64,000 nucleotides of DNA, from positions 31,228 through 95,227 of IMG/VR virus record IMGVR_UViG_3300037261_000044; one strand, 5' to 3'. The notes under the pieces were generated by a model. It had not been told where the DNA came from. It saw nothing but the letters and a program-made list of their open reading frames with translations, and made no database searches. The translations under genes were made by a program, and so were the position numbers. The stretch is from a virus. Below, in pieces: positions 1 through 64,000 of this stretch; within the stretch, counting starts at the first letter, position 1, and each line of letters opens with the position of its first letter.

Positions 1-60
1 ACGACGGAGGCCGGACGCCTCGGCAATGCGCAGACCTCCCAGAACCATGGTGCTGAGTAA
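1..60 (+). CDS. 3' end of a gene starting before the window
   Basis: Open frame TTEAGRLGNAQTSQNHGAE ending TAA at 58-60, converging on the minus-strand operon. Confidence 0.4.
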   Translation, partial: TTEAGRLGNAQTSQNHGAE

Positions 61-103
61 AGCCCGGTCGCGCCGCCCGGAACGACAACGAAGGTCTGGC
101 ACC

Positions 104-391
104 TCAAGAAGGCGTCCCACTTCGTCTTTGCTGAGCACCTGCACCATTTCTTAATCTCCTGCTGTTCTCAAGAAGAGCACTCGCTACTCTCAAGAACGCA
201 GCTATCGTCTCGGTGTTACAGCAGTGTACGTGCTTCTCCCTGAGGGTGTCAAGGAGCCGGGACTCAGGAATCGCCCGCGAGCAGTTGATGCACTCGTAGT
301 CGCGAATCCTCGCTCCCTCTGCCGGGTACGCCATGAGGTGCAGCGACCCGTGACAGACTGGACACCCGTGATTTATCACCGGCCAATCCAT
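104..391 (-). CDS. hypothetical Zn-ribbon protein
   Basis: CPVC...CINC motif; overlaps the stop of the upstream gene. Confidence 0.55.
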   Translation of the reverse strand: MDWPVINHGCPVCHGSLHLMAYPAEGARIRDYECINCSRAIPESRLLDTLREKHVHCCNTETIAAFLRVASALLENSRRLRNGAGAQQRRSGTPS

Positions 392-1590
392 TCCTGAAAC
401 TGGCGCATCTCTTCAACGGAGGCGAGGTGCAGAATCTCCTTGTGCACCATCCCGTGCTTCGGGTGCATGAACCAGAGGTCTTGGGACGGCAGCGACGCCG
501 CAGGGCGCGACATGCTGATGCTGAAGTCCGAGGGGCCGACGAAGCAGCCGCCCTGACTGATGGCACCGCCAATCTCGTGCTCAGCCATCTGGCTCTCGTG
601 CAGGTGCGCCTTGACGAGGTAGTTGATGGTCTCGCCGACGACGCTGTTCCACGCCAGCTTGGTCGCCATGGCCCCGGTGTACGTGGACTGGATGCCCTTC
701 ATGCCGTGGCCGTGCGTGATGAGGAACTTGAACCCCAGCACGTCGAGCAGCATGCGCGGGCTGGACGCGATGTAGAAGTCGATGGCCCCGCCGCTCATGA
801 TGCGGACGCCACCCGGCGTCATCGAGGTGTTCCACTCGCCGCCTACAGAGGCGCGAATGCGGTCGGCGATGTTCTGCCACGCCATGAGTTCGATGTTGTC
901 CGGCGGAAAGGCGTCCTTGGCGCTCTGGGCGATGCGCCCGTGGTTGCCGTGCACCTTGTAGATGGTGATGTGCTTGTAGCGCTCAAGCAGCGACAGGAGG
1001 ACGTTCGACACGTCGTCCACGAAGCCGAGGTACTGGAAGCCGATGGACTCCGACATGCTGAACGCCTGCGTGCCGAACATCTTGCCGTGGCCCTCGAAGT
1101 CGTCGCCCAGCGCGAGCAGGTGGCCCTCTTCAACGGTCGTCGTCAGTTGGTGCAGTTGCGTGAACCGGAGGACGAGGTTGCGCCACCGGGCCAGCCGGTC
1201 ACGCGCGATGTCCGGGTCGTAGAAGGCGAAGCCGCCGTTCACACGCGGGTCTATCTTGCTGCCGAAGTGGTAGTCGTGAAACGGGAAGACGGCCTGAATG
1301 GGACTGTCGAACCCCATGTCCTTCAGTTGCGTGGCCTTGATTATCTTCGGGACAGGCGGGAGAGCAATGCGGCTCTCAAGGAACTTCGCGGCGTCGCCGT
1401 AGAGTTCGTTCTGAAGTTCCCGGCGCTGCTCTTCAATCTTCTTGTCGGCGGCGATGGAAGCCGTCTTGTTTACGTGCGCCTCACGCTTTTCGTACCCCTT
1501 ACGGGCGTTCTCGACACGGTGTTCGTCCGTGCAATACTTTGCGTCCTTGCGGGCCTTCTCGTGACACGGAGGGAACTTGCAGATAGCCAT
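376..1590 (-). CDS. calcineurin-like metallophosphoesterase/nuclease
   Basis: Motifs DYHFG, LGDD, GNHGR, THGH, HLH; N-terminal Cys motif; AAGGAG RBS. Confidence 0.85.
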   Translation of the reverse strand: MAICKFPPCHEKARKDAKYCTDEHRVENARKGYEKREAHVNKTASIAADKKIEEQRRELQNELYGDAAKFLESRIALPPVPKIIKATQLKDMGFDSPIQAVFPFHDYHFGSKIDPRVNGGFAFYDPDIARDRLARWRNLVLRFTQLHQLTTTVEEGHLLALGDDFEGHGKMFGTQAFSMSESIGFQYLGFVDDVSNVLLSLLERYKHITIYKVHGNHGRIAQSAKDAFPPDNIELMAWQNIADRIRASVGGEWNTSMTPGGVRIMSGGAIDFYIASSPRMLLDVLGFKFLITHGHGMKGIQSTYTGAMATKLAWNSVVGETINYLVKAHLHESQMAEHEIGGAISQGGCFVGPSDFSISMSRPAASLPSQDLWFMHPKHGMVHKEILHLASVEEMRQFQEWIGR

Positions 1591-1610
1591 GAAAACTCCT
1601 TGCGATACTC

Positions 1611-1621
1611 TTCAGTGTACC
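1611..1621 (-). promoter_or_regulatory. GGTACACTGAA -10-type promoter motif
   Basis: Matches the GTATACTGAA motif at 26337, 52041 and 55512; intergenic, upstream of an RBS. Confidence 0.5.
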
Positions 1622-1623
1622 AG

Positions 1624-2133
1624 TTACGGTACCACGATGCCGTTCACTGCGCGGCGCGCCCACCACGCTGCCAAGTCTTCGAGCGAAGGGAAGAATCGCT
1701 TGCTCAAGCCGATGAGAAACATGTCCGGCTGCTCCGACTCGTCCACGTAGAGGATAGGCGTGTTGGTCGCAGCGGCGTAGCCCATCTCTGCGGCCATGCC
1801 GTGGCTGGCATAGCCGCCGGGGTAGTACGCGATGATGAGTTGTGCCCGTTCAACGAGCGCGATGTCCTGCGCTACGAACTGGTAGAGCGCGTCTTGCTTG
1901 CTGTCACGGAATGGGTCGAGGCCGACGACTGGAAGATGCGCCTCTATCCACTCGCGCCAGTTGCGTCCGTTCTGGACGCTACGCCCTCCGGCGATGTACG
2001 TGTCCACCGGCTCTATGCCCGCATCGCGCCAGAACTTCTGCCACACCAGCGGGTCAGCATCCCTGTCCGGGACGGTAGTATACGTCTCGGGTATCGGGTC
2101 AGCGGGCAGGCGCTTCAACAGTCTCACTTCCAT
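1624..2133 (-). CDS. nucleoside 2-deoxyribosyltransferase / DNPH1-like N-glycosidase
   Basis: TYIAGG, QDIALVERA, SHGMAAEMGYAAATNTPI motifs. Confidence 0.8.
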   Translation of the reverse strand: MEVRLLKRLPADPIPETYTTVPDRDADPLVWQKFWRDAGIEPVDTYIAGGRSVQNGRNWREWIEAHLPVVGLDPFRDSKQDALYQFVAQDIALVERAQLIIAYYPGGYASHGMAAEMGYAAATNTPILYVDESEQPDMFLIGLSKRFFPSLEDLAAWWARRAVNGIVVP

Positions 2134-2561
2134 CAGGGCACCTTCTTCAGTTCCGCCATGAGTTCATCAGGCGTGAACACTACGCGCGTGGCGAAACGGT
2201 ACATGACATCCCAGCGCCACTCTGGCTCTTCATCGAAGAGGATGAACGTCGGGCGTCCCATCCCCGCCATGTACCCTAACTCAAGATGGCCGGACTTGCC
2301 AGCCGGGAGCACCAGCACTGCTACGTCGGAGTCTTGCAGGTGATGCAGGTCGAACTCAAAGACGTGTGTCGCTGCGTGACCGTAGAGCGCTTCCTTGTAG
2401 GTGCGCTCACGCTGCTGCTCATAGAACTTCCACGAGTCATCGGCTTTCTCTCCGGCGGCGAACCAGTCATCGAAGACCTCGTAGCCGCCAATGCGAAGGA
2501 TGGCCGCAATGACTTGCACCCGTGGGTTCCTGAGCGAGCCGATGAGATAGACCTTTGTCAT
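2133..2561 (-). CDS. nucleoside 2-deoxyribosyltransferase-like protein
   Basis: VYLIGS, FDLHHLQDSD, GKSGHLELGYMAGMGRP motifs. Confidence 0.8.
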   Translation of the reverse strand: MTKVYLIGSLRNPRVQVIAAILRIGGYEVFDDWFAAGEKADDSWKFYEQQRERTYKEALYGHAATHVFEFDLHHLQDSDVAVLVLPAGKSGHLELGYMAGMGRPTFILFDEEPEWRWDVMYRFATRVVFTPDELMAELKKVP

Positions 2562-2989
2562 GGCTTCACCGTAGCAGTCGTCTCGCCCCTAGTCAAGGCA
2601 AGCAACACATTCGCACACTGGGCACGCCTCAGGTAGGCGGCGGCACGGTCGAACGCCTCAGGCGCGTTGCGGAAGTAGCCAACCATCTTGTTGCAGGGGC
2701 CGCAGAGCAGTCCCCTGACCAGACCTGTATCGTGGTCGTGGTCTACAGCGAGGCGCTTCGTCTTACCGGTGGCGCGCTGGCAGATGGCACAGGCACCGCC
2801 CTGCTCCCGGTACATGCGCTCGTAGGCTCCCGGTTCGAGGCCGTAGGTCTTTGCCACCATCCGCTCGTGGTTGTGCGCTCTCTGTCGCTTACGGAATGCA
2901 CGGTGGTGCGTCGCACAGCGTGGGCCGGGGTACGGCGCAGGCCGCATGGAGCCGGGAGTACAGTCCTTGCAGGCAACGTCAGCACTCAC
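2558..2989 (-). CDS. recombination endonuclease VII
   Basis: YGL...QGGACAIC...LAVDHDHDTGLVRGLLCGPCN. Confidence 0.92.
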   Translation of the reverse strand: MSADVACKDCTPGSMRPAPYPGPRCATHHRAFRKRQRAHNHERMVAKTYGLEPGAYERMYREQGGACAICQRATGKTKRLAVDHDHDTGLVRGLLCGPCNKMVGYFRNAPEAFDRAAAYLRRAQCANVLLALTRGETTATVKP

Positions 2990-3240
2990 AGTCCACCATG
3001 CTCTTTGCAGCGCGCATGAAGTGGGTCGCGACCGTCATACACATGGCCTTTGCAAGAGCCAAGCGGTGTACCCTCACCTTCGAATTGGCAGGTTGGGCGC
3101 GGGGCCATCGCCATGGCGACTAGGGCGTGCGGACGACAGTAGTGCTTGGTACCCACCTCGTAGTCGCCGTCGCTCTTGCAGCGGTCAGAGGGTAGATAAT
3201 CTATCCCGGCGTCAGCCTCATAAGCGTCACACTGATTCAT
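2986..3240 (-). CDS. hypothetical Cys-rich protein
   Basis: ATGA-coupled to its neighbours. Confidence 0.6.
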   Translation of the reverse strand: MNQCDAYEADAGIDYLPSDRCKSDGDYEVGTKHYCRPHALVAMAMAPRPTCQFEGEGTPLGSCKGHVYDGRDPLHARCKEHGGL

Positions 3241-3848
3241 CGGGTCTTCAGGTGGTCGGTCACCCCCTCAAACGACTCCGGCCAGTGCGGGCCGACCGCG
3301 ATGGCGACGAACGTGCCGATGGGGTTATGACTGAAACCGCTGTCATGCGCCGTCCCGATGGTTAGGCCGCGCGCCTCAGCCTTGCGTTGCACCGCGAGCA
3401 GTTCTTCCTCGCTGCTGACGAAGACGACAATCTTCGCGAACGACTGCTGGCCGGTGTGCTCGATGCCGGGGTCTAGCTCGGTGAGCCACTGTAGCTGGTC
3501 GCTCGTGAACGTGACGATGGTATCTACCTCAGGCAGGCCGCGCAGCGATAGAGCACGTTTGCTGGCGTACTTGTCGGCCAGCCACTTCATGGAGGCGTGC
3601 GCTACCATAGTCGCCGTCTTGCCTGTCGGCATGCCGAGGTCTTTGCGAACGACGATGACCTGTTTGAGGTAGCGCGGCGGTGTCGCAGCGATAATCGCAG
3701 CGACCTGCGCGATTTCCTCATCGGTCGGCGGGTCAGCGTATTGGCTGCCGCGCGGCTCTTTAGCACCGCCGCGTGGCTCCTTAGCACCGCCGCGTGGCTC
3801 GCCTTCAGACCACGTGCGTCCTTCTGCGTCTGTCCACTGCCTAGTCAT
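3237..3848 (-). CDS. pth2: peptidyl-tRNA hydrolase type 2 with N-terminal extension
   Basis: KQVIVVRKDLGMPTGK...AHAS, KIVV, DSG, AIAVGP...VTDHLK; start moved to ATG 3848 after a GGAGG RBS. Confidence 0.9.
   Translation of the reverse strand: MTRQWTDAEGRTWSEGEPRGGAKEPRGGAKEPRGSQYADPPTDEEIAQVAAIIAATPPRYLKQVIVVRKDLGMPTGKTATMVAHASMKWLADKYASKRALSLRGLPEVDTIVTFTSDQLQWLTELDPGIEHTGQQSFAKIVVFVSSEEELLAVQRKAEARGLTIGTAHDSGFSHNPIGTFVAIAVGPHWPESFEGVTDHLKTR
3747..3800. repeat. 21-bp tandem repeat (about 2.5 copies) encoding EPRGGAK
   Basis: ggctcYttagcaccgccgcgt units seen directly. Confidence 0.9.
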
Positions 3849-4167
3849 CCCAACGACCTCCCTTGATGAACTCGACGCATTCCTTGTAGGAGCGCACCGT
3901 CTCACCGTTCTTGGGCATGCGCGCCGGGGCAGGTTTCGCCACCAGTGCTGCTTTGTTCCCGTAGATGCGCTGATACTCCGGCGACGACTGCATGCAGAAG
4001 TCACAGAGCAGGTTCTTGCCCTCGGGGAAGACCTCAACCTGCGTCACCTTTGCGGGCAGCACAAGCCAGCCGCGCAGGTAGAATCCCCCAGTGAAACCGT
4101 CCACCGCAGCGATGGTGCCCTTCACCAGACCGCCGCACGTGTCACAGGCGACTGTTACCTTGCTCAT
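3841..4167 (-). CDS. hypothetical protein with CxxC pairs
   Basis: CDTC...CDFC; GGAG RBS before MSKVTV. Confidence 0.65.
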   Translation of the reverse strand: MSKVTVACDTCGGLVKGTIAAVDGFTGGFYLRGWLVLPAKVTQVEVFPEGKNLLCDFCMQSSPEYQRIYGNKAALVAKPAPARMPKNGETVRSYKECVEFIKGGRWDD

Positions 4168-4327
4168 CGGTTTCTCCAATCCCAATTGAACTTCTTCCAG
4201 CGTAGCTGATAGCGGATGTTCCGTCAAGAGAAACGCGGGTATGGGTGCGATTGTGCACATAGATAGTCATCGCAGTACGGGCCATCGGCTTTGACCGTCA
4301 GCAGTATGCAAGCGAGCCGCCCCATGT

Positions 4328-4540
4328 TCATGATACTTCGTCCTTCCGGCCTTCTTGTTCCAGCATGAACTTCTCGTGGTCAGGGCCACCACACACGTAC
4401 TGTTCCCACCCGTAGTTTCCGTGGTAGGTCTCATGCTTCCAGCAGAAGGTTTTCTCCCACGACACAACTCGCACCGTCGTCTCGGGATGGTACGGTATGA
4501 AAGTAGCAGATGCGCCGGACTTCAAGTGTGGGTGACTCAT
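4328..4540 (-). CDS. hypothetical protein
   Basis: ATGA-coupled to the upstream gene. Confidence 0.55.
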   Translation of the reverse strand: MSHPHLKSGASATFIPYHPETTVRVVSWEKTFCWKHETYHGNYGWEQYVCGGPDHEKFMLEQEGRKDEVS

Positions 4541-5181
4541 TGCTCATCCCTCTCGGTCTTCAGTACAACGACCTTGCCGACGCTGCGCACGTCAATCACC
4601 ACGTCCGCTACATCAGCATACACCCTATCCTGCGTGACGAACAGGAGTTGCATCCCGGTGTCGTCCACCAGTTGCCGGAGCAGTCGCGCCAACACCGGCA
4701 CCTTCTCTTCCTGCATGCCGCCGAATGCCTCGTCTAGCAGGATGACGTGCCGGAGTTCAGGTCGGTGCGCCAGTGTCACCATGAGGTGCAAGAGGAACGA
4801 CGTAATCTGCACGACGCTGCCGCCCGTGCAGTCCATGATGCCGGTCTCGCCGCGCGGCGTCTCGATGCTGAACGAGATGGCGCTGGCACCGTTCTTGATG
4901 CTGGACTTGATGTGCAGGTAGGTGTCCTCATCGAACACCAGCGTCAGGCCGTCACTCACGACCTCTTCGAGCGAGGATTCGAATGACTTGCGCCACTCAC
5001 CTTCCAGCGCGATGGCGAGCGCCTGCGTCAGTTCCAACACCTCGACCTCTTCGGCCAGTGCCTTGCGCTTGCCGTGAGAGTTGGCCGACTGAATGACGAT
5101 ACGCTCCCGCGACCCCAGCGCACGCTGTGCACTTTGGAACCGGAGAGCGTAAACATCCTTGACCCGGTTAAGCGATGCCAA
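4537..5181 (-). CDS. SbcC/Rad50 ATPase C-terminal half
   Basis: Coiled coil, signature-like TGGS, Walker B ILLDEAF, FVTQ H-loop position; TTG start after GAGGTGG. Confidence 0.8.
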   Translation of the reverse strand: MASLNRVKDVYALRFQSAQRALGSRERIVIQSANSHGKRKALAEEVEVLELTQALAIALEGEWRKSFESSLEEVVSDGLTLVFDEDTYLHIKSSIKNGASAISFSIETPRGETGIMDCTGGSVVQITSFLLHLMVTLAHRPELRHVILLDEAFGGMQEEKVPVLARLLRQLVDDTGMQLLFVTQDRVYADVADVVIDVRSVGKVVVLKTERDEQ

Positions 5182-5386
5182 GAGTCTTCTCCACCTCTTC
5201 GAGTTCGGCAGTGAGTTCCGCCTCAGCATCTCGAATAGCAGTCCACGCCGTCTTGGGGGCTAACCCCAGTGCCTTCAGCGCTTCCTTGGCGGTGTTCAAG
5301 TCCTGCTCTGCGCGCTTCTTGCGCTCTTCAAGCGCGGCGCGCTTCTGCACGCAGGTGTCGATTCTTTCGCGGAGGGAACTAGCCAT
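5168..5386 (-). CDS. small coiled-coil protein
   Basis: Heptad-rich ORF overlapping its neighbours. Confidence 0.7.
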   Translation of the reverse strand: MASSLRERIDTCVQKRAALEERKKRAEQDLNTAKEALKALGLAPKTAWTAIRDAEAELTAELEEVEKTLGIA

Positions 5387-6377
5387 TGATGCCTGCCTTC
5401 TCAAGATACTCGCCTAGCCTCAGCTTAGCACGCGCGTCGGCATCGCCGCCACCCACCTTAGCAAGTACCTCGGCGAGGGAACCGCCTTCGACGCTGATGG
5501 CCTCTTCCACGCTGCGCACGAACCGGCGCATGGCCTTAGTGACTTCCACGTGCGACCCGGCCTTCGTCAGGAAGAGTTGGTCGGCGGGGACGGCGCTGGA
5601 TAATAGGAGTTCATCGAAGTAGACCTCAGTCTTGTCCAACTGCACTTGCAGGAGCCGCATGACGCGCTGCTCGTTGTCGTCGGTATGCTGCGTGCGCCCC
5701 AGTGACCCGAGCGAGGCGAACGTGCAGCCGCGTACATCATGAATGCCCACATCCCAGTGCGGGTGGCCGAAGAGGCAGATGTCCATCCCCTCGGTCGGTA
5801 TGGTGTCCATGGGGATGACGTGGAACGGATAGCCCTTGCCCGGTACCGTGATGGTGCCGTGCGCCACCTTGATGGCCCAGTCCACGCCGGAGACGCGCTC
5901 TAGGCCGAAGTTCTGCGGGTTGTGGTCGATGGCGTCGAAGTAGTTCGCCGGAGAGAACTGGATGCGAACGCTGCACTCGTCGTTGTGCGGCGCGCCCGGA
6001 GTAAGCGAGAGGCAGGTCTCAACTACGAGGTCTTCCTTCAGCCACTCAAGGCTACCCTCCTTGAAGAGCAGGCCGATGGGCTGAGAGGGAACCGAGGCGA
6101 GACCCCCGTACCCGAGGTCGTGGTTGCCAACGATAGCCAGCTTGCGCCCCGGCCAGTGTTGCAGCAAGTCCATGGCCCACCACTTCAGGCTATCCGGCAC
6201 GTTGCGCTTGCTGTGGAAGAAGTCGCCTGTGAAGATAGTGAACTCGCACCCGTTGTCGATGGCGTACTGCCGCGCCTCGACCAGCATGCCCTTCACGTCA
6301 TCCACGTAGACATCGCGGCAGCCCATGGGAGGCGACGCGGCTAAGTGCACATCGTTGATGACGAGCAGGCGAATCAT
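5379..6377 (-). CDS. SbcD/Mre11-like nuclease
   Basis: NDVHL, TGDFFH, GNHD, AHG, GHPH, GSLGR motifs; sits between the SbcC halves. Confidence 0.9.
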   Translation of the reverse strand: MIRLLVINDVHLAASPPMGCRDVYVDDVKGMLVEARQYAIDNGCEFTIFTGDFFHSKRNVPDSLKWWAMDLLQHWPGRKLAIVGNHDLGYGGLASVPSQPIGLLFKEGSLEWLKEDLVVETCLSLTPGAPHNDECSVRIQFSPANYFDAIDHNPQNFGLERVSGVDWAIKVAHGTITVPGKGYPFHVIPMDTIPTEGMDICLFGHPHWDVGIHDVRGCTFASLGSLGRTQHTDDNEQRVMRLLQVQLDKTEVYFDELLLSSAVPADQLFLTKAGSHVEVTKAMRRFVRSVEEAISVEGGSLAEVLAKVGGGDADARAKLRLGEYLEKAGING

Positions 6378-6592
6378 TCGGGCTTGCCTCGGTACCAATT
6401 CGCCAACGCCGTCTGTGCACTCATGAGGTCTGTGCTGTGACGGATGAACTGATTCAGTTCGACACGGCGCTGCTGGGCGAGCACGATAGTGCGGTTGATG
6501 CGTGTAATCTCTTCCTGAGCAAGCAGTACCTCACGCACTCGCGCATCACGCTCTTGCTCGATGACGAATGCTTTGTCGCTTGGCCTAGTCAT
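6374..6592 (-). CDS. small coiled-coil protein
   Basis: Coupled ORF in the operon. Confidence 0.6.
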   Translation of the reverse strand: MTRPSDKAFVIEQERDARVREVLLAQEEITRINRTIVLAQQRRVELNQFIRHSTDLMSAQTALANWYRGKPE

Positions 6593-7700
6593 CTTCCGGT
6601 AACGCTCCTATCTTCGGCATTGGCTGGCCGCACTCCGGGCACAGGTCTTGCTGGTTCCACTCGTCTACGAGGTATCCGTAGACCTTCTCGACCTCAGCCT
6701 GCTCTTCGAGGACTTCGGTGAGTACGCTGTCGGCGTGCGTCAGGTCGAGGTGCGCGGTGTACTGGGCCTCAAGTCGCCCGTACTTCGCCAACAGAGGCAT
6801 GACCTCCGGGAGGGTGCCAATCAGCATTTCTGCCTCAGCAGCCTCATACTCACGCCGGGTGCGTCGGGCGTCGAGCAGCCAGTTGAAGGCGCTCTTCAGG
6901 CCGTCCATGGTGTCGTCGGCGGGTAGGTCTCCGATGCCTTCGACGGTACGCCGTGCCTCATCATAGAGGCCGACCTGCTGGCGCACTATGATGATGCGGC
7001 GCTGTTCCATCTCGATAAGGTCGATGCCTATGGCGACGTTCTCTAGCAACTCCACCTCTGCGTCGAGGCCGTCGAACTCTTTCATCTGTAGGTCAAGGGA
7101 CTCGATGAGTGCGCCCTCTGCGCTGAGACCTTGCTTTGCTTTCCGCAGGTCGCCGCGTATCAATCCCTGTGCTTCCACGACGACATCCAGCTTGGTCATC
7201 TTCGCCAGAGCGCGAGCAGCCTGACCATCCGGGCGGTCTATGAGGAAGGCGTACTCGCCTTGGGTGTGTATCTGGGGTGTGATGGTGAGGGTCTTGTCAA
7301 CCTCAATCTGCGCAATGCCAAGTACGCCAGACACCTCCGGCGGGACAGCCGCGCCGAGTTTGCTGAAGTGCTGCTGCTCACCGGGGTGGAGTTCACCATT
7401 GGTGTCCAGTTCGTACAGGTCATAGGTAGCGCCGCCTTCGCGCTTCTTGCGCCACCGCAGGAGGTGCGTGTTGGCGTCGCCGTCGAACAGGGTGAGGTCA
7501 ACGGTCGTCTTGTCCTTGCCGTGGGTGATGTAGTCGGTACCAGTCTGGTTGAAGCAGGCGTACCGGATAGCGCGCAGGAGCGCGGACTTTCCGGCGGCGT
7601 TGTCGCCAACGATGACGGTCAACGGCCCAAGCGGAACATCCGCGTCCAAGATGGACTGGAAGTTCTTGACTACCAGATTGCTGAACCCGCTGCGCTTCAC
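6585..7700 (-). CDS. SbcC/Rad50 ATPase N-terminal half ending in a zinc hook
   Basis: NFQS, Walker A GDNAAGKS, Q-loop, coiled coil, CPECG. Confidence 0.9.
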   Translation of the reverse strand: MKRSGFSNLVVKNFQSILDADVPLGPLTVIVGDNAAGKSALLRAIRYACFNQTGTDYITHGKDKTTVDLTLFDGDANTHLLRWRKKREGGATYDLYELDTNGELHPGEQQHFSKLGAAVPPEVSGVLGIAQIEVDKTLTITPQIHTQGEYAFLIDRPDGQAARALAKMTKLDVVVEAQGLIRGDLRKAKQGLSAEGALIESLDLQMKEFDGLDAEVELLENVAIGIDLIEMEQRRIIIVRQQVGLYDEARRTVEGIGDLPADDTMDGLKSAFNWLLDARRTRREYEAAEAEMLIGTLPEVMPLLAKYGRLEAQYTAHLDLTHADSVLTEVLEEQAEVEKVYGYLVDEWNQQDLCPECGQPMPKIGALPEDD

Positions 7701-7943
7701 ATCTCTGCTCCGAAGACGGCGATGATGAGGGTGATGGCCCAGAGAATGGCGACGATAGCGACTGTCATGGTACCTCCGTGGGGCAGATGGTGTGGATGAA
7801 TCCGAGAGGCTTGCCGGGGATGTTCACGATTTCCCGGCAGTTGGTAGGAGAGGCAGTTGGCCCGGTCGCAGCTTGGACGAACAGGAAGAGCGCCATCCCG
7901 AGGGTGACGCCTATCACTGCCACAACCGCGAGCCGGAAATGCC

Positions 7944-8321
7944 TCACCGGGCGGCAACCAACTTCGGCGGTACCGGTGTCGCAATCTCGCTCAGGTGGAG
8001 GTTCTGGATGATGAGGTGGTCGGCGACACGGAACGTGTCTTTGAAGTCCTCGTACACGATGGTAATCTGGCAGAAGCATCCACCGTCGCGGGCGATTATT
8101 TCCGCTGGTGGTTGCATGATGCCCATACCAACGACTTCTCCGATATGCTCCACCATTATCTCTTTGCCTTTGTCGTCCTTCTCGGGGACAAGGTAAGAGG
8201 ACTTCCTACCGAGTGCCCACGACTGCCCGGTGCCGCTGATGATGATGCTCTTCAGCTTAGCCTGCACCTGCACCTCGATGGGCTTCGGGACGCCGGGGCC
8301 ATTGCGTTGCTCTGCCATCAA
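7944..8321 (-). CDS. hypothetical protein
   Basis: GGAGG RBS; coupled to the recA stop. Confidence 0.7.
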   Translation of the reverse strand: MMAEQRNGPGVPKPIEVQVQAKLKSIIISGTGQSWALGRKSSYLVPEKDDKGKEIMVEHIGEVVGMGIMQPPAEIIARDGGCFCQITIVYEDFKDTFRVADHLIIQNLHLSEIATPVPPKLVAAR

Positions 8322-9589
8322 TCCTCCAATTCCTTCTCGAATGCCTCTAGTTCTGCGTCGGTCAGTGACCCGGCGTTCGGGCCTGTATCTTCGTCGCCTT
8401 CATCCTCCGCATCCACAGCGGTAGGAGTCTCGTCCAACACGAACCCTTCGAACCGGTGCGAGAGTTCATCGTCCATGGCCTTGCGGACAGCTTTGCACAC
8501 GGCGTCGTAGTCATCCGCCTTGGCGAAGTCCTTCGCGTACCACTTCTCGTCGCTGCCGCGCAGGTGGCAGAACGCGCCGACCTTGATGACGATGGCGGGC
8601 TTGGCGTCCAGCGCGAAGTCGAGAATCCACTTGTCGTTGTCCGGCCCCAGCGTCTTGCCCACCGTGATGAGGTTGAAGCGCGCGATGCGCCCCTTGGGGC
8701 CGCATTGGTTCTTCGCCACCTTGGCGGCAATCTTGATGCCGATGGCATTCTCTTCCTTCTGGTCTTCCTTTGGCACACCGACCGGCGCGACGAACCCGTA
8801 GGTCTTCATCGTGATGCGCACAGTGCAGTGGAACGCCAGCGGCTTCTGGGCGATGGTCGCCACTTTCGAACCCTTGTTGCCGGGGCCGGTGAACCCGATG
8901 GCTTCCTTCTCTTGGTTCACCGCGATGAGCGTGACGTTCTCGCGCGCCAGCTTGAAGCACAGTTTCTTGAGGTACTGCGACATCTGGCGCGCCGGAGAAC
9001 CCGGCTGGTTGTTGTCGTAGTTCGCCTCGAACTCCGCAGTGCTTGGCGTGGCTGCCACAGAGTCCCATGCTATCAGCACCTCTACGTCCGGGTCTTCGTC
9101 GCGGATGGCGTCAATCAGAACGTCAAGCTGTTGGAACACAAGCTGGATGTGCTCGGGATAGATAATCATGAGGGGCAGCGTGTCCTCGGTGGCGTCGCCG
9201 CGCGCGATGGCTGCCGGGAGGGTCTGGTCGTCATACAGGCCCAACCGCGCTGCATAGCGGCGGTCGAACTTGTACTCTGCGTCGATGTAGACTGTCTGCC
9301 CGCCACGCTTCTGGCACATGGCGAGGAACTTCGTCAGGGTGCTGGTCTTGCCAGCCTGCTCGTCACCTTGCAGGACGGTCATCCGGCCACGCGGTAGACC
9401 TCCGGCGTTACCCGCACCGATAGCGTAGTTGATAGCCAGCACGCCTGTGTCGCAGTATCCGGTGATGTCGCCATAGCCGCCGGACACGCTGATGCTCTCT
9501 TCGCCGAACTTCTTCTGCATCGCCTTCATGACGAGTTCGGTGATACGGGCTTTGTGCGCCGGAACCTTGGCTGCTGCTTTGCGTGGCAT
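8318..9589 (-). CDS. recA: RecA/UvsX recombinase
   Basis: GLPRGR, Walker A GDEQAGKT, YIDAE, WDSVAA, ARQMSQ, VNQ, KVAKN. Confidence 0.95.
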   Translation of the reverse strand: MPRKAAAKVPAHKARITELVMKAMQKKFGEESISVSGGYGDITGYCDTGVLAINYAIGAGNAGGLPRGRMTVLQGDEQAGKTSTLTKFLAMCQKRGGQTVYIDAEYKFDRRYAARLGLYDDQTLPAAIARGDATEDTLPLMIIYPEHIQLVFQQLDVLIDAIRDEDPDVEVLIAWDSVAATPSTAEFEANYDNNQPGSPARQMSQYLKKLCFKLARENVTLIAVNQEKEAIGFTGPGNKGSKVATIAQKPLAFHCTVRITMKTYGFVAPVGVPKEDQKEENAIGIKIAAKVAKNQCGPKGRIARFNLITVGKTLGPDNDKWILDFALDAKPAIVIKVGAFCHLRGSDEKWYAKDFAKADDYDAVCKAVRKAMDDELSHRFEGFVLDETPTAVDAEDEGDEDTGPNAGSLTDAELEAFEKELED

Positions 9590-9684
9590 GTGTAAATTAC
9601 ACCTTCTGCTAATGGGGAGAGAGCATCCTTGCTCTCGGACATCCAGCCCCTCCCCATCATTCCAGTCTTGGGCGCTGGGGTTCC

Positions 9685-10599
9685 CTAATCCTCGTCCCGC
9701 GAGCGCGTCGCCAAGCGGCGTCCACGCGGCGGGTCATCCTCGTCCTTGGCGGCAGACCGCTTCGGAGTCGGCTCGTCGTCATCGCGGGCGCGCCGGGGCT
9801 TCGGCTCGTCGTCGTCGCGGTTGCGACGCGGCGCTTCCGGCTCCGGGTCTTCCGGGTCTTCGTCACGCGACCGGCGCGGCTTCGGCTCGTCGTCGTCCAC
9901 CGACTTGCGGCGGGACTTCTCCGCTTCGGGCTTCGGCTTGTCGTCGTCGCTCACCACGTTGTTCCACGCGGCCTTCATCTGCTTGTTCGTCGCTGGCTCG
10001 CAGATGCCGAAGATGTCCGGCGGCTCGTTGGCTTCGAGGATGTCCACGACGTTCGACTCGTTGCGCCGGGGCCGCACCGCGTACTCCGTGCCGTACTGGC
10101 CCGAGCCGGACTTCTCGATGGTAATGTTGATGCCGTGCACCGGGTCGGTCAGGTCGCCGTACTCCTTGTCACGCATCAGCTTGGCAATCTGCTTGTGCGC
10201 CTTGATGCCAATGCCCATGACCTGAATGCCCTTGCGCAGGCTCGCCTCGCTGCTGGGGTCGATGATGCGGTAGAGGAACTGCCTCTTCGCATACATGTCC
10301 GTCGCCTTGTCCACGTCGGCATCGTCGTCGGACTTCTTCAGTTCGAGTTGCTTGTCGCAGAGGAAGCACTGGGCGTCCTCGTTGAGCGCCTTCGGGCAGT
10401 TGAAGGTCTTCTCCGCGTCGCCGATGCGCCAGTGCTGACCGCGCTTGGCGAAGGGCTTCTTCTCACCCGGCGCGGGCGGGCAGAGCCGCACCTCGTTGTC
10501 GCCGTCCTTGAACTTGAAGAAATCCGCACCGCCCGCCAAGTCCTCTTCGTACTGGTCGAGCGTTTCGGCCATGTCCGTCTGGCCCCATCCCTTAACCAT
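9685..10599 (-). CDS. single-stranded DNA-binding protein (gp32-like) with charged repeat tail
   Basis: FFKFKDGDNEVRLCPP, CP...CFLC, DLTDPVHG, TEYAV; DDDEPKPRR tail repeats; next to recA. Confidence 0.8.
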   Translation of the reverse strand: MVKGWGQTDMAETLDQYEEDLAGGADFFKFKDGDNEVRLCPPAPGEKKPFAKRGQHWRIGDAEKTFNCPKALNEDAQCFLCDKQLELKKSDDDADVDKATDMYAKRQFLYRIIDPSSEASLRKGIQVMGIGIKAHKQIAKLMRDKEYGDLTDPVHGINITIEKSGSGQYGTEYAVRPRRNESNVVDILEANEPPDIFGICEPATNKQMKAAWNNVVSDDDKPKPEAEKSRRKSVDDDEPKPRRSRDEDPEDPEPEAPRRNRDDDEPKPRRARDDDEPTPKRSAAKDEDDPPRGRRLATRSRDED

Positions 10600-10630
10600 G
10601 TCTGTGTTCTCCTTCTGCGCTTTCGGCGCT

Positions 10631-11089
10631 CTAACCCTCTGCTCGTGCCGCGTCGGCCAGCTTGGTCAACATGAACTGCTTCATCTTGATGGCCTCGCGC
10701 GCGTTCTCCAACATCGAGGCATCTTCTTGCGCCTCGGCGTAGACCGTGAGGCGCTTCTTGTACTCCGGGTTCGCTCTGACCGTGGCCTTCGCGTTGTCCA
10801 CGGTCGGCTGCTTCTCTCCACGCCCTGCGGCGTCGCTGAAGAGTTCAGACCATGCCTCAGAGTACCAGATGTCCAATGCCTGTTTCAAGTGCTCGGCTCG
10901 GGCGACGGCGCAGGACGTGTACTGGGCGATGTCGAAGTATTGGTTCGCCACCTTCATCATCTGCTCAATGATGTTGTTCGGGTCGAGGATGAGCAGGTCG
11001 GCCCACGCCGCGAGGTCAACCGCGACCTTGTGGCCGTACACGTCCACGTCGATGACGACGCTGGGGAAGTCGCTCTTAACCTTCGGCAT
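10631..11089 (-). CDS. UvsY-like recombination mediator (putative)
   Basis: Helical ~150 aa protein with a KQPTVDNAKATV...AIKMKQFML pattern, next to SSB and RecA. Confidence 0.55.
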   Translation of the reverse strand: MPKVKSDFPSVVIDVDVYGHKVAVDLAAWADLLILDPNNIIEQMMKVANQYFDIAQYTSCAVARAEHLKQALDIWYSEAWSELFSDAAGRGEKQPTVDNAKATVRANPEYKKRLTVYAEAQEDASMLENAREAIKMKQFMLTKLADAARAEG

Positions 11090-11285
11090 TGGCCTTTTCC
11101 TCCGCGTCAATCGCGACCAGACATTCGTCCAGCCACTTTTCAAGTGCCGCCGCCTCACGCCGGTCGAGGCGCTGGGGGAAGTCGCCCTCCAATAGAACAC
11201 CGTCGCTGGGGTACGACACGTACCGGACGGTGAAACCGTTGGAAATTGCTTTCGCCTTGCAGAACGTCGAGAGTTTCTTAGTCAT
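11076..11285 (-). CDS. hypothetical protein
   Basis: GGAG RBS, operon packing. Confidence 0.55.
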   Translation of the reverse strand: MTKKLSTFCKAKAISNGFTVRYVSYPSDGVLLEGDFPQRLDRREAAALEKWLDECLVAIDAEEKANAEG

Positions 11286-11520
11286 GGTTGTACACACTCC
11301 TAACTTTCCCGAGCACGTAGAACGTGTTGCGCGTCTCCACGGTGTCACCTTCGTGCAACGGTACTTCCTCTGGTGGCGACAGGATGAGCGACGTGTTCAC
11401 GACTGTCTCATCACGGAACCTTGGGTGGTCGCTCACGCTACCGTACAGCGTGTTCCACCCGGTACGCTGCCAGTTCTCGATGTGGACGGTCGGCTTCGCC
11501 GGGGCTTCAGCGTCAGGCAT
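11278..11520 (-). CDS. hypothetical protein
   Basis: IENW...G.V.DHPRF...TS...ETRNT.YVLG; operon packing. Confidence 0.7.
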   Translation of the reverse strand: MPDAEAPAKPTVHIENWQRTGWNTLYGSVSDHPRFRDETVVNTSLILSPPEEVPLHEGDTVETRNTFYVLGKVRSVYNHD

Positions 11521-12244
11521 CTTTCTTCACCTCTTCCAGCGTAACCTTACCATCAGAGAGGACGAGCGTCACGATGCCCATCAACTGTACCCATGTTAGC
11601 TTGTCGCCGCCGTTGGTGTCAATGACGTACTGAGCGTCCCACGGCTTGCCGTCCATGTCGTCCAGCCAGTGCTCGCTGCTGTGGCTGAGCGTCACGCTGG
11701 CCTTCTCCACGTCGTACCCGAGCACTTCGGTCAGGTAGTCCATCTGACGGTCATGCTCAACGAGTAGGCGGATGTGGATGGCGTTCGGCCAGCGGTTCTT
11801 CACCGCCATCACTTCGCTGTCCCGGCGGATGCTGTCGAAGACGATACCGGACTCGATGCCAGCCTGCGCCAGCGTCTTGTACGCCTCGTCGGCGACGGCC
11901 ACGCACTGGTCGGCCCAGTACGACTTATCGCGGTTGCTGAAGAACTCGCCGTAGCCTTGCAGGAGCAGGCGGTACTCAGCTTTGGTCTTCTGGTCGAGCA
12001 TCTGCTGGTAGAACGGCTCCCAGCCATCGTCAGTTTCCCAGTCGTTGAACTGCGCTGCGATGTGACGCGCCAGCGATTCTTTCATCACGTCGGCAGGTGA
12101 GCCGGACACGAAGTGGAAGTCGGTCTTGAGCCGGTTGACAATCTGGGTCTTGCCCGCGCCGATGCCGCCGGACAGGATGAACACGTACTTCGGTTCCGGG
12201 ATAATGGGCTTCTTCTTCATGGGCGTCGGCTTCTTGGCGGTCAT
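11513..12244 (-). CDS. deoxynucleoside monophosphate kinase
   Basis: P-loop SGGIGAGKT, ADVMK, RLLLQGYG, YWAD, DSIR..SE, HSSE. Confidence 0.85.
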   Translation of the reverse strand: MTAKKPTPMKKKPIIPEPKYVFILSGGIGAGKTQIVNRLKTDFHFVSGSPADVMKESLARHIAAQFNDWETDDGWEPFYQQMLDQKTKAEYRLLLQGYGEFFSNRDKSYWADQCVAVADEAYKTLAQAGIESGIVFDSIRRDSEVMAVKNRWPNAIHIRLLVEHDRQMDYLTEVLGYDVEKASVTLSHSSEHWLDDMDGKPWDAQYVIDTNGGDKLTWVQLMGIVTLVLSDGKVTLEEVKKDA

Positions 12245-13311
12245 AGTCTTACCCTCTCCACAACCTGCATCTCGCAGCCTGTCTGCTTGTTGAACACCCT
12301 CGGCGGGTGCGCCTCTTTTAGGAACTGTACCATGCGCTCGCGCCCAAGGGAAGCCGGGTCTTCACCCTCCGGCAACTCCACGACCGTGATGCTGTTGAAC
12401 TGCACCCGGAGCCGCCAGTAGTCGTCCCAGATTTCCTGCTTGGCGTCAGCATCCCAGCACAGGACTAACTCACGCACGCCTGCGTTCAAGAGCGCGTTCA
12501 CCTGCGTGTCCGTGACTTTCTTCCCGAACGAGGCCACCGCGATGTCCTCCATGGCGAGACAGTCGAAGACGCCCTCGGTGATGACGGCGCGCTCATGGCC
12601 CCAGACCTTTTCAAGGTTGAACAGGTAGCTGTACTGCTCGTTCTTCGGCGGCGTCAGCACCTTCTTTGGCTCGGTGTCGGAGATGGAGCGGGCCACCCAG
12701 TTCACCAACTGCCCGAGGTAGTAGACCGGCACGATGATGCGCTTGCGGTAGAACCCGGTCGCCACGAACCCGACCTGATACTCGCGAATCTGTGCGCCGG
12801 TCATGCGGGTGAGCGCGTACTCCCAGTAGCGGCGGGCAGTCTCCCCGTGACTGTCCGCCAGTAGGTGGAATCCTTCGGGTAGTTCGATGACATCTGGTAG
12901 CTCGATTGCTGCATCTTCAGCCTCCTGTTCGACAACGGTGTACTCGTCGTCCTCATAGATGCTGCTGCGCTGCGCCATGATGCGGTCGATGGCTTCGTTG
13001 ATGGTGCAGCGCGCAACCTTCTGGATGAGTGCGATGGCCCAGCCGGACTCGTGGCAGTAGTGGCACTTGAAGACGCCGACGCCGACCTTCACGTAGAACG
13101 ACGTGCGATGGTGGTGACACCACGGGCACTCGCCGGAGACCTCACCATTCCGCTCACGCGCATCCAACCCGGCGTTCTCTAGGAACGACTGGAAGTCGAA
13201 CGTACGCAGCGCGCGCCGGAGTTGTCCGGGAGTGGGGCCACTATTTCTTGGCAAGAGGACGCCCTTTGGTATCGTGCCTACCGTACGGGTTGTTGTCGTA
13301 GGTCTTGCCAT
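12241..13311 (-). CDS. DNA primase (Zn finger + Toprim)
   Basis: CPWC...FKCHYC, RIIVP, ITEGVFD, CWDAD, EDPA; true start may be downstream. Confidence 0.92.
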   Translation of the reverse strand: MARPTTTTRTVGTIPKGVLLPRNSGPTPGQLRRALRTFDFQSFLENAGLDARERNGEVSGECPWCHHHRTSFYVKVGVGVFKCHYCHESGWAIALIQKVARCTINEAIDRIMAQRSSIYEDDEYTVVEQEAEDAAIELPDVIELPEGFHLLADSHGETARRYWEYALTRMTGAQIREYQVGFVATGFYRKRIIVPVYYLGQLVNWVARSISDTEPKKVLTPPKNEQYSYLFNLEKVWGHERAVITEGVFDCLAMEDIAVASFGKKVTDTQVNALLNAGVRELVLCWDADAKQEIWDDYWRLRVQFNSITVVELPEGEDPASLGRERMVQFLKEAHPPRVFNKQTGCEMQVVERVRL

Positions 13312-13552
13312 AGTGCTTGTGGTCGCCGCGCTTCATGCAGCGCACCGGCTTCTTGGGGGCAGGGGCCGCAGCAGGCGGGCACAGGGCCAAAGCCATATCG
13401 TGTGCAGCGCTGCACAACTCGGCGAAGAAGAGCGCGCGTAGAGCGGCAGGGAGGCGACCCTTGACGAGCACTTCGTTCATGTTCCAAACTTCGAGTTTGG
13501 TGGCGTCCGTCAGGTCTTTGTCGCTGGCATCAGGCTTCAGGAGCATCGTCAT
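13241..13552 (-). CDS. hypothetical protein
   Basis: AAGGA RBS; fills the gap between helicase and primase. Confidence 0.55.
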   Translation of the reverse strand: MTMLLKPDASDKDLTDATKLEVWNMNEVLVKGRLPAALRALFFAELCSAAHDMALALCPPAAAPAPKKPVRCMKRGDHKHYGKTYDNNPYGRHDTKGRPLAKK

Positions 13553-14981
13553 CTTTCCTTCGCGACTTCCAGTGGTTGGACGCCTCAACCTCGATGTCGG
13601 TCGTGTCGTCTTCCCAATCATCGCACACTAGCTTAGCCTGAGCATACCGCGTCTTGGCCTTCACCCACCAGTTGTCGCTGCCGCCGCGCCGCAGCTTGAG
13701 CAGGTGGAGAATGCGGATGCCGTTGTCCGTCTCATCCTCGGTGCCGTCCTCATCATTGCCAATCTCATGGCCCTCGTGTTCCTTCTGCTCCTTCGACATC
13801 GAAATGATTACGTCGGCAGTGAACGCTTTGCCCAGCGCATCGGCAATGTGATGCGTCAGCACGCGCTTGCCCTTGAGACCTTCGCGGTTGGCCTGCGCCG
13901 CCGTCCACAGGACGACGTTGTGTGTCTCAGCCAAGTCGCGCAGTTCCTCGAACACCGTCTGCAACTCTTCGTACTTCTTCGATTGGTGGCTGCTCCGGCG
14001 CGCGGCAGCCATCAGGTCACCGTAGTCTACGATGACGACGGTCGGCTTCCAGTCGGCGTCTTCGAGCCGGGAGAGGTACCCGGAAAGGTCTACAGCGGTG
14101 GTGTTCGACCCGACGAGCCGCATGATTTTCAGCTTGCCGCCGAAGGTCTTCATCTCTTCAAGGCGCTCGCGGTACGCTGGCGTCAGCACCTTGTAGGACT
14201 TCAGGATTTCGCTGTTGATAGAGAGCAGATTGTACATGTACCGGGCCAGCGTTTCCTCTTTCCCGTTCTCGAAGGAGAAGTGCACCACGTTGAAGCCCCG
14301 GCGGATGGCCTCTGACCCGATGTGCACGAGCATCTGGCTCTTGCCGTAGCCCAGTGGAGCCACGATGACGTTCAGTTCCTTGCGCCGCGCGCCGCCCTCA
14401 ATCTTCCGGTCGAGCGGGGCGATGCCGATGGGTACCGTTGACTGCTTCAGCGCCTCCGGGTCGAAGAACTCAAAGAAGCGGTCAGCGTCATCGGGGAGGT
14501 TCAGCCAGTCGTCGCTGTAGCGGCGAATCATCTGCGAGTCGCGCACCACCTGCACGGCTTGGTCGAGGTCGCCATCCTCGATGAGTTCCTGCGCCTCGTG
14601 CACAGCGTGCAACGTCGCGCGGTACGTGATGAAGTTCTCGAACGTGTCCTCGACGTACTTCCGGGTTACGTCATCGAGTTCGAAGTCGTCCAGCTTGTCG
14701 AGCACGCGGACGATGAGTTTCTTCTGCTCTGCGTCGGCCTGCTTGTCCGCTTCGAGCCGCATGCGCAGCGAGGGAATCTTCGGCGCGGTCTGGTACTTCT
14801 CGTAGTGGTCGATGGCCTGTGCGGTTATCCACTTCAGTTCCATCTCGCCCCACCACGCCGGGTTGAGCAGCGGGTAGTATTCGCGCAGGAACTTGCTGTT
14901 CACGCACAGCAAGCGGAACGCGGCGAGGATGAGCGTCGGCGACTTCTCGTACTCGTAAATGCTGTCGGCTTGAACTTTCAA
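13530..14981 (-). CDS. DnaB-like replicative helicase
   Basis: APLGYGKS, FSFE, VIVDYGD, WTAAQANR, TADVII, KLRRG. Confidence 0.92.
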   Translation of the reverse strand: MKVQADSIYEYEKSPTLILAAFRLLCVNSKFLREYYPLLNPAWWGEMELKWITAQAIDHYEKYQTAPKIPSLRMRLEADKQADAEQKKLIVRVLDKLDDFELDDVTRKYVEDTFENFITYRATLHAVHEAQELIEDGDLDQAVQVVRDSQMIRRYSDDWLNLPDDADRFFEFFDPEALKQSTVPIGIAPLDRKIEGGARRKELNVIVAPLGYGKSQMLVHIGSEAIRRGFNVVHFSFENGKEETLARYMYNLLSINSEILKSYKVLTPAYRERLEEMKTFGGKLKIMRLVGSNTTAVDLSGYLSRLEDADWKPTVVIVDYGDLMAAARRSSHQSKKYEELQTVFEELRDLAETHNVVLWTAAQANREGLKGKRVLTHHIADALGKAFTADVIISMSKEQKEHEGHEIGNDEDGTEDETDNGIRILHLLKLRRGGSDNWWVKAKTRYAQAKLVCDDWEDDTTDIEVEASNHWKSRRKDDDAPEA

Positions 14982-15754
14982 AGAGCGTCATCCTCAGCTA
15001 GGCGCGCCGCGCGCGCCGCCTCTGCATCTTTTCGTTCTTTGGTTTCTGCCCGGTAACGCGCGGCCTCTGCGTGGAACTCAGCCGTCTCTTCCGGGGTTGG
15101 TTCATGGCGACGCGCAGCAGCGTTGCGCGCTCCGACGATGCGGGCAGTTTCCCATCCCTTCTCGGTTACCATCGTCGCAAGAATCTTGTCCACGCTGTAG
15201 TAGAACGACACGAACCCGAGGTCGTCTGGTGCGGTCTCCGGCGGCGCAGTGAAGAACACGCGCGCCAGTTTCGTGGCCTCGTAGGGGTCGCCGTTGCACT
15301 TGGTCATCACCCGGCGTGCAAGGCTCACTTCTTTGGCGGTGCGCGGCCACTGGTGCTGGGTGTACTTGCGGTAGAGCAGGTCGTAGTTGTTCAGGAGATA
15401 GTTCAGGGCGTCTCCCGGCGGCATGGATTGCTTCACCTCACCGAGGTGCGGAGCCAGCGCGTCGAGGTCGAGGACGGTGATGTGCATGGAGGTGATGCGC
15501 CCCTTCTCGCTGAACTGTAATTGGCATTGTAGCATGCCCAGCTTTTGCATGTCGTTCAAGAAGACGGCGAGCACCATCGTGTCGTAGTTGTGACCGAAGA
15601 TGGCGCGTATCTCTTCAACGAGGTGACGGCTTTCCCCAAGGGGAAACGTCCGCAACCGGCGGTAGGCTTCGATGTGTGCCACACCTCGCATATCCCGAAA
15701 GTTCTCGTACTCAAGCGGCCCGAAGGCATTAGCAACGACGACGGTCTTCTGCAT
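14978..15754 (-). CDS. hypothetical replication-region protein (possible initiator/loader)
   Basis: 258 aa ORF between the iteron cluster and DnaB; GAGG RBS. Confidence 0.7.
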   Translation of the reverse strand: MQKTVVVANAFGPLEYENFRDMRGVAHIEAYRRLRTFPLGESRHLVEEIRAIFGHNYDTMVLAVFLNDMQKLGMLQCQLQFSEKGRITSMHITVLDLDALAPHLGEVKQSMPPGDALNYLLNNYDLLYRKYTQHQWPRTAKEVSLARRVMTKCNGDPYEATKLARVFFTAPPETAPDDLGFVSFYYSVDKILATMVTEKGWETARIVGARNAAARRHEPTPEETAEFHAEAARYRAETKERKDAEAARAARLAEDDAL

Positions 15755-15763
15755 TCCAAACCT

Positions 15764-15900
15764 CAGTCATTCCTCCCATTCCTCCCAATTCGGGCTATTC
15801 CTCCCATCTCTACTGTCTGTACTCTTCTTTATAAGTAGATGGGAGGAATGAGTTAAATTGGGAGGAATGACTGTTTTAGCTTCAATTTCATGGGAGGAAT
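15764..15900. repeat. iteron-like cluster, putative replication origin
   Basis: ATTCCTCCCA at 15769, 15778, 15797 and inverted copies at 15840, 15859, 15891 around an AT-rich core. Confidence 0.75.
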
Positions 15901-16211
15901 CATTCCCACTCCCCCTCGTCTATTTCCACCAATCCCGCCCTGTCGAGACCTTCGAGGGCACGCATAAACCCAGCCTTGGTCATCGTGCCAGTCCCGCCCC
16001 AGATGGAGCCGTGCACGGTGTCACCTATTCCCCGAGCCATGGCTGCCACTGTCGTCCGGCCACCGAATGAGGGAGCCGTGGCTATCCACCGGAGGTACCG
16101 ATAGACCTGCTGCTCGGGCACCGTGAGTTTGTCGCGCGTCTGCTTCCAGACCGCTGGCTCTACCAACCCTTCGATACCGGGCGTTGCGGCGAGTGTTACG
16201 GTCTCATCCAT
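15900..16211 (-). CDS. winged helix-turn-helix protein
   Basis: LTVPEQQVYRYL...TVAAMARG...RALEGLDRAGLVEI. Confidence 0.65.
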   Translation of the reverse strand: MDETVTLAATPGIEGLVEPAVWKQTRDKLTVPEQQVYRYLRWIATAPSFGGRTTVAAMARGIGDTVHGSIWGGTGTMTKAGFMRALEGLDRAGLVEIDEGEWE

Positions 16212-16471
16212 CAGGCGTCGCTGCCCACGACGGCGCGCTCGTAGCCGCACTGCGGACAGGTGTAGCGCGCGGTGGTCGGCCCCTTCTCGTAGAACACGAG
16301 CAGCGCGCCATCCTTCAGCGTGAGAATCTGCCGGATGTCGTAGGTGTTTTCTGCGTCCTCAGAAATCTCTGTGAACCACTCATTCAACTCCTTGGCGAAG
16401 TTTGTAGGTCGCTGGTTGTACCCCTTCGTGAATGGAACGAACTCTTTCACGGCGAATGGGGTGTAGGGCAT
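16211..16471 (-). CDS. hypothetical protein
   Basis: GGAGG RBS; CPQC. Confidence 0.65.
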   Translation of the reverse strand: MPYTPFAVKEFVPFTKGYNQRPTNFAKELNEWFTEISEDAENTYDIRQILTLKDGALLVFYEKGPTTARYTCPQCGYERAVVGSDA

Positions 16472-18066
16472 TATCGTACCTCCACTGTGTAGCCTGCCGG
16501 GTCGGACTGATACGCCGACAACCGCTTGTTCGAATGCATCCACATCGTCTTCGAGTGCGTGTCGAAATAATCGCGCACTTCCACGACGTACTTACCATCA
16601 GCTAGTCGCTGTCCGCGCCCGATGCGCTGGATGTAGCGGTGCTGCGCTTTCCCACCAGCCGCGAATACTAGGCTGATGTTGGCGGGAATGTCAACTCCTT
16701 CATCGAGCACCGTGCTCGCAATGAGCACCGGCAGTCGCCCCTCACCTAACGCGGTAAGGTGGACATCTCGCTCTTCGACATCGTGCTTACCGTGGATGAA
16801 CTTGATGCCTTGAGAAGAATCTTGTCGTGTGCAAAGTGCGGTGTATAGTTCGCGTCCGTGCTCAACCTTGTCAACGAACACCAACACAGGGAGGCCACGG
16901 GCGCGCAGTTCCTCAACATCGTCACAGACAGCATTGTTCCGCTCCTTGTGTTCCATGATGGCGACGCGGTACAACCCCGCTTCGGCAGCAGTTGTCTTTG
17001 TCGCCTTGCGCCCGGTGTAGTCGTAGTGGTCATCGTCAATGTCGAAGTCGCCGCGCTCCATCGACCAACTCGGTTTGATGTGCGGCTTGCGCCAGTTCGT
17101 CATGACGATGTTCGCGTGCACGGTGTAGCCCTCGTCAACGAGGTCGCCTGCGTTGAACTCATGGATGAGCGGGCCGGTGGTGCCGACGACATGGAACAGC
17201 GCGCTCGGGTCGTCGTTGGTGTCCCGGTCTTTGCCGCCCTTCGACTTGAACGGCGTCGCGCTGGTAACGTAGCGGTAGAACGCTGGTATTTTATCCACCG
17301 CACTCTGATACGTCGGCGCTACCAGATGGTGCCCCTCATCAACCACGAGCACGTCGAACCCGGACAACCAGTCCAGCATGTTGTCGCGTCGCTTCTTCGC
17401 CGCCGGGAGTCGCTTGAGCAGCGGGCCGCGTTTGTCAGGCTTGGCCTTCTCAATCGCTTTCATGAGTCGCGCCGGAGCGTCCAGTGAAGCGTTCACGGAC
17501 TGGAACGTAGCGCACACGATGTCGTACTTCGTCTGTCGCACCCCGGCCCCGAGTAGACCGACCTTCACCCCCAGTCGAGCCTCCCAGCGGTCACGGGTCT
17601 GACTGGCGATGTGCCGCTGGTCAACGAGCATGATGGTTGGTAAACCGAGGCGCTGCACAATCGCGGCGTCGGTCTCTGTCTTCCCGCCGCCCGTGCCGTG
17701 CTGGATGACGCCCCGGCCCAGCCGGATGGCGAGGTCAACCGCGTCCTCTTGGTAGGGCCGCAGCTTGATGCCTTTGAGGTTTATGGGGCGCAGTGTAGTG
17801 GGCGGACGGTCGCACAACTCATCGACATGGATGGTGTGGCCCTGACCCTCAAGGAGTTCGACCACGAACATCAGCAGGCCGGTGCGGAACTTGTGGGCGT
17901 CGGTGAAGTGGTGTTCGCACCCGTCCCACTTGCGGCTCTTGAAGAGCCACGTCCTCTCGGCACCCTTCATCCAGACCTTCAACTTCACGTCGAGGAACTT
18001 GTACACCTCGTCAGAGGATTCAACCGTAGTCCAGACGTTGCGTGTGGTGAGGTTGACAAGGGTCAT
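16471..18066 (-). CDS. superfamily 2 helicase (UvsW/DEAD-like)
   Basis: LRPYQ, TGGGKT, VVDEGH, SATP, DEGVDIP, QRIGRGQR. Confidence 0.95.
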   Translation of the reverse strand: MTLVNLTTRNVWTTVESSDEVYKFLDVKLKVWMKGAERTWLFKSRKWDGCEHHFTDAHKFRTGLLMFVVELLEGQGHTIHVDELCDRPPTTLRPINLKGIKLRPYQEDAVDLAIRLGRGVIQHGTGGGKTETDAAIVQRLGLPTIMLVDQRHIASQTRDRWEARLGVKVGLLGAGVRQTKYDIVCATFQSVNASLDAPARLMKAIEKAKPDKRGPLLKRLPAAKKRRDNMLDWLSGFDVLVVDEGHHLVAPTYQSAVDKIPAFYRYVTSATPFKSKGGKDRDTNDDPSALFHVVGTTGPLIHEFNAGDLVDEGYTVHANIVMTNWRKPHIKPSWSMERGDFDIDDDHYDYTGRKATKTTAAEAGLYRVAIMEHKERNNAVCDDVEELRARGLPVLVFVDKVEHGRELYTALCTRQDSSQGIKFIHGKHDVEERDVHLTALGEGRLPVLIASTVLDEGVDIPANISLVFAAGGKAQHRYIQRIGRGQRLADGKYVVEVRDYFDTHSKTMWMHSNKRLSAYQSDPAGYTVEVR

Positions 18067-18101
18067 ATATCCACCGTACCATCAAGCATGACCACACGCA
18101 A
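18038..18101. promoter_or_regulatory. overlapping divergent leaderless sigmaA-type promoters
   Basis: Plus: TTGACA(18053)-18-TACCAT-5-ATG 18088. Minus: TTGCGT(18101)-17-TACGGT-6-ATG 18066. Confidence 0.75.
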
Positions 18102-18321
18102 GTCACGCAGCGATTCCAACGAGCGTCAGGCCGTACGCATCCGTAGGCAACTGTACGCGGTGTTCAAGAGCGACGACCCCTTGCGCCGACGCGCGGTGGT
18201 TGATAAGCTAATCGCACTGGCGCGGCACGACGCGGTTGACTCAGCACTGAGTCGCGTCGCGCTGTACGACCACTGGATAGCTGAACAGGCCGGTTGGGAG
18301 GGCGACGATGGCGACGACTAG
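18088..18321 (+). CDS. hypothetical protein
   Basis: Leaderless ATG after the -10 box. Confidence 0.65.
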   Translation: MTTRKSRSDSNERQAVRIRRQLYAVFKSDDPLRRRAVVDKLIALARHDAVDSALSRVALYDHWIAEQAGWEGDDGDD

Positions 18322-18478
18322 GCGACGGCACTACCCGACTCCGCAGTACAAGAACTGTGGCGACTGCGGTATGGGCTTACCTTGCCCGCATGTCGCCCGC
18401 GACATTGAGTTTGAGAAGAAGAAGTACGGGAAGCGCGGGAATGCGCCGTCGCCGCGCGGCAAGAAGAAGGGGACATAG

Positions 18479-18703
18479 ATGAACGTGCAAGAACTCATGG
18501 AGGCAGTCGCCGACAAGCCGCGCGATGCGCTGGTCGTCATCAGCACCGAGGACGGTTTCGCCAGTCCGTTGCGCGCCGCGTTCGACGGCAAGTACAAGGG
18601 CGATGAAGTAGAGGGCGTCTTCTTCTACACGGAAGACATCGCCGACAACACGGACATCGCCGGGGCGGTGCTCTGCGTCATGCTGCAACCGAAGTTCCAC
18701 TGA
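18479..18703 (+). CDS. hypothetical protein
   Basis: MNVQELMEAV...STEDGF; RBS-like AAGGGG. Confidence 0.65.
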   Translation: MNVQELMEAVADKPRDALVVISTEDGFASPLRAAFDGKYKGDEVEGVFFYTEDIADNTDIAGAVLCVMLQPKFH

Positions 18704-18860
18704 TGCACACGAAGAATGGCGACAACTGCGGACGATGCCCCGGCCCTCTGCGGCCTGACGCGCGCCCAGACTATGGTGTGCGGACGGCAGAGTGCTTCCT
18801 GATGGGGGCCATCGCGGTAGTGCTCATTGCGTTTAACATCGCGGTGCTGGTGACACGCTG

Positions 18861-19061
18861 ATGCCTGACACGACGAAAGACATCACGAAGGCGGCGACGG
18901 CGTACTGTTGGGAGCACGGTCTTAACCTCATCCCGCACGAGAGTGGCCCGTCGCTGAGCCAAGTCATCGAAGACCACCGCGAGGCGTACGAGACCAAGCA
19001 CTCACAGTGTGACCTCACGTTGTACCGCAAGAGTGAGTGGTGGCTAACGGAGGACAAGTGA
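18861..19061 (+). CDS. hypothetical protein
   Basis: TGATG coupling. Confidence 0.55.
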   Translation: MPDTTKDITKAATAYCWEHGLNLIPHESGPSLSQVIEDHREAYETKHSQCDLTLYRKSEWWLTEDK

Positions 19062-19089
19062 TGCACCGAGGATGCGCCCACTGTGGCCT

Positions 19090-19157
19090 ATGTTCACGCG
19101 GCCCGCCATGTTCACCACCGGGTGAATAACTGTGGTTTAGTGAACATGGAGAACATG
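19090..19157. repeat. ATGTTCAC direct/inverted repeat cluster
   Basis: ATGTTCAC at 19090 and 19108; GTGAATA 19122; GTGAACAT 19140; GAGAACAT 19149. Confidence 0.6.
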
Positions 19158-19159
19158 AC

Positions 19160-19810
19160 GTGAAGAAAATCATCATCGGGCTGGCACTGGGCTTGGCACT
19201 CATCGGTGCTCTAATCTTTGGCGCTAGGCAGGTTTCGTGGACGAATAACAGTTCGGGCGGTGCGGCAACAGCGGCACCGGTTCCTCTCCCGGCGGCATGG
19301 TTCAACAACGGAGACGAGTCGTACGGTGCACTGATGCGCAACTCGAATCACTGGGAGTGGGAGTTGACGCTCTCTATCTCTGAGATTCTACTGCTCGATG
19401 TGTTCATAGGGTTGATAGTGTGGCCGCGCATACACCGCGACATCAAGCGGCATGGAGTCAAGCCCGCCCACGGTGACTTCTACTGCAATGACCCGGCGCA
19501 CGACTGCGACTACCAAGACGTGACGTTGCCCAGCCTTGCCCAGCGCATCGAGCGCCTAGAGTCTGAGTCAGCAACAGCGTTCGCACGCGGGCATGCGGCG
19601 GCTGTAAGAGAGGATGCCGACCTGCGCTCTGGGAAGACCGGCGCGCGGCTCCGTGCCGAGGCGTGCCCTCACGGAGTAACGCCCGACATCTGTGGCATGT
19701 GCCACCCGGAAAACTTCGCCGGTATCGCCACCAAGGTCTCCCGCAACGACATCGTAGGTACTGAAGTCATCCACGCGCGCACGGATGATTGGTGGCCCGG
19801 AAATCCCTGA
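19160..19810 (+). CDS. membrane protein
   Basis: N-terminal hydrophobic helix plus a second TM segment; GGAG RBS. Confidence 0.7.
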   Translation: MKKIIIGLALGLALIGALIFGARQVSWTNNSSGGAATAAPVPLPAAWFNNGDESYGALMRNSNHWEWELTLSISEILLLDVFIGLIVWPRIHRDIKRHGVKPAHGDFYCNDPAHDCDYQDVTLPSLAQRIERLESESATAFARGHAAAVREDADLRSGKTGARLRAEACPHGVTPDICGMCHPENFAGIATKVSRNDIVGTEVIHARTDDWWPGNP

Positions 19811-22800
19811 TGGAAGATTTTCCGTACGCCTGCAAACATCGCTCTCAGACCGTCTCTCCCCTGACCCCTGAAGGTTGGTGGGAGAGTCGCGTTAATGACG
19901 ACCAGCCGCGCATGCTGGTCATCACCGGCTGGCCCAACAAGGACGAGATGGAGCGGGGCCGGATGAACGAAGGGAAGGTCAAGCGTAAGCTGGGCCAGAT
20001 GTTTGCACGCGCCGGAGTCCCCATGGGGCAGGTCGCGTTCGCGCCGCTCCTGTGCTGGCGTCCTGACACCGACCGCGAGCCGACCGAGAAGGAAGTCGCG
20101 GAGTGCCGCGCCCACCTCCTTGACTACGTTGATGACCTGAATCCTAACGTCATTCTGACCATGGGCGTCCCGGCGCTCGACGGCTGCCACGAGCCGCTGT
20201 CCATCTACATGCGCCGGGGCGAGGTCTTCAAGTCCAAGGTCTTCGGCAAGAAGCTGGTACCGACGTTTGCGCCGGGGCTGGTGCTGCGGGAGTGGGACAA
20301 GCAGAAGACGATAGAGCATGACCTCCGGCGCGCATGGGAGCAGGCGCAGACGCCGGAGTTCCCGCTGGGTCTGGGCGACGACTACTTCGTGTGCATCACG
20401 CCGGAGGAAGTGAAGGGCGCGCTTGACTACCTGACTGACCGGCCCATCGCCTCCTTCGACATCGAGACTGAGGGCTTCAATCTCTTTGAGCAAGATGAGA
20501 TTCTGTGCGTGCAGATTTCCAGCAAGACCGGGGAAGGCTTCGTCTTCCCGCTGCGCGGCGCGTGGGCGCGGCACAAGAAAGACAAGTACGCGGACTGGCA
20601 GCTTGAGCATGGCATCTGGGGCGAGGGCAAGAACGAGCACGGGCAGGTCAAGCGCGTCCTGTTCGATGGCGAGTCCATGGCGAACCATGAGCGCGACAAG
20701 CGCCGCAAGGTCAAGGTCTTCCACCCGGCGTTCCCGACTGGGAGCGTCATCTGCCAGACGCCGGACGCGCACAATCCATACAGCCCTGCGTACGAGAAGC
20801 AGCAGCACATCTGCCGGGGCACCGTCACCAATGTTTTGCGTGGTGCCCTAGAGCCGTGCACGATGCCGGGTCAGATGCTCGGCAAGGAAGTCCCGCACGA
20901 TTATAATGTCATCGCCGGAATGCTGCGCGATTGGCTGCAAGGGCAGACCAAGAAGGCCGCACAGAACGGTAAGTTCGACGTGAAGGGTCTGCTGTACCAA
21001 CTCGGCATCAAGGTCGAGAACTTTGTGTTCGACACCATCCTCGCGTACCACATCATTCACGAAGAGTTCCCGCACGACCTCGATACCATTCGTTCGTTCG
21101 TCACGTGGATGCCGCGCTACAACGAGTACCTGAAGACGTTCGTGCCATCGAAGAAGCACTCGTTCGCGCTGGTGCCCAATGAGGTGCTGTGGACGTACGG
21201 TGCCGCCGACGCCGACTGTGAGTTCCGCATCATCGAGCCGCTGATGGAGTGGCTGCTGGAAGACAATCCGGCGGATGGGCAGTGGCTCTTCGACAACATC
21301 GCGATGCCGCTGCAACGCACGCTCACGCAGATTGAGGGCAACGGCATCCTCGTCAACCGCGACCGGCTGACGCAACTCAGCCAGTGGTACCGCGAGAAGA
21401 TTGACTCGCTGCGCACGCTGCTCTCCGAGATGGCGCACGACGACGGTTTCACCGAACCCGAGAAGTGGCACAACGACAACGACCTTCGCGAGTGGATGTT
21501 CAAGGCCGACTACGAGCACGAGGTGCGCAAGGGTACGCTCCATACGTGCAAGGCGTGCCACGGCAAGGACTGGGAACTCTGCGAAGAGTGCGTGGAAGGC
21601 AAGGTACCGGGCCGGGAGCCGGAGATGGTCGCGTGCAAGGGCATCAACTTCCCGACGTACATGGCGTGGAAGTCGAAGAAGACCGGCCAGCCATCCACCG
21701 GCAAGAAGTCATTCGCCGCGCTGCGTGCGTGGTGCCGGGAAGAGTTCAAGTACACGATGCGCCAGACCGGCAACCGCCGCGACGGCACGCCCATCATGTC
21801 GCGCTTCATCACGAAGACGGAACTGAAGCCCAGCGCCCGCGCATACCGCGCCCGCATGGCTGAGTACCTTGATGCCATCGAGCAGTTGAAGAAGTGCATC
21901 AAGGCGAAGAATCAGTTCCTCGATGGCGACGACGAGAAGCAGGTCGTGGGCGCGAAGGCGCTGCTGGCGCACATCAAGCGCGACGGGCGCGTGCACACGA
22001 CCTTCAACCAACTGGTCGAGACGGCACGCCTGTCGTCCCGCGACCCGAACATGCAGAACCAGACGAACTCCGGCGAGTGCGGCATTCACCAAGAACAGGG
22101 CGTGCGATGTCCAGCCGGATGTCCCGGCGAGTACCGGCACTACAGCATCCGGTCGATGTACACCGTCAAGGAGGGTTGTAAGTGGGTCGCCGCTGACTAC
22201 CGGTCAGAGGAAGTCCGCATCATGGCGTACCTTGCGGGCGATATGAAGCTGCTGGAAGCGACCATGACGTGCTACGGGCCGAAGAAGGTCGGTGGCTGCG
22301 GCCTCGTCTTCCTCCCAACTGAGGACGACCCGGAGCGCCCGCTCAAGATGCTCAAGCACGAGCGTGACGAGGGCCATGTCGCCGCTGATGTCCACCAGTG
22401 GGTGGCGTCGCAGGTCTTCGGCGTCGCCTACGATGCCGTCACCAAAGAGCAGCGCCGCCAGTGCAAGAGCGTCACCTTCGGCATCGCCTACGGGCAGTCG
22501 GAGATGGGTCTGGCCGATGCGCTGGGCTGGACGGTGGAGCGCGCCGCCGCGCTCATCAAGCTGTACTTCCAGACCTTTCCCGACCTCGCCAAGTACCAGA
22601 AGAAGTGTGAGGGCGGCACGTTCCACGGCATGGACAGCATCAACGGCTTCGGTCGCAAGCGCCACACATTCGGCCCGGTCGAGATGAAGCCGTACGTCCG
22701 GGAGTGGGACTGGAAGAAGGTCGTCAACGCGATGTCGCGGGAACGCCTGAACTTCCCGACGCAGAGCACTGCCGCCGAGGTCATCAGCCTTGTCACCATC

Positions 22801-23154
22801 GCGCTGGGCGACGTGTGGGGCTATGAGACCGGGGAGAACACGGTCGCCCACCGGCTGGGCAAGCAACTGTGCGGCGGCGTCGCCCCGGCGCTGACCTTGC
22901 GCGACCTCGCCATCTCGATTATTCTGACAGTACACGACGCCCTTGAGTTCGAGTGCCCGGAAGAGCACGTCGAGCGCCTGTGCGGCATCATCGAGGATGT
23001 GATGGTGGGCATTCCGTGGAAAATCTTGGGTTGGTTTTTGCCTGTTGACATTTCGGTAGGTCGTTACTGGGACGACACGCACGACGAGGATGAGTATGCG
23101 GCAGAACGAGAAGCGTTCGATGTGCCTGACGATGAAGCCGAAGAAGCAGCATGA
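19810..23154 (+). CDS. polA: family A DNA polymerase with N-terminal UDG family 4-like domain and 3'-5' exonuclease
   Basis: UDG-like (CWRPD..REPT..EVAEC, LNPNVILTMG); Exo FDIETEG, QNGKFD, YGAADA; RLSSRDPNMQN; motif A AADYRSEEVR; B RRQCKSVTFGIAYG; C TVHDAL. Confidence 0.95.
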   Translation: MEDFPYACKHRSQTVSPLTPEGWWESRVNDDQPRMLVITGWPNKDEMERGRMNEGKVKRKLGQMFARAGVPMGQVAFAPLLCWRPDTDREPTEKEVAECRAHLLDYVDDLNPNVILTMGVPALDGCHEPLSIYMRRGEVFKSKVFGKKLVPTFAPGLVLREWDKQKTIEHDLRRAWEQAQTPEFPLGLGDDYFVCITPEEVKGALDYLTDRPIASFDIETEGFNLFEQDEILCVQISSKTGEGFVFPLRGAWARHKKDKYADWQLEHGIWGEGKNEHGQVKRVLFDGESMANHERDKRRKVKVFHPAFPTGSVICQTPDAHNPYSPAYEKQQHICRGTVTNVLRGALEPCTMPGQMLGKEVPHDYNVIAGMLRDWLQGQTKKAAQNGKFDVKGLLYQLGIKVENFVFDTILAYHIIHEEFPHDLDTIRSFVTWMPRYNEYLKTFVPSKKHSFALVPNEVLWTYGAADADCEFRIIEPLMEWLLEDNPADGQWLFDNIAMPLQRTLTQIEGNGILVNRDRLTQLSQWYREKIDSLRTLLSEMAHDDGFTEPEKWHNDNDLREWMFKADYEHEVRKGTLHTCKACHGKDWELCEECVEGKVPGREPEMVACKGINFPTYMAWKSKKTGQPSTGKKSFAALRAWCREEFKYTMRQTGNRRDGTPIMSRFITKTELKPSARAYRARMAEYLDAIEQLKKCIKAKNQFLDGDDEKQVVGAKALLAHIKRDGRVHTTFNQLVETARLSSRDPNMQNQTNSGECGIHQEQGVRCPAGCPGEYRHYSIRSMYTVKEGCKWVAADYRSEEVRIMAYLAGDMKLLEATMTCYGPKKVGGCGLVFLPTEDDPERPLKMLKHERDEGHVAADVHQWVASQVFGVAYDAVTKEQRRQCKSVTFGIAYGQSEMGLADALGWTVERAAALIKLYFQTFPDLAKYQKKCEGGTFHGMDSINGFGRKRHTFGPVEMKPYVREWDWKKVVNAMSRERLNFPTQSTAAEVISLVTIALGDVWGYETGENTVAHRLGKQLCGGVAPALTLRDLAISIILTVHDALEFECPEEHVERLCGIIEDVMVGIPWKILGWFLPVDISVGRYWDDTHDEDEYAAEREAFDVPDDEAEEAA

Positions 23155-23543
23155 AATCTGAGGCTGCTAGGCGGGCCAACTTGAAGTGGCGTACCACTCA
23201 TCCCGGAGCGCACGAGGCGTACAACCATCAATGGCGTAAGGATAGGAGACTGCGACTCATTGACATGCTTGGCGGAAAGTGTGTACGCTGTGGGTTCAAG
23301 GAGCACCCGATGGCTCTGGACTTTGACCACATCGACCCAGAGTCAAAGTTGTTCACCATCAGCAATCATCTCAATCGCTCTTGGGAACGACTCGTTGCAG
23401 AAGTGAAGAAATGCCGGATTCTGTGTGCTAACTGCCACAGGATTCGGACACATGTGCACGGATTAGCGCGCTTCGCTGGCCGAAGCCGGAGTATTCGATA
23501 TGAAGACCGACATCATCTGGGACATCGACGGTGTGCTCTCTGA
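23151..23543 (+). CDS. HNH endonuclease
   Basis: GGKCVRCG...LDFDHIDP...KCRILCANCHR. Confidence 0.9.
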   Translation: MKSEAARRANLKWRTTHPGAHEAYNHQWRKDRRLRLIDMLGGKCVRCGFKEHPMALDFDHIDPESKLFTISNHLNRSWERLVAEVKKCRILCANCHRIRTHVHGLARFAGRSRSIRYEDRHHLGHRRCAL

Positions 23544-24150
23544 CTTCACGCTGGGGTTCAAGAAGTTCATCAACGAGCGCCATCGCATCCCGGTCGCCCC
23601 GTGCGGCGCGAAGAAGTCGTGGGCCTTTCGCGGCCTCGCTCCTGCTGAGGAAGTGGATATGTGGCAGCAGGCTGCCAGCGGAAAGTACGACTGGTCGCAG
23701 CAGGGCAGTCTGCTCACCGCCGGGGACTGGCAGGGCATTCGCGACCTGAAGGAAGGTGGCGCGACGTATTGGTACATCACCAGTCGGTTCGGCCCGCCGT
23801 CACAGGTCATCGCCCAGACCCAGCAATGGTTGTCCGACCAAGGGTTCCCGGATGTGGAGAACCTGTGTCTCACGATGGACAAGGTAGACTCCATCAAGTT
23901 CCACCCGGCGCACATCGACCCCATCGCGCTCATTGACGACGACATTCGCAACATCGTCTCATACGACGCGGCGTTCGGTGCGGGCCGCGTGTTCATCCGG
24001 GACTGGCAATATAATCGCGGACATGCGGTGTTTGCGGACTACGGCCACTCCATCGAGTCGGTCACGGCGCTGTCGTGCAACCGGGTGTCTTCGGTTTCGG
24101 AGTTCTGCTACAAGGCGCTTGAGAACATCGACGGCATCGACAGGGGATAA
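23500..24150 (+). CDS. HAD-family 5'(3')-deoxyribonucleotidase
   Basis: WDIDGVLSDF, ITSR, T..WL, DK, LIDD, YNR. Confidence 0.88.
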   Translation: MKTDIIWDIDGVLSDFTLGFKKFINERHRIPVAPCGAKKSWAFRGLAPAEEVDMWQQAASGKYDWSQQGSLLTAGDWQGIRDLKEGGATYWYITSRFGPPSQVIAQTQQWLSDQGFPDVENLCLTMDKVDSIKFHPAHIDPIALIDDDIRNIVSYDAAFGAGRVFIRDWQYNRGHAVFADYGHSIESVTALSCNRVSSVSEFCYKALENIDGIDRG

Positions 24151-24152
24151 CC

Positions 24153-24542
24153 ATGGGACTGTTCAAGAAGAAGACTCCACCCGCCCCGAAGACCGGCTAC
24201 GTGCTGGTCGATGGCTCACGCGCCCTGCGCTACCTCACCGGCAAGAACGCCGGGAAGATTGTGCCGCAGGCGCACTACGAGCCGAAAGAGCAAGTGTGCG
24301 CCCGGTGCACACTCCCGAGCTACTCCGGCTTGCCGCCATTCATCACGGTGATGGGGTTCAATCCGAAGACCGGCGAGGCCATCGAGCAGTACGTGCACGA
24401 GCAGTGTCCGCGCGACCCGGCCAAACAGAAGGCTGCCATCGCTAAGTTTGCGGAGGTGAATGCCAAGTTCTACGCGGAGTTCAAGAAGCTGACGCCGCCG
24501 CGCCACTCCCCGAGCGAGTTCATGCGGATGTTCTCGCGATGA
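24153..24542 (+). CDS. hypothetical protein
   Basis: GGGGA RBS; operon packing. Confidence 0.7.
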   Translation: MGLFKKKTPPAPKTGYVLVDGSRALRYLTGKNAGKIVPQAHYEPKEQVCARCTLPSYSGLPPFITVMGFNPKTGEAIEQYVHEQCPRDPAKQKAAIAKFAEVNAKFYAEFKKLTPPRHSPSEFMRMFSR

Positions 24543-24674
24543 GGATGCTCGTGTGGTTCGCGCTGGCGCTGGCCGGAGTCGGCTACTGGTGGCATGTGCA
24601 ACGCCATGAGGTGAAGCGCGACTACTGGACGGAGCAGGACGGCACGGATACGGCGACGACCGTGGCACGGCTCT

Positions 24675-25206
24675 ATGAAAAGAAGCGCTAACCCCTGCCA
24701 GTGTGACAGGGTGCATCTCTGGTGTGACGGGCAACCGTTCACCGGGATGCCTCCGGCGCGCTGGGAGGGTCACTGCACGGTGGTAGCTGACGACGACGAA
24801 GACCCGTTCTCTCCCGGCTGGCTGCTGGTCTATGAGTCCATCGGCGACAAGACCAGCAACGAGTGCGAGTATGCCGCAGTAATCTGGGCGTTAGAGTGGG
24901 CTGAGCGTCATACCCGCAACAACTACCATGTTATCACCGACAGCGAAGTGCTGGTCAAGCCACGTCGAGGGCGACTATCGGTGCCAGCCTAAGCTGCGGC
25001 CTTATCGCGACCGGGTGGTGGAACTGATTGAGGACACTGGGGCGCGGCTGACGTGGCAGGGGCGTGACTTCAACAAGGCCGGTTGGTACAATGCCGGGGT
25101 ACTGCTAGAGCGGGCGCGCCAGAAGCGCCTGCGGGACAAAGAGAATGGCGTCGTCAAGGTGAAGAAGCCGGTGAAGAACTGGTACAAGGGAGGTAAGACA
25201 TGCTGA
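24675..25206 (+). pseudogene. RNase HI-like protein split by a +1 frameshift at about 24960
   Basis: First frame WCDG, TSNECEYAA, ITDSEVLVK; next frame HVEGDYRC.PKL...LTWQGRDFNKAG. Confidence 0.75.
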
Positions 25207-26330
25207 CATGGAACTTCGTACAGGGCGCGGCGTCAATCGTCGGCTTCCTTGTGTTCATTATCGCGGCGTCGGTGCTCGGCAGCGCCGGTATTGCCGCCAT
25301 CATTCACTGGTTGGAGACTCGTCCAGCCAAGGACTGCGAGTGGGATAATTCGCCGTATTGCTGGACGCACGCCTGCGGCCCGTCTGACCAGTGCGACCTT
25401 GCGTCTTGTCCACACTGTGGCGACAACGTGAAGAGCGTGCGCCGCGTCATCACCGGCATCGCGCACTCTGAGCCGATACTCCCCGGCGAGACGCCTCTCG
25501 ACGCTATGAAGCGCGTGAAGTGCATCAACGGCGACCACACTCTGGCGGATTGTGTGGAAGGTTGCCCCCCAGTGAAGGAAACTGTGTTCGACCAGTACCA
25601 GCAGCTTCTTCGGGATACGGAAATCCCGGATGACATCGTGTTCCGCGTGCGGTTCGTTAACCCTCAGACGATGGCCTATGAATCCGACGTGGAAGGTTTG
25701 CGGGAAGTGCAGGAGCATCTGTCGAACGGCGACATCATTCACTACATGCGCGGCGAGCGAACGCACACGCACCCGGCAACGCTCGAAGATGACCCGCAGT
25801 TTCGGTCTGAGGACGCCGCCGCCACGTACGAGCATTACGAGCGTGCGGTGAACATCATCCTTGCTGTAGACATCATCATTCCTCACTGCGACAGCAGCGT
25901 GCTCCACGCTCCGGGTGAGTGTGTGTACTGCGACAAGCACCCGCAACTCCAACAGTGCCGGGAGGCGTACGGCATCAACTTCACCGGGAAGTATGACCCG
26001 AACAAGTTCCTGTGTCCGTCTGAAGCGCGGCGTCCGCTCGACATCATCGAGCGGTGGAGCGGGAACCGGAAGTATACGGAGTCGCCCATCGTTGAAGAGT
26101 TCCGCCGTGCACACGAGGCCGGTGAACTTCCTCCGTCGCTCTCCGGCGCGGATGTGGGCTGGGGATTCCCCGGAGATGTCGGTATGCAAGACCACGACCC
26201 CGAGGATGAGGGTGCTGACCCGGACTCGCCGCCGGAGAAGACCTGCACCATCCCGGAGTGCGACACGCCAACCGAGCGGCCCGGACAGCCTTGCGACCCA
26301 TGTCACGATGAACTCGGCGCAGGGCATTAA
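25200..26330 (+). CDS. membrane-anchored Cys/His-rich mosaic protein
   Basis: GGAGG RBS, N-terminal TM, PHCD..LHAPGECVYCD motif. Confidence 0.8.
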   Translation: MLTWNFVQGAASIVGFLVFIIAASVLGSAGIAAIIHWLETRPAKDCEWDNSPYCWTHACGPSDQCDLASCPHCGDNVKSVRRVITGIAHSEPILPGETPLDAMKRVKCINGDHTLADCVEGCPPVKETVFDQYQQLLRDTEIPDDIVFRVRFVNPQTMAYESDVEGLREVQEHLSNGDIIHYMRGERTHTHPATLEDDPQFRSEDAAATYEHYERAVNIILAVDIIIPHCDSSVLHAPGECVYCDKHPQLQQCREAYGINFTGKYDPNKFLCPSEARRPLDIIERWSGNRKYTESPIVEEFRRAHEAGELPPSLSGADVGWGFPGDVGMQDHDPEDEGADPDSPPEKTCTIPECDTPTERPGQPCDPCHDELGAGH

Positions 26331-26336
26331 GAAAGC

Positions 26337-26347
26337 GGTATACTGAA
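26337..26347 (+). promoter_or_regulatory. GGTATACTGAA leaderless promoter motif
   Basis: TATACT 4-7 nt before ATG; no RBS. Confidence 0.55.
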
Positions 26348-26348
26348 T

Positions 26349-27065
26349 ATGATGAAACCCACTGACAAACTCAGGTTCATTCGCCCCTTCGCCAGCGCCG
26401 AGTCGGTCTTCAACAAACCGACCGGCGTGCTGGATTTCCTCGATACTCTCATGGAGTTCGGCGCGGGCGTCTCCTTCGGTACATGGTACGCCGAAATCAA
26501 CCTCACCATCTTCTCGGTGAATCTCCGGTTGTGCCTGAACAACCCGCTGTCACTCGGCGTGAACTTCGGCGTAGCGGGTAGCTGGGTGTATCTCGGCTTC
26601 GGTTTGGAGCAGGACGACGACGCGGCGCGCCTGTTCAAAGAGGCTGAGGCCAAACGCGCCCGGTTCGTGACGGCGGTGCAGATGTGCAAGCCGGGGCAGA
26701 CCGTTGACGCCGCCGACTTCGAGCGTGAAGAGGCTAGGGCTGAACGCAAGAAGAAAGTCATCCGGGAGTTCCAACGCACATTCTGGAACCGGAACCGTGG
26801 TGACAGCGACGACATTCCGCTTGGTAACGAAACGTGGCTCGTCTTCAAACCGGAGGGTGTCTTCGTTGAGGTTCGCCCGGTAGAGGATGAGGGCGCATCC
26901 TACAGTGAAATCTTTCGTGGCCTGAGCGAAGAAGCATTGGCAGCCGGTACCGCAGCCGCCACCAAGCTGACGGCTGTAGTTGGTGTATCGCATGCAGGTG
27001 AGCGTGATGCGGAAGGTCGCATCATCGTCACCGAGCGCCAACCCGGCGAGTTCCCGGAAGTGTAA
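26349..27065 (+). CDS. hypothetical protein
   Basis: 238 aa ORF after the promoter motif. Confidence 0.75.
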   Translation: MMKPTDKLRFIRPFASAESVFNKPTGVLDFLDTLMEFGAGVSFGTWYAEINLTIFSVNLRLCLNNPLSLGVNFGVAGSWVYLGFGLEQDDDAARLFKEAEAKRARFVTAVQMCKPGQTVDAADFEREEARAERKKKVIREFQRTFWNRNRGDSDDIPLGNETWLVFKPEGVFVEVRPVEDEGASYSEIFRGLSEEALAAGTAAATKLTAVVGVSHAGERDAEGRIIVTERQPGEFPEV

Positions 27066-27538
27066 TGGAACCCAAGGCTGTACTCGGCAAGTTTGAGTTC
27101 CTTGAGCGCACGGTTGATACCGTGCTCAACACTATCATCTGGGAGTTCCTAGCTGATGGTGGTGACATGAGCGAAGAGTTCCTGTTTCAGGTGCCCTTCG
27201 ACCTGCGAAACCCGGCGCGCCACCTGCGCGACAATTTCCTGCTGCGGCATCGTTCCACGACGGAGCACGTCAGGGAGCAGTTCGCGGTCGTACGGTCGGC
27301 TGCGGCGCGTGAGGTCGGCGTGCACGACATGAGCATGGCGCGCAGCATCGGGGCCGGGAAGGAATTGCGGGAGGCATTCACTGCCGCCTGCGCCTTGCAC
27401 CCGGCATACAGCGCGATGCTGCTGGTGCTGTTCGATGAGGGCGACATAGACCGGCTGGTGTGGCAGTCACTCAGGCCGAGGGACTACTTCTACCCGGTGA
27501 TGTCGGTGGCGTTACCAGATGAAACTGACGAAGGCTAG
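27065..27538 (+). CDS. hypothetical protein
   Basis: TAATG coupling. Confidence 0.7.
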   Translation: MEPKAVLGKFEFLERTVDTVLNTIIWEFLADGGDMSEEFLFQVPFDLRNPARHLRDNFLLRHRSTTEHVREQFAVVRSAAAREVGVHDMSMARSIGAGKELREAFTAACALHPAYSAMLLVLFDEGDIDRLVWQSLRPRDYFYPVMSVALPDETDEG

Positions 27539-27813
27539 GCGGCGGGATGCCAAGCGCATCAAGGGTCAGCAGATGCGCGTCGATGGCAGGGGGCTGGTGA
27601 CAGACCTGCCGAATGAGAAGAAGCGGAAGATACGAAGGAGACGTAACGACCGAGGGTAAGCCGTGAGTAGGAAGCAGCCGGTACACACAGATAATCGCCT
27701 TTTCAACGGTACGTGGTCGTTTCTCCACCTCATCGCCGCCGCCCAGTGCGCGATGATTTTCATGCATCTGGGGAGTTCGCGCTACCACTGGATGCGCGCC
27801 ACAACGAAGGCTG

Positions 27814-28059
27814 ATGACGATGCCTGACCTCATCCCCGATAAGTCCTCCAACCAGTTCGTGGTCGTCGCTCCGCTCGGGTACAAGGTGACAGCGGTATGC
27901 GGCGTCGGCCATCCCGTGGCCTTTGCGCATCAGGACACTGACGCGAAGTACGTGCCGTTCTCAGTCAACGGCCAGATAGTCTGTTGCCAATGCCTCGCGC
28001 CGATTGTGGGGCTGGCCTGTAACCGTCCTCACCGGACATTCGAGGTCGAAGATGCCTGA
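27814..28059 (+). CDS. hypothetical Cys-containing protein
   Basis: CGVGH...CCQC. Confidence 0.6.
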   Translation: MTMPDLIPDKSSNQFVVVAPLGYKVTAVCGVGHPVAFAHQDTDAKYVPFSVNGQIVCCQCLAPIVGLACNRPHRTFEVEDA

Positions 28060-28295
28060 GCAGTCGCCCACCCAAACGCCGACACGCACCGAGCCACTGG
28101 TTGACCCGGACAAGCACTACTTCCCTGAGCGCCTGTGTCCCGCACAGCGCGGGGATGGAGAGAAATGGTCACGTCCGTAGCACGTAAGGTGTTGGTTGGT
28201 GCCATCTACAAGGTGAAGCAGTTCGGTGGCGGGAAGCGCTCGCACAAGTTGCTCACCAGTAAGCTAGTGCGTCAGCGCCTCAAGAGGTTAGACCG

Positions 28296-28967
28296 ATGAG
28301 ACAGACAGTCACCGTCCCGCAGGCCGTCATTGACGAGCACAGCCTTGTCGCGCAGGTGTACGCCGGGTACCTCGTTGGTCACCCCGTACGCGCCGCGCGC
28401 TATACCGTGCCTATCGCTACGCCGGGTGCCGTGGACATCGACTGGAAGTCGCCGTGGAAGGAACCAAACCCGGTGCAAGATGACTGCGCCTTCTGCCTGC
28501 GCCTGACCGACGATGAGGCTGTGCGCCGCGTCGCCGGGTTTCAGGCTGCCATCGACAAGGAAGTGCTCGGCACCAAGTACAAGCACCTGTCCGAGTGGGC
28601 GACAGAACGCGGCCTCGACAGCACCGACCATGCCGTGCGCCGCCAGTTCATCGCGGAGAACCAGTACGTCCCCCGGCCTGAGCATATCAGCGACTACGGT
28701 ACCCCGCGCCCTGCCGCCCCCAATGGGTGGAAGACCAAGGCCGCGCCTATTGTAGACCTGCCGCTGCGCCTCAAGCGTAAGCTGTGCATCGACTGGAACC
28801 ACGTGTACATGCGCTGGCTCGCGTCGATGGACAATCTGCACTATGACTTCGAGACCCGCGAGTTCTACCGAGACCTCGATGTGAGTCAGGAGTTCTACGA
28901 CGAGTTCGTGAACGGGGCCGACGACTCCGGTGCCTTCTGCTGGCCGGGGAGCATCGGCCATGTCTAG
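28296..28967 (+). CDS. hypothetical protein
   Basis: GAGG RBS; 223 aa. Confidence 0.75.
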   Translation: MRQTVTVPQAVIDEHSLVAQVYAGYLVGHPVRAARYTVPIATPGAVDIDWKSPWKEPNPVQDDCAFCLRLTDDEAVRRVAGFQAAIDKEVLGTKYKHLSEWATERGLDSTDHAVRRQFIAENQYVPRPEHISDYGTPRPAAPNGWKTKAAPIVDLPLRLKRKLCIDWNHVYMRWLASMDNLHYDFETREFYRDLDVSQEFYDEFVNGADDSGAFCWPGSIGHV

Positions 28968-29358
28968 CCGCATTCCGCTCAGCCACGTGCAGGCGCTCGG
29001 CTTGCGCGAAGCCATCCGCCCGCTCGGCATGCCGCCCGGTAGCCCTATTGAGGCCGGTCTGCTCATCGCCTTGCACGAGAAGATTCTGATGGTGCTGGTC
29101 GATTTCGATACCTCGAATGCCACCGTCCTTGAACTGGAACTGACGCGGGAGGATGTGCTGCTGATAAACCAGTTCCTCTCGCAGCAGGACGGCGACTGGG
29201 CGGCAGCAATCCTGCGGATGGCGCGACGCGCTCTGCACGAACTGCGAACTGGTATACTGCCAGCGTGGGCCGAAGACAACGAGGCCATATCGAAGATGAT
29301 GGAGAGGACTCAGGCAGATGGCACTCAAGATGCCGGGGCCGGTACTACTGGGTCTTAG
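28960..29358 (+). CDS. hypothetical protein
   Basis: GGGGAG RBS before MSSRIP. Confidence 0.7.
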   Translation: MSSRIPLSHVQALGLREAIRPLGMPPGSPIEAGLLIALHEKILMVLVDFDTSNATVLELELTREDVLLINQFLSQQDGDWAAAILRMARRALHELRTGILPAWAEDNEAISKMMERTQADGTQDAGAGTTGS

Positions 29359-29545
29359 TGATACGGTCACGAAGCGGTGTGGCAGGGGTCACCCGATGCA
29401 ATTCGTTCGTGACTTTGGGGCTGGCGGGCAGGTGGTCTGCACGCCTCTTCTAGCGGATGGGGTTCCGCTGTGCTCAATCTGTCTAACCGATGAGCAGATG
29501 CTTGAGATGACTCATCTCGGCGTCGTCATCGAACTCGAAAACTAA
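29318..29545 (+). CDS. hypothetical Zn-binding protein
   Basis: CGRGH...CSIC. Confidence 0.55.
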   Translation: MALKMPGPVLLGLSDTVTKRCGRGHPMQFVRDFGAGGQVVCTPLLADGVPLCSICLTDEQMLEMTHLGVVIELEN

Positions 29546-29561
29546 GGGAAGGAGGTAAGCA

Positions 29562-29825
29562 ATGAGCAAGGTAGTCGATAAGGTCGTAGCGTTCGTATCG
29601 AGTCCCGTCGTTCACCGCGTGGCTGCGGCTCTCGCCGTAGCGTTCGTCGGAGTTCAGGGATTCGTCGCGGTTCACGGCGTGGACTTTGGCCTCGATGCGA
29701 ACACCGTGCAGACGGTCTCCGCAGTTCTCGGTGGTCTCGTCGTTGTCGCGCACGAGTTCGTCAGTCCGGTCATCGTGCCGTTCATCACGGCGCTGTTCAA
29801 GCCGACGCCGCCCGTAGCGAAGTAA
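29562..29825 (+). CDS. holin-like two-TM protein
   Basis: 87 aa with two hydrophobic helices; AAGGAGG RBS; no endolysin seen nearby. Confidence 0.5.
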   Translation: MSKVVDKVVAFVSSPVVHRVAAALAVAFVGVQGFVAVHGVDFGLDANTVQTVSAVLGGLVVVAHEFVSPVIVPFITALFKPTPPVAK

Positions 29826-29844
29826 CACCTTCGGTGCGACGACA

Positions 29845-29872
29845 AGAGACCCCGGCAATCACCGGGGTCTCT
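29845..29872. terminator. hairpin terminator between converging operons
   Basis: AGAGACCCCGG-6-CCGGGGTCTCT perfect stem. Confidence 0.75.
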
Positions 29873-29991
29873 CTGCGTCTAAGAAATGTTGAAAATATGG
29901 GGTTGTTTTTCAACGTCTACGGGTTGTTGCGCTTGCGGAGGTCACCTAGCCCGAACAAGAGTGTCACCAAGCGGCGAGCGACCTGTGGTCA

Positions 29992-30240
29992 TCAGCGCTT
30001 GCTCCCAGATTGCGGTAGTATATCAGAGTCGCTGTTCGGTCGCTCCCGCGTGTCGTCGAGCGGTATGAGTGTATACCCGTCACCGAGCAGGAGCGCGCCG
30101 GTCTGCATGGTGGGACGGTTGCGCACGGCGCTGTCGAAGAAGGCGAACGTGTCCACGCTCTCCATCACGCGCTCGAAGTTGTCCCTCGGTTCACTGAAGC
30201 CACCGCCGGACAGCGCCTTCAGGTCGTACAGGCTTCTCAT
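29992..30240 (-). CDS. hypothetical protein
   Basis: GGAGG RBS. Confidence 0.6.
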   Translation of the reverse strand: MRSLYDLKALSGGGFSEPRDNFERVMESVDTFAFFDSAVRNRPTMQTGALLLGDGYTLIPLDDTRERPNSDSDILPQSGSKR

Positions 30241-30446
30241 GTTACCTCCACCGGTCGCCCGCAGTTCAGGCAGGTCGCCGTCGCTCTCTGGGATATGTCG
30301 CGGGCCAGTTCGACAAAGCCACCGCATCGCCCGCAACTGATGCCGCGCTTCCTGATGGCCGCAAGGTCGTCACGTTCGTCCCTTGCGAACTCGTAGCCAC
30401 TGCTGGGGTCACGGGCAACGCCGCGTGTTGGGTAGCTAGTAGCCAT
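30237..30446 (-). CDS. Zn-ribbon protein
   Basis: CGRCG...CLNCG. Confidence 0.6.
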   Translation of the reverse strand: MATSYPTRGVARDPSSGYEFARDERDDLAAIRKRGISCGRCGGFVELARDISQRATATCLNCGRPVEVT

Positions 30447-30660
30447 GCTGGCCCCAGACCTTTCCATCCTTGCCGACGCGCACGCCATTGGCCGTAATAC
30501 GCGACAGGTCAGGCTTCGGCTCTAGCCGCTCCCGGCGCTCGCGCGACAGCCTCGCCTTGCGCAGTTCTTCTGCGACCTCGTTGGTGGCGTCGCAGCAGGC
30601 CCAGACACCGATGCTGCCAATGATGGAGAAGACGGCGATGATGATGATTGCTACTTCCAT
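30436..30660 (-). CDS. small membrane protein
   Basis: N-terminal TM; TGATG coupling. Confidence 0.6.
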   Translation of the reverse strand: MEVAIIIIAVFSIIGSIGVWACCDATNEVAEELRKARLSRERRERLEPKPDLSRITANGVRVGKDGKVWGQHGY

Positions 30661-30854
30661 CAGGCTGCCACCAAGTCGAGGATGTGCTTCGGTGAGCAGA
30701 AGTACACTTCGGTCTCGCCGTTGACACACAGGCGGTGCACGCCCCGGCGCAGGGGCAGGAGCACCAGCGAGTAGATGCCGTCTTCTGCATCCAACTCGAA
30801 GAAGAACGCCTTGCCCAGCGCGTCGATGAACTTGATGCCCTTGAGTGAAATCAT
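30660..30854 (-). CDS. hypothetical protein
   Basis: GGAGGG RBS. Confidence 0.6.
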   Translation of the reverse strand: MISLKGIKFIDALGKAFFFELDAEDGIYSLVLLPLRRGVHRLCVNGETEVYFCSPKHILDLVAA

Positions 30855-31138
30855 TTCTTTCCCTCCGATGGAATGAGCAGGGCGTGGTGCGCTGCGTACA
30901 GCGCCCAGCGCCGGGTGAATACCGCCTCGCACTCGTCCGAGCAGAAGCGGTTGCGGCCTGCGGGATTGTCTTTCTTGCCGGTGACGTTCTCGCCGTCCTT
31001 GGTGCAGGTGTTGCACAGGTCGAGCGCGACATCGTGCGGGACACTGGCGAAGACCTTGCCGACTGCGGCGAAGTGCTTAATCAGTTCCGACTCGCTGGCG
31101 TCTGCCCTTGGCAGCTTCAGTAGCTTGCGCTCTTTCAT
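30851..31138 (-). CDS. hypothetical protein with CxxC...FCSDEC
   Basis: Coupled ORF. Confidence 0.6.
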   Translation of the reverse strand: MKERKLLKLPRADASESELIKHFAAVGKVFASVPHDVALDLCNTCTKDGENVTGKKDNPAGRNRFCSDECEAVFTRRWALYAAHHALLIPSEGKK

Positions 31139-31980
31139 TCGGCCTTTCCTTTCAGCGCCTCTTGCAGCGCCTCGTTGGTCGCCATCTTCAGGGCGATGTC
31201 GTTGAGCCATTCGTCGGCCTCGATGAGGTCTTGGTTCTTGTACATCCACCGGGCCAGTTCTACGAGAATGTCGAATGCGTCTTCCTTGTCCTCCTGTCGC
31301 TTGTACCGTGCATCGGCAGCGGCGTTCTCGGCGCGGTACTTGGCCTCCCAGTCGTCCTTGCGTTTCTTGCGGGCCTCGGGCGTGTGGATGCTACACAGGA
31401 ATCCCCATACGAGATTCTTGCCGTTGAGTTCGTGGCGGTCGTACTGGTATTCGGCTTTCGCTCCCTTGTTGCAGTAGCCGAAGTCGGTGCTGATGCCAGC
31501 GGAGCGCCCCACCACGAAGTCGCAGAAGTGCTTGTCCGGCTCACGATAGCCGCAGGAGCTACACGCGCCGTACGTCGGATGATGTTCGGCGCATCGCTCG
31601 AAGCGATTCCACTCCACCTTCGGGCAGTTCTTGCAACGCGGACGTACCGGATTGATGATGTGCTTCGTCAACTCTCCGGTGCGCTCGCTGAGCACCGGGC
31701 AGTCGCCCTTGCGCAGCGGCGGCAGCACCCATTCGACAAGACCATCCCGGTCTGCGACTTTCTGGCACAGCTTGCAAACCTTGGCCCACGCCTCATTCCG
31801 AGGGTCGTGCTCTACCTTGCGGTTGCACTTGTAGCCCGCCGGAGCACCGCACAGCGACTCGCGCTTCCCGTCGTGGTACAGCAGATGCCCGGTCGCTGTG
31901 AAGGGCAGGTTGTATGCCGGGACGTTGCCGTACCCGGAGACGCCGTAGTGCTTCGGGTCGATGGTGCGCTTCTCGGTCAT
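31135..31980 (-). CDS. multi-Cys Zn-binding hypothetical protein
   Basis: Many CxxC / CxxH motifs; ATGA coupling. Confidence 0.7.
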   Translation of the reverse strand: MTEKRTIDPKHYGVSGYGNVPAYNLPFTATGHLLYHDGKRESLCGAPAGYKCNRKVEHDPRNEAWAKVCKLCQKVADRDGLVEWVLPPLRKGDCPVLSERTGELTKHIINPVRPRCKNCPKVEWNRFERCAEHHPTYGACSSCGYREPDKHFCDFVVGRSAGISTDFGYCNKGAKAEYQYDRHELNGKNLVWGFLCSIHTPEARKKRKDDWEAKYRAENAAADARYKRQEDKEDAFDILVELARWMYKNQDLIEADEWLNDIALKMATNEALQEALKGKAE

Positions 31981-32672
31981 GCGTGGCACGAACAGTGGCA
32001 CGGCGACCAGTCGTCGTCGCAGCATGTCCCTGTACCGCCGCAGGACATCGGCACAGCAGGCGGCTCGTCCTCGTATCCGGCAGCGTCGTCGTGCGCCCCC
32101 TTGCAGTTCCGCAGGTCGCCGTGCTGCGGGCAGATGCCCAGCTTGAGAAGCGACTCAGCGAACTTGGTGAGGTCGGCGATAATAGTCTGGTCGTCGTCAG
32201 TCAGGTACACGTGGTCGCGGTCGATGTAGTCTCCCGGTGTGTGAACAAACGGCGTCCGATTTATCACGACGTGCGTGTGATTGCCGGTCTTGCCACAGTC
32301 CTCACAGCGCCGGGAGTCGGCTTGCCAGACGGTGCGCACGTCGCGCTGGCGCTGAAGTTCCCGGCGGTTCAGCCGAATCTTCACCGATTCCTTTGGATGC
32401 GTGCCGAACGGGTCGATGTGGCCGGGGCCGTTGAACTCCTGACCTTCCGGTGGCAGGATGCGGATGGTGGTCTCACCCGGCGGGAGCACGTAGTCGCCGC
32501 CCTTCGACTCGTCCGGTCGCACGGGAGTCAGAACGGGGCACGGGCAGTCGGTGCAATCGCTCTGAACGTGGCAGTTCTCACAGGGGCCGCGCGACACGCG
32601 CCCGAGGTCGAACTTCATCTGGCACCACCCATTGACGGGCGGCTTGTGGCATGGTTGGCAGGTAAATCCCAT
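31977..32672 (-). CDS. Cys-rich hypothetical protein
   Basis: TGATG coupling; multiple CxxC. Confidence 0.7.
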   Translation of the reverse strand: MGFTCQPCHKPPVNGWCQMKFDLGRVSRGPCENCHVQSDCTDCPCPVLTPVRPDESKGGDYVLPPGETTIRILPPEGQEFNGPGHIDPFGTHPKESVKIRLNRRELQRQRDVRTVWQADSRRCEDCGKTGNHTHVVINRTPFVHTPGDYIDRDHVYLTDDDQTIIADLTKFAESLLKLGICPQHGDLRNCKGAHDDAAGYEDEPPAVPMSCGGTGTCCDDDWSPCHCSCHA

Positions 32673-33148
32673 CAGAATCCCTCGCTTTCAAAGAACTGGT
32701 CACGGGCAGGGTCTTGGTCTGCCCAGTGTGTCAGGTACCGGGCGCACGCCTCGGCGAAATCCTCTACCGTGTTGTCCAAGCTGAGCCGCCACGACGCCGG
32801 ACGCACGTTTGCTTCCACGACGGCGGCATACGCGCGGCCTTCGCTCGTGTCCAGCCAGTCCTGTAGCGTCAGGCCGCGCGGTTCGTGGCCGGTTTCTTCG
32901 ATGATGGTCTCTTGCTGGTGAGCGTGGCACAATTCGTGCGCTTCGACCTTGATGCTCTGGCCGGGTGCCACGACAATCTCCCGCGTCGGTGCGTAGTAGA
33001 AGTCGTGCACCTGTCCATCGGCCCATGGGCAGAACCCTTGGCTTGTGCACCCGGTGTCAGTGACGTACAGGTGCACGCCGGACGGCACCGACATGCACCC
33101 GGTGAACAGGATGCCAATCATCGCCAGTGGTACTATCAGTCGCTTCAT
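32672..33148 (-). CDS. lipoprotein with HExxH zincin motif
   Basis: Signal peptide with lipobox LFTGC; AHELCH; EDFAE; GAGG RBS. Confidence 0.75.
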   Translation of the reverse strand: MKRLIVPLAMIGILFTGCMSVPSGVHLYVTDTGCTSQGFCPWADGQVHDFYYAPTREIVVAPGQSIKVEAHELCHAHQQETIIEETGHEPRGLTLQDWLDTSEGRAYAAVVEANVRPASWRLSLDNTVEDFAEACARYLTHWADQDPARDQFFESEGF

Positions 33149-33167
33149 GTTGATTCGTCCTCTCGAC

Positions 33168-33278
33168 TCATGCGGTCGTCGCTGTGCTGCGTGTCGTGAC
33201 GCCCGACCGTCACTGGTGCCCTGACGCCTACCGTATGGCGCTCTCACCGAAACAAACAGTACAGCGACCGCCGCATGA
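33168..33278 (-). ncRNA. long hairpin A with branched loop
   Basis: TCATGCGG..GTCGCTGT arms enclose two inner stems; ends just upstream of an RBS. Confidence 0.6.
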
Positions 33279-33506
33279 ACGCTGCGGTCAGCGGGGCTTA
33301 ACCCCCACCCAGTCATTAGTTTCGCCTCCCTTCGTGGGGTGCGGCCCCCGAAGTCCGCATCTAGTCACGTGTCACCACGCCCATTCGCCCCTCATGGATT
33401 TACCTTAGGATGAGCGGCCCGACTGTCAGGCCGAGCACGAACAGTACCGTCAGCACAAGGTAGACCCTGTGCGGCGGCTTCTGTCGTGGCGTCCACTCCG
33501 GCCTAG

Positions 33507-33911
33507 TCATCGGCCAATACTCGGGTCGCCGCCCCGGATGGCGCGCCAGCATGCGCAGGTGCAGAAGATGTCGCCTGCATTTGGGTCGCACGATTCGTTT
33601 CCCGGCGGCAGTGCAAGGCTGCGCTCGGAGAGCGGGTGCTTGCACGCGGGGCAGGTCGTCGGCCTGAGCCAGACGACACGGCAGCGCGGGCACTTGTCGA
33701 TGGACAGCGCCTTCGTGTCGATGGTCGCGTTCATGAGCATCGCCACCGGGAAGTACCCGGCGTCGAGGAACATGCTCCGTATGGCCTTGAGTACCAGTTC
33801 CGCGTTGTGCGGGCAGGCGACTACGGTGCCGTCCTCACTGTGCGGCGCGCCGCCTGCGGACAGGAGCGCCGCCTGCTTCGCCCATTCCTTTTCGAGGGTC
33901 GTCTTAGCCAT
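33507..33911 (-). CDS. Cys-rich hypothetical protein
   Basis: CPRC...CPAC. Confidence 0.65.
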   Translation of the reverse strand: MAKTTLEKEWAKQAALLSAGGAPHSEDGTVVACPHNAELVLKAIRSMFLDAGYFPVAMLMNATIDTKALSIDKCPRCRVVWLRPTTCPACKHPLSERSLALPPGNESCDPNAGDIFCTCACWRAIRGGDPSIGR

Positions 33912-34194
33912 CGTGCCCGTCCCTTTCGTCGGCGATGTTGATGTTGGTGAGGATGACCTCGCCCATGCGGCGCGCGAACAGGTGCTCCTGTTTCACGCAT
34001 TGCGTGCCGCCGAGTTCACGCACGAGTTTGATGCCGCGCTCGGCATTGCTCCGCATGAAGAACTCGGTAGTCGATTCGTGCGGGCCTTGCAAGAGTTCCC
34101 GCGCCTGTGATGCGGTCGCTGATGCGACGACATCGAGCAACTTCTGAAGGTGCTTCGCGTCGCCTCGACTGAGGGTTATCCTGACTGCTGCCAT
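33904..34194 (-). CDS. hypothetical protein
   Basis: AGGAG RBS. Confidence 0.65.
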   Translation of the reverse strand: MAAVRITLSRGDAKHLQKLLDVVASATASQARELLQGPHESTTEFFMRSNAERGIKLVRELGGTQCVKQEHLFARRMGEVILTNINIADERDGHDG

Positions 34195-34234
34195 TGCACA
34201 CTCTCCTGTGACTAACTGGGTTGGGTGTCATGTT

Positions 34235-34346
34235 CACCCATCGCAGAGCATGAGGTCTTCGGTACCTTCGGTCGTTATCCGCCTGCTGACACTGCCTCGC
34301 GCCCTGCGATGGGTGGGCGTACGCTGATGACAACGCACGCCCGCCC
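34235..34346 (-). ncRNA. long hairpin B plus an overlapping alternative hairpin
   Basis: 21-bp stem with G-U wobbles on the minus strand only; the upstream 16-bp hairpin shares CACCC. Confidence 0.65.
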
Positions 34347-34352
34347 GGTTCG

Positions 34353-34808
34353 TTACACCAACATCAACAGGTAGCGTAACCGCTTGTCGATAGCGGCGCG
34401 CACTTCCGGCGACACCGGCACGCCTTCGCGCGCGACTTCGTGGAGAATGACTCCCCGGCTAGTGGCGACCACGATGCCCACTTCATCGCACATGTCGATG
34501 AACTGTCGCGCCAGACTAGCGGCGCTACTCTGCGCCGTTGCTCGGCAGATGTGTGCCGGAGGGCGCAGGTACGTGCCATCGCGCCGCTTCAGACTGTACA
34601 GCATCTTGCCCTCTCGGTCGAGCAGCGACCAGTTGATGCGGTCGTACTCGCCGTGGTTGCTCAAGTTCGCCTCGATGCTCAGGCTCTTGGATGTGCGGTA
34701 ACTCTTAGCCAGCGCGCGCTTGACAGCGACATCCATGCTGGCCGCGATGATGTCTTCCTGATGCGTGCCGTTGTTCGCGGTCACGGTGACGTGGTACAAC
34801 TTGCTCAT
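34353..34808 (-). CDS. hypothetical protein
   Basis: GGAGG RBS. Confidence 0.7.
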   Translation of the reverse strand: MSKLYHVTVTANNGTHQEDIIAASMDVAVKRALAKSYRTSKSLSIEANLSNHGEYDRINWSLLDREGKMLYSLKRRDGTYLRPPAHICRATAQSSAASLARQFIDMCDEVGIVVATSRGVILHEVAREGVPVSPEVRAAIDKRLRYLLMLV

Positions 34809-34993
34809 TTCACTTCGCCTCCGAGTGTGATGGTGATGACGTTGAAGGACGTGTCACCGAGTCGCCCATGTCGTTGCTTGTGCTGCCGTAGCGCGTCACG
34901 CACGGCGGCAGGCCGCGACCCGGCGATGGTCTTGTAGCTGGCGACCAAGTAGTAGTCGGTGAACGTCACCGTGTAGCTGTATCGCTTGCTCAT
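34805..34993 (-). CDS. hypothetical protein
   Basis: GAGGG RBS. Confidence 0.6.
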   Translation of the reverse strand: MSKRYSYTVTFTDYYLVASYKTIAGSRPAAVRDALRQHKQRHGRLGDTSFNVITITLGGEVK

Positions 34994-35015
34994 GGTTCCC
35001 TCTTTCTCGGGTGAA

Positions 35016-35185
35016 CGCCCGTCAGGTGGCTTCAGGCCATGGAATCAGGTTCTCGCTATCTTCCGTGCGCCCCTGTCTCTGCCTGCATCCAGCCACCTGA
35101 CGGACGGGGCAACCTCCCTGCTGCCCTTCGTGTACGTCCTCGTCCGTTTGCACGGTCACCTGCCCTTTGTACGACAGGCGTTGCC
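35016..35185 (-). ncRNA. long hairpin C and adjacent structured domain
   Basis: 16-bp stem 35016-35031/35091-35106; GGCAAC/GTTGCC stem 35108-35185. Confidence 0.6.
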
Positions 35186-35197
35186 GGTGCTCGCTCG

Positions 35198-36272
35198 TTA
35201 CGCGGCCTTGCTGCCGCCGACCCCGGACAGTTCCAGAATCTTGTTCGTGGCCTGCGCGTTGAACTCCGCGCCAGCGCCGAGCAACTGCTTCTCGAACCGG
35301 GCCTCGCCCTCGTCGCGGCCCTTCGCTACCCGAATCTTGTCGCCGTGCGTGGTGAACCGGGTCACCGCGCTGAGCAACTGCCAGTACGAGAACGACTTCT
35401 CGCCGCCGCCGGTCGCGGTGTACTGCGGGAGCAGAAGCACTTCCTCTTTCAGCGCCTCGGTGAACGCCAGCACCCGCTCGTTGCGGTTCTGGATGGCGCG
35501 CTTGCCCTGCTTGGTGATGTCCACTTCCGGGAAGATGGTGTTCATGAACTCGTCGTAGGCGTCGCGCGCCACCTTCACGTCGTCCAGCGCGTCGGCCTTC
35601 ACCTTGAAGTCGCCGAACACACTCGCCGCCTGCGCCATCATCTTGCGCAGTTCTTGCAGCTTCTCCTGCATGTTGCCCGTGTGGCGGATGTTGACGGACA
35701 GTTCCGCGTACGCCTCGCCGAGTGCGGCGTTGAGCGTGTTGTTGCACACGACATCGACCGTCGTGAGCAGGAACTTCCCGCTGCCGGTGCCGTCGTGGCT
35801 GTTCATGCCGAGCAGGAACGGGATGATAGGGTGCTTCTGGTTGCCGACCGTGAAGCCGCTGTCCACCAGCGACATCAGCATCCACACGCGCCGACCGTCG
35901 AGCAGGCTGCCCGCTGTCTGCATCTTCGCGACGTTCAGCCCCTCGCTCGATACGAGTAGGTCGAACACGCTCGCCAGTTCCTCGTTGTGGAGCGACTGGT
36001 AGATGCCGCCGACATAGCCGAGCCGCTTGTTGTCCTTGCCGCGCATGTGCTCGAAGATGTCCGGCGCAACCTCGAAGCCGCCGGGTACGATGATACCGTT
36101 CGCGTCGGGTAGGTCTGGGCGTAGGCTGTAGAGTGGCCGCTTCTCAAGCGCCCACCCGGCGAGGCCCGCTTCCTCCAACGCCTCAGGCACGCTCATCAGG
36201 TGGTCTACCCGCGTGCCTGCGTTGTGCCATGCGCCGCCGTAGTATAGCGGCTGTCTCAATCTCGTGAGCCAT
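35198..36272 (-). CDS. DUF932 (LGT_TIGR03299-like) protein with an apparent +1 frameshift near 36245
   Basis: MAHEIET start with RBS is out of frame with YYGGAWHNAG; TAGSLLDGRRVW, NSHDG, VVCNNTL, IRHT motifs. Confidence 0.85.
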
Positions 36273-36338
36273 GGGTTCGTTTGTGTCCTTTCCAAAGACG
36301 ATGCTGGTCTGCTGGTTGGCGATAGCTGCGCGTATTGT

Positions 36339-36530
36339 TTACTGCCGGTTAACCTCCGCAATCTCATCTTCCAAGTCACCCAGTTGGGTGTCGATGTCGT
36401 CAAGCACCGTCCAGTCGATGGACTCGTTGACCTTGAGGCGCGCATCTGCGGCGATGGTCTGCTGAAGCAGGCTCGTCGTCGTGATGATGCTGGCAAGATA
36501 GTTCTCGATGGTCGTCCTCAGCTTAGCCAT
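36339..36530 (-). CDS. small acidic helical protein
   Basis: GGGAG RBS. Confidence 0.6.
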   Translation of the reverse strand: MAKLRTTIENYLASIITTTSLLQQTIAADARLKVNESIDWTVLDDIDTQLGDLEDEIAEVNRQ

Positions 36531-36933
36531 TGCGTGCTCCCTCGTACTCCCGGCTGCGCTCGCTGGTCAGTCGGTGCTGGTCGTCGTCGTTGTTCCACCA
36601 ACCGGTGACAATCTCGCCGGTCGCTGCGTCGATAACGATGGATAACTCCTGCTTGCTGGCGACGGTGCGCCCCGGCAGCTTGATGTAGCCCGAACCCCGG
36701 ACGAGCCAGCGTAGCACAGCGTTGTCACGCGCCGCCACCTGAATCTCGATGAGGTCGGCTTGCTCTGCCCATGCGCGCTCTACAAGCAACGGCAGATGCT
36801 TCGCGACGCGCCGGTAGTTGTAGTGCGGCGTGCCGGTCAGAACGTCCGGCAGACTGCGCTCGTAGCGCCTGCGGTCGAACCAGACAGGGAAGCCGAGGTC
36901 GCGGTGGTAGAGTCGAAGCGGTTCGTTGCTCAT
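36523..36933 (-). CDS. hypothetical phage protein
   Basis: LYHRDLGFP...WLVR...IVTGWWNNDDDQH. Confidence 0.7.
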   Translation of the reverse strand: MSNEPLRLYHRDLGFPVWFDRRRYERSLPDVLTGTPHYNYRRVAKHLPLLVERAWAEQADLIEIQVAARDNAVLRWLVRGSGYIKLPGRTVASKQELSIVIDAATGEIVTGWWNNDDDQHRLTSERSREYEGARNG

Positions 36934-37166
36934 CGCTTGCACCTTTCATGCCACTCTTTCTCAAGATACGGGCATTCGCCGTGGTCGCCCTTGATGCTGC
37001 TGAACTCGCACTCAGCGCGTTCGAACACTTCGTCAATCTCAGCCGTGGACAAGTCCATCGACTCGCCAAGCTGTGCGTATTGCTCTGGTGTTAAGCCAAC
37101 GGCCAGAACCTCAGCGAGCAAGCGCGGGAATTGTACGCTGTTGTCGTTCCAGATTCCGTTGCTCAT
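36930..37166 (-). CDS. hypothetical phage protein
   Basis: WNDNSVQFPRLLAE...ESMDL; AGGAG RBS. Confidence 0.7.
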   Translation of the reverse strand: MSNGIWNDNSVQFPRLLAEVLAVGLTPEQYAQLGESMDLSTAEIDEVFERAECEFSSIKGDHGECPYLEKEWHERCKR

Positions 37167-37444
37167 GATAGACTCCTGTTCGTGTCCTCGCGAATCTCCC
37201 GAAGCATGGCGAGTGTCCGACTGGCGCATGTCACCGCCACCGCTTCGCCTGCGATGTTGATGCTGTTCGGTGCGGGAATGACTTCGACCTGAACTTCGGA
37301 ACCGCACCTGCGGCAGTGTGCGACGACAACCGCATCACGCAGAGCCGTCAGGCCATGGCCGGTGAATCGAAACGGCGTCAGGTCGTGGCCGCGAAACGCT
37401 GCGGACTTGCGCGCCTGTCGCTTGAGTGTTTGAAGTGTCGGCAT
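37163..37444 (-). CDS. hypothetical protein
   Basis: GGAGG RBS; FRGH...CRRCG. Confidence 0.65.
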   Translation of the reverse strand: MPTLQTLKRQARKSAAFRGHDLTPFRFTGHGLTALRDAVVVAHCRRCGSEVQVEVIPAPNSINIAGEAVAVTCASRTLAMLREIREDTNRSLS

Positions 37445-37779
37445 CACGCGCCCCTCCTGTAGTGCACGAACGTACGCCCGTGGCATACGCACTGGCACCC
37501 GTCACGGATACCGGCATCGTCGCCCTTGAGCCGCCGTGCGCGGCATAGGCAGGCGTTCCACTCGTGCGGCGCGCCACCGCCTACTGGCTCGATGCTCCAA
37601 CCCTTGGCCTTCGCCCGCTCCACCGCCGCGCCAATTTTGCGTCGTTCCACGACTGGCGGCTGGTCTTGCTCGTAGTCGCCGCCTGATGCTTCGCTCGCAC
37701 TCAGGCCGCGCGGTGTGGCCGGTGTGTGCTCTCCCGTCAGGAACTCTCGCACCTGCTCGGGCGTTAAGGTGGTACTCAT
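37444..37779 (-). CDS. hypothetical protein
   Basis: AGGAG RBS; CQCVCH. Confidence 0.65.
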   Translation of the reverse strand: MSTTLTPEQVREFLTGEHTPATPRGLSASEASGGDYEQDQPPVVERRKIGAAVERAKAKGWSIEPVGGGAPHEWNACLCRARRLKGDDAGIRDGCQCVCHGRTFVHYRRGA

Positions 37780-37848
37780 GGCTTCTCTCCTGTGCTGCTT
37801 GCAACTGTGCAAGCGTAGCATCGGCACGCCGACGCCACGTCTGAACGG

Positions 37849-38418
37849 TTACCGGCGCTCTCCCTCAGGTCGAGGGAAGCGGAAGCACACCGACTCGATG
37901 AACTTGCGCGGGAGCGCATACTCACGCCCGTCCTTCTCGCTGCGGTAGACGAGCGTGCGCTTCTGTAGGCGCGTGATGGTCAGGTTGGCACCGTACGTGG
38001 TGGTGACAACATCGCCCGGAGCAATGACGGCGCGCGATGCGCTGCCCTTGCTGTGGAACTCGCGCACTTCCTCGCGCCACTTGCGGGCGTAGTCACTATC
38101 AGGACACGGCACCATGTCGAGCAGGGACAGCGGGCAGTCAACCTCGCACGGCCCCATGGTTTCGTCCATCGGCTTGTACACCCATTCGCTCGCGCGTTCC
38201 TTGCCGGGTGCGTTGCACTCGCGATACCTGCTGATGAGTGACAGTTCAATCGCCACCGGCACGCCGTTCTCCCGGCGGATGTTGTAGTGGTGATTGAAGT
38301 TGACGAGTCGGCAATCGGTGCGAGTCACGGCGACGCCGCCGAACTCTGCCCGCGTCATCAGTTCGCGGTCTATCTGCGCATGTGTCCCGGACTCGCCGGG
38401 GATACCGTAGCTTCCCAT
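37849..38418 (-). CDS. DUF6927-like protein
   Basis: WVYKPMDETMGP...CPLSLL...ARKWR pattern recalled from this family. Confidence 0.65.
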   Translation of the reverse strand: MGSYGIPGESGTHAQIDRELMTRAEFGGVAVTRTDCRLVNFNHHYNIRRENGVPVAIELSLISRYRECNAPGKERASEWVYKPMDETMGPCEVDCPLSLLDMVPCPDSDYARKWREEVREFHSKGSASRAVIAPGDVVTTTYGANLTITRLQKRTLVYRSEKDGREYALPRKFIESVCFRFPRPEGERR

Positions 38419-38420
38419 GG

Positions 38421-38633
38421 TTACTTCACCTTCCTGACGCGCGGCGCGCCGCTGTTGCGTGTACTCTTGCTCGCGGTGCCGGATGCCCGCGTGCTGCTGT
38501 GACTCGATGGCGACGTGCGATGTACGCCCGTCGTGGTGCTGGTGTGATGCATGTGCGACTTCGCGATATGCCCACCGCCGAACGCCACGCCCGCCACAAT
38601 TGCCAGCTTCGCTACGTGGTGATGGAATGCCAT
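38421..38633 (-). CDS. small His/Ser-rich protein with a hydrophobic segment
   Basis: GAGG RBS; tight packing. Confidence 0.55.
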   Translation of the reverse strand: MAFHHHVAKLAIVAGVAFGGGHIAKSHMHHTSTTTGVHRTSPSSHSSTRASGTASKSTRNSGAPRVRKVK

Positions 38634-38635
38634 GG

Positions 38636-38926
38636 TTACTCGTCCTCCCCTAACCCGAGGTCTACGCCTGAGTCCTCGTAGTCGCTCTGGTCTAGGAACT
38701 GCTCAAGGTGCAGGCCATCGACAATGGCCGATGCTGTGAGCGTGCGCCCGTTCGGCATCAGTATCTCGTTGCCGCCGTGTCCACAGTCAACATCCTCGAT
38801 GGCAGTCTCGGCAACGCCCATGAAGTCCAGCGACACGGGCGGGAAGTGGTTCGACTGAAGGTGCCACTTCAGCGCCACGCTTCGGTCGGCAATCTCAAGC
38901 ATGCCGGTCAGTGCTGTGCTACCCAT
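38636..38926 (-). CDS. hypothetical protein
   Basis: LKWHLQSNHFPPV...IVDGLHLEQF. Confidence 0.7.
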   Translation of the reverse strand: MGSTALTGMLEIADRSVALKWHLQSNHFPPVSLDFMGVAETAIEDVDCGHGGNEILMPNGRTLTASAIVDGLHLEQFLDQSDYEDSGVDLGLGEDE

Positions 38927-38930
38927 GATG

Positions 38931-39077
38931 TCACGCCCTTTCATACCCGTCGAACCAACCCTTACCGGTTGTGTTCGGGTCGTTGCACCACGCTTGCGCC
39001 TGTTCGAGCGTCAAGCCGGTGCGTATAATCTGCTTCCGTCCGCGCATGCGATAGCGCACGATGTTGTACAGCGTCAT
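38931..39077 (-). CDS. 48-aa phage protein missed by the ORF track
   Basis: MTLYNIVRY...TGLTLEQAQAWCNDPNT...WFDGYERA; ATGA-coupled. Confidence 0.7.
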   Translation of the reverse strand: MTLYNIVRYRMRGRKQIIRTGLTLEQAQAWCNDPNTTGKGWFDGYERA

Positions 39078-39364
39078 GCCGTCACCTTCAGCGCCGGGTC
39101 GAATGGCTCTGCCTGTTCGCTCAGGTTGCGCGCTCTCTGAAGCGCGACCTCGATGTAGCGGTGGAACTTCTGGCCGTCGAACTTCTCCGAGTCTGCCGTG
39201 AAGCGCCCGACGAACGCGCCGCGCACCAGATTGATGCCGAGCGTGACGCTGCGGCTCTCGGCTTCGGTGCGGAGTACGCCGGTCGTGACTGCCGGGTGCT
39301 GATACGCTTCGACCAGCGCATCGGCAACCGCGATGTAGTGTTTCTGCGTGAACGTGCGTGCCAT
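39074..39364 (-). CDS. hypothetical protein
   Basis: FTQKHYIAVADAL...FTADSEKFD..KF; AGGAG RBS. Confidence 0.7.
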   Translation of the reverse strand: MARTFTQKHYIAVADALVEAYQHPAVTTGVLRTEAESRSVTLGINLVRGAFVGRFTADSEKFDGQKFHRYIEVALQRARNLSEQAEPFDPALKVTA

Positions 39365-39445
39365 CGGATGATTCTCCTGACTAAGTTCATGTGCCGTCAT
39401 GTCAGGCACAAGCGCACGCCCTACGCTAGGGCGCGCGTCTGTGTC

Positions 39446-39694
39446 TCACGGTGTGCCGCACCGGGTGGTACAGTCGAAGCGTACGTGCACCGGGCAGAGC
39501 GTGCGCGCTTCGACATCGAAGAACACGCGCGCCGGGTGCGTGTGGCGCTCGTAGAACATGTGCGTATGTTTCACCACGCCATCGCCGAACGGGTGCTCGT
39601 GCTCAAGGTGGTACACGGCACACACCGCGTGCGCTCCGGCGCTGCGGTCATGGCAGTGGCAGAGCGGGCAAGCGTTTAGGTCTATCTTCATCAC
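39446..39694 (-). CDS. His/Cys-rich small protein
   Basis: GGAG RBS; many His. Confidence 0.55.
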   Translation of the reverse strand: MMKIDLNACPLCHCHDRSAGAHAVCAVYHLEHEHPFGDGVVKHTHMFYERHTHPARVFFDVEARTLCPVHVRFDCTTRCGTP

Positions 39695-39875
39695 TCGACT
39701 CCGATGCGGATTGGGAACCCGTCGCCACGGATTCGTTGCTGGTACGGATAGGCGGGCAAGGTGACAGTTAGGCGCGTGTCGTCTTTGATTGTCACGAACG
39801 TGACGGCCTCGCCGTTAGCCTGCGTTAGCGCCTTGCTGAGCCATTCGAATGTCTCGTTGGTGACAGGGACTCGCA

Positions 39876-40430
39876 TCACTCCCACCTTTCGCCGTTGAAG
39901 AACGCCACCACGGCGCGCTTCGCTACCCGCCTGAATGCGAGGTAGCCGAAGAACACGTCGCTATCTTCCGGCCAATACTCCGACGAGTAGCCGACTCCGC
40001 GATTGTTGTCCTCGCTCTTGCTCAGGATGAACGGTGCCGCCAGCTTGCGATAGTCGCCGTCGATGTCGCACGCGGCCTCTGCCGATTCGATAGCTTCGTC
40101 GTACTCAAGTTCCGACATCACTTCGTCATCGACTACCGGGTAGTCTTCGAGGTCGTTGAGAATCTGTTTCACGATGTCGATTGCATCCTGCCGTGCCGGG
40201 TCGATGAGAATCCACCCGCCATACACGCCGGACAACGGGCCTCTGAAGTCCTCGACCTCGAACGAATCCTCAGGCAACGCCCGTTGAATCGCAATGAAGT
40301 TCGACCGGCGCACGATGTCGGACACGTTCGCCGATGTGTATGCCACCAACCAGTCGTTACGCTCGCCGAAGTAGGCGAAGTCGCGGGTGGTGCGTTCGTA
40401 TTCGGCCATGCTGCGGAGCGTCGTGCTCAT
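39876..40430 (-). CDS. hypothetical phage protein
   Basis: RSNF...LEDYPVVDDEVMSELE; GGAGG RBS. Confidence 0.75.
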   Translation of the reverse strand: MSTTLRSMAEYERTTRDFAYFGERNDWLVAYTSANVSDIVRRSNFIAIQRALPEDSFEVEDFRGPLSGVYGGWILIDPARQDAIDIVKQILNDLEDYPVVDDEVMSELEYDEAIESAEAACDIDGDYRKLAAPFILSKSEDNNRGVGYSSEYWPEDSDVFFGYLAFRRVAKRAVVAFFNGERWE

Positions 40431-40594
40431 AACGTCGCCCTCCACTGTGCTAACCGCGACAGCTTCTCAAAGTAGTGTCGGCACGCGGCGAGTGCTTCTG
40501 GTGTCGCATGCGTGCGGCAGATAGGGCAGTAGCCCTCAGAAGATAGCCACGAACTGCCGCAAGACGGACATTCGACCGTGTTCGAATTGCTCAT
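40427..40594 (-). CDS. Zn-ribbon protein
   Basis: CPSCG...CPIC; GGAGG RBS. Confidence 0.6.
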   Translation of the reverse strand: MSNSNTVECPSCGSSWLSSEGYCPICRTHATPEALAACRHYFEKLSRLAQWRATL

Positions 40595-40878
40595 GATGCG
40601 CCCTCCTGTTGACGCCGGACTGCGGCCTGTTGCGTCGCCGATGAGGGTACGCAACCGATGCGCGCCGGGAGGTCGTTGTACTTCTCGCGGCTGATGCGGA
40701 TGCACACTGAGCACCGCCGGTCGTAGCCGTTGAAGATTGCCCATTGCGCGTACCGCTCCGGGCCTGCGTGATAGAGCACGGTTGGCGCTTGGTTCGCCGC
40801 AACCGTGATGCCGCACTCCGTCCGGCGCGTAGTGTCGCCGTCGTGCGGGTTCACCGGGATATGCGTGTTGCCTGCCAT
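40591..40878 (-). CDS. first gene of the leftward early operon, hypothetical
   Basis: GGAGG RBS; TECG...CSVC. Confidence 0.7.
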   Translation of the reverse strand: MAGNTHIPVNPHDGDTTRRTECGITVAANQAPTVLYHAGPERYAQWAIFNGYDRRCSVCIRISREKYNDLPARIGCVPSSATQQAAVRRQQEGAS

Positions 40879-40906
40879 TGGTTGATACCTCCGACTAGAT
40901 TCTGTT

Positions 40907-41001
40907 CGCCCATGTCAGCACTCGCCCTCAACCTCAGGTCGCCGCTTGTCCCGCCGGGACTGGACTAGGTGTGCTTACTTGCGCGAGTGCTGACATGGGC
41001 G
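40907..41001 (-). ncRNA. long hairpin D, perfect 19-bp stem with a 57-nt loop
   Basis: CGCCCATGTCAGCACTCGC / GCGAGTGCTGACATGGGCG. Confidence 0.7.
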
Positions 41002-41009
41002 GGTGAACG

Positions 41010-41620
41010 TCAACGAACGCCTAACGCGCCGTGGCTTTATTGTCCGTGAATCGTGCCGGGTCATATCCGCGAAGGGTTGCCCGTGCCAACACAAACGAAG
41101 CGCCTAACCGGCGCATAGCTACCATCGGAACGCGCCATGCATCCGTCGTTGCTCACCTACTCATGTCCGCCTAGTTACACTCCCGCTTAGCGAATCCTCC
41201 TGAATCCTACAGCGCCGCAACGGGTCGTATAGAGTCGCTGAGCTACGCACAACTAGGTACACGTAGCAGAGGAATCCCCCGCCGGTCGTTTCGCGCTTCA
41301 AGGGTGTGTGTGCTTCGAAGTTCGCTCTACAAGCGCCGGGGTTCGTGGGCTACGGTGCGCGGGGTACCTGTTATCACCGATGCCGGAAGCATCGCAGCGG
41401 GTCAGGTGCGCATCAGGTTTCGACCGGCGCTTAGGTGTCGCTTAGGTTTCGCCATGAGGCTATCGCCACGGGGGAGCAGGCACGCATCCTAGCGCTTCAC
41501 CCTGCTAATCACACTCCCCACCCCGCTCGCGTCCCGGTTAGAGCCGAGTCTGCGGATTGGTTTCGCGCCCCGATTGCCAGCGTTCGGGGGGATTCTCATC
41601 TGGCGTCACGTGTTACAACA
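41010..41620 (-). ncRNA. putative large structured non-coding RNA / leader
   Basis: No credible ORF; nested helices; four CGAAAC motifs on the minus strand. Confidence 0.55.
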
Positions 41621-41744
41621 CAATCATCGGGCGTACGTTTCAAGCCTGAAGGGGTCAGGGCAGTTTCTTTCAAAGATTGTTGCTCGACAACGAGCCTTCG
41701 TATCTGGGAGAGGCCAAAACACGCGCAACAGGTAGCACAATCGA

Positions 41745-42095
41745 CCCGGCGCGCCACCCTCACGCCCAATCCCTACGCACCCGGCGCGCGCCACCCCGCC
41801 CGCCTGTCAACCTAACGACAGGCGACGCCCGCAACCATCCGGCCCATGCATCCGAAACACTAGCCAGCACCGCCACCAAACGACCACTCCCGCCCATGCA
41901 CCCCGCGTTACCCTGACAATCACTCCCGCCGGTACACTCACGACCGCACCCAACACACCACCCCGCCACGCCACCGCTAACGCATACTCGCGACGTTCAC
42001 GCCCTCATCACGCCACCCCTACGCACCCTCACGCCACCCTCACGCCACCATGCGCCCGGTACCCACCCATGCACCGCACCTCTGCCACCGTACGC
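41745..42095. repeat. C/A-skewed degenerate CACGCCACCCT repeats
   Basis: Strong strand asymmetry; repeated CGCCACC units. Confidence 0.65.
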
Positions 42096-42584
42096 GCGGC
42101 GACGGAAGCCAGCGACGGAAGCGCCGACAGGCGCGCCCGGAGTCTGAGCTAGCCACCGCGTTGGGAGTCGCGCCCGCAGCGCCAATCCGCCACGACTCGC
42201 GACGCACGACTCCCAGCGGCCATGATGACGCGCGTTCTATAGGCGCGACGGCCTCGAACTACCGCTTCCGACTCAAAGCGGCAGTAGGTGAAGCTGCGAC
42301 CGGCATACGTTGCGCTTCGAAGCTGAGCGCGGCAGGTCGGCAGCCCGTGCCACCAGCCGCCACCTACCGACAGCCCGGTAGGTGGCAGAGGTTCGGCGGT
42401 GCGCCCGCGCCCGCCCTGCCAACTTTGTATCATGCCACGGCGCTAACGCCTCCCAAAATGGCAGCATATACCGGCTCAACACTCAGACCGGGTTGACCTT
42501 AGCGCCCTGAGTTCTCGCCCTCGACTCGGGATGGGGGACATCCGGGAGCCGCAAAATCCCCGGAAAATTGCGCGTACCCCTCGG

Positions 42585-42671
42585 CGTCGCGACCCACGTT
42601 ACCCTGCCCGTCGCGACCGCGTTACCTTAGCGTCGCGACCGGGGTCGTGCGTCGTGGTACCCGTCGCGACC
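42585..42671. repeat. four CGTCGCGACC repeats
   Basis: At 42585, 42609, 42631, 42662, each preceded by TACC. Confidence 0.85.
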
Positions 42672-42685
42672 GCTGTAGCTTCGGG

Positions 42686-42715
42686 TTGCGGTACTCAGTG
42701 CGGGCACGGTATGAT
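42686..42715 (+). promoter_or_regulatory. sigmaA-type promoter
   Basis: TTGCGG-18-TATGAT upstream of the rightward operon. Confidence 0.6.
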
Positions 42716-42765
42716 GGGGGTACTGGCCCGGTGTTGTTGAAACCCGGTACAAAGAAAGGAACCCC

Positions 42766-43344
42766 ATGAGTACCAGAGAAGACGCCCCGCCCGTGAGCGG
42801 AACCCCCGTTGTCGTGTCGATAGAAGGAACCGTCACCGCCTCAGTTGGCGGTAGAACCCTGAAGACCCCCTTCGCTGTCTCAGCCTCGCGCATGGCCCTC
42901 GACCAAGACACGGCACGTGCCGTGTGGCTGGCTATCAGCGAGGCGTGGCGGCGATTCTACGCGGACTTCCCGTCCACGGATTCTGAGCTACCCCCGTCGT
43001 TCGAGTTCGCCTCCCCCAAGAAGGAGCCGTACCTGCCGGACTGCCTGCACAAGTTCGATGAGCATGGCGCTCACCCGACTTTCTGCGTGCGGTGCAACGA
43101 GGACTGCAACCCCACCACCACCGGGAAAGACCGGTACCCATTCACCCGTGGCCTTGCACGAGTCATCAGTGTGTCCGACCTTGCTGATGGTGACGTGCTC
43201 GTGAAGACCGAAGGTGTCGGCGCGCGCCAGCACGTGAGCACCCACTTCAGGGTGTCAGTCGCCTCAGCACCTCACGTCGGTGACTACGTGGAGGTGCTGG
43301 TCATGCCCCACCACGACGAGTCGCTGGTCGTCGTAAGCGTCTAA
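42766..43344 (+). CDS. hypothetical protein
   Basis: AAGGA RBS. Confidence 0.7.
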   Translation: MSTREDAPPVSGTPVVVSIEGTVTASVGGRTLKTPFAVSASRMALDQDTARAVWLAISEAWRRFYADFPSTDSELPPSFEFASPKKEPYLPDCLHKFDEHGAHPTFCVRCNEDCNPTTTGKDRYPFTRGLARVISVSDLADGDVLVKTEGVGARQHVSTHFRVSVASAPHVGDYVEVLVMPHHDESLVVVSV

Positions 43345-43373
43345 CCCTCCCCTGTTCCGAGCCAGTAGCGAGC

Positions 43374-43420
43374 GCCCCTTCGGGGGCATCTTGCTTTGCC
43401 CTGTCCGGGGTCGGTATAGT
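43374..43420 (+). promoter_or_regulatory. UUCG hairpin followed by a sigmaA-type promoter
   Basis: GCCCC-TTCG-GGGGC; TTGCTT-18-TATAGT. Confidence 0.6.
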
Positions 43421-43471
43421 GGTGTAGGCCCGGAGTCAGATGGCCCGGAGCAACACGCAGGAGAAGAAGAC

Positions 43472-44086
43472 ATGAGTACCCACTATCACGACATGGGCGA
43501 CGGCCACAGCCACAAGGGCGATGAAGAAGCCCATGGTCACCTCCCCGGCGATGTCATCGCAAGCGGTCACCTCCCGCGCCCAGCGCACCCTCGCTACCTA
43601 GCCGAGGCTCCGGTGAACCCGGAGCACAACCACGCTGCCCGTGAGACCTCATTCGACATCGCGACGGACACGGACAAGACGCGCCTCGTCTACCGTCCTA
43701 CCCTCTGCGATGCCTGTGCGGCACTCGACCTCGACCCGAACCGCGAGGTGCAGAAGTTCCGGGAGGGTGGGAGCGAAGACCCGGACTGGATGGAGAACGG
43801 TGGCATCGAGAACGCCCACAAGAGCGCCATCGAGGAACTGCGCGCGACGGTCGATGCGATAGACCCGCCGCTCGATGTCGTGTTCGACCACGTGCCGCTC
43901 TTCGTGTTCAGCGCGGTCAGGGGCAGCGCGGAGGTCACGTTCATCAAGGCGCGCACGCAGGGCGATGTTGACCTGACGGCGGAACTCCACTTCCCGACGC
44001 TGACGCCGGGGAAGTTCCCGGTCGGCTCCATCGTCGCGATGCGGCTGACGCTCGTCGGCACGCCTGTGGAAGAGGCGGTGTCATGA
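43472..44086 (+). CDS. hypothetical protein with His-rich N-terminus
   Basis: AGGAG RBS. Confidence 0.75.
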   Translation: MSTHYHDMGDGHSHKGDEEAHGHLPGDVIASGHLPRPAHPRYLAEAPVNPEHNHAARETSFDIATDTDKTRLVYRPTLCDACAALDLDPNREVQKFREGGSEDPDWMENGGIENAHKSAIEELRATVDAIDPPLDVVFDHVPLFVFSAVRGSAEVTFIKARTQGDVDLTAELHFPTLTPGKFPVGSIVAMRLTLVGTPVEEAVS

Positions 44087-44322
44087 GTACACCCGCGCAA
44101 GACCTTTGCTTCAACATCACCGGTCACTGCTGGTACGACCGCCCGTCATGGCGAACCATCAGCATGTCACAATCGCTGGACAGTCCCGGTCAGCGTGAGT
44201 GCCGTCACTGTCACTACAGGGAGCGGGAACTTATCGTCCGCTCTTGGGTCGAGATGGTGCCGGTGCCGGAGGACACGATACGGATGGAAGGTGGGCCGGG
44301 GCCGGGGTACGGTACGACATGA
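44083..44322 (+). CDS. hypothetical protein
   Basis: C...GHCW...RECRHC; coupled. Confidence 0.6.
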   Translation: MSTPAQDLCFNITGHCWYDRPSWRTISMSQSLDSPGQRECRHCHYRERELIVRSWVEMVPVPEDTIRMEGGPGPGYGTT

Positions 44323-44618
44323 GCAAGCCTGCGACCATCGCCAACTCGGACATCGTGGGTGCATGGGCAGCAAACATGAGCCGCGCTATCGCCCATCGTC
44401 TCGAACTCGATGTCAAGGCTCTGGAAGGGCCAAAGCCCGGTCAGGTATGGTGCCAGATCAAGGGTGAGAAGATAGGCCGTCGCGCTCTTGTCACGCAGGT
44501 CGTACCGCCGACACAACCTGATTCCTTCGTGCGTTTGTATCTTGGGAGCACGATGCGGCAGACACGTCTTCAGTATCGGCGGTTCATCAAGGCGTGGCAG
44601 TTGGAGGTCGAGGCATGA
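44319..44618 (+). CDS. hypothetical protein
   Basis: ATGA coupling; PKPGQVW. Confidence 0.6.
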   Translation: MSKPATIANSDIVGAWAANMSRAIAHRLELDVKALEGPKPGQVWCQIKGEKIGRRALVTQVVPPTQPDSFVRLYLGSTMRQTRLQYRRFIKAWQLEVEA

Positions 44619-44852
44619 TAGACAAGTGCATCGGCATCTGCCTGCTCGCGCTCGTTATCTTCGTGCTCATCGCTGCGGCCAACGGGGCGTTCGACCAGCC
44701 GCGCCCGACCGTGAACACAGGCGGCTGCACCGCCGGACAGTGGGCCTGCTGATGGCCTGCGTGTGGTGTGGCGACAAGAAGGCGGCGGCGCTGTGCGCCG
44801 TGTGCCAGAAGAAGGTGCGGTCAATACCGCTGTCTTCGGGGAACAAAATGTG

Positions 44853-45296
44853 ATGAAGAAGAAGAAGGCCACCGACAAAGAATTGTTGGCGCGCTGCCTG
44901 CGCATCACGACCGACATGGCCGCGTTCATGGGCATCACGCCGCAGTGGAGCATCTGTGTGATGCTCAGCGCGCTGACACGCGACGGCGGTGAAGCGAACT
45001 CGGCGGCGTCAGTCCAGTGGCCGGTGCTTTACAAGCAGGCCACCATTTTCTTCGACCGGGAGATTGTGCGCACGTCCACCGACTCTGAACTGCTCGCCAT
45101 CGTCATCCATGAATTGGTGCACATCCTGTACGCCCCTGTCGAGGACATGCTGCGTGAAGAGATAGGCCGCAACTCGTACGTCAGGATGCGGCTCACCGAC
45201 ATTCAGGAGAACGTGTGCGACTCCATCGCGCACATCATCCTCAAGGCGCTGGGCGAGGGCCGACCTCCTACCTACTCTCGGGACAAAGCGCCATGA
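44853..45296 (+). CDS. HExxH zincin-like protein
   Basis: IVIHELVH...QENVCDSIA. Confidence 0.75.
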   Translation: MKKKKATDKELLARCLRITTDMAAFMGITPQWSICVMLSALTRDGGEANSAASVQWPVLYKQATIFFDREIVRTSTDSELLAIVIHELVHILYAPVEDMLREEIGRNSYVRMRLTDIQENVCDSIAHIILKALGEGRPPTYSRDKAP

Positions 45297-45898
45297 CGAG
45301 GTTCACGACGCCGGAGGTACAGCGCTACGCCAAACTCTTCCAGAGCATCATCTGGGCAGGAGAACTGAAATGTCCACCACTACCGGAAGGCTACAAGTCA
45401 CACCCGCCGAGCCGACTGACCCGCCTTCGATGGTGGTTCGAATCACACCGCCCGTACCTGCACTTCGGCCCGTGCAGGAGTTGGGACGACGACCCGTGGG
45501 AGTGACCGACAACTCGGCGTCACCAATGGAGCAACTTCGCGAAGCCATCCGCCTGAGCAACGCCCGGTTGGAGAACCCGGAGCGCTACGTGCTGATGCGC
45601 ATGCAGTGGGCGCGCTTCGCGATTGAGGGTGGCTGCAAAGAGGACATGGCGACTCTCGTTGAAGCCGGTAAGCACAGTGACCGCTGCCGGGGCATTCGAC
45701 CTCCGTCTCTGTTCGCCCGGTTGCGTGCCCGGTGGACGTAGACGAACTCATTGAGCCGCGCTTCGGTACCTGCCCTTGCGGACGGCGCGGTGAGTGGTTA
45801 GTATGGAACAAGGCTGTACGCATCGGGACGTTCTCGTGCGACGGCCACCTGAAGTTCGTGAAGAAGCGGTACGGCGGCGGGCCGGTGGAGAAGGTGTG

Positions 45899-46174
45899 AT
45901 GGTGTCGAGTTTGCAGCTATTGAAGGATGCCCTGATGGACGACCAGAAGGTTGCCGGGAAGTGGGGCAAAGCTGTAAGTCCACGGGCCATGGAGCACTAC
46001 CTTGCAAGCCTTATCGACATCCTCATTGACCGCGACAACGAGAACATCGTGTTCCGGTGCGTTAGCGGTGACGCCATCTGCGGCGGCTGCGGTGCTCCGT
46101 ACAAGGCGCACGGTGCTGACGATGAGTTCCCGTTCTTCACGCGCGCGTGCCTTGGGCAGTTGGTGAAGCTGTGA
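45899..46174 (+). CDS. hypothetical protein
   Basis: RCVSGDAICGGCG...H...C.G.LVKL. Confidence 0.6.
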   Translation: MVSSLQLLKDALMDDQKVAGKWGKAVSPRAMEHYLASLIDILIDRDNENIVFRCVSGDAICGGCGAPYKAHGADDEFPFFTRACLGQLVKL

Positions 46175-46403
46175 TTCAGGACTACTACAGAACGCTTCTG
46201 TCTGCCGCTGCGCTGGCACGTAACTGTGGCCCCGGTCACAAGACGGCGATACTGACGCACCCTAGTGGTGGATTGACGCTGATGCACGGTGACCATCGCC
46301 GAGAGGTTCCGGCGCATGCCCTTGAGTCGGAGGTGTCGGTGGTAACGGCGGTGAACGACTTCATCGAGATAGTTCACGCCTACGACGAGGATGAGGATGA
46401 GCG

Positions 46404-46679
46404 ATGATAGTTGTTAACGTAGACCTCGACAGTGCCAACGGGCCTCAGTATGATGAGCACCTCTACACCGTGGTCATCGCCAACGACGGCACGGCAGGCG
46501 ACGGCACGCCGCGCTCCCGCAGAGGCAACTACGACGTGTGGCTTGGCCGCAAAGGAGAACGCAATCCTCAGGTCATCATGCTGCACCCGCAGCGTGTTGG
46601 CCGCGTCGAAGGTCACGCCCGGAAGAACACGCACGCCGGGACACTCATCCGCAAGGCGCTACAGTCGGTGAAACTGTGA
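46404..46679 (+). CDS. hypothetical phage protein
   Basis: IANDGT...GNYDV; GAGG RBS. Confidence 0.7.
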   Translation: MIVVNVDLDSANGPQYDEHLYTVVIANDGTAGDGTPRSRRGNYDVWLGRKGERNPQVIMLHPQRVGRVEGHARKNTHAGTLIRKALQSVKL

Positions 46680-47042
46680 GCAATCAAGTAGGTGACATGG
46701 ACGAGATAGACATCGCGCTCGCTGCCAAGCAGGCCGCAGGCGAAGCCCCGGCGCTCATCACACGCGAGCAGCGCCAGCACATCCGGTACTGGGACTTCTT
46801 CATTCACGACCTCGACATGCGGGAGAAGCTGTACCAAGGTCGCCTTGCAGCATCTACGCATCCCGTGGTAAGCTAGACCCAGAAAGAGAAGAAAACGTAC
46901 TTGTTTTTTTCACGAAATAGCTTCAAACTCCTGAAGAGGAAGTACAACGGATGAGTGATGGTGTTCTGATTCCGCTTATCTTTCTCGGCTACATTGTGTT
47001 CTTCCTTGCTCTCTGGTTCCTGATGGGATGGTGGCAGAACAG

Positions 47043-47495
47043 ATGAATTGGCACGTAGCTCAGTATAACGTCGTGCGGCTGGCGCACCCTATCGACTCCC
47101 CGGAGATGCAGGGGTTCATGGACTTGCTCGATCCGATACACCACGCGGGCGACGTGTCCAAAGGATTCATCTGGCGCTTCAAGGGTGAGAACGGGGACAA
47201 CGCGCTCGACATGCGCCCCTCCGATGGCGACGAAGGAATCCTCATCGCGATGACGGTGTGGGAGACCGCCGACGACCTTGACGCCTTCATGAAAGGCCCG
47301 CACCTCGAAGCCTTCCTGCGACGCCGGGAATGGTTCGTCAGGGGCAGCGGTGAGAACGTCTGCTGGTATGTTCGCCCCGGCGAACTGCCCACGGTGAAGG
47401 ATGGGGAGCAGCGCCTCGCGCTCCTTCAGAAGCACGGCCCGGTCAGTCCGCTGGCGTGGACACTGCGCCGCCGACAGGAGCCGCCCTGTGGCTAA
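47043..47495 (+). CDS. DUF3291 family protein (dimeric alpha-beta barrel)
   Basis: AQYNV...P...F...GFIWR...TVWE..DDL.AF...H....RRREWF...WY...P. Confidence 0.8.
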   Translation: MNWHVAQYNVVRLAHPIDSPEMQGFMDLLDPIHHAGDVSKGFIWRFKGENGDNALDMRPSDGDEGILIAMTVWETADDLDAFMKGPHLEAFLRRREWFVRGSGENVCWYVRPGELPTVKDGEQRLALLQKHGPVSPLAWTLRRRQEPPCG

Positions 47496-47717
47496 CACCG
47501 CTCTGTACTACGCGCAGCGCATTCTCCGCATGAGGGAAATCTACTCTGGTGTACCGTACACCAACATCGAACTCTGGCAGGAGTACCGGAGCATGCGTGC
47601 TACGATGAACGAGATTATCCGGGAGCAGGAAACGCAGGCGCTCTTGCAGCAACTCTTGAACATGAAGGAGTGGCAGCGTACGCTGCTGCTGGCAGAGCTA
47701 GACCCAGCGGAGGAACT

Positions 47718-48053
47718 ATGGCAGACTACATCGGTCTTGAGCTAGGCAACATCCCCGGCACCGCGCGCTGCATGGAGACCAGTCCGATGAACGGCGCACA
47801 GTGCATTCTGGAACAGGGTCACGACGGTGAGCACCGCGCTCCCGGCATCCCTGTCGATGCCGCGCCCCACGCCTGCCCAGACTGCGGCGGGCCGATGGCT
47901 GAGTTCACCGTAGACGCCCCGAGTGAAGAGATGGCGCTCCGAGTCTTCAATGCGTACTACGCCACGCTGGCGCTCCCGGACGAAGACCTTGAGGCCGTGA
48001 GGGAAGGTAAGAAGCACATCCACGTTGTGGACGGGAAGGGATGCATGGAATGA
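47718..48053 (+). CDS. hypothetical Zn-binding protein
   Basis: CILEQGHDGEH, CPDCG; GGAGG RBS. Confidence 0.65.
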   Translation: MADYIGLELGNIPGTARCMETSPMNGAQCILEQGHDGEHRAPGIPVDAAPHACPDCGGPMAEFTVDAPSEEMALRVFNAYYATLALPDEDLEAVREGKKHIHVVDGKGCME

Positions 48054-48547
48054 TTTCGTTTCGCACACCGTTCATTCGCGAGGAACTGTGGGGCCGCGAC
48101 CACAAGTCTACACTCCTGTACGTCGAGACGCGGGCTGTTGACCATGCCGGTGTACTGGGCAATGCCCAACTCCGTATCGACGCCTCCCGCCACCCCACGT
48201 TCCTCGCGCCTCGGAGCGCACAGAACGGGAAGGACTACCCGACGCGCCTGCGCGATGGGTACATGGAATACGACCACGATGACCTCGATTGCATCCTAGA
48301 CATGTGGGCTGCGGGTTTCGTCGCTGTCGCCTCCCCGGCGAAGGAGTGGTGGGACGTTGCGCCCGGTGCGCGCGGCCCTATCAAGCTGGGCACGTACTGG
48401 CCGAAGGGCCAGCACGTGGTCTGCATGCTGACGGGTGAGGGCTGGGTCTACGCCCAACGGCTGCGCCGCGCTCGCGCGGAGAAGCCGAACCCTGACCCGC
48501 CTGTGCGCCCGCTGCCGCCGAAGTCCCGACTCCCAGTGCCCGCGTAG
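48050..48547 (+). CDS. hypothetical phage protein
   Basis: WGRDH.STL.Y...YPTRL...HDD.DC. Confidence 0.7.
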   Translation: MISFRTPFIREELWGRDHKSTLLYVETRAVDHAGVLGNAQLRIDASRHPTFLAPRSAQNGKDYPTRLRDGYMEYDHDDLDCILDMWAAGFVAVASPAKEWWDVAPGARGPIKLGTYWPKGQHVVCMLTGEGWVYAQRLRRARAEKPNPDPPVRPLPPKSRLPVPA

Positions 48548-48586
48548 TCGGCTTAGCAGTTGTGTGAAAATCAAGGCGGTCGTTTC

Positions 48587-48949
48587 ATGAGCGCAGACCT
48601 CACTATCCTCAAGTCGATTCAGGCATACTACCCACATCCCTCGCGGCGGTTCTACTGCCGCTGCTGGGGTTGTGGTGAGCGCCGCTTCCTCGCGAATTGG
48701 TGGGAGGGACACCAGCTTGGTGCCCACTGGGGATTCTTCTGCGGACACTGCACGGTCATCATCGCGAGCATGCGCCTTGATGCGATGAACTTCGCCCGAG
48801 ACGCTGTGCGCATCGAAACATTGGACGAAGCGCTTGACCAATTCACATATGAGAACGTCTTACTCGACCCGGCGGCATCGGCAGTGTGCAAGCGCATCAA
48901 GGCATTACAGGCGGACATCGAACACGACTGCCAGACGAACGGCTACTGA
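48587..48949 (+). CDS. hypothetical protein with CxxC pairs
   Basis: CWGC...CGHC. Confidence 0.6.
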   Translation: MSADLTILKSIQAYYPHPSRRFYCRCWGCGERRFLANWWEGHQLGAHWGFFCGHCTVIIASMRLDAMNFARDAVRIETLDEALDQFTYENVLLDPAASAVCKRIKALQADIEHDCQTNGY

Positions 48950-49091
48950 TGCTCATCATGAAGTGTCCGAAGTGCAAGGACGTGGTACCGGTGACCGTCT
49001 GCCCTGTGTGCCGACAGCGCTACTGCGAGCAATGTTTGCCGGGGCACCAGTGCATCCGGTAGACTGACCAGAGAACAAAGAAGGAGACCTC

Positions 49092-49868
49092 ATGATTACC
49101 ATCCTCGGCTACACGGCGTACTTCCTCATCAGCGTGTTCAGTTGGCTGCAACTGGGCTTCAGCCTGCGCAAGAAGACCCTCAACCTCGGACTGCTCCCGC
49201 TCGTCGCACTGACCCTCGGGTTGGCACTGTTGCAGGTCACGCTCTTCTACGGCGTCGTCCCGACGTACATCATCGTCGGCAACGCCGCCAGCACCATCGG
49301 CACGGCGCTGATACTCCTGCATACGCTGAGCGTGCAGCGCGCTGCGCGGCGGCAGGCCATCATCGAGAAGGGCCGTGCTGGTCGAAGTCCTAACCTTGTG
49401 GACATGGCTCAGAACCAGATGCGCGCCATTCCTCCGGCGGGCAACCGGATTCAGATTGACACGCTGGACTTCAGTAGCAGGTCTCCGTATGCGTTCATGA
49501 CGCGCGACGACTTCCGGCTGTGCGCGGAGTGCTCCTGCCTCGTGTTCAACCTCCCGGAGAACGCCGTCAAGATTGTTGCCTACGATGTTTTCGCGAAGTT
49601 GGCACGACCTGATGCCCCGGAGGAAACAGACTTCGAGAAGATGCTCCTGCCTATGCGGGATGACTTCTACTGCCGGGAGGACAAGCCCGCGTACGACCGC
49701 GAAGTGATTGTCCTAGGCGCTGGCCCGGTATGCTCTGACCGTCTGTTCTACAAGCGCATGATGACAGATGCAGAGCACGCGCGACTGTGGCGCATCAGCG
49801 GCAACGTGGCTGCTGGACAGAACCCCATCTGGATGCAGGTGCGCGAGAATGGCGAGGCGTACGACTAA
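49092..49868 (+). CDS. 3-TM (SemiSWEET/PQ-loop-like) domain fused to a soluble domain
   Basis: AAGGAG RBS; three hydrophobic helices in the first 80 aa. Confidence 0.65.
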   Translation: MITILGYTAYFLISVFSWLQLGFSLRKKTLNLGLLPLVALTLGLALLQVTLFYGVVPTYIIVGNAASTIGTALILLHTLSVQRAARRQAIIEKGRAGRSPNLVDMAQNQMRAIPPAGNRIQIDTLDFSSRSPYAFMTRDDFRLCAECSCLVFNLPENAVKIVAYDVFAKLARPDAPEETDFEKMLLPMRDDFYCREDKPAYDREVIVLGAGPVCSDRLFYKRMMTDAEHARLWRISGNVAAGQNPIWMQVRENGEAYD

Positions 49869-50293
49869 TGACCCGCCGGATGAAGCCCTACTCAACGAAG
49901 CCCAACCCCGAGCGCCCACCGCTGTACATGTACAAGTTGGTGACGTTGTGGCAGAAGCGCATGAGGTTGGAAAACTGGGGCGACATCAAACTGTACACCC
50001 GAAACTTCAAGGATGCGACGGCGGCTGAGATGCGCTGGACGCGCGGCTACAAGGGAGCAGCGATTCACTTCGGACACAAGTGGTTGTGCAACCCGACCGT
50101 GACGTATGAGGAAGCAGAGCAGGTCATCGTCCATGAACTCTGTCACCTCATCTTCGCGGAGATGGACGACAAGTTCACGTATTATCTCGGTATCGGTGAA
50201 GTTTTCCTAGAGTACGCCGTAGCGCGTGAGGGTATGTGCGACCTCTGGGCGAACATGCTGGTGCAGCGATACAAGAGGGCAAAGCGAAAATGA
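49868..50293 (+). CDS. HExxH zincin-like protein
   Basis: VIVHELCH...REGMCD; similar to 44853-45296. Confidence 0.75.
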   Translation: MTRRMKPYSTKPNPERPPLYMYKLVTLWQKRMRLENWGDIKLYTRNFKDATAAEMRWTRGYKGAAIHFGHKWLCNPTVTYEEAEQVIVHELCHLIFAEMDDKFTYYLGIGEVFLEYAVAREGMCDLWANMLVQRYKRAKRK

Positions 50294-50801
50294 GTATCTT
50301 GACTTCCGTCTCCGGCCACGATGGCGACTGCCGACCCCGCGTCCCGAGCACCTGCCCTGCGTGCATTCTCTGCGACTGCGAGGGCACGTACTATGCCGAG
50401 GAAGGTCTCATCTGTGGCCCGTGCTTGCGCGCCTGCGTGACACTCTCCATCCTTGTCAGCCGACTCATACTTTCACTGGCGACGAAGGAGGCGAAGTGAT
50501 GGCGCTCGCCGCCGCGATAACCGTGTTCGTCGTGATGACCGCCGTTTCCATCTTTCTTTTTGGACGTGGCGATGAGTGAGTGGGTTCTCGCCGAGCAAGC
50601 CTACGTGAAGAACGGCGTCGCCTACCCACTGTTGGTTGAGGGCCAGACGGATGAGGTACGGCACCTACAGAACCCATGGGCACTGGCAAAGGGCATTCTC
50701 GCCTCGATGTGCGAGAAGGAACTCGGTTACGTCCTCGTGATGTCTCGGGTACCGTACCCAGTCTGCGCACGCTGCCTCAAGGCAGCAGAAGAGGTGAACG
50801 C

Positions 50802-51620
50802 ATGAAGTCCTATGCTGAACTCAAGAGCGCTAACGACTACCTCAAGAACCGGGAGCGCGGCCTGCTTCGAGTCATTGAAGAAATCGGTGCCGAGCGTGAC
50901 CGCCTCTTGAATGATGTCCGGCGGCATCAGAGCGAGGAAGATTCCTTGCGCTCTATCGCAGCACGCGCAGGCCAGCGTGCCAACGAGTTGTATCAAGAAC
51001 TCTGCGCGGCACAGAAAACTATTGACCAACTCACCAATGCCGAACAGGTCTGGGCCATGTTCGGTGCGGACGAGCAAGGCGTCTTCTGCACCAACCCGCA
51101 GACCGGTGAGCGCCTGCAACTCCTATGGTGGGAGAAGGCACTCACTGCTGTCCCTTGCGCAGAACCTCTCTTCCCGAGTGGCCTATGCCGTCAACCTCAA
51201 GGACACGATGGTGAGTGCGACGGCCCGCGTGCATTATGGCCTATGTCCGGGGACTGCACGCGCTCCGCTGGGCATCAAGGCCCATGCAACGGATTCCCGG
51301 TTCTCGGTTGTGAGCGCCCGCTGTTGTGCCGCGTCCCCATCACACAGGATGAGCAATGCAATCGCTTCGCCGGACATTACGGTGAGCACATGCATCTGAA
51401 CAAGGCCGACCCGCAACCAGCCGCCGCACCGCTCTTCGCCAGAGCGAAGACCCCAGCAGAATCGGCAGGGCTGAAGACACGCCCGCTCTGCAACAGGGTC
51501 GAGGGCCATGAGTGCGGGTGCGCTTTCATTGTGAATCCTGACTTCTCGCGACCGTTCTGCAATCGCATGTGGCACCCGGACTCCTGCGACGAATACTGTC
51601 AGGGGCACTCCAATGTTTGA
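50802..51620 (+). CDS. coiled-coil plus repeated C-x4-GH-x-G motif protein
   Basis: GAGG RBS; repeats seen in the translation. Confidence 0.75.
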   Translation: MKSYAELKSANDYLKNRERGLLRVIEEIGAERDRLLNDVRRHQSEEDSLRSIAARAGQRANELYQELCAAQKTIDQLTNAEQVWAMFGADEQGVFCTNPQTGERLQLLWWEKALTAVPCAEPLFPSGLCRQPQGHDGECDGPRALWPMSGDCTRSAGHQGPCNGFPVLGCERPLLCRVPITQDEQCNRFAGHYGEHMHLNKADPQPAAAPLFARAKTPAESAGLKTRPLCNRVEGHECGCAFIVNPDFSRPFCNRMWHPDSCDEYCQGHSNV

Positions 51621-51930
51621 GGAAGACATGGACGGCGAGCCGCTAGGATGCGACCACCCTATCCGCTGGTTCCATCGGGTGGCGGCGTGGTCACACGAGC
51701 GCATCGAGCGCATGACATTCATTGACCGGGAGAAGTGGCACCGCCGCCTCCCGGACTGGGTGTGCGAAGCCTACGAGCGCATCGAGTTTGGCTACCCGTG
51801 CTGGGTCTGTGTCGCCGACCGGGAGCGCGAGTATGGCGCGACCATCAAGACCGACGATGACGTGCGAGCCAAGTTCCCTTGTCCGGGATGCGGCGAGGTT
51901 CATCAGTTCGGATGCGAAGGCACCTCCTAG
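51613..51930 (+). CDS. hypothetical protein
   Basis: CWVC...CPGCG. Confidence 0.6.
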   Translation: MFEEDMDGEPLGCDHPIRWFHRVAAWSHERIERMTFIDREKWHRRLPDWVCEAYERIEFGYPCWVCVADREREYGATIKTDDDVRAKFPCPGCGEVHQFGCEGTS

Positions 51931-51962
51931 TCCGCCACCCATAAGAGCGGACAGTGCGACAG

Positions 51963-51996
51963 GAAGACCCCCGGCACTGCGACACCGGGGGTCTTC
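51963..51996 (+). terminator. hairpin terminator
   Basis: GAAGACCCCCGG-10-CCGGGGGTCTTC; resembles the 29845 hairpin. Confidence 0.75.
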
Positions 51997-52017
51997 TGTG
52001 CCCAGCAACTACCTCGC

Positions 52018-52050
52018 TTGACTCCCTTTGTTGAATGCACGTATACTGAA
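52018..52050 (+). promoter_or_regulatory. promoter of the virion operon
   Basis: TTGACT-18-TATACT within GTATACTGAA. Confidence 0.7.
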
Positions 52051-52090
52051 GAGACAGCCCCACTGGCGCTGAACCTTCAGGAGATACCTC

Positions 52091-52255
52091 ATGGCTATGA
52101 CCAAGCCCCCCAAGGGCAAAGCCCCAAAGTCGGACGGCAAGCCTGCCAAGAATCTTCCGCCGTGGCTGCAAGCCAAGGGTGCCAAGGCTCCGGCCAAGGG
52201 CACCAAGGGCGGCAAGGCTCCGAAGTCCAGCAATCCGTTCGCGAAGAAGAAGTAA
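52091..52255 (+). CDS. small Lys-rich protein (54 aa, missed by the ORF track)
   Basis: AGGAG RBS; MAMTKPPKGK...NPFAKKK. Confidence 0.75.
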   Translation: MAMTKPPKGKAPKSDGKPAKNLPPWLQAKGAKAPAKGTKGGKAPKSSNPFAKKK

Positions 52256-52259
52256 CGCG

Positions 52260-52475
52260 ATGGCGATGACGCGCAAGCCCAAGACGAAGACCATCAGCGC
52301 GCCGGGGAAGAAGCCCATCACGTTCAAGCCGGGTGGCTTGCACGAATCGACCGGCACCCCCTCCGGGAAACCGATTCCCGCCGCGAAGAAGGCCAAAGCA
52401 CTCTCGGGAGGTTTCGGCCCGAAGGCGAAGAGACAAGCACAGTTCGCGAAGAACGTCCTCAATCACGGCGACTAG
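52260..52475 (+). CDS. small basic protein
   Basis: MAMTRKPK...KPGGLH...GKPIP...KRQAQFAKNVL. Confidence 0.75.
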   Translation: MAMTRKPKTKTISAPGKKPITFKPGGLHESTGTPSGKPIPAAKKAKALSGGFGPKAKRQAQFAKNVLNHGD

Positions 52476-52485
52476 GAGTACCACC

Positions 52486-52902
52486 ATGGCTCTCACGAAA
52501 CTTCCCCGAGGCACGCAGGCCGGTGTCGGCACGTCTACTGGTTTGGCTGCGGCCTCGACCAGTGGCCCGACTGGCAAGGTGCCGTCCGGTAACACCCCGA
52601 AGTCCAGCACTGGCAAGACCATCAAGCCTGCTGGCTCCCAGCGCATGTCCTCGGTGAGTGTCAAGGTGACTCGCGCTCCCGAAGGTCAGACCAACGGTGT
52701 CATCCCGCGCAAGTCCGCTCCCGGCGGCATGTCCAAGCAGGGCGACAACGGCAACCGCAAGCCCACGGAGAAGTCCTTCGGCAAGGACAAGCACGACGGC
52801 GGCGGCAAGGTCGGTGGCCGAAAGGTTGCAGGCCCGATTGCCAGCGGCGGCAACGGCTTCGGTCAGGGCAGCGGTCTGCTCGGCGGCGTCAGCAATAGCT
52901 AA
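52486..52902 (+). CDS. basic Gly/Ser/Lys-rich protein
   Basis: AGGAG RBS; MALTKLPRG. Confidence 0.75.
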   Translation: MALTKLPRGTQAGVGTSTGLAAASTSGPTGKVPSGNTPKSSTGKTIKPAGSQRMSSVSVKVTRAPEGQTNGVIPRKSAPGGMSKQGDNGNRKPTEKSFGKDKHDGGGKVGGRKVAGPIASGGNGFGQGSGLLGGVSNS

Positions 52903-52934
52903 TCGCGACATGATGTCGCGATTCATGTCGCGAT
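52901..52934. repeat. palindrome AATCGCGACATGATGTCGCGATT plus an extra half-site
   Basis: Seen directly; intergenic. Confidence 0.7.
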
Positions 52935-52947
52935 AAGGGAGTGCACC

Positions 52948-53157
52948 ATGGCCCTTACCCGGAACAAGAAGTCAACTCGCGCTGCGCGCAAGCCCTCGGC
53001 ACCAAAGAATGTCGGCGGTCTGCCACCACTCGGCGGCGCTCTTCCTGCAACCCCTGCGCCTACCAACACTGGCGTCAATGGCTTCGGTGGCTCACGCCCC
53101 ACGGCCAAGCGCGCTACCGCTGTGACAAGCGGCGGCGGCAGCTTCGGCCAGAAGTAG
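52948..53157 (+). CDS. small basic protein
   Basis: GGGAG RBS; MALTRNKK. Confidence 0.7.
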   Translation: MALTRNKKSTRAARKPSAPKNVGGLPPLGGALPATPAPTNTGVNGFGGSRPTAKRATAVTSGGGSFGQK

Positions 53158-53184
53158 AACGCGCCACACAGTTAGGTTTCCCTG

Positions 53185-55182
53185 ATGGCGTCTGCCCAGA
53201 CCAAGAAACGGGATAACAAGGCCAGCGCAACTACCGCATGGTCTATCATTGATGTATTGAAGCGGGCGTTCTCTGACCGAGACGCCATCTGGCCGGTACG
53301 CCGCCGCGTGCGCCTGCGCCAAGAAGACCCACCGATTCCTGAGGCATACACCGGTACCGCCCTGCGCCACAAGAGCGCGGAGCTAGACTGGGCTGTGCGC
53401 CAGATTGTCTCCTTGCTCGGCGAGAACCGCGAGCAGTACATCATCTACGCCCCCAACGAAACCGAGAAGATGCAGCGCAAGGCTGATGACTGTCAGAAGA
53501 CCGTCAGCGCGATGATGCAGATGTTGGATGAGCGCCACCCCATCGAGCGCCCTCGGCAACTGTGTCACGACTTCCAAGTAGCGGATGGTATCGCTGCGGA
53601 GAAGTTCACGTTCCCGCAAGACTACTTTGACACGGTGCGCGCCGGTAAGGGCGACAAGAGTTGGAAGGATGCATGGACGGATTACGTGCGCACCGAGCAC
53701 GAGATACCGCTCCGTAAGCATGCAGTAGACCCGTTCACTCTGTACTGGGAGTTCGACCTCAACGGACTGGCTGTCGTCGCGGAGCACGCGCGGGCGCGCA
53801 AGTCATCGCTCATGGACGACTATGCGGAGAACAAGGCAGTCTGCGACGCCATCGCGCGCATCCCTGTCGGCGACGGGTTCACACCCGGTAGCGCCACAGC
53901 GGGTAGCAGCAGCACAGTATCAGTTGGCAGTCCGGGCGCGACATCATTCGGCGACAACGGGGAGATGATGAACATCCTCGAAGTCTGGACGCGGAAGGAC
54001 TTCTACCTGCTGGTCGAGAACGCTGGGACACCCGCGCTCCTGTACCACGAGAAGCACCCGTTCAAGCGCCCGCCATACTTCTTCGCTCCCGGCATCTTGA
54101 CCGGCAGTCAGAACCCTCTGCACCAGTTCCAGCCGTTGGTACTCCCGATGTACCCGCTGGCGTTGGAGTTGTCGGCAGTGCGGACGGCGCGCCTCAACGC
54201 AGCCTTCCTCTCATCGTTCAAACCGTTCTACGTGAAGTACGCAGCGGGCGTCTCCGAGGACGAAGAGAGTGGCAACATCAAGATTCACTTCTTGCTGCCG
54301 GGGTCGAACATCCCGAGCCTCAAGGGCGGCGAGATTGTCGCCATCGAGTGGACGAATCTCAACGAACTTGAGAAGCTAGAAGCCTCGCTCATGCAAGACC
54401 GTGAGCGTTTTGGTTTCCAGTCGATACTCGCGGGCAACGTAGCCGCCAGTGGCGACAGCACCGCGTGGGCCACGCGCATGATGCGCGACCAAGGCATGGT
54501 GCAGTTCAACGGTGTGCTGCGGAACTACGCGCAGATGCGTGCCGACGAAGTGCGGTTCATCATGGCCTTCGTCCGCGATGTTCTCAAGATGGACATCCCG
54601 ATTGCCCGGTTCATCCAACCGAAGGGCACAGGCAACAGCACCGGCCACATGGAGATGCTGTACCTCACCGAAGAGATGTGCAACACCGGATTCGAAGTCC
54701 AGTGTCGTCTGACCGCAGGCAAGGCATCCGACCGCATCTCCATCGTTGAAGAGTTCCGCCGTGCGCACGAAGCCGGTGAGGTCTCGCAGCGCATGGTACG
54801 CGAAGAGGCGTGGCAGTTCGAGAACGCTTCGGAGATTGAGGACGAAGTTCTGGACGAGCAGATTCGACAGGCGCTCATGCCCAAGCTGCTCGAACTCATC
54901 ACGACCATGGCGACCGAGGGTGCTCAGGAAGAGTTGTCTCAGCCGCAGAACTTGTCCCCGCAGATGGCTGCTCAGCAGGCTCAGGAGCAGGCCGCTGCGC
55001 AGGCACAGGCAGCACAGGCCGCAGCGATGCAGGCCAGTGGTGGTGGCGCAACCATCCCGCAGGGCGGTCAGAATGCCGTGACCGGAGAGATGCCCGCCGG
55101 AGCCGCTGAAGCTGGCATCGGGCAAGGGTTGAATAACCCGGAGATACCAGCCGACCAAGGCCCACCCGCAGTAGCGCATTAG
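53185..55182 (+). CDS. probable portal protein
   Basis: 665 aa; VDP..LYW, EVW, HPFKRPPY, SGDSTAWA, Gln/Ala-rich C-terminal tail; heads the virion operon. Confidence 0.7.
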   Translation: MASAQTKKRDNKASATTAWSIIDVLKRAFSDRDAIWPVRRRVRLRQEDPPIPEAYTGTALRHKSAELDWAVRQIVSLLGENREQYIIYAPNETEKMQRKADDCQKTVSAMMQMLDERHPIERPRQLCHDFQVADGIAAEKFTFPQDYFDTVRAGKGDKSWKDAWTDYVRTEHEIPLRKHAVDPFTLYWEFDLNGLAVVAEHARARKSSLMDDYAENKAVCDAIARIPVGDGFTPGSATAGSSSTVSVGSPGATSFGDNGEMMNILEVWTRKDFYLLVENAGTPALLYHEKHPFKRPPYFFAPGILTGSQNPLHQFQPLVLPMYPLALELSAVRTARLNAAFLSSFKPFYVKYAAGVSEDEESGNIKIHFLLPGSNIPSLKGGEIVAIEWTNLNELEKLEASLMQDRERFGFQSILAGNVAASGDSTAWATRMMRDQGMVQFNGVLRNYAQMRADEVRFIMAFVRDVLKMDIPIARFIQPKGTGNSTGHMEMLYLTEEMCNTGFEVQCRLTAGKASDRISIVEEFRRAHEAGEVSQRMVREEAWQFENASEIEDEVLDEQIRQALMPKLLELITTMATEGAQEELSQPQNLSPQMAAQQAQEQAAAQAQAAQAAAMQASGGGATIPQGGQNAVTGEMPAGAAEAGIGQGLNNPEIPADQGPPAVAH

Positions 55183-55191
55183 GGAGAAGCA

Positions 55192-55512
55192 ATGAGCGTG
55201 CAAGTGCAGAATGTCAGGTTATCGGAGGATGCTGTAGCACGGGCATGGGCTGGGGCGGTGATTGACACAGACGGTTGGATTGGGCTGTCTGGGTCTCCGC
55301 TGAAGTATGCACGTGCCATTGTCACTAACCAGAACCTCGAAATTATTTCTGCTCTCTTGAGGCATTTCGGCGGCGGGGCACGCTTTGCCCAACCCGGAGT
55401 GAAGGGGCCAATCTGGGAATGGTACAGGGGCGGCGAAGGCCCAGCCATGGCTTTCATTGAAGCTATCTCTCCTTACTCAACCAAGGCGCAAGCATTCCTT
55501 GGTGGAAATTAG
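55192..55512 (+). CDS. LAGLIDADG homing endonuclease-like protein
   Basis: AWAGAVIDTDGWIG, VTNQN, FGG, WEW, I.PY..K. Confidence 0.8.
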   Translation: MSVQVQNVRLSEDAVARAWAGAVIDTDGWIGLSGSPLKYARAIVTNQNLEIISALLRHFGGGARFAQPGVKGPIWEWYRGGEGPAMAFIEAISPYSTKAQAFLGGN

Positions 55513-55523
55513 GTATACTGAAA

Positions 55524-55955
55524 TTGGCGCAGAAGACGGAAGTCCGTGATGTTTGGGGCGCAGACCAGTACGAGGCCATTGTCAAACGGTCTGTGGACTG
55601 GGCAGTGCCATTCATGGTTGATGCTGTCAAAGCGCTGTGGCGCGACGGTCGCCCTCTCGGTACGTCCGTCGTCCCTGAGCAGCAACGTCTGACATCGCTG
55701 CTTGAAGCAGGCCCGGAGTTCTGGGACGCCCTCAAGGGGAACAACGCCCCGGTCGCCGCCAAGCTGGCCGCGAACATCCTCAGTGCCCGCGCCGCCGGTA
55801 AGATTCCTGAGCAAGGCCCGCGCGTCGGCGAAGCCCAGCAGATTGAAGAGCAACAGCAGAAACTCTCGACCGCACCAGCGCCGCTGGGCACCGAGCGGTT
55901 CCACCCAATCCCGGCCTCCATCGTCAGCGGGGCTGCGGACACGACGACAGGATAA
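55524..55955 (+). CDS. hypothetical virion-region protein
   Basis: TTG start directly after GGTATACTGAA. Confidence 0.7.
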   Translation: MAQKTEVRDVWGADQYEAIVKRSVDWAVPFMVDAVKALWRDGRPLGTSVVPEQQRLTSLLEAGPEFWDALKGNNAPVAAKLAANILSARAAGKIPEQGPRVGEAQQIEEQQQKLSTAPAPLGTERFHPIPASIVSGAADTTTG

Positions 55956-55958
55956 GTC

Positions 55959-57536
55959 ATGGGTAGTGCTCCCGGTCTCTTCTCACTCGTGCAGGGCGTC
56001 AAGGCTGGCGTCTCTCCGGCGATGCAGGCGAAACTGCACGACACCGCCGCGAAGGCTACCGCCGCTGCCGCTTCATTGCAGGCAGCCGCCGCTGCCGCCG
56101 CCGCGCCGCGTGGCATGGTTCCGAACACTCCTGCGACGATGGCTGCAATGGCTCCCCCGCCGCCCGCGCCGGGTATGCCTGTTGCACCCATGGCCCCGCC
56201 GAGCATTCCCGGTATGCTCGCTCCTGCCGTCCCCGGTCGAGACGCTGGTGGCCCGGTAGACATGAACGCCGCACCGGGAGACCTGTATCAGTCCATGGCG
56301 ACCGGCCCCGCGCAGACGCCGCCCGCGCCGCCCGCGCCCGCGCCGTCCGGCGGTAACCCGCTTCTCGAAGCGCAGAGTCCTATTGCCAGCGTGCTGTTGC
56401 AGATTGCGCAGCAATACGGCCTACTCGACGCGAACGGCCAGCCCGACCTTGCACAGGCGCAGCAGATTTACGACCAGAATCCTTCGGCCTATACAGTCGG
56501 CAACCCGAACGGGGGCACGCCCACGGCGGCGACTCCGGTGAACATGCCCGGTGTCCCCGGCGCAACGTCATCGACTCCGATGGGGGCGCATGCAGCGGCT
56601 CCCGGTGGTCTTGTCCCCGGCGCTGTTGCCGGAGCGACCATTCGCATTCCCGGATACCTCGGCGGCACGCCAACGCCGACGCCGGGTAATGGGCCAATGG
56701 CGGGGCCGGTCGGTACGCCTGACCCGCAGGTGACGAGTGGCAGCACCATGTCCACACCGGTCAGTGGCGCGCCGGGTACATTCCACGCTGTGTACGACCC
56801 TTCGACCGGTGCTCACTACATCGACAACACCAGTGGCGCAGAAGTCTTTCCGTTTGGGCAGGACACCACCACAGGTAGCATGCCTGACACTTCCCCAGTC
56901 GGCCTGCCGTCCGGTGGCGCGGCAGCCCCCGGTGGCCCGAATGTTGACCCATCCGACCTCTACCACTATGCCCAACTCGTGAAGGCTGGGTACGCGGCGG
57001 ACTTGGGTTCTGCCATGACGTTGTGGAACGGAATGAATGCGCAGGAGCGCGCGCAGTTCCTCGGCAGTCCTGCCGGTGGTGGAACGGCCCCGCAGTCGGC
57101 TGACTCAGCGGCGTCGCTCGCGCAGGCCGCAGCGCAGTTTGCGCAGACCATGGCATTCAACCGGGCCAAGCAGGCTTCGGACGAGGCGGTAGCACAACAG
57201 ACCGCAGCGGCAGGCGCTTCCAAGGCGAACCAAGACTACCAAGTGAATCAGGCGAACCTCTTCGACACGGCGCAGGCGCAGAAGCAGTCGGCGACGACGA
57301 GCGCGCTCGGTGAGTGGAGCAAGAACATCGGCCTCGCGACATCTCCTGCTTTGCAGGCCGCACTCGGAAATGGGAACTTCATCTCTGGTGGCGCTGCGGC
57401 TAACGCTGCTGCCATGGGCAATCAGCCAACACTGAGGTTCGACCCAGCACTCGCGTATGGTGCGGCACCAGCGCCGCAGGTATTGACGGCACCGAACATT
57501 CCTTCCATCCAGTTCCCGACACAGCAGGCTGCGTAA
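55959..57536 (+). CDS. Ala/Pro/Gly-rich putative internal virion (ejection) protein
   Basis: Low-complexity sequence with Gln/Ala helices; downstream of the portal. Confidence 0.65.
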   Translation: MGSAPGLFSLVQGVKAGVSPAMQAKLHDTAAKATAAAASLQAAAAAAAAPRGMVPNTPATMAAMAPPPPAPGMPVAPMAPPSIPGMLAPAVPGRDAGGPVDMNAAPGDLYQSMATGPAQTPPAPPAPAPSGGNPLLEAQSPIASVLLQIAQQYGLLDANGQPDLAQAQQIYDQNPSAYTVGNPNGGTPTAATPVNMPGVPGATSSTPMGAHAAAPGGLVPGAVAGATIRIPGYLGGTPTPTPGNGPMAGPVGTPDPQVTSGSTMSTPVSGAPGTFHAVYDPSTGAHYIDNTSGAEVFPFGQDTTTGSMPDTSPVGLPSGGAAAPGGPNVDPSDLYHYAQLVKAGYAADLGSAMTLWNGMNAQERAQFLGSPAGGGTAPQSADSAASLAQAAAQFAQTMAFNRAKQASDEAVAQQTAAAGASKANQDYQVNQANLFDTAQAQKQSATTSALGEWSKNIGLATSPALQAALGNGNFISGGAAANAAAMGNQPTLRFDPALAYGAAPAPQVLTAPNIPSIQFPTQQAA

Positions 57537-57537
57537 C

Positions 57538-59433
57538 ATGCCATCAGTCGTTGCCAACAACCCTCAGTTCATCAACCCGAACACCCAGCAACCGTACACG
57601 GATGCTGAGGCGCTGTATGTCAACACGGTTGCGTCTCAGCAAGCCGCCGGGACGTACAACGCGGCGCGCGATGCGCAGTATCTCGCGAGCGCCCCCGGCC
57701 AGTTGGTCGGTGAGAACGGGATGCCCGGTTACACGGTGGCTGGCGGCGAAACCCTCATCATGGACAAGGCAGCGCGCGACTATCAGGCCGCGCAGATTGC
57801 CGACGCTCAGGCGCAGAACGAAACCAACCGGATGAACATCTCGCAGACGGCTCAGACCGCTGCGAATGACCTTGCTCTCAAGGAGCAACAGCGCGAAGAC
57901 ACCATCCGCAGCAATCCGCTGAATGCCGCCCTCTACGAGCAGGAACGGCGCGGCTGGCGCGCTGGCCCTACAGGCAACGAGAACCCGCTGGACTACGCCG
58001 CTGGTAAGACGGCTGGCATGCCAGCGACGACGCCCACCATCCCGTCTACAGTCGCCCCGGCAGTGACGCCGGGTACTGTGTCGGCTCAACCAGTCGGTAC
58101 GCCTGCTCCGGTTCCCGGAACGGGTGCTGCCGCCGCCCCCGGTGCTGTCGGCACAGCCCCGAAGCCGGTCGCCAGCGGCGGCGGTGGTGGGGGCGACGGT
58201 CTTAACTTCTCGCAGGCCGACATCAACCTCATCAACTCTCGGGTGGCAGGCCATGTCGAGGGTGGTGACATCACGTTGGCTGGCTACAAGAACGGCGCAC
58301 CCGGCGGTGCTCCCGGCGGTGCAGTGACCGTTGGCGGTCAGCCGCACTGGATTGTGGACTCCATGGGCAACCCGGTGGCAGCCCTCAGTGAGGACGGCCA
58401 GAAGGAAACAGTCAAGGGCAAGGGCGGCGTCGAAGTCATCCCGCAGAACCCGGCGCGCAAGGCCGCGTACACCGCCAGCAAGTCGCGCCCCGGCGCGCAG
58501 AGTGGCAACAGTGCTGCCACACTAAGTGGTCGCACCACCCAGTCGAAGCAGGTCAACGCACGCACCAGCGCCGCTCCGGCGGGCGACGGTCGCGCGAACA
58601 ACGGCAAGACGAACAACGGTCGCCCTCCGGCTCCCGGAAGTGAAGTCATGAAGCCCGGTGTTGCAGACAAGGACGCCGCCAGCGTGCGACCAGCGGTCAC
58701 TCGCGGCCCTCTCCCGGTGCAGACACCGATGGTGCAAGGCCCGATGGGCGTCGGCGCGGCGACAGTGCCCGTACGCCAGCCCAGCGGTGCAGTGATGCCG
58801 TATCGCCCCGGCGCTGTTGATGGCGGTCTCGTGCCGGTACCGCAGGTCGCTGGTCACGCAATGGGTACCCTGCCCTCAGACGCATACGGCGGACTTGGTG
58901 GCGCGTCGAATGCATTCGTTGCTTCTGGAAAGGGTACGGCGCAGGACTTCGAGAACTTGATGCTGGGTCGCGGTGCAACGGCTCCTTCGAACTCGGCACA
59001 GACCCAAACGCAATCCACGAACACGGTGTCGGCTCAACCCGTCGCCGCGCCGACACCCGTCGCCCCGGCTGCGGCCCCGGCTCCGACTGCTGGTGCTCCT
59101 GACCCGTTCTCCATTCCCGGCGCTCCGGCGATGAATGCTTCCGGCGGCTCGCGGACAATCGGCAATGCCACGGCTCCGATGTCGCGGTTCGGGTTCGACA
59201 AGAATGCACCCATCGACATCGCCGCGCACGGCGCGACGCGCGGTATCCCCGGCATGCCCGGTGTCCGCATCGACCAACCGTGGAAGATTGCGCCGCGTAC
59301 GGTTTTGCAGAACGGTGCTTTCGGGAACCAGCTTCTTCAGTCGTACTGGAACGCATCAGGCGGTGCGCCAGAGGACTTGGCCGGACGGACATCAGCACCG
59401 GGACAGGCCGGGTCTACGCAACGGTTCGTCTAA
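57538..59433 (+). CDS. Ala/Pro/Gly-rich putative internal virion (ejection) protein
   Basis: GHVEGG / GHAMG and SEDGQKE motifs; internal TVSAQPV repeat. Confidence 0.65.
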   Translation: MPSVVANNPQFINPNTQQPYTDAEALYVNTVASQQAAGTYNAARDAQYLASAPGQLVGENGMPGYTVAGGETLIMDKAARDYQAAQIADAQAQNETNRMNISQTAQTAANDLALKEQQREDTIRSNPLNAALYEQERRGWRAGPTGNENPLDYAAGKTAGMPATTPTIPSTVAPAVTPGTVSAQPVGTPAPVPGTGAAAAPGAVGTAPKPVASGGGGGGDGLNFSQADINLINSRVAGHVEGGDITLAGYKNGAPGGAPGGAVTVGGQPHWIVDSMGNPVAALSEDGQKETVKGKGGVEVIPQNPARKAAYTASKSRPGAQSGNSAATLSGRTTQSKQVNARTSAAPAGDGRANNGKTNNGRPPAPGSEVMKPGVADKDAASVRPAVTRGPLPVQTPMVQGPMGVGAATVPVRQPSGAVMPYRPGAVDGGLVPVPQVAGHAMGTLPSDAYGGLGGASNAFVASGKGTAQDFENLMLGRGATAPSNSAQTQTQSTNTVSAQPVAAPTPVAPAAAPAPTAGAPDPFSIPGAPAMNASGGSRTIGNATAPMSRFGFDKNAPIDIAAHGATRGIPGMPGVRIDQPWKIAPRTVLQNGAFGNQLLQSYWNASGGAPEDLAGRTSAPGQAGSTQRFV

Positions 59434-59451
59434 GCCCAGAGGTAACACGTC

Positions 59452-62400
59452 TTGTCTTCCAACGCCTTTCAAGACTTGCTCGATGGTAAGCCCGCTGGCG
59501 TACCCGGAGTTGACTATCAGTCACTCTTGGCACAGGCTACTGGTGCTGACCCTAACGCAACTGACCCCAATGCCGCCGACCCCAATGCCATGTCGGTCAA
59601 TCCGGGTAACCCGAGCGATGACCCATTCGCTGACCTGCTCTCTGGTAAGCAGGTAGACTCCGGCAACGCGGCCTTCAACAACAACCTTGCCGCCATCAAG
59701 AAGGCGCAGGACGACTACGCTGCACAGCAACAGGCTGCGGACACCGCCGCCAATGCGCGTGCCAATAAGGATGCACCGCTCTGGGCACAGGGTCTCCAAC
59801 TCATCGGCGCGGCGATGAAGTACACCTCGGGTAACACGTACATCCGCAAGTACGTCCCCGGTGTCGCCACGGCTGAAGATGTCATCCCCGGCGTCAAGAC
59901 TCTCGCGGATGTCGCCTCGAACCCCTTGACCTACCTGACGGTGGGCGCGGCGACTCCTGAAGAGGCTGGCCTTGAGGTTGCTCTTGATACTGGGCTGCCT
60001 ATGCTCGGGAAGGTCGGCCTTCGGGCCAGCGCTCCCATGCTTGAGCGCGGGATTGGTGGGGCAATCGGCGGGGCAATCGGCCAGCAGGCTGGTGTTGAGT
60101 ACCAAAAGACAGGTCTCCCCGGTGGTTCTCTGGCCCCCGCTCTTGGCGGTCTCATCGGTGGCGTCAAGGGATACGGTGCAGCCAACTCTGTGTTGGAAGG
60201 TGGCCTCGGCAATCTCCCCGGCGTCGGTAACCTCCTTCCTGAAGACTTGAAGTCGGTCGGCCAGAATGCGGGTATCGCTAGCGCGGCGGCTGAGAAGGCT
60301 GCGGCAGCGGCAACAGCGCAAGCGCAGACCACAGGTGAGTTGACACCCGGCATCACGCTGTACACACGCGGTGATGGAGAGTTCACGACCGTTAAACCGA
60401 AGGCCATTCAGGACACATCGCAACTGACGCCACAGGATTTTGCTGACCCGGTGAAGACTCTTGAGGATGCAGCGATTCACCCTCAGCCGGAAGGGTATGT
60501 CTACGCCACCGTCAACGCAGAAAATGCCAAACTGATTTCCGATACCACGGTACTAGACAAGCAAGGGGCTGTGTTCTCTCCTACTCTCAGCGGGGTAACG
60601 CTCGACCCGGCTGACACGGCTATTGTACGTGTCCCAGAGGCCAGAACAAAGATTGACCCAAAGACTGGTCAAGCCGTTGCAACGCGCAACATTAACACCG
60701 CCGATGTGCATGTGCTCACGGCTGATGGCAGTTGGAAGCCGCTAGGTGGTTCGCTGAGCGACGCGACGAAGGGCGAGTGGACACCGGTACCGGTCACATC
60801 GCCGGAAGAGGCAGCGAAGTACACCTTCGATGGCAAGACGTGGCACTATGACCAGACGCCGGAAGAGATAGCCGCCGCCAAGGCCACGCAGACCGGGCAA
60901 TCCCGAAATGCTTCTAACGTGCTCACGCCGCAAGAAGGCACACCGCCTGTCCCTGAACCGGAGCCTGTGCCCGGACAGCAGCCGATGCCGTTGGCCGGAG
61001 ACATGGCCGCGACGCGCGAACCGCTGGCCCCCACCCCGGAAAATTCGGCGGCTTCCACGACGGAGCCAAAACCCGAAGAGCAGGGCTACCAGCCTAAGCT
61101 GCTCGGCACGGACAAGTTCGCGCCGCCGCAGGTGACGCCACCCGCGCCGGGTGAGGTCAACCCCACAGCCTTCCACCAAGAGGTTGTGAGCAGCAGCGTG
61201 CAGAATGGCGGTGGCACCTTCGATGTCGCCAACGGTGAACCTATCATCCCGAAGGCATTCGCTGAGCCGGGTGCGACGGGCAATATCAGCACGAAGACTT
61301 CAGTCGGCGTCATGCCGGAGCGGTCGGTCATCATCCCACAGGACAAGTTCACTCCCGAGGCCGTGCAGGCGTGGGAGCGCGCGAATGCTGATGTCCTGAA
61401 CGATGGCGTGCACCACATGGGCACGTGGGTGCATGATGGTGACGTGCATCTCGATGTGGTGGAACTCACCACTCCGAAGAAGGCCGTCGCGCTGGGACTT
61501 GAGAACACGCAGCACTCCGTCTTCAACATGCGCACGGGCGCGGACATCCCGGTACCCGGCGTTGACGATGCGGCGGTGCAGGCGAAGTTCGCTGAGGCTC
61601 GGGCGCGCGGCGACGCACTCGTAGGTACTCCGGCGACGCCCGCAGGCCCGCAGGCCATGACACTCACGCACTACGGCCCCACGGCGCACCCGGTCATCGA
61701 CCCGAACTTCCAAGGCACAGGCGTCCCGAGCGAGGAACTTGCTCGTAACGGAGTCAACCCGAACGCCGATGCACGATACGCCTCCTACTACGAAGAGGGA
61801 CAGCAGCCGGAGAAGTTCTTCACGGACAAGACCGGTGTGCCGAACCCGAGTCTTGCGAAGCACACGGTCACCGGCAACTTCAACATTCTCGACCTTACGT
61901 CGCCGGAGGGCCGCGACTTCATCGCGAAGGCCAACATCCCGGCGGGGCCGGTCGGCCACGAACTCGACAACGCGCTGCAACAGGCTGGGTACGACGGGTA
62001 CAAGAACGGCAGCATGGGCACGGTGCGCATGTTCGGTCAGCGCCCGGTGTCTGCCATCAACGACATCCCGGTGGAGAAGAACATCACCACTGAGAACAGC
62101 ACGATGCACATTGCGCCGGACGGCAGCGCTGTGGACGAAGCGTTCGCTGGCAAGGAGACCCCGACGCCGACGCCGGAGCCTGCGCCACAGTCGCGCGTGC
62201 AGCGCACCGAATTGTTCCCGACTGACAAGGGGCCGATGACTCCTGAGCCTGTACCGGGTGAGGCCCGTCAGGTGATGAAGCGCGGACAACTCGTGACCAA
62301 GGGAGCCAGCCCTGTTGCGCCGCAGCAACTCGGCGCGCCGCAACTCGGAGCCGCGACACCGGAAGAGATAAACACGTTCACTGACCGACCGGTGACCGAC

Positions 62401-64000
62401 CCCCGTGCGCAAGCCGCAGGAAAGCAACTGCTAGACGAACTCAATGGCCCCGGTGGCGTCAATCCTGCCGGTCGCCCGAACTACATGGCGTCGTCCATCT
62501 CCCCTGAAGACGCTGCCGCTAAGGGACTGGTTGTCACAAGAGACCTGTCTAACGGCAAGTCGTTCTACCAGCCGGACGGGACGTTCGTGCAGGCGGACTG
62601 GACATCGCCGCATGCCCCGGTGAGCACCAGCGGCCCCATGGCTCCTTCGCGAGCCAACTTCGAACACAACGACCTCGCGCTGCTGCTTGGCGGCAAGGCG
62701 GGGGATGAAGTCACTCTGTTCGACAAGGGGTTCGTGCGAATCGCCAAGGGATTGTCCGGCCAGCGCGTTACACTTCAAGCTGGGTCGCGTGACGACTTGG
62801 AAATGGCCGTCTCGCAGATGTTGCGCCACGGTGAAGACCCGAACACTCCTGTAGCATGGGACGCCGGGAATGACCATGGTCGTGGCATTCTCAAGGACTT
62901 GGCTCCGGTCGAAGACATGAACCCCGCAGGCCGCGCCGCAACACACGGCATGCTCTACGGCACAGGTGCGAAGAACGAAGCCGGGAACTTCTTGCCCGAC
63001 ACCGTGAAGCAGTTGTACTCGGACGGCAAGATTCTCAACGGCAGCGTCGGCGCAAAGAGCGTTCAGGACGTGCTGGGCAAGATGCTGGCCGCAGACTTCC
63101 TGCTGCACGGCAGTGTGGACGATGCGTCAATGACGGCCTTCGAGCAGAAGGCGATGGAGCAGTTCGGTATCGACCTCAAGGCACCGGCCACGGGCACAGG
63201 TGTACAGGCCGGTCAGGGCACGACACTGGGCGACTACGTGCAGAACCGCGCCAACTACTACGTCAACAACATGCTCAGCAAGCCGCGCTACAACGGCGAC
63301 CTCGCCAACATGCAGCGACTCACGGGCCTGCTTCTGTCTGCCGACCCGGTGAGCGGCCAGTGGTACGAGAACACACTCCCGGCGGTGTACGAACTGTTCG
63401 GGCAGGAGGACGGCAACACGTTCCTCAAGTTCCTCGCCACGACGAGTCAGCAGAAGACGCCGCGCGACAACATTCAGATTGCGCTCGATGCATTCGCGGA
63501 CTACAAGCTGGGATACTTCAAAGACCCCAACTACATCCCGTTCGGCATGCCGGAACCGCAAGCGCAGCGGCTTCGCTACGTTGCGCAGGGCGGTGAGGCG
63601 ACCGGTCTGAAAATCAATGCCTTCCACGGTGGCCTCACACTGGACGACTACAACGCGCCGGTTGACCGGTGGATGTTCCGCATCTTCGGGTTCGATGACG
63701 CCAAGGTGGCCTCGTCCGCTAACGTCCACGAAATCATCGCGCAGCAGATGCGCTCCATGGCCGACCAACTGGGTATGACGCCGCGTGAAGTGCAGGCGCG
63801 CCTCTGGGTCGCCGCCCGCAACGAGTCCATGGGCGCGAACGTCGTTAACGAGCCATACGAAGAGTTGATGCTCGGCAGTGGTAAGTACACGAGCGAAGGT
63901 CAGTTGCAGCCAGACCTCACGGACAACAAGGGTCTGCCCACGGCTAAGCAAACGCTTCAGCACATCCTCGACATGCGCGACAAGGGCATCATTGACCTGC
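59452..64000 (+). CDS. giant polyvalent virion protein (partial, >1500 aa)
   Basis: TTG after GAGG; frame open to the window end; glycine-zipper region, ART-like domain (~61657-62050), HhH-glycosylase-like domain (~63355-63815). Confidence 0.8.
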   Translation, partial: MSSNAFQDLLDGKPAGVPGVDYQSLLAQATGADPNATDPNAADPNAMSVNPGNPSDDPFADLLSGKQVDSGNAAFNNNLAAIKKAQDDYAAQQQAADTAANARANKDAPLWAQGLQLIGAAMKYTSGNTYIRKYVPGVATAEDVIPGVKTLADVASNPLTYLTVGAATPEEAGLEVALDTGLPMLGKVGLRASAPMLERGIGGAIGGAIGQQAGVEYQKTGLPGGSLAPALGGLIGGVKGYGAANSVLEGGLGNLPGVGNLLPEDLKSVGQNAGIASAAAEKAAAAATAQAQTTGELTPGITLYTRGDGEFTTVKPKAIQDTSQLTPQDFADPVKTLEDAAIHPQPEGYVYATVNAENAKLISDTTVLDKQGAVFSPTLSGVTLDPADTAIVRVPEARTKIDPKTGQAVATRNINTADVHVLTADGSWKPLGGSLSDATKGEWTPVPVTSPEEAAKYTFDGKTWHYDQTPEEIAAAKATQTGQSRNASNVLTPQEGTPPVPEPEPVPGQQPMPLAGDMAATREPLAPTPENSAASTTEPKPEEQGYQPKLLGTDKFAPPQVTPPAPGEVNPTAFHQEVVSSSVQNGGGTFDVANGEPIIPKAFAEPGATGNISTKTSVGVMPERSVIIPQDKFTPEAVQAWERANADVLNDGVHHMGTWVHDGDVHLDVVELTTPKKAVALGLENTQHSVFNMRTGADIPVPGVDDAAVQAKFAEARARGDALVGTPATPAGPQAMTLTHYGPTAHPVIDPNFQGTGVPSEELARNGVNPNADARYASYYEEGQQPEKFFTDKTGVPNPSLAKHTVTGNFNILDLTSPEGRDFIAKANIPAGPVGHELDNALQQAGYDGYKNGSMGTVRMFGQRPVSAINDIPVEKNITTENSTMHIAPDGSAVDEAFAGKETPTPTPEPAPQSRVQRTELFPTDKGPMTPEPVPGEARQVMKRGQLVTKGASPVAPQQLGAPQLGAATPEEINTFTDRPVTDPRAQAAGKQLLDELNGPGGVNPAGRPNYMASSISPEDAAAKGLVVTRDLSNGKSFYQPDGTFVQADWTSPHAPVSTSGPMAPSRANFEHNDLALLLGGKAGDEVTLFDKGFVRIAKGLSGQRVTLQAGSRDDLEMAVSQMLRHGEDPNTPVAWDAGNDHGRGILKDLAPVEDMNPAGRAATHGMLYGTGAKNEAGNFLPDTVKQLYSDGKILNGSVGAKSVQDVLGKMLAADFLLHGSVDDASMTAFEQKAMEQFGIDLKAPATGTGVQAGQGTTLGDYVQNRANYYVNNMLSKPRYNGDLANMQRLTGLLLSADPVSGQWYENTLPAVYELFGQEDGNTFLKFLATTSQQKTPRDNIQIALDAFADYKLGYFKDPNYIPFGMPEPQAQRLRYVAQGGEATGLKINAFHGGLTLDDYNAPVDRWMFRIFGFDDAKVASSANVHEIIAQQMRSMADQLGMTPREVQARLWVAARNESMGANVVNEPYEELMLGSGKYTSEGQLQPDLTDNKGLPTAKQTLQHILDMRDKGIIDL

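Follow-up and report, generated by a model that had tools for sequence, protein, structure and literature searches.

The hairpins described here lie in a 64,000-nt window of the 95-kb genome of an uncultured phage from peat, whose sequence is identical in every sequencing run that contains it. All four belong to the side of the coding (minus) strand in a leftward operon of small genes. ORF mapping showed that the genes of this operon are densely packed, their start and stop codons overlapping, and that the hairpins occupy its leader (H4) and its three largest gaps (H1, H2 and H3). A seeming gap of 160 nt at 40431-40590 is the ORF of a 54-aa zinc-ribbon protein. Genes and hairpins are probably co-transcribed as one leftward polycistronic message and, judging only by gene size and position, the operon would be an early one. 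The genome was searched for an RNase III gene of its own and none was found. It encodes one tyrosine recombinase of 187 aa, comprising the catalytic domain only, about 33 kb from the hairpins. The features of the operon that concern us are as follows.

32672..33148, minus strand: predicted lipoprotein of 158 aa downstream of H1, with lipobox LFTGC and an HExxH motif; Shine-Dalgarno sequence (SD) 4 nt past the core stem
33164..33282 (core 33168-33278), minus strand: long hairpin H1, an interrupted helix of about 27 bp, arms 16/18, in blocks of 2+9, 8, 4 and 4 bp
33904..34194, minus strand: 96-aa gene downstream of H2; SD AGGAG 27 nt past the stem
34235..34315, minus strand: long hairpin H2, 21-nt arms, 86% Watson-Crick, loop of 39 nt
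34311..34346, minus strand: short GC-rich hairpin, 12+3 bp, 4-nt loop, z-score -5.7, beginning 7 nt past the upstream stop codon
34805..34993, minus strand: 62-aa gene downstream of H3; SD GAGGGA 13 nt past the stem
35016..35106, minus strand: long hairpin H3, 16-nt arms, 15 Watson-Crick pairs and one G-U in the minus sense, interior of 59 nt
35107..35126, minus strand: short 7-bp hairpin abutting the H3 5' foot; the conserved flank GUUGCCC forms its 3' arm
35150..35190, minus strand: further hairpin just past the DUF932 stop codon, upstream of H3
37797..37838, minus strand: two adjoining short hairpins of 10 and 7 bp in a 69-nt gap upstream of a 111-aa gene
39401..39449, minus strand: intercistronic short-loop hairpin with an 11-bp core, in a gap without a long hairpin
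40591..40878, minus strand: first gene of the operon, 95 aa, without known family; SD GGAGG 14 nt past H4
40907..41001, minus strand: long hairpin H4, 19 perfect bp (20/21 when extended), interior of 53-57 nt, at the end of a non-coding leader of about 1.7 kb

The initial annotation had reported four long stems in this region and all were recovered at these positions, each of about two helical turns. With its flanks included (40904-41008), H4 gains lower pairs between GTT and AAC and, on the 5' side of the RNA, a bulge of 4 nt; its interior contains a 5-bp GC hairpin. H3 lies in a 204-nt gap following the DUF932 gene; its interior holds an internal loop and then 5 further bp. H2 occupies the 158-nt gap between a 151-aa gene and the 96-aa gene, and in its minus-sense RNA 20/21 positions are paired, including two G-U pairs, leaving one A-C mismatch. 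H1, in a 251-nt gap upstream of the lipoprotein gene, is weaker and interrupted, closes a branched interior with two inner hairpins, lacks the foot motif common to the other three and may be unrelated to them.

These hairpins are real and beyond chance. Their RNA folds have z-scores of -3.4 to -4.9. Under three arm/match criteria with spacers of 30-120 nt, long inverted repeats were found at 3-4 loci in the 95-kb genome, compared with 0.23-0.33 in 40 dinucleotide-shuffled genomes. The 20 pairs of H4 exceeded every one of 60 shuffles.

G-U pairing possible only on the minus strand had been put forward as a sign of selection on the RNA. It does hold for two mismatches in the stem of H2 and one in that of H3, but a further H2 mismatch is a G-U pair only on the plus strand. 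A count of 3 vs 1 is not significant, and as a sign of RNA-level selection the pattern is statistically empty. Folding energies of the whole elements likewise showed no sense-strand bias, with H2 and H4 folding better as antisense. Because folding energy has no sense-strand preference, there is room for a role as DNA or single-stranded DNA.

The foot of the stem, CRYCCRT on the 5' arm and AYGGGYG on the 3' arm, is common to H2, H3 and H4; the consensus given for these three was correct but for one base, an A at position 5 of the H3 3' arm. At one end of each of these hairpins the motif extends outward as GTTCACCC, which has 5 copies in the genome, 3 of them touching the feet of H2, H3 and H4. 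Comparison between these paralogues showed that outside the common foot their stems diverge whilst each stays self-complementary, which points to intramolecular pairing rather than to protein half-sites. Both position and orientation of the foot motif differ among the three. This inconsistent orientation hints at scars of duplication or recombination as a further aspect of the elements.

Recombination could be their purpose: they may be junctions for gene-block exchange, similar to PeSLs or loosely to attC sites, or relics of a small palindromic mobile element. Feet carrying GTTCACCC and CRYCCRT at block boundaries, around unrelated interiors, would fit such a role. The varying orientation at three sites suits scars better than a single oriented RNA signal, the folding energies are free of sense-strand bias, and a tyrosine recombinase is encoded in the genome. 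PeSLs are described as mobile regulatory cassettes that mediate modular shuffling (PMC2839356). However, there are only three or four sites rather than one per gene, they have no promoter-like element as PeSLs do, and their core polarity is reversed relative to attC (GTT 5', AAC 3'). The recombinase is distant and reduced to its catalytic domain. Neither target-site duplications nor further copies of the element were found in the genome, and a motif-plus-hairpin pattern search of IMG/VR and JGI metagenomes returned no real member. No rearranged joints were seen in four runs, in which contigs can hide rare forms. A DNA-level role is in our judgement quite improbable.

We also looked for signals of transcription at the hairpins. 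No U-tract follows any of the four stems on either strand. A terminator scan called none of the four whole elements, with only a weak 6-bp inner site inside the H1 5' arm. As intrinsic terminators (a GC stem, a short loop and a U-tract) the hairpins were rejected, their loops being 39-59 nt with no T-run after the stems. Sigma-70-like promoters numbered 0 in 29500-43000 on both strands, under a sigma-70 model that may not be the host's.

Factor-independent terminators or attenuators that lack U-tracts, or invertible promoter switches bounded by inverted repeats, would still be located between gene blocks as these hairpins are. Terminator hairpins that lack a U-tract have been proposed, contentiously, in high-GC bacteria, and this genome is rich in GC. 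Inverted repeats that enclose a short segment ahead of a gene are moreover the formal signature of an inverton, and a recombinase gene is present. Against this, loops of 39-59 nt are atypical of terminators, and H4 stands in the leader, directly ahead of the first gene of the operon. Recombinase-mediated inversion needs longer spacers than the 39-59 bp found here, the interiors lack promoter-like hexamers, and no inverted joints were seen in the four runs, with the same proviso that contigs can hide rare forms. Termination or inversion is thus a long shot.

From the 3' end of the stem to the SD we measured 4 nt (H1), 27 nt (H2), 13 nt (H3) and 14 nt (H4), roughly matching the 5-25 nt noted earlier, and the start codon follows the stem end by 19-40 nt across the four hairpins. 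The SD is left uncovered by the stems, except by the outermost pairs of H1. The segments between hairpin and start codon have only SD-like purine runs in common.

With the next SD this close (4-27 nt) and the upstream stop codon 37 to about 120 nt away, the hairpins might be RNA elements that are never cut, acting as 5' insulators, stabilisers or modulators of translation initiation upstream of selected ribosome-binding sites. There are hints of alternative folds: the GTTCACCC flank of H3 can pair with the SD region GGGAAC, and the H2 foot can re-pair with flanking CCC/GGG runs. Their position also resembles that of ESAS in Cluster K mycobacteriophages (PMC3203893), or of 5' stem-loops that slow decay. 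By contrast, the stems leave the SD free in the minimum-energy folds, the stretch from hairpin to start codon has no conserved start-associated motif, and ESAS spacers are mostly 4-13 bp compared with 39-59 nt here. A perfect duplex of 19-21 bp such as H4 would probably also be hard to shield from bacterial RNase III. We consider such uncleaved elements unlikely.

Taken together, we favour, at somewhat less than an even chance, a reading of the hairpins as intercistronic mRNA punctuation, either through cutting by a host RNase III-type enzyme or as stabilising or insulating stems that work independently of cleavage. If they are cut, a double-strand-specific endonuclease, most simply host RNase III, would cleave within the long stem; as the phage has no RNase III gene, the host enzyme would be used. 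These cuts would split the operon into the leader, genes 1-13, a piece of two genes, a piece of three genes and the lipoprotein block. A short GC hairpin or half-stem would protect the end of each upstream piece, and each downstream piece would start with a short leader and a free SD. The variable interiors would most simply be spacers or by-products. We infer cleavage, the enzyme and any effect on stability or translation.

RNase III substrates require about two helical turns of continuous or quasi-continuous double-stranded RNA (PMC1540722), and in minimum-energy folds the helices fit this length, with 19-21 bp in H4, 20/21 in H2, 16+5 bp in H3 and about 27 bp in H1. Roles in RNase III sites are also known for internal loops and 3' hairpins (PMC1540722). 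The short GC hairpins that come straight after the upstream stop codon and adjoin H2 and H3 could cap an upstream 3' end; that at 34311..34346 overlaps the H2 5' foot with its last bases and has no U-tract after it. The hairpin at 39401..39449 represents a second, simpler punctuation class within the same operon. An RNase III-type processing array had been proposed in the initial annotation, and its core agrees with the placement in the leader and gaps, the missing terminator tails and promoters and the short hairpins before H2 and H3; the small-RNA and G-U claims added to it found no support. Some observations sit uneasily with RNase III: the folding energy has no sense-strand preference, H1 lacks the motif, and the interiors, at 39-59 nt, exceed in size those of the classic T7 or SP82 sites. 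The foot motif (GTTCACCC, CRYCCRT) is also left unexplained, since RNase III needs no conserved sequence.

The interiors were compared with one another and are unrelated, as had been claimed. Rfam 15, searched across the whole window at gathering thresholds, gave no matches; at E <= 5 there were only generic microRNA-hairpin and chance matches of 20-24 bits against cut-offs of 40-120. No covariance-model match in Rfam 15 came near gathering score, and membership of a curated RNA family (self-cleaving ribozyme, sRNA or tRNA-like) was rejected. A tRNA and tmRNA search found none.

These results bear on the idea that cutting of the stems frees stem-clamped small RNAs, some 60-90 nt long and each with a function of its own, for instance as a decoy against defence systems. 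Going by RNase III biochemistry, a perfect duplex such as H4, if doubly cleaved, would free a discrete interior RNA (PMC1540722), and the interiors are partly structured, H1 having its two inner hairpins and H4 its 5-bp GC hairpin. However, the far-sub-threshold Rfam matches are only generic microRNA-precursor hairpins and other chance matches, and there is no tRNA-like element. Compared with the rest of the phage genome, the interiors are neither significantly similar nor significantly complementary to it, and motifs common to the loops do not exceed chance. With no counterpart found elsewhere either, the distinct loop RNAs and decoys envisaged at the outset are unsupported, and we think them very improbable.

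A related and most improbable variant makes H2, H3 and H4 a processing system private to the phage, in which the asymmetric foot is read by a phage endoribonuclease or RNA-binding protein that releases functional small RNAs. The foot would then be GUWSNCC-CRYCC on the RNA 5' side, with the 4-nt bulge. The nuclease or binding protein would be among the unannotated small genes, and the stem-clamped RNAs released might be, for example, decoys against host defence.

Intercistronic hairpins are well known in phage operons of small genes. As an ordinary signal between phage genes, the mRNA punctuation that we favour adds little new by itself. If cleavage proves true, a soil/peat phage would join the short list of those with mapped mRNA punctuation, and its long, nearly perfect stems could be used as portable operon insulators.

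Several known systems resemble these hairpins in part. ESAS of Cluster K mycobacteriophages lie directly upstream of start-associated sequences (SAS); they are inverted repeats of 17 bp, imperfect and separated by a variable spacer, and their function is unknown (PMC3203893). The likeness lies in imperfect inverted repeats with a phage-specific consensus and variable spacer, upstream of the starts of a subset of genes (PMC3203893). However, ESAS have many sites per genome with spacers mostly of 4-13 bp, against 3-4 sites and 39-59 nt here, and go together with a conserved start-associated sequence of 13 bp, whereas no SAS-like motif is present here (PMC3203893). Membership of the ESAS/SAS system was rejected on the spacer length and the absent 13-bp SAS.

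The PeSLs of T4-type phages are likewise repeated intergenic stem-loop motifs that border blocks of small accessory genes and are proposed to serve also as recombination points (PMC2839356, PMC4122927). They are described as pairing an early promoter with a terminator-like stem-loop (PMC4122927), whereas neither a promoter nor a U-tract is found here. The PeSL composite was rejected with 0 promoter-like sites in 29500-43000, where the host promoter type may differ from the sigma-70 model.

Integron attC sites, too, fold as imperfect palindromes whose feet are conserved and whose centre varies, with an unpaired bulge close to the foot, and they lie between promoterless genes shortly ahead of the next start. 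By contrast, the core here is GTT...AAC rather than RYYYAAC...GTTRRRY, sites do not come one per cassette and the neighbourhood lacks an IntI-type integrase. The feet, GTTC...GAAC, have the opposite polarity, and with the sole tyrosine recombinase of 187 aa some 33 kb off, attC membership was rejected.

Sites cut by RNase III are known in the early region of T7 (R0.3, R0.5, R1, R1.1 and R1.3), in the lambda N leader and in the stems flanking rRNA precursors. T7 sites are about 50-60 nt long; their apical loop is small, and an internal loop restricts cutting to one strand. Like them, the hairpins here stand in the leader and the intercistronic gaps of a phage operon transcribed by host polymerase, have some two helical turns of duplex and show sequence common to several sites in one phage. 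In both, a free ribosome-binding site lies just downstream and the upstream product could retain a 3' hairpin. In contrast to T7, the stems here are nearly perfect and enclose 39-59 nt of unrelated sequence, and they have no sequence similarity to the T7 sites. In rRNA precursors, as here, a long stem encloses a large interior, and it is in such stems that they are cut.

All four long hairpins reported in the initial annotation (H1-H4) are present in the minus-strand operon of small genes, and their number is above chance in shuffled sequence. H4 has a stem of 19 perfect bp, whilst H1 is interrupted and branched.

Long hairpins and the short hairpins abutting them (window positions; those of the whole record are marked as genome positions in the text)
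33168-33278, minus strand: H1, arms 16/18 plus two 4-bp blocks, ~27 bp in total, branched interior
34235-34315, minus strand: H2, 21-nt arms, interior 39 nt
34311-34346, minus strand: short GC hairpin at H2, z -5.7
35016-35106, minus strand: H3, 16-nt arms, interior 59 nt
35107-35126, minus strand: short GC hairpin at H3
40907-41001, minus strand: H4, stem of 19 perfect bp (20/21 when extended), interior 53-57 nt

In the sense orientation, the RNA fold z-scores of H1-H4 range from -3.4 to -4.9 relative to dinucleotide-shuffled sequences. Across the whole genome, a census of gapless stems with at least 13 Watson-Crick pairs returned H2, H3 and H4 and, apart from these, only three hairpins with short loops, a cluster of repeats at 15764-15873 and two weaker inverted repeats. 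With spacers of 30-120 nt, three arm criteria gave 3-4 loci in the genome versus 0.23-0.33 in 40 shuffled genomes, and the 20 pairs of H4 were reached in none of 60 shuffles. Neither a genome-wide MFE scan at 120 nt nor a loose-helix count could discriminate at the genome's GC content of 61%. Besides the operon and the 15764-15873 cluster, the only other long-spacer inverted repeat lies at 10819-10919 (arms 16/18, 65-nt spacer), within a minus-strand coding region. The 5' arm of H2 in the RNA sense (34300-34314) also shares a 15-nt exact match with genome 4204-4218 in a giant ORF (blastn-short E 0.007), probably by chance.

The genes between 29992 and 40914 are minus-strand genes in close packing, the stop of one overlapping or abutting the start of the next. 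H4 is located at the end of a ~1.7-kb non-coding leader, and H3, H2 and H1 occupy gaps of 204, 158 and 251 nt, the three largest in the operon. A seeming 160-nt gap at 40431-40590 is a 54-aa zinc-ribbon-like ORF (40431-40594, minus strand, two CxxC pairs) which overlaps, at ATGA, the stop codon of the operon's first gene. An ORF running through H1 was rejected as an arginine-rich artefact; translation instead begins at ATG 33148, the first codon of a textbook lipoprotein signal peptide. The long hairpins thus occupy the leader and the three largest gaps. Only short GC hairpins were found in the smaller gaps at 39365-39445 and 37780-37848. Those in the H2 and H3 gaps follow the upstream stop codon and directly adjoin the long hairpin at its 5' foot. 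In the RNA sense, the 3' end of the stem lies 4 nt (H1), 27 nt (H2), 13 nt (H3) and 14 nt (H4) upstream of the next Shine-Dalgarno (SD) sequence.

The gene after H1 (32672-33148, minus strand) encodes a 158-aa predicted lipoprotein with a signal peptide ending LFTGC and an HExxH motif (HELCH), for which no family match was found; a 36-aa hydrophobic ORF at 33400-33510 precedes it. Searches of Pfam, PHROG, NCBIfam and Atlas gave no function for the hairpin-adjacent genes. The longest frame of the DUF932 gene (35198-36496, minus strand) starts at a TTG without an SD, and ATG 36530, which has a good SD, opens a separate 63-aa frame (36339-36530, minus strand) overlapping the DUF932 N-terminus; either a frameshift or miscalling of the start could account for this. 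Four copies of GGTCGCGAC, at intervals of 22-31 nt (42586-42671, minus strand), lie where the far end of the 1.7-kb non-coding region adjoins a divergent rightward operon and are candidate operator repeats. The minus strand is strongly enriched in G at 41760-42090, where GGTGGCGTGAGG-like repeats occur.

The initial annotation saw support for RNA-level selection in two hairpins whose mismatches form G-U pairs on the minus strand alone. Three stem mismatches agree with this argument, yet a fourth, in H2, forms a G-U pair in the antisense alone, which leaves the argument weak. Whole-element folding energies were mixed, at -61.4 (sense) and -59.9 kcal/mol (antisense) for H1, -43.4 and -49.2 for H2, -48.3 and -46.3 for H3, and -54.7 and -56.4 for H4. 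The length of the spacers counts against promoters of the cruciform type. The physical implausibility of cruciform extrusion with 39-59-bp spacers, the placement relative to ribosome-binding sites and the one-directional gene array together make the case for a role at the RNA level.

The stem-base consensus, or foot, proposed earlier (CRYCCRT in the 5' arm, AYGGGYG in the 3' arm) holds for H2, H3 and H4, and also extends outward as GTTCACCC. Counting both strands, the 95-kb genome has five copies of this 8-mer, of which three are in contact with hairpin feet, at H2, H3 and H4. With the H4 copy as the source, two of the four others lie at most a few bases from the end of a hairpin, a placement to which we assign a chance of ~10^-5 or less. 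The position of the 8-mer is inconsistent: 5' in H4, 3' in H3 and, as the complement, 3' in H2. The RNA-sense 5' flanks before CRYCC read GUUCACC, GUUGCCC and GUACGCC and form a 4-nt bulge relative to the 3' side; clean GUU/AAC lower pairs are found in H4 only. Three further degenerate foot copies in coding sequence (37472, 38176, 38522) have no pairing partner. H1 has neither the foot motif nor these flank features, and we regard it as a weaker hairpin apart from the other three.

The inconsistent orientation of the foot motif would suit recombination junctions or scars at the DNA level, a reading we consider improbable. Beyond the foot, the stems of H2, H3 and H4 differ in sequence yet are each still self-complementary, arguing for intramolecular pairing and against protein half-sites. 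Comparison of the elements with the genome by blastn-short gave matches at chance level only, ruling out both mobile-element copies and antisense to other phage sequences. Reversed polarity and the lack of one site per cassette ruled out attC sites, a reading which also fails because the sole tyrosine recombinase, of 187 aa, is encoded ~33 kb away. That protein (genome 30811-31374, minus strand; straddling the left window edge, ~window 1-147) is a bare catalytic domain (PF00589, E 1.7e-24) lacking the N-terminal core-binding domain.

None of the stems is followed by a T-run, and loops of this size are too large for terminators; we judge a terminator, attenuator or inverton very unlikely. PeSL-type promoter cassettes were ruled out by the absence of promoter-like sites in 29500-43000. 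Known Rfam families were also ruled out, with no match at gathering thresholds and, at E <= 5, nothing beyond microRNA-precursor hairpins far below threshold and further chance matches. The initial annotation had further suggested that the interiors are released as distinct small RNAs, possibly anti-defence decoys. The loops belong to no Rfam family and no tRNA-like genes were found. As nothing supports a function in the loops, we regard such cargo RNAs as very unlikely.

The 95,227-bp phage genome is a single virus record, with the window covering its bases 31228-95227. It is assigned direct terminal repeats (IMG/VR class) and estimated as complete (CheckV). The sequence comes from peat metagenomes and is identical in several runs of two studies, with a run of a third study containing small pieces only and no RNA run among those listed; across the four DNA runs compared, no variants or joints were found. 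The phage encodes a UDG-fused family A DNA polymerase (PolA), DnaB-like and SF2 helicases and a RecA-like protein, and most of its other proteins had no match in Pfam, PHROGs or NCBIfam. No RNase III gene was found in the genome. A search of it for T7-type RNAP families gave no match, though the search controls also gave no signal. With the hairpin promoters of N4-type phages in mind, the giant protein was checked as a virion RNA polymerase; both halves in a Pfam scan and the C-terminal half in a PDB sequence search had no RNA polymerase match. Its ORF, of ~3,351 aa, runs from window 59452-64000 in frame across the circular junction to genome 3-5504, with DUF7178 near residue 1400 as the sole family match.

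We also searched for related loci. By megablast, no phage in GenBank resembles 33000-41200 at the DNA level, and tblastn with the DUF932 protein and PolA gave matches below 30% identity only. No related locus was found among IMG/VR viral contigs with the DUF932 protein, PolA, a PolA alignment or the family alignment of the 151-aa protein encoded upstream of H2. The latter family found nothing in JGI metagenome or GTDB genome contigs, nor did a PolA homologue (P0010) in GTDB genome contigs. Homologues of the 151-aa protein (42-61% identity) and PolA (69-79%) do exist, most of them in Logan, ENA and NCBI and on contigs no longer than 22 kb. Scans for the foot motif with hairpin geometry gave 51 matches in JGI metagenomes and a single one in IMG/VR, every one judged chance (stem extension of at most 4 bp, no fold signal).

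Substrates of E. coli RNase III typically span two helical turns, a length which coaxially stacked short helices can supply, and internal loops limit cutting to one strand (PMC1540722). The products retain 3' hairpins that protect against exonucleases (PMC1540722). H2, H3 and H4 (20-21 bp) and H1 (~27 interrupted bp) fit this geometry. Given this fit, the short abutting hairpins and the free downstream SD, our best explanation, put forward tentatively, is that a host enzyme of the RNase III type punctuates the message between cistrons. The enzyme would cut in the long stems, the short hairpins at H2 and H3 could serve as a cap for the upstream product or stack coaxially with the long stem, and the downstream SD would stay free.

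The hairpins are real and private to this phage but the concept is ordinary. For such punctuation, the closest known systems include the RNase III sites of the T7 early region, the N-leader site of lambda and the stems of rRNA precursors. In position H1-H4 are close to ESAS, and cleavage-independent insulators, stabilisers or translation elements of that kind (PMC3203893) are an unlikely but appreciable alternative. For the improbable reading as recombination points at block borders, PeSLs are the nearest known system.
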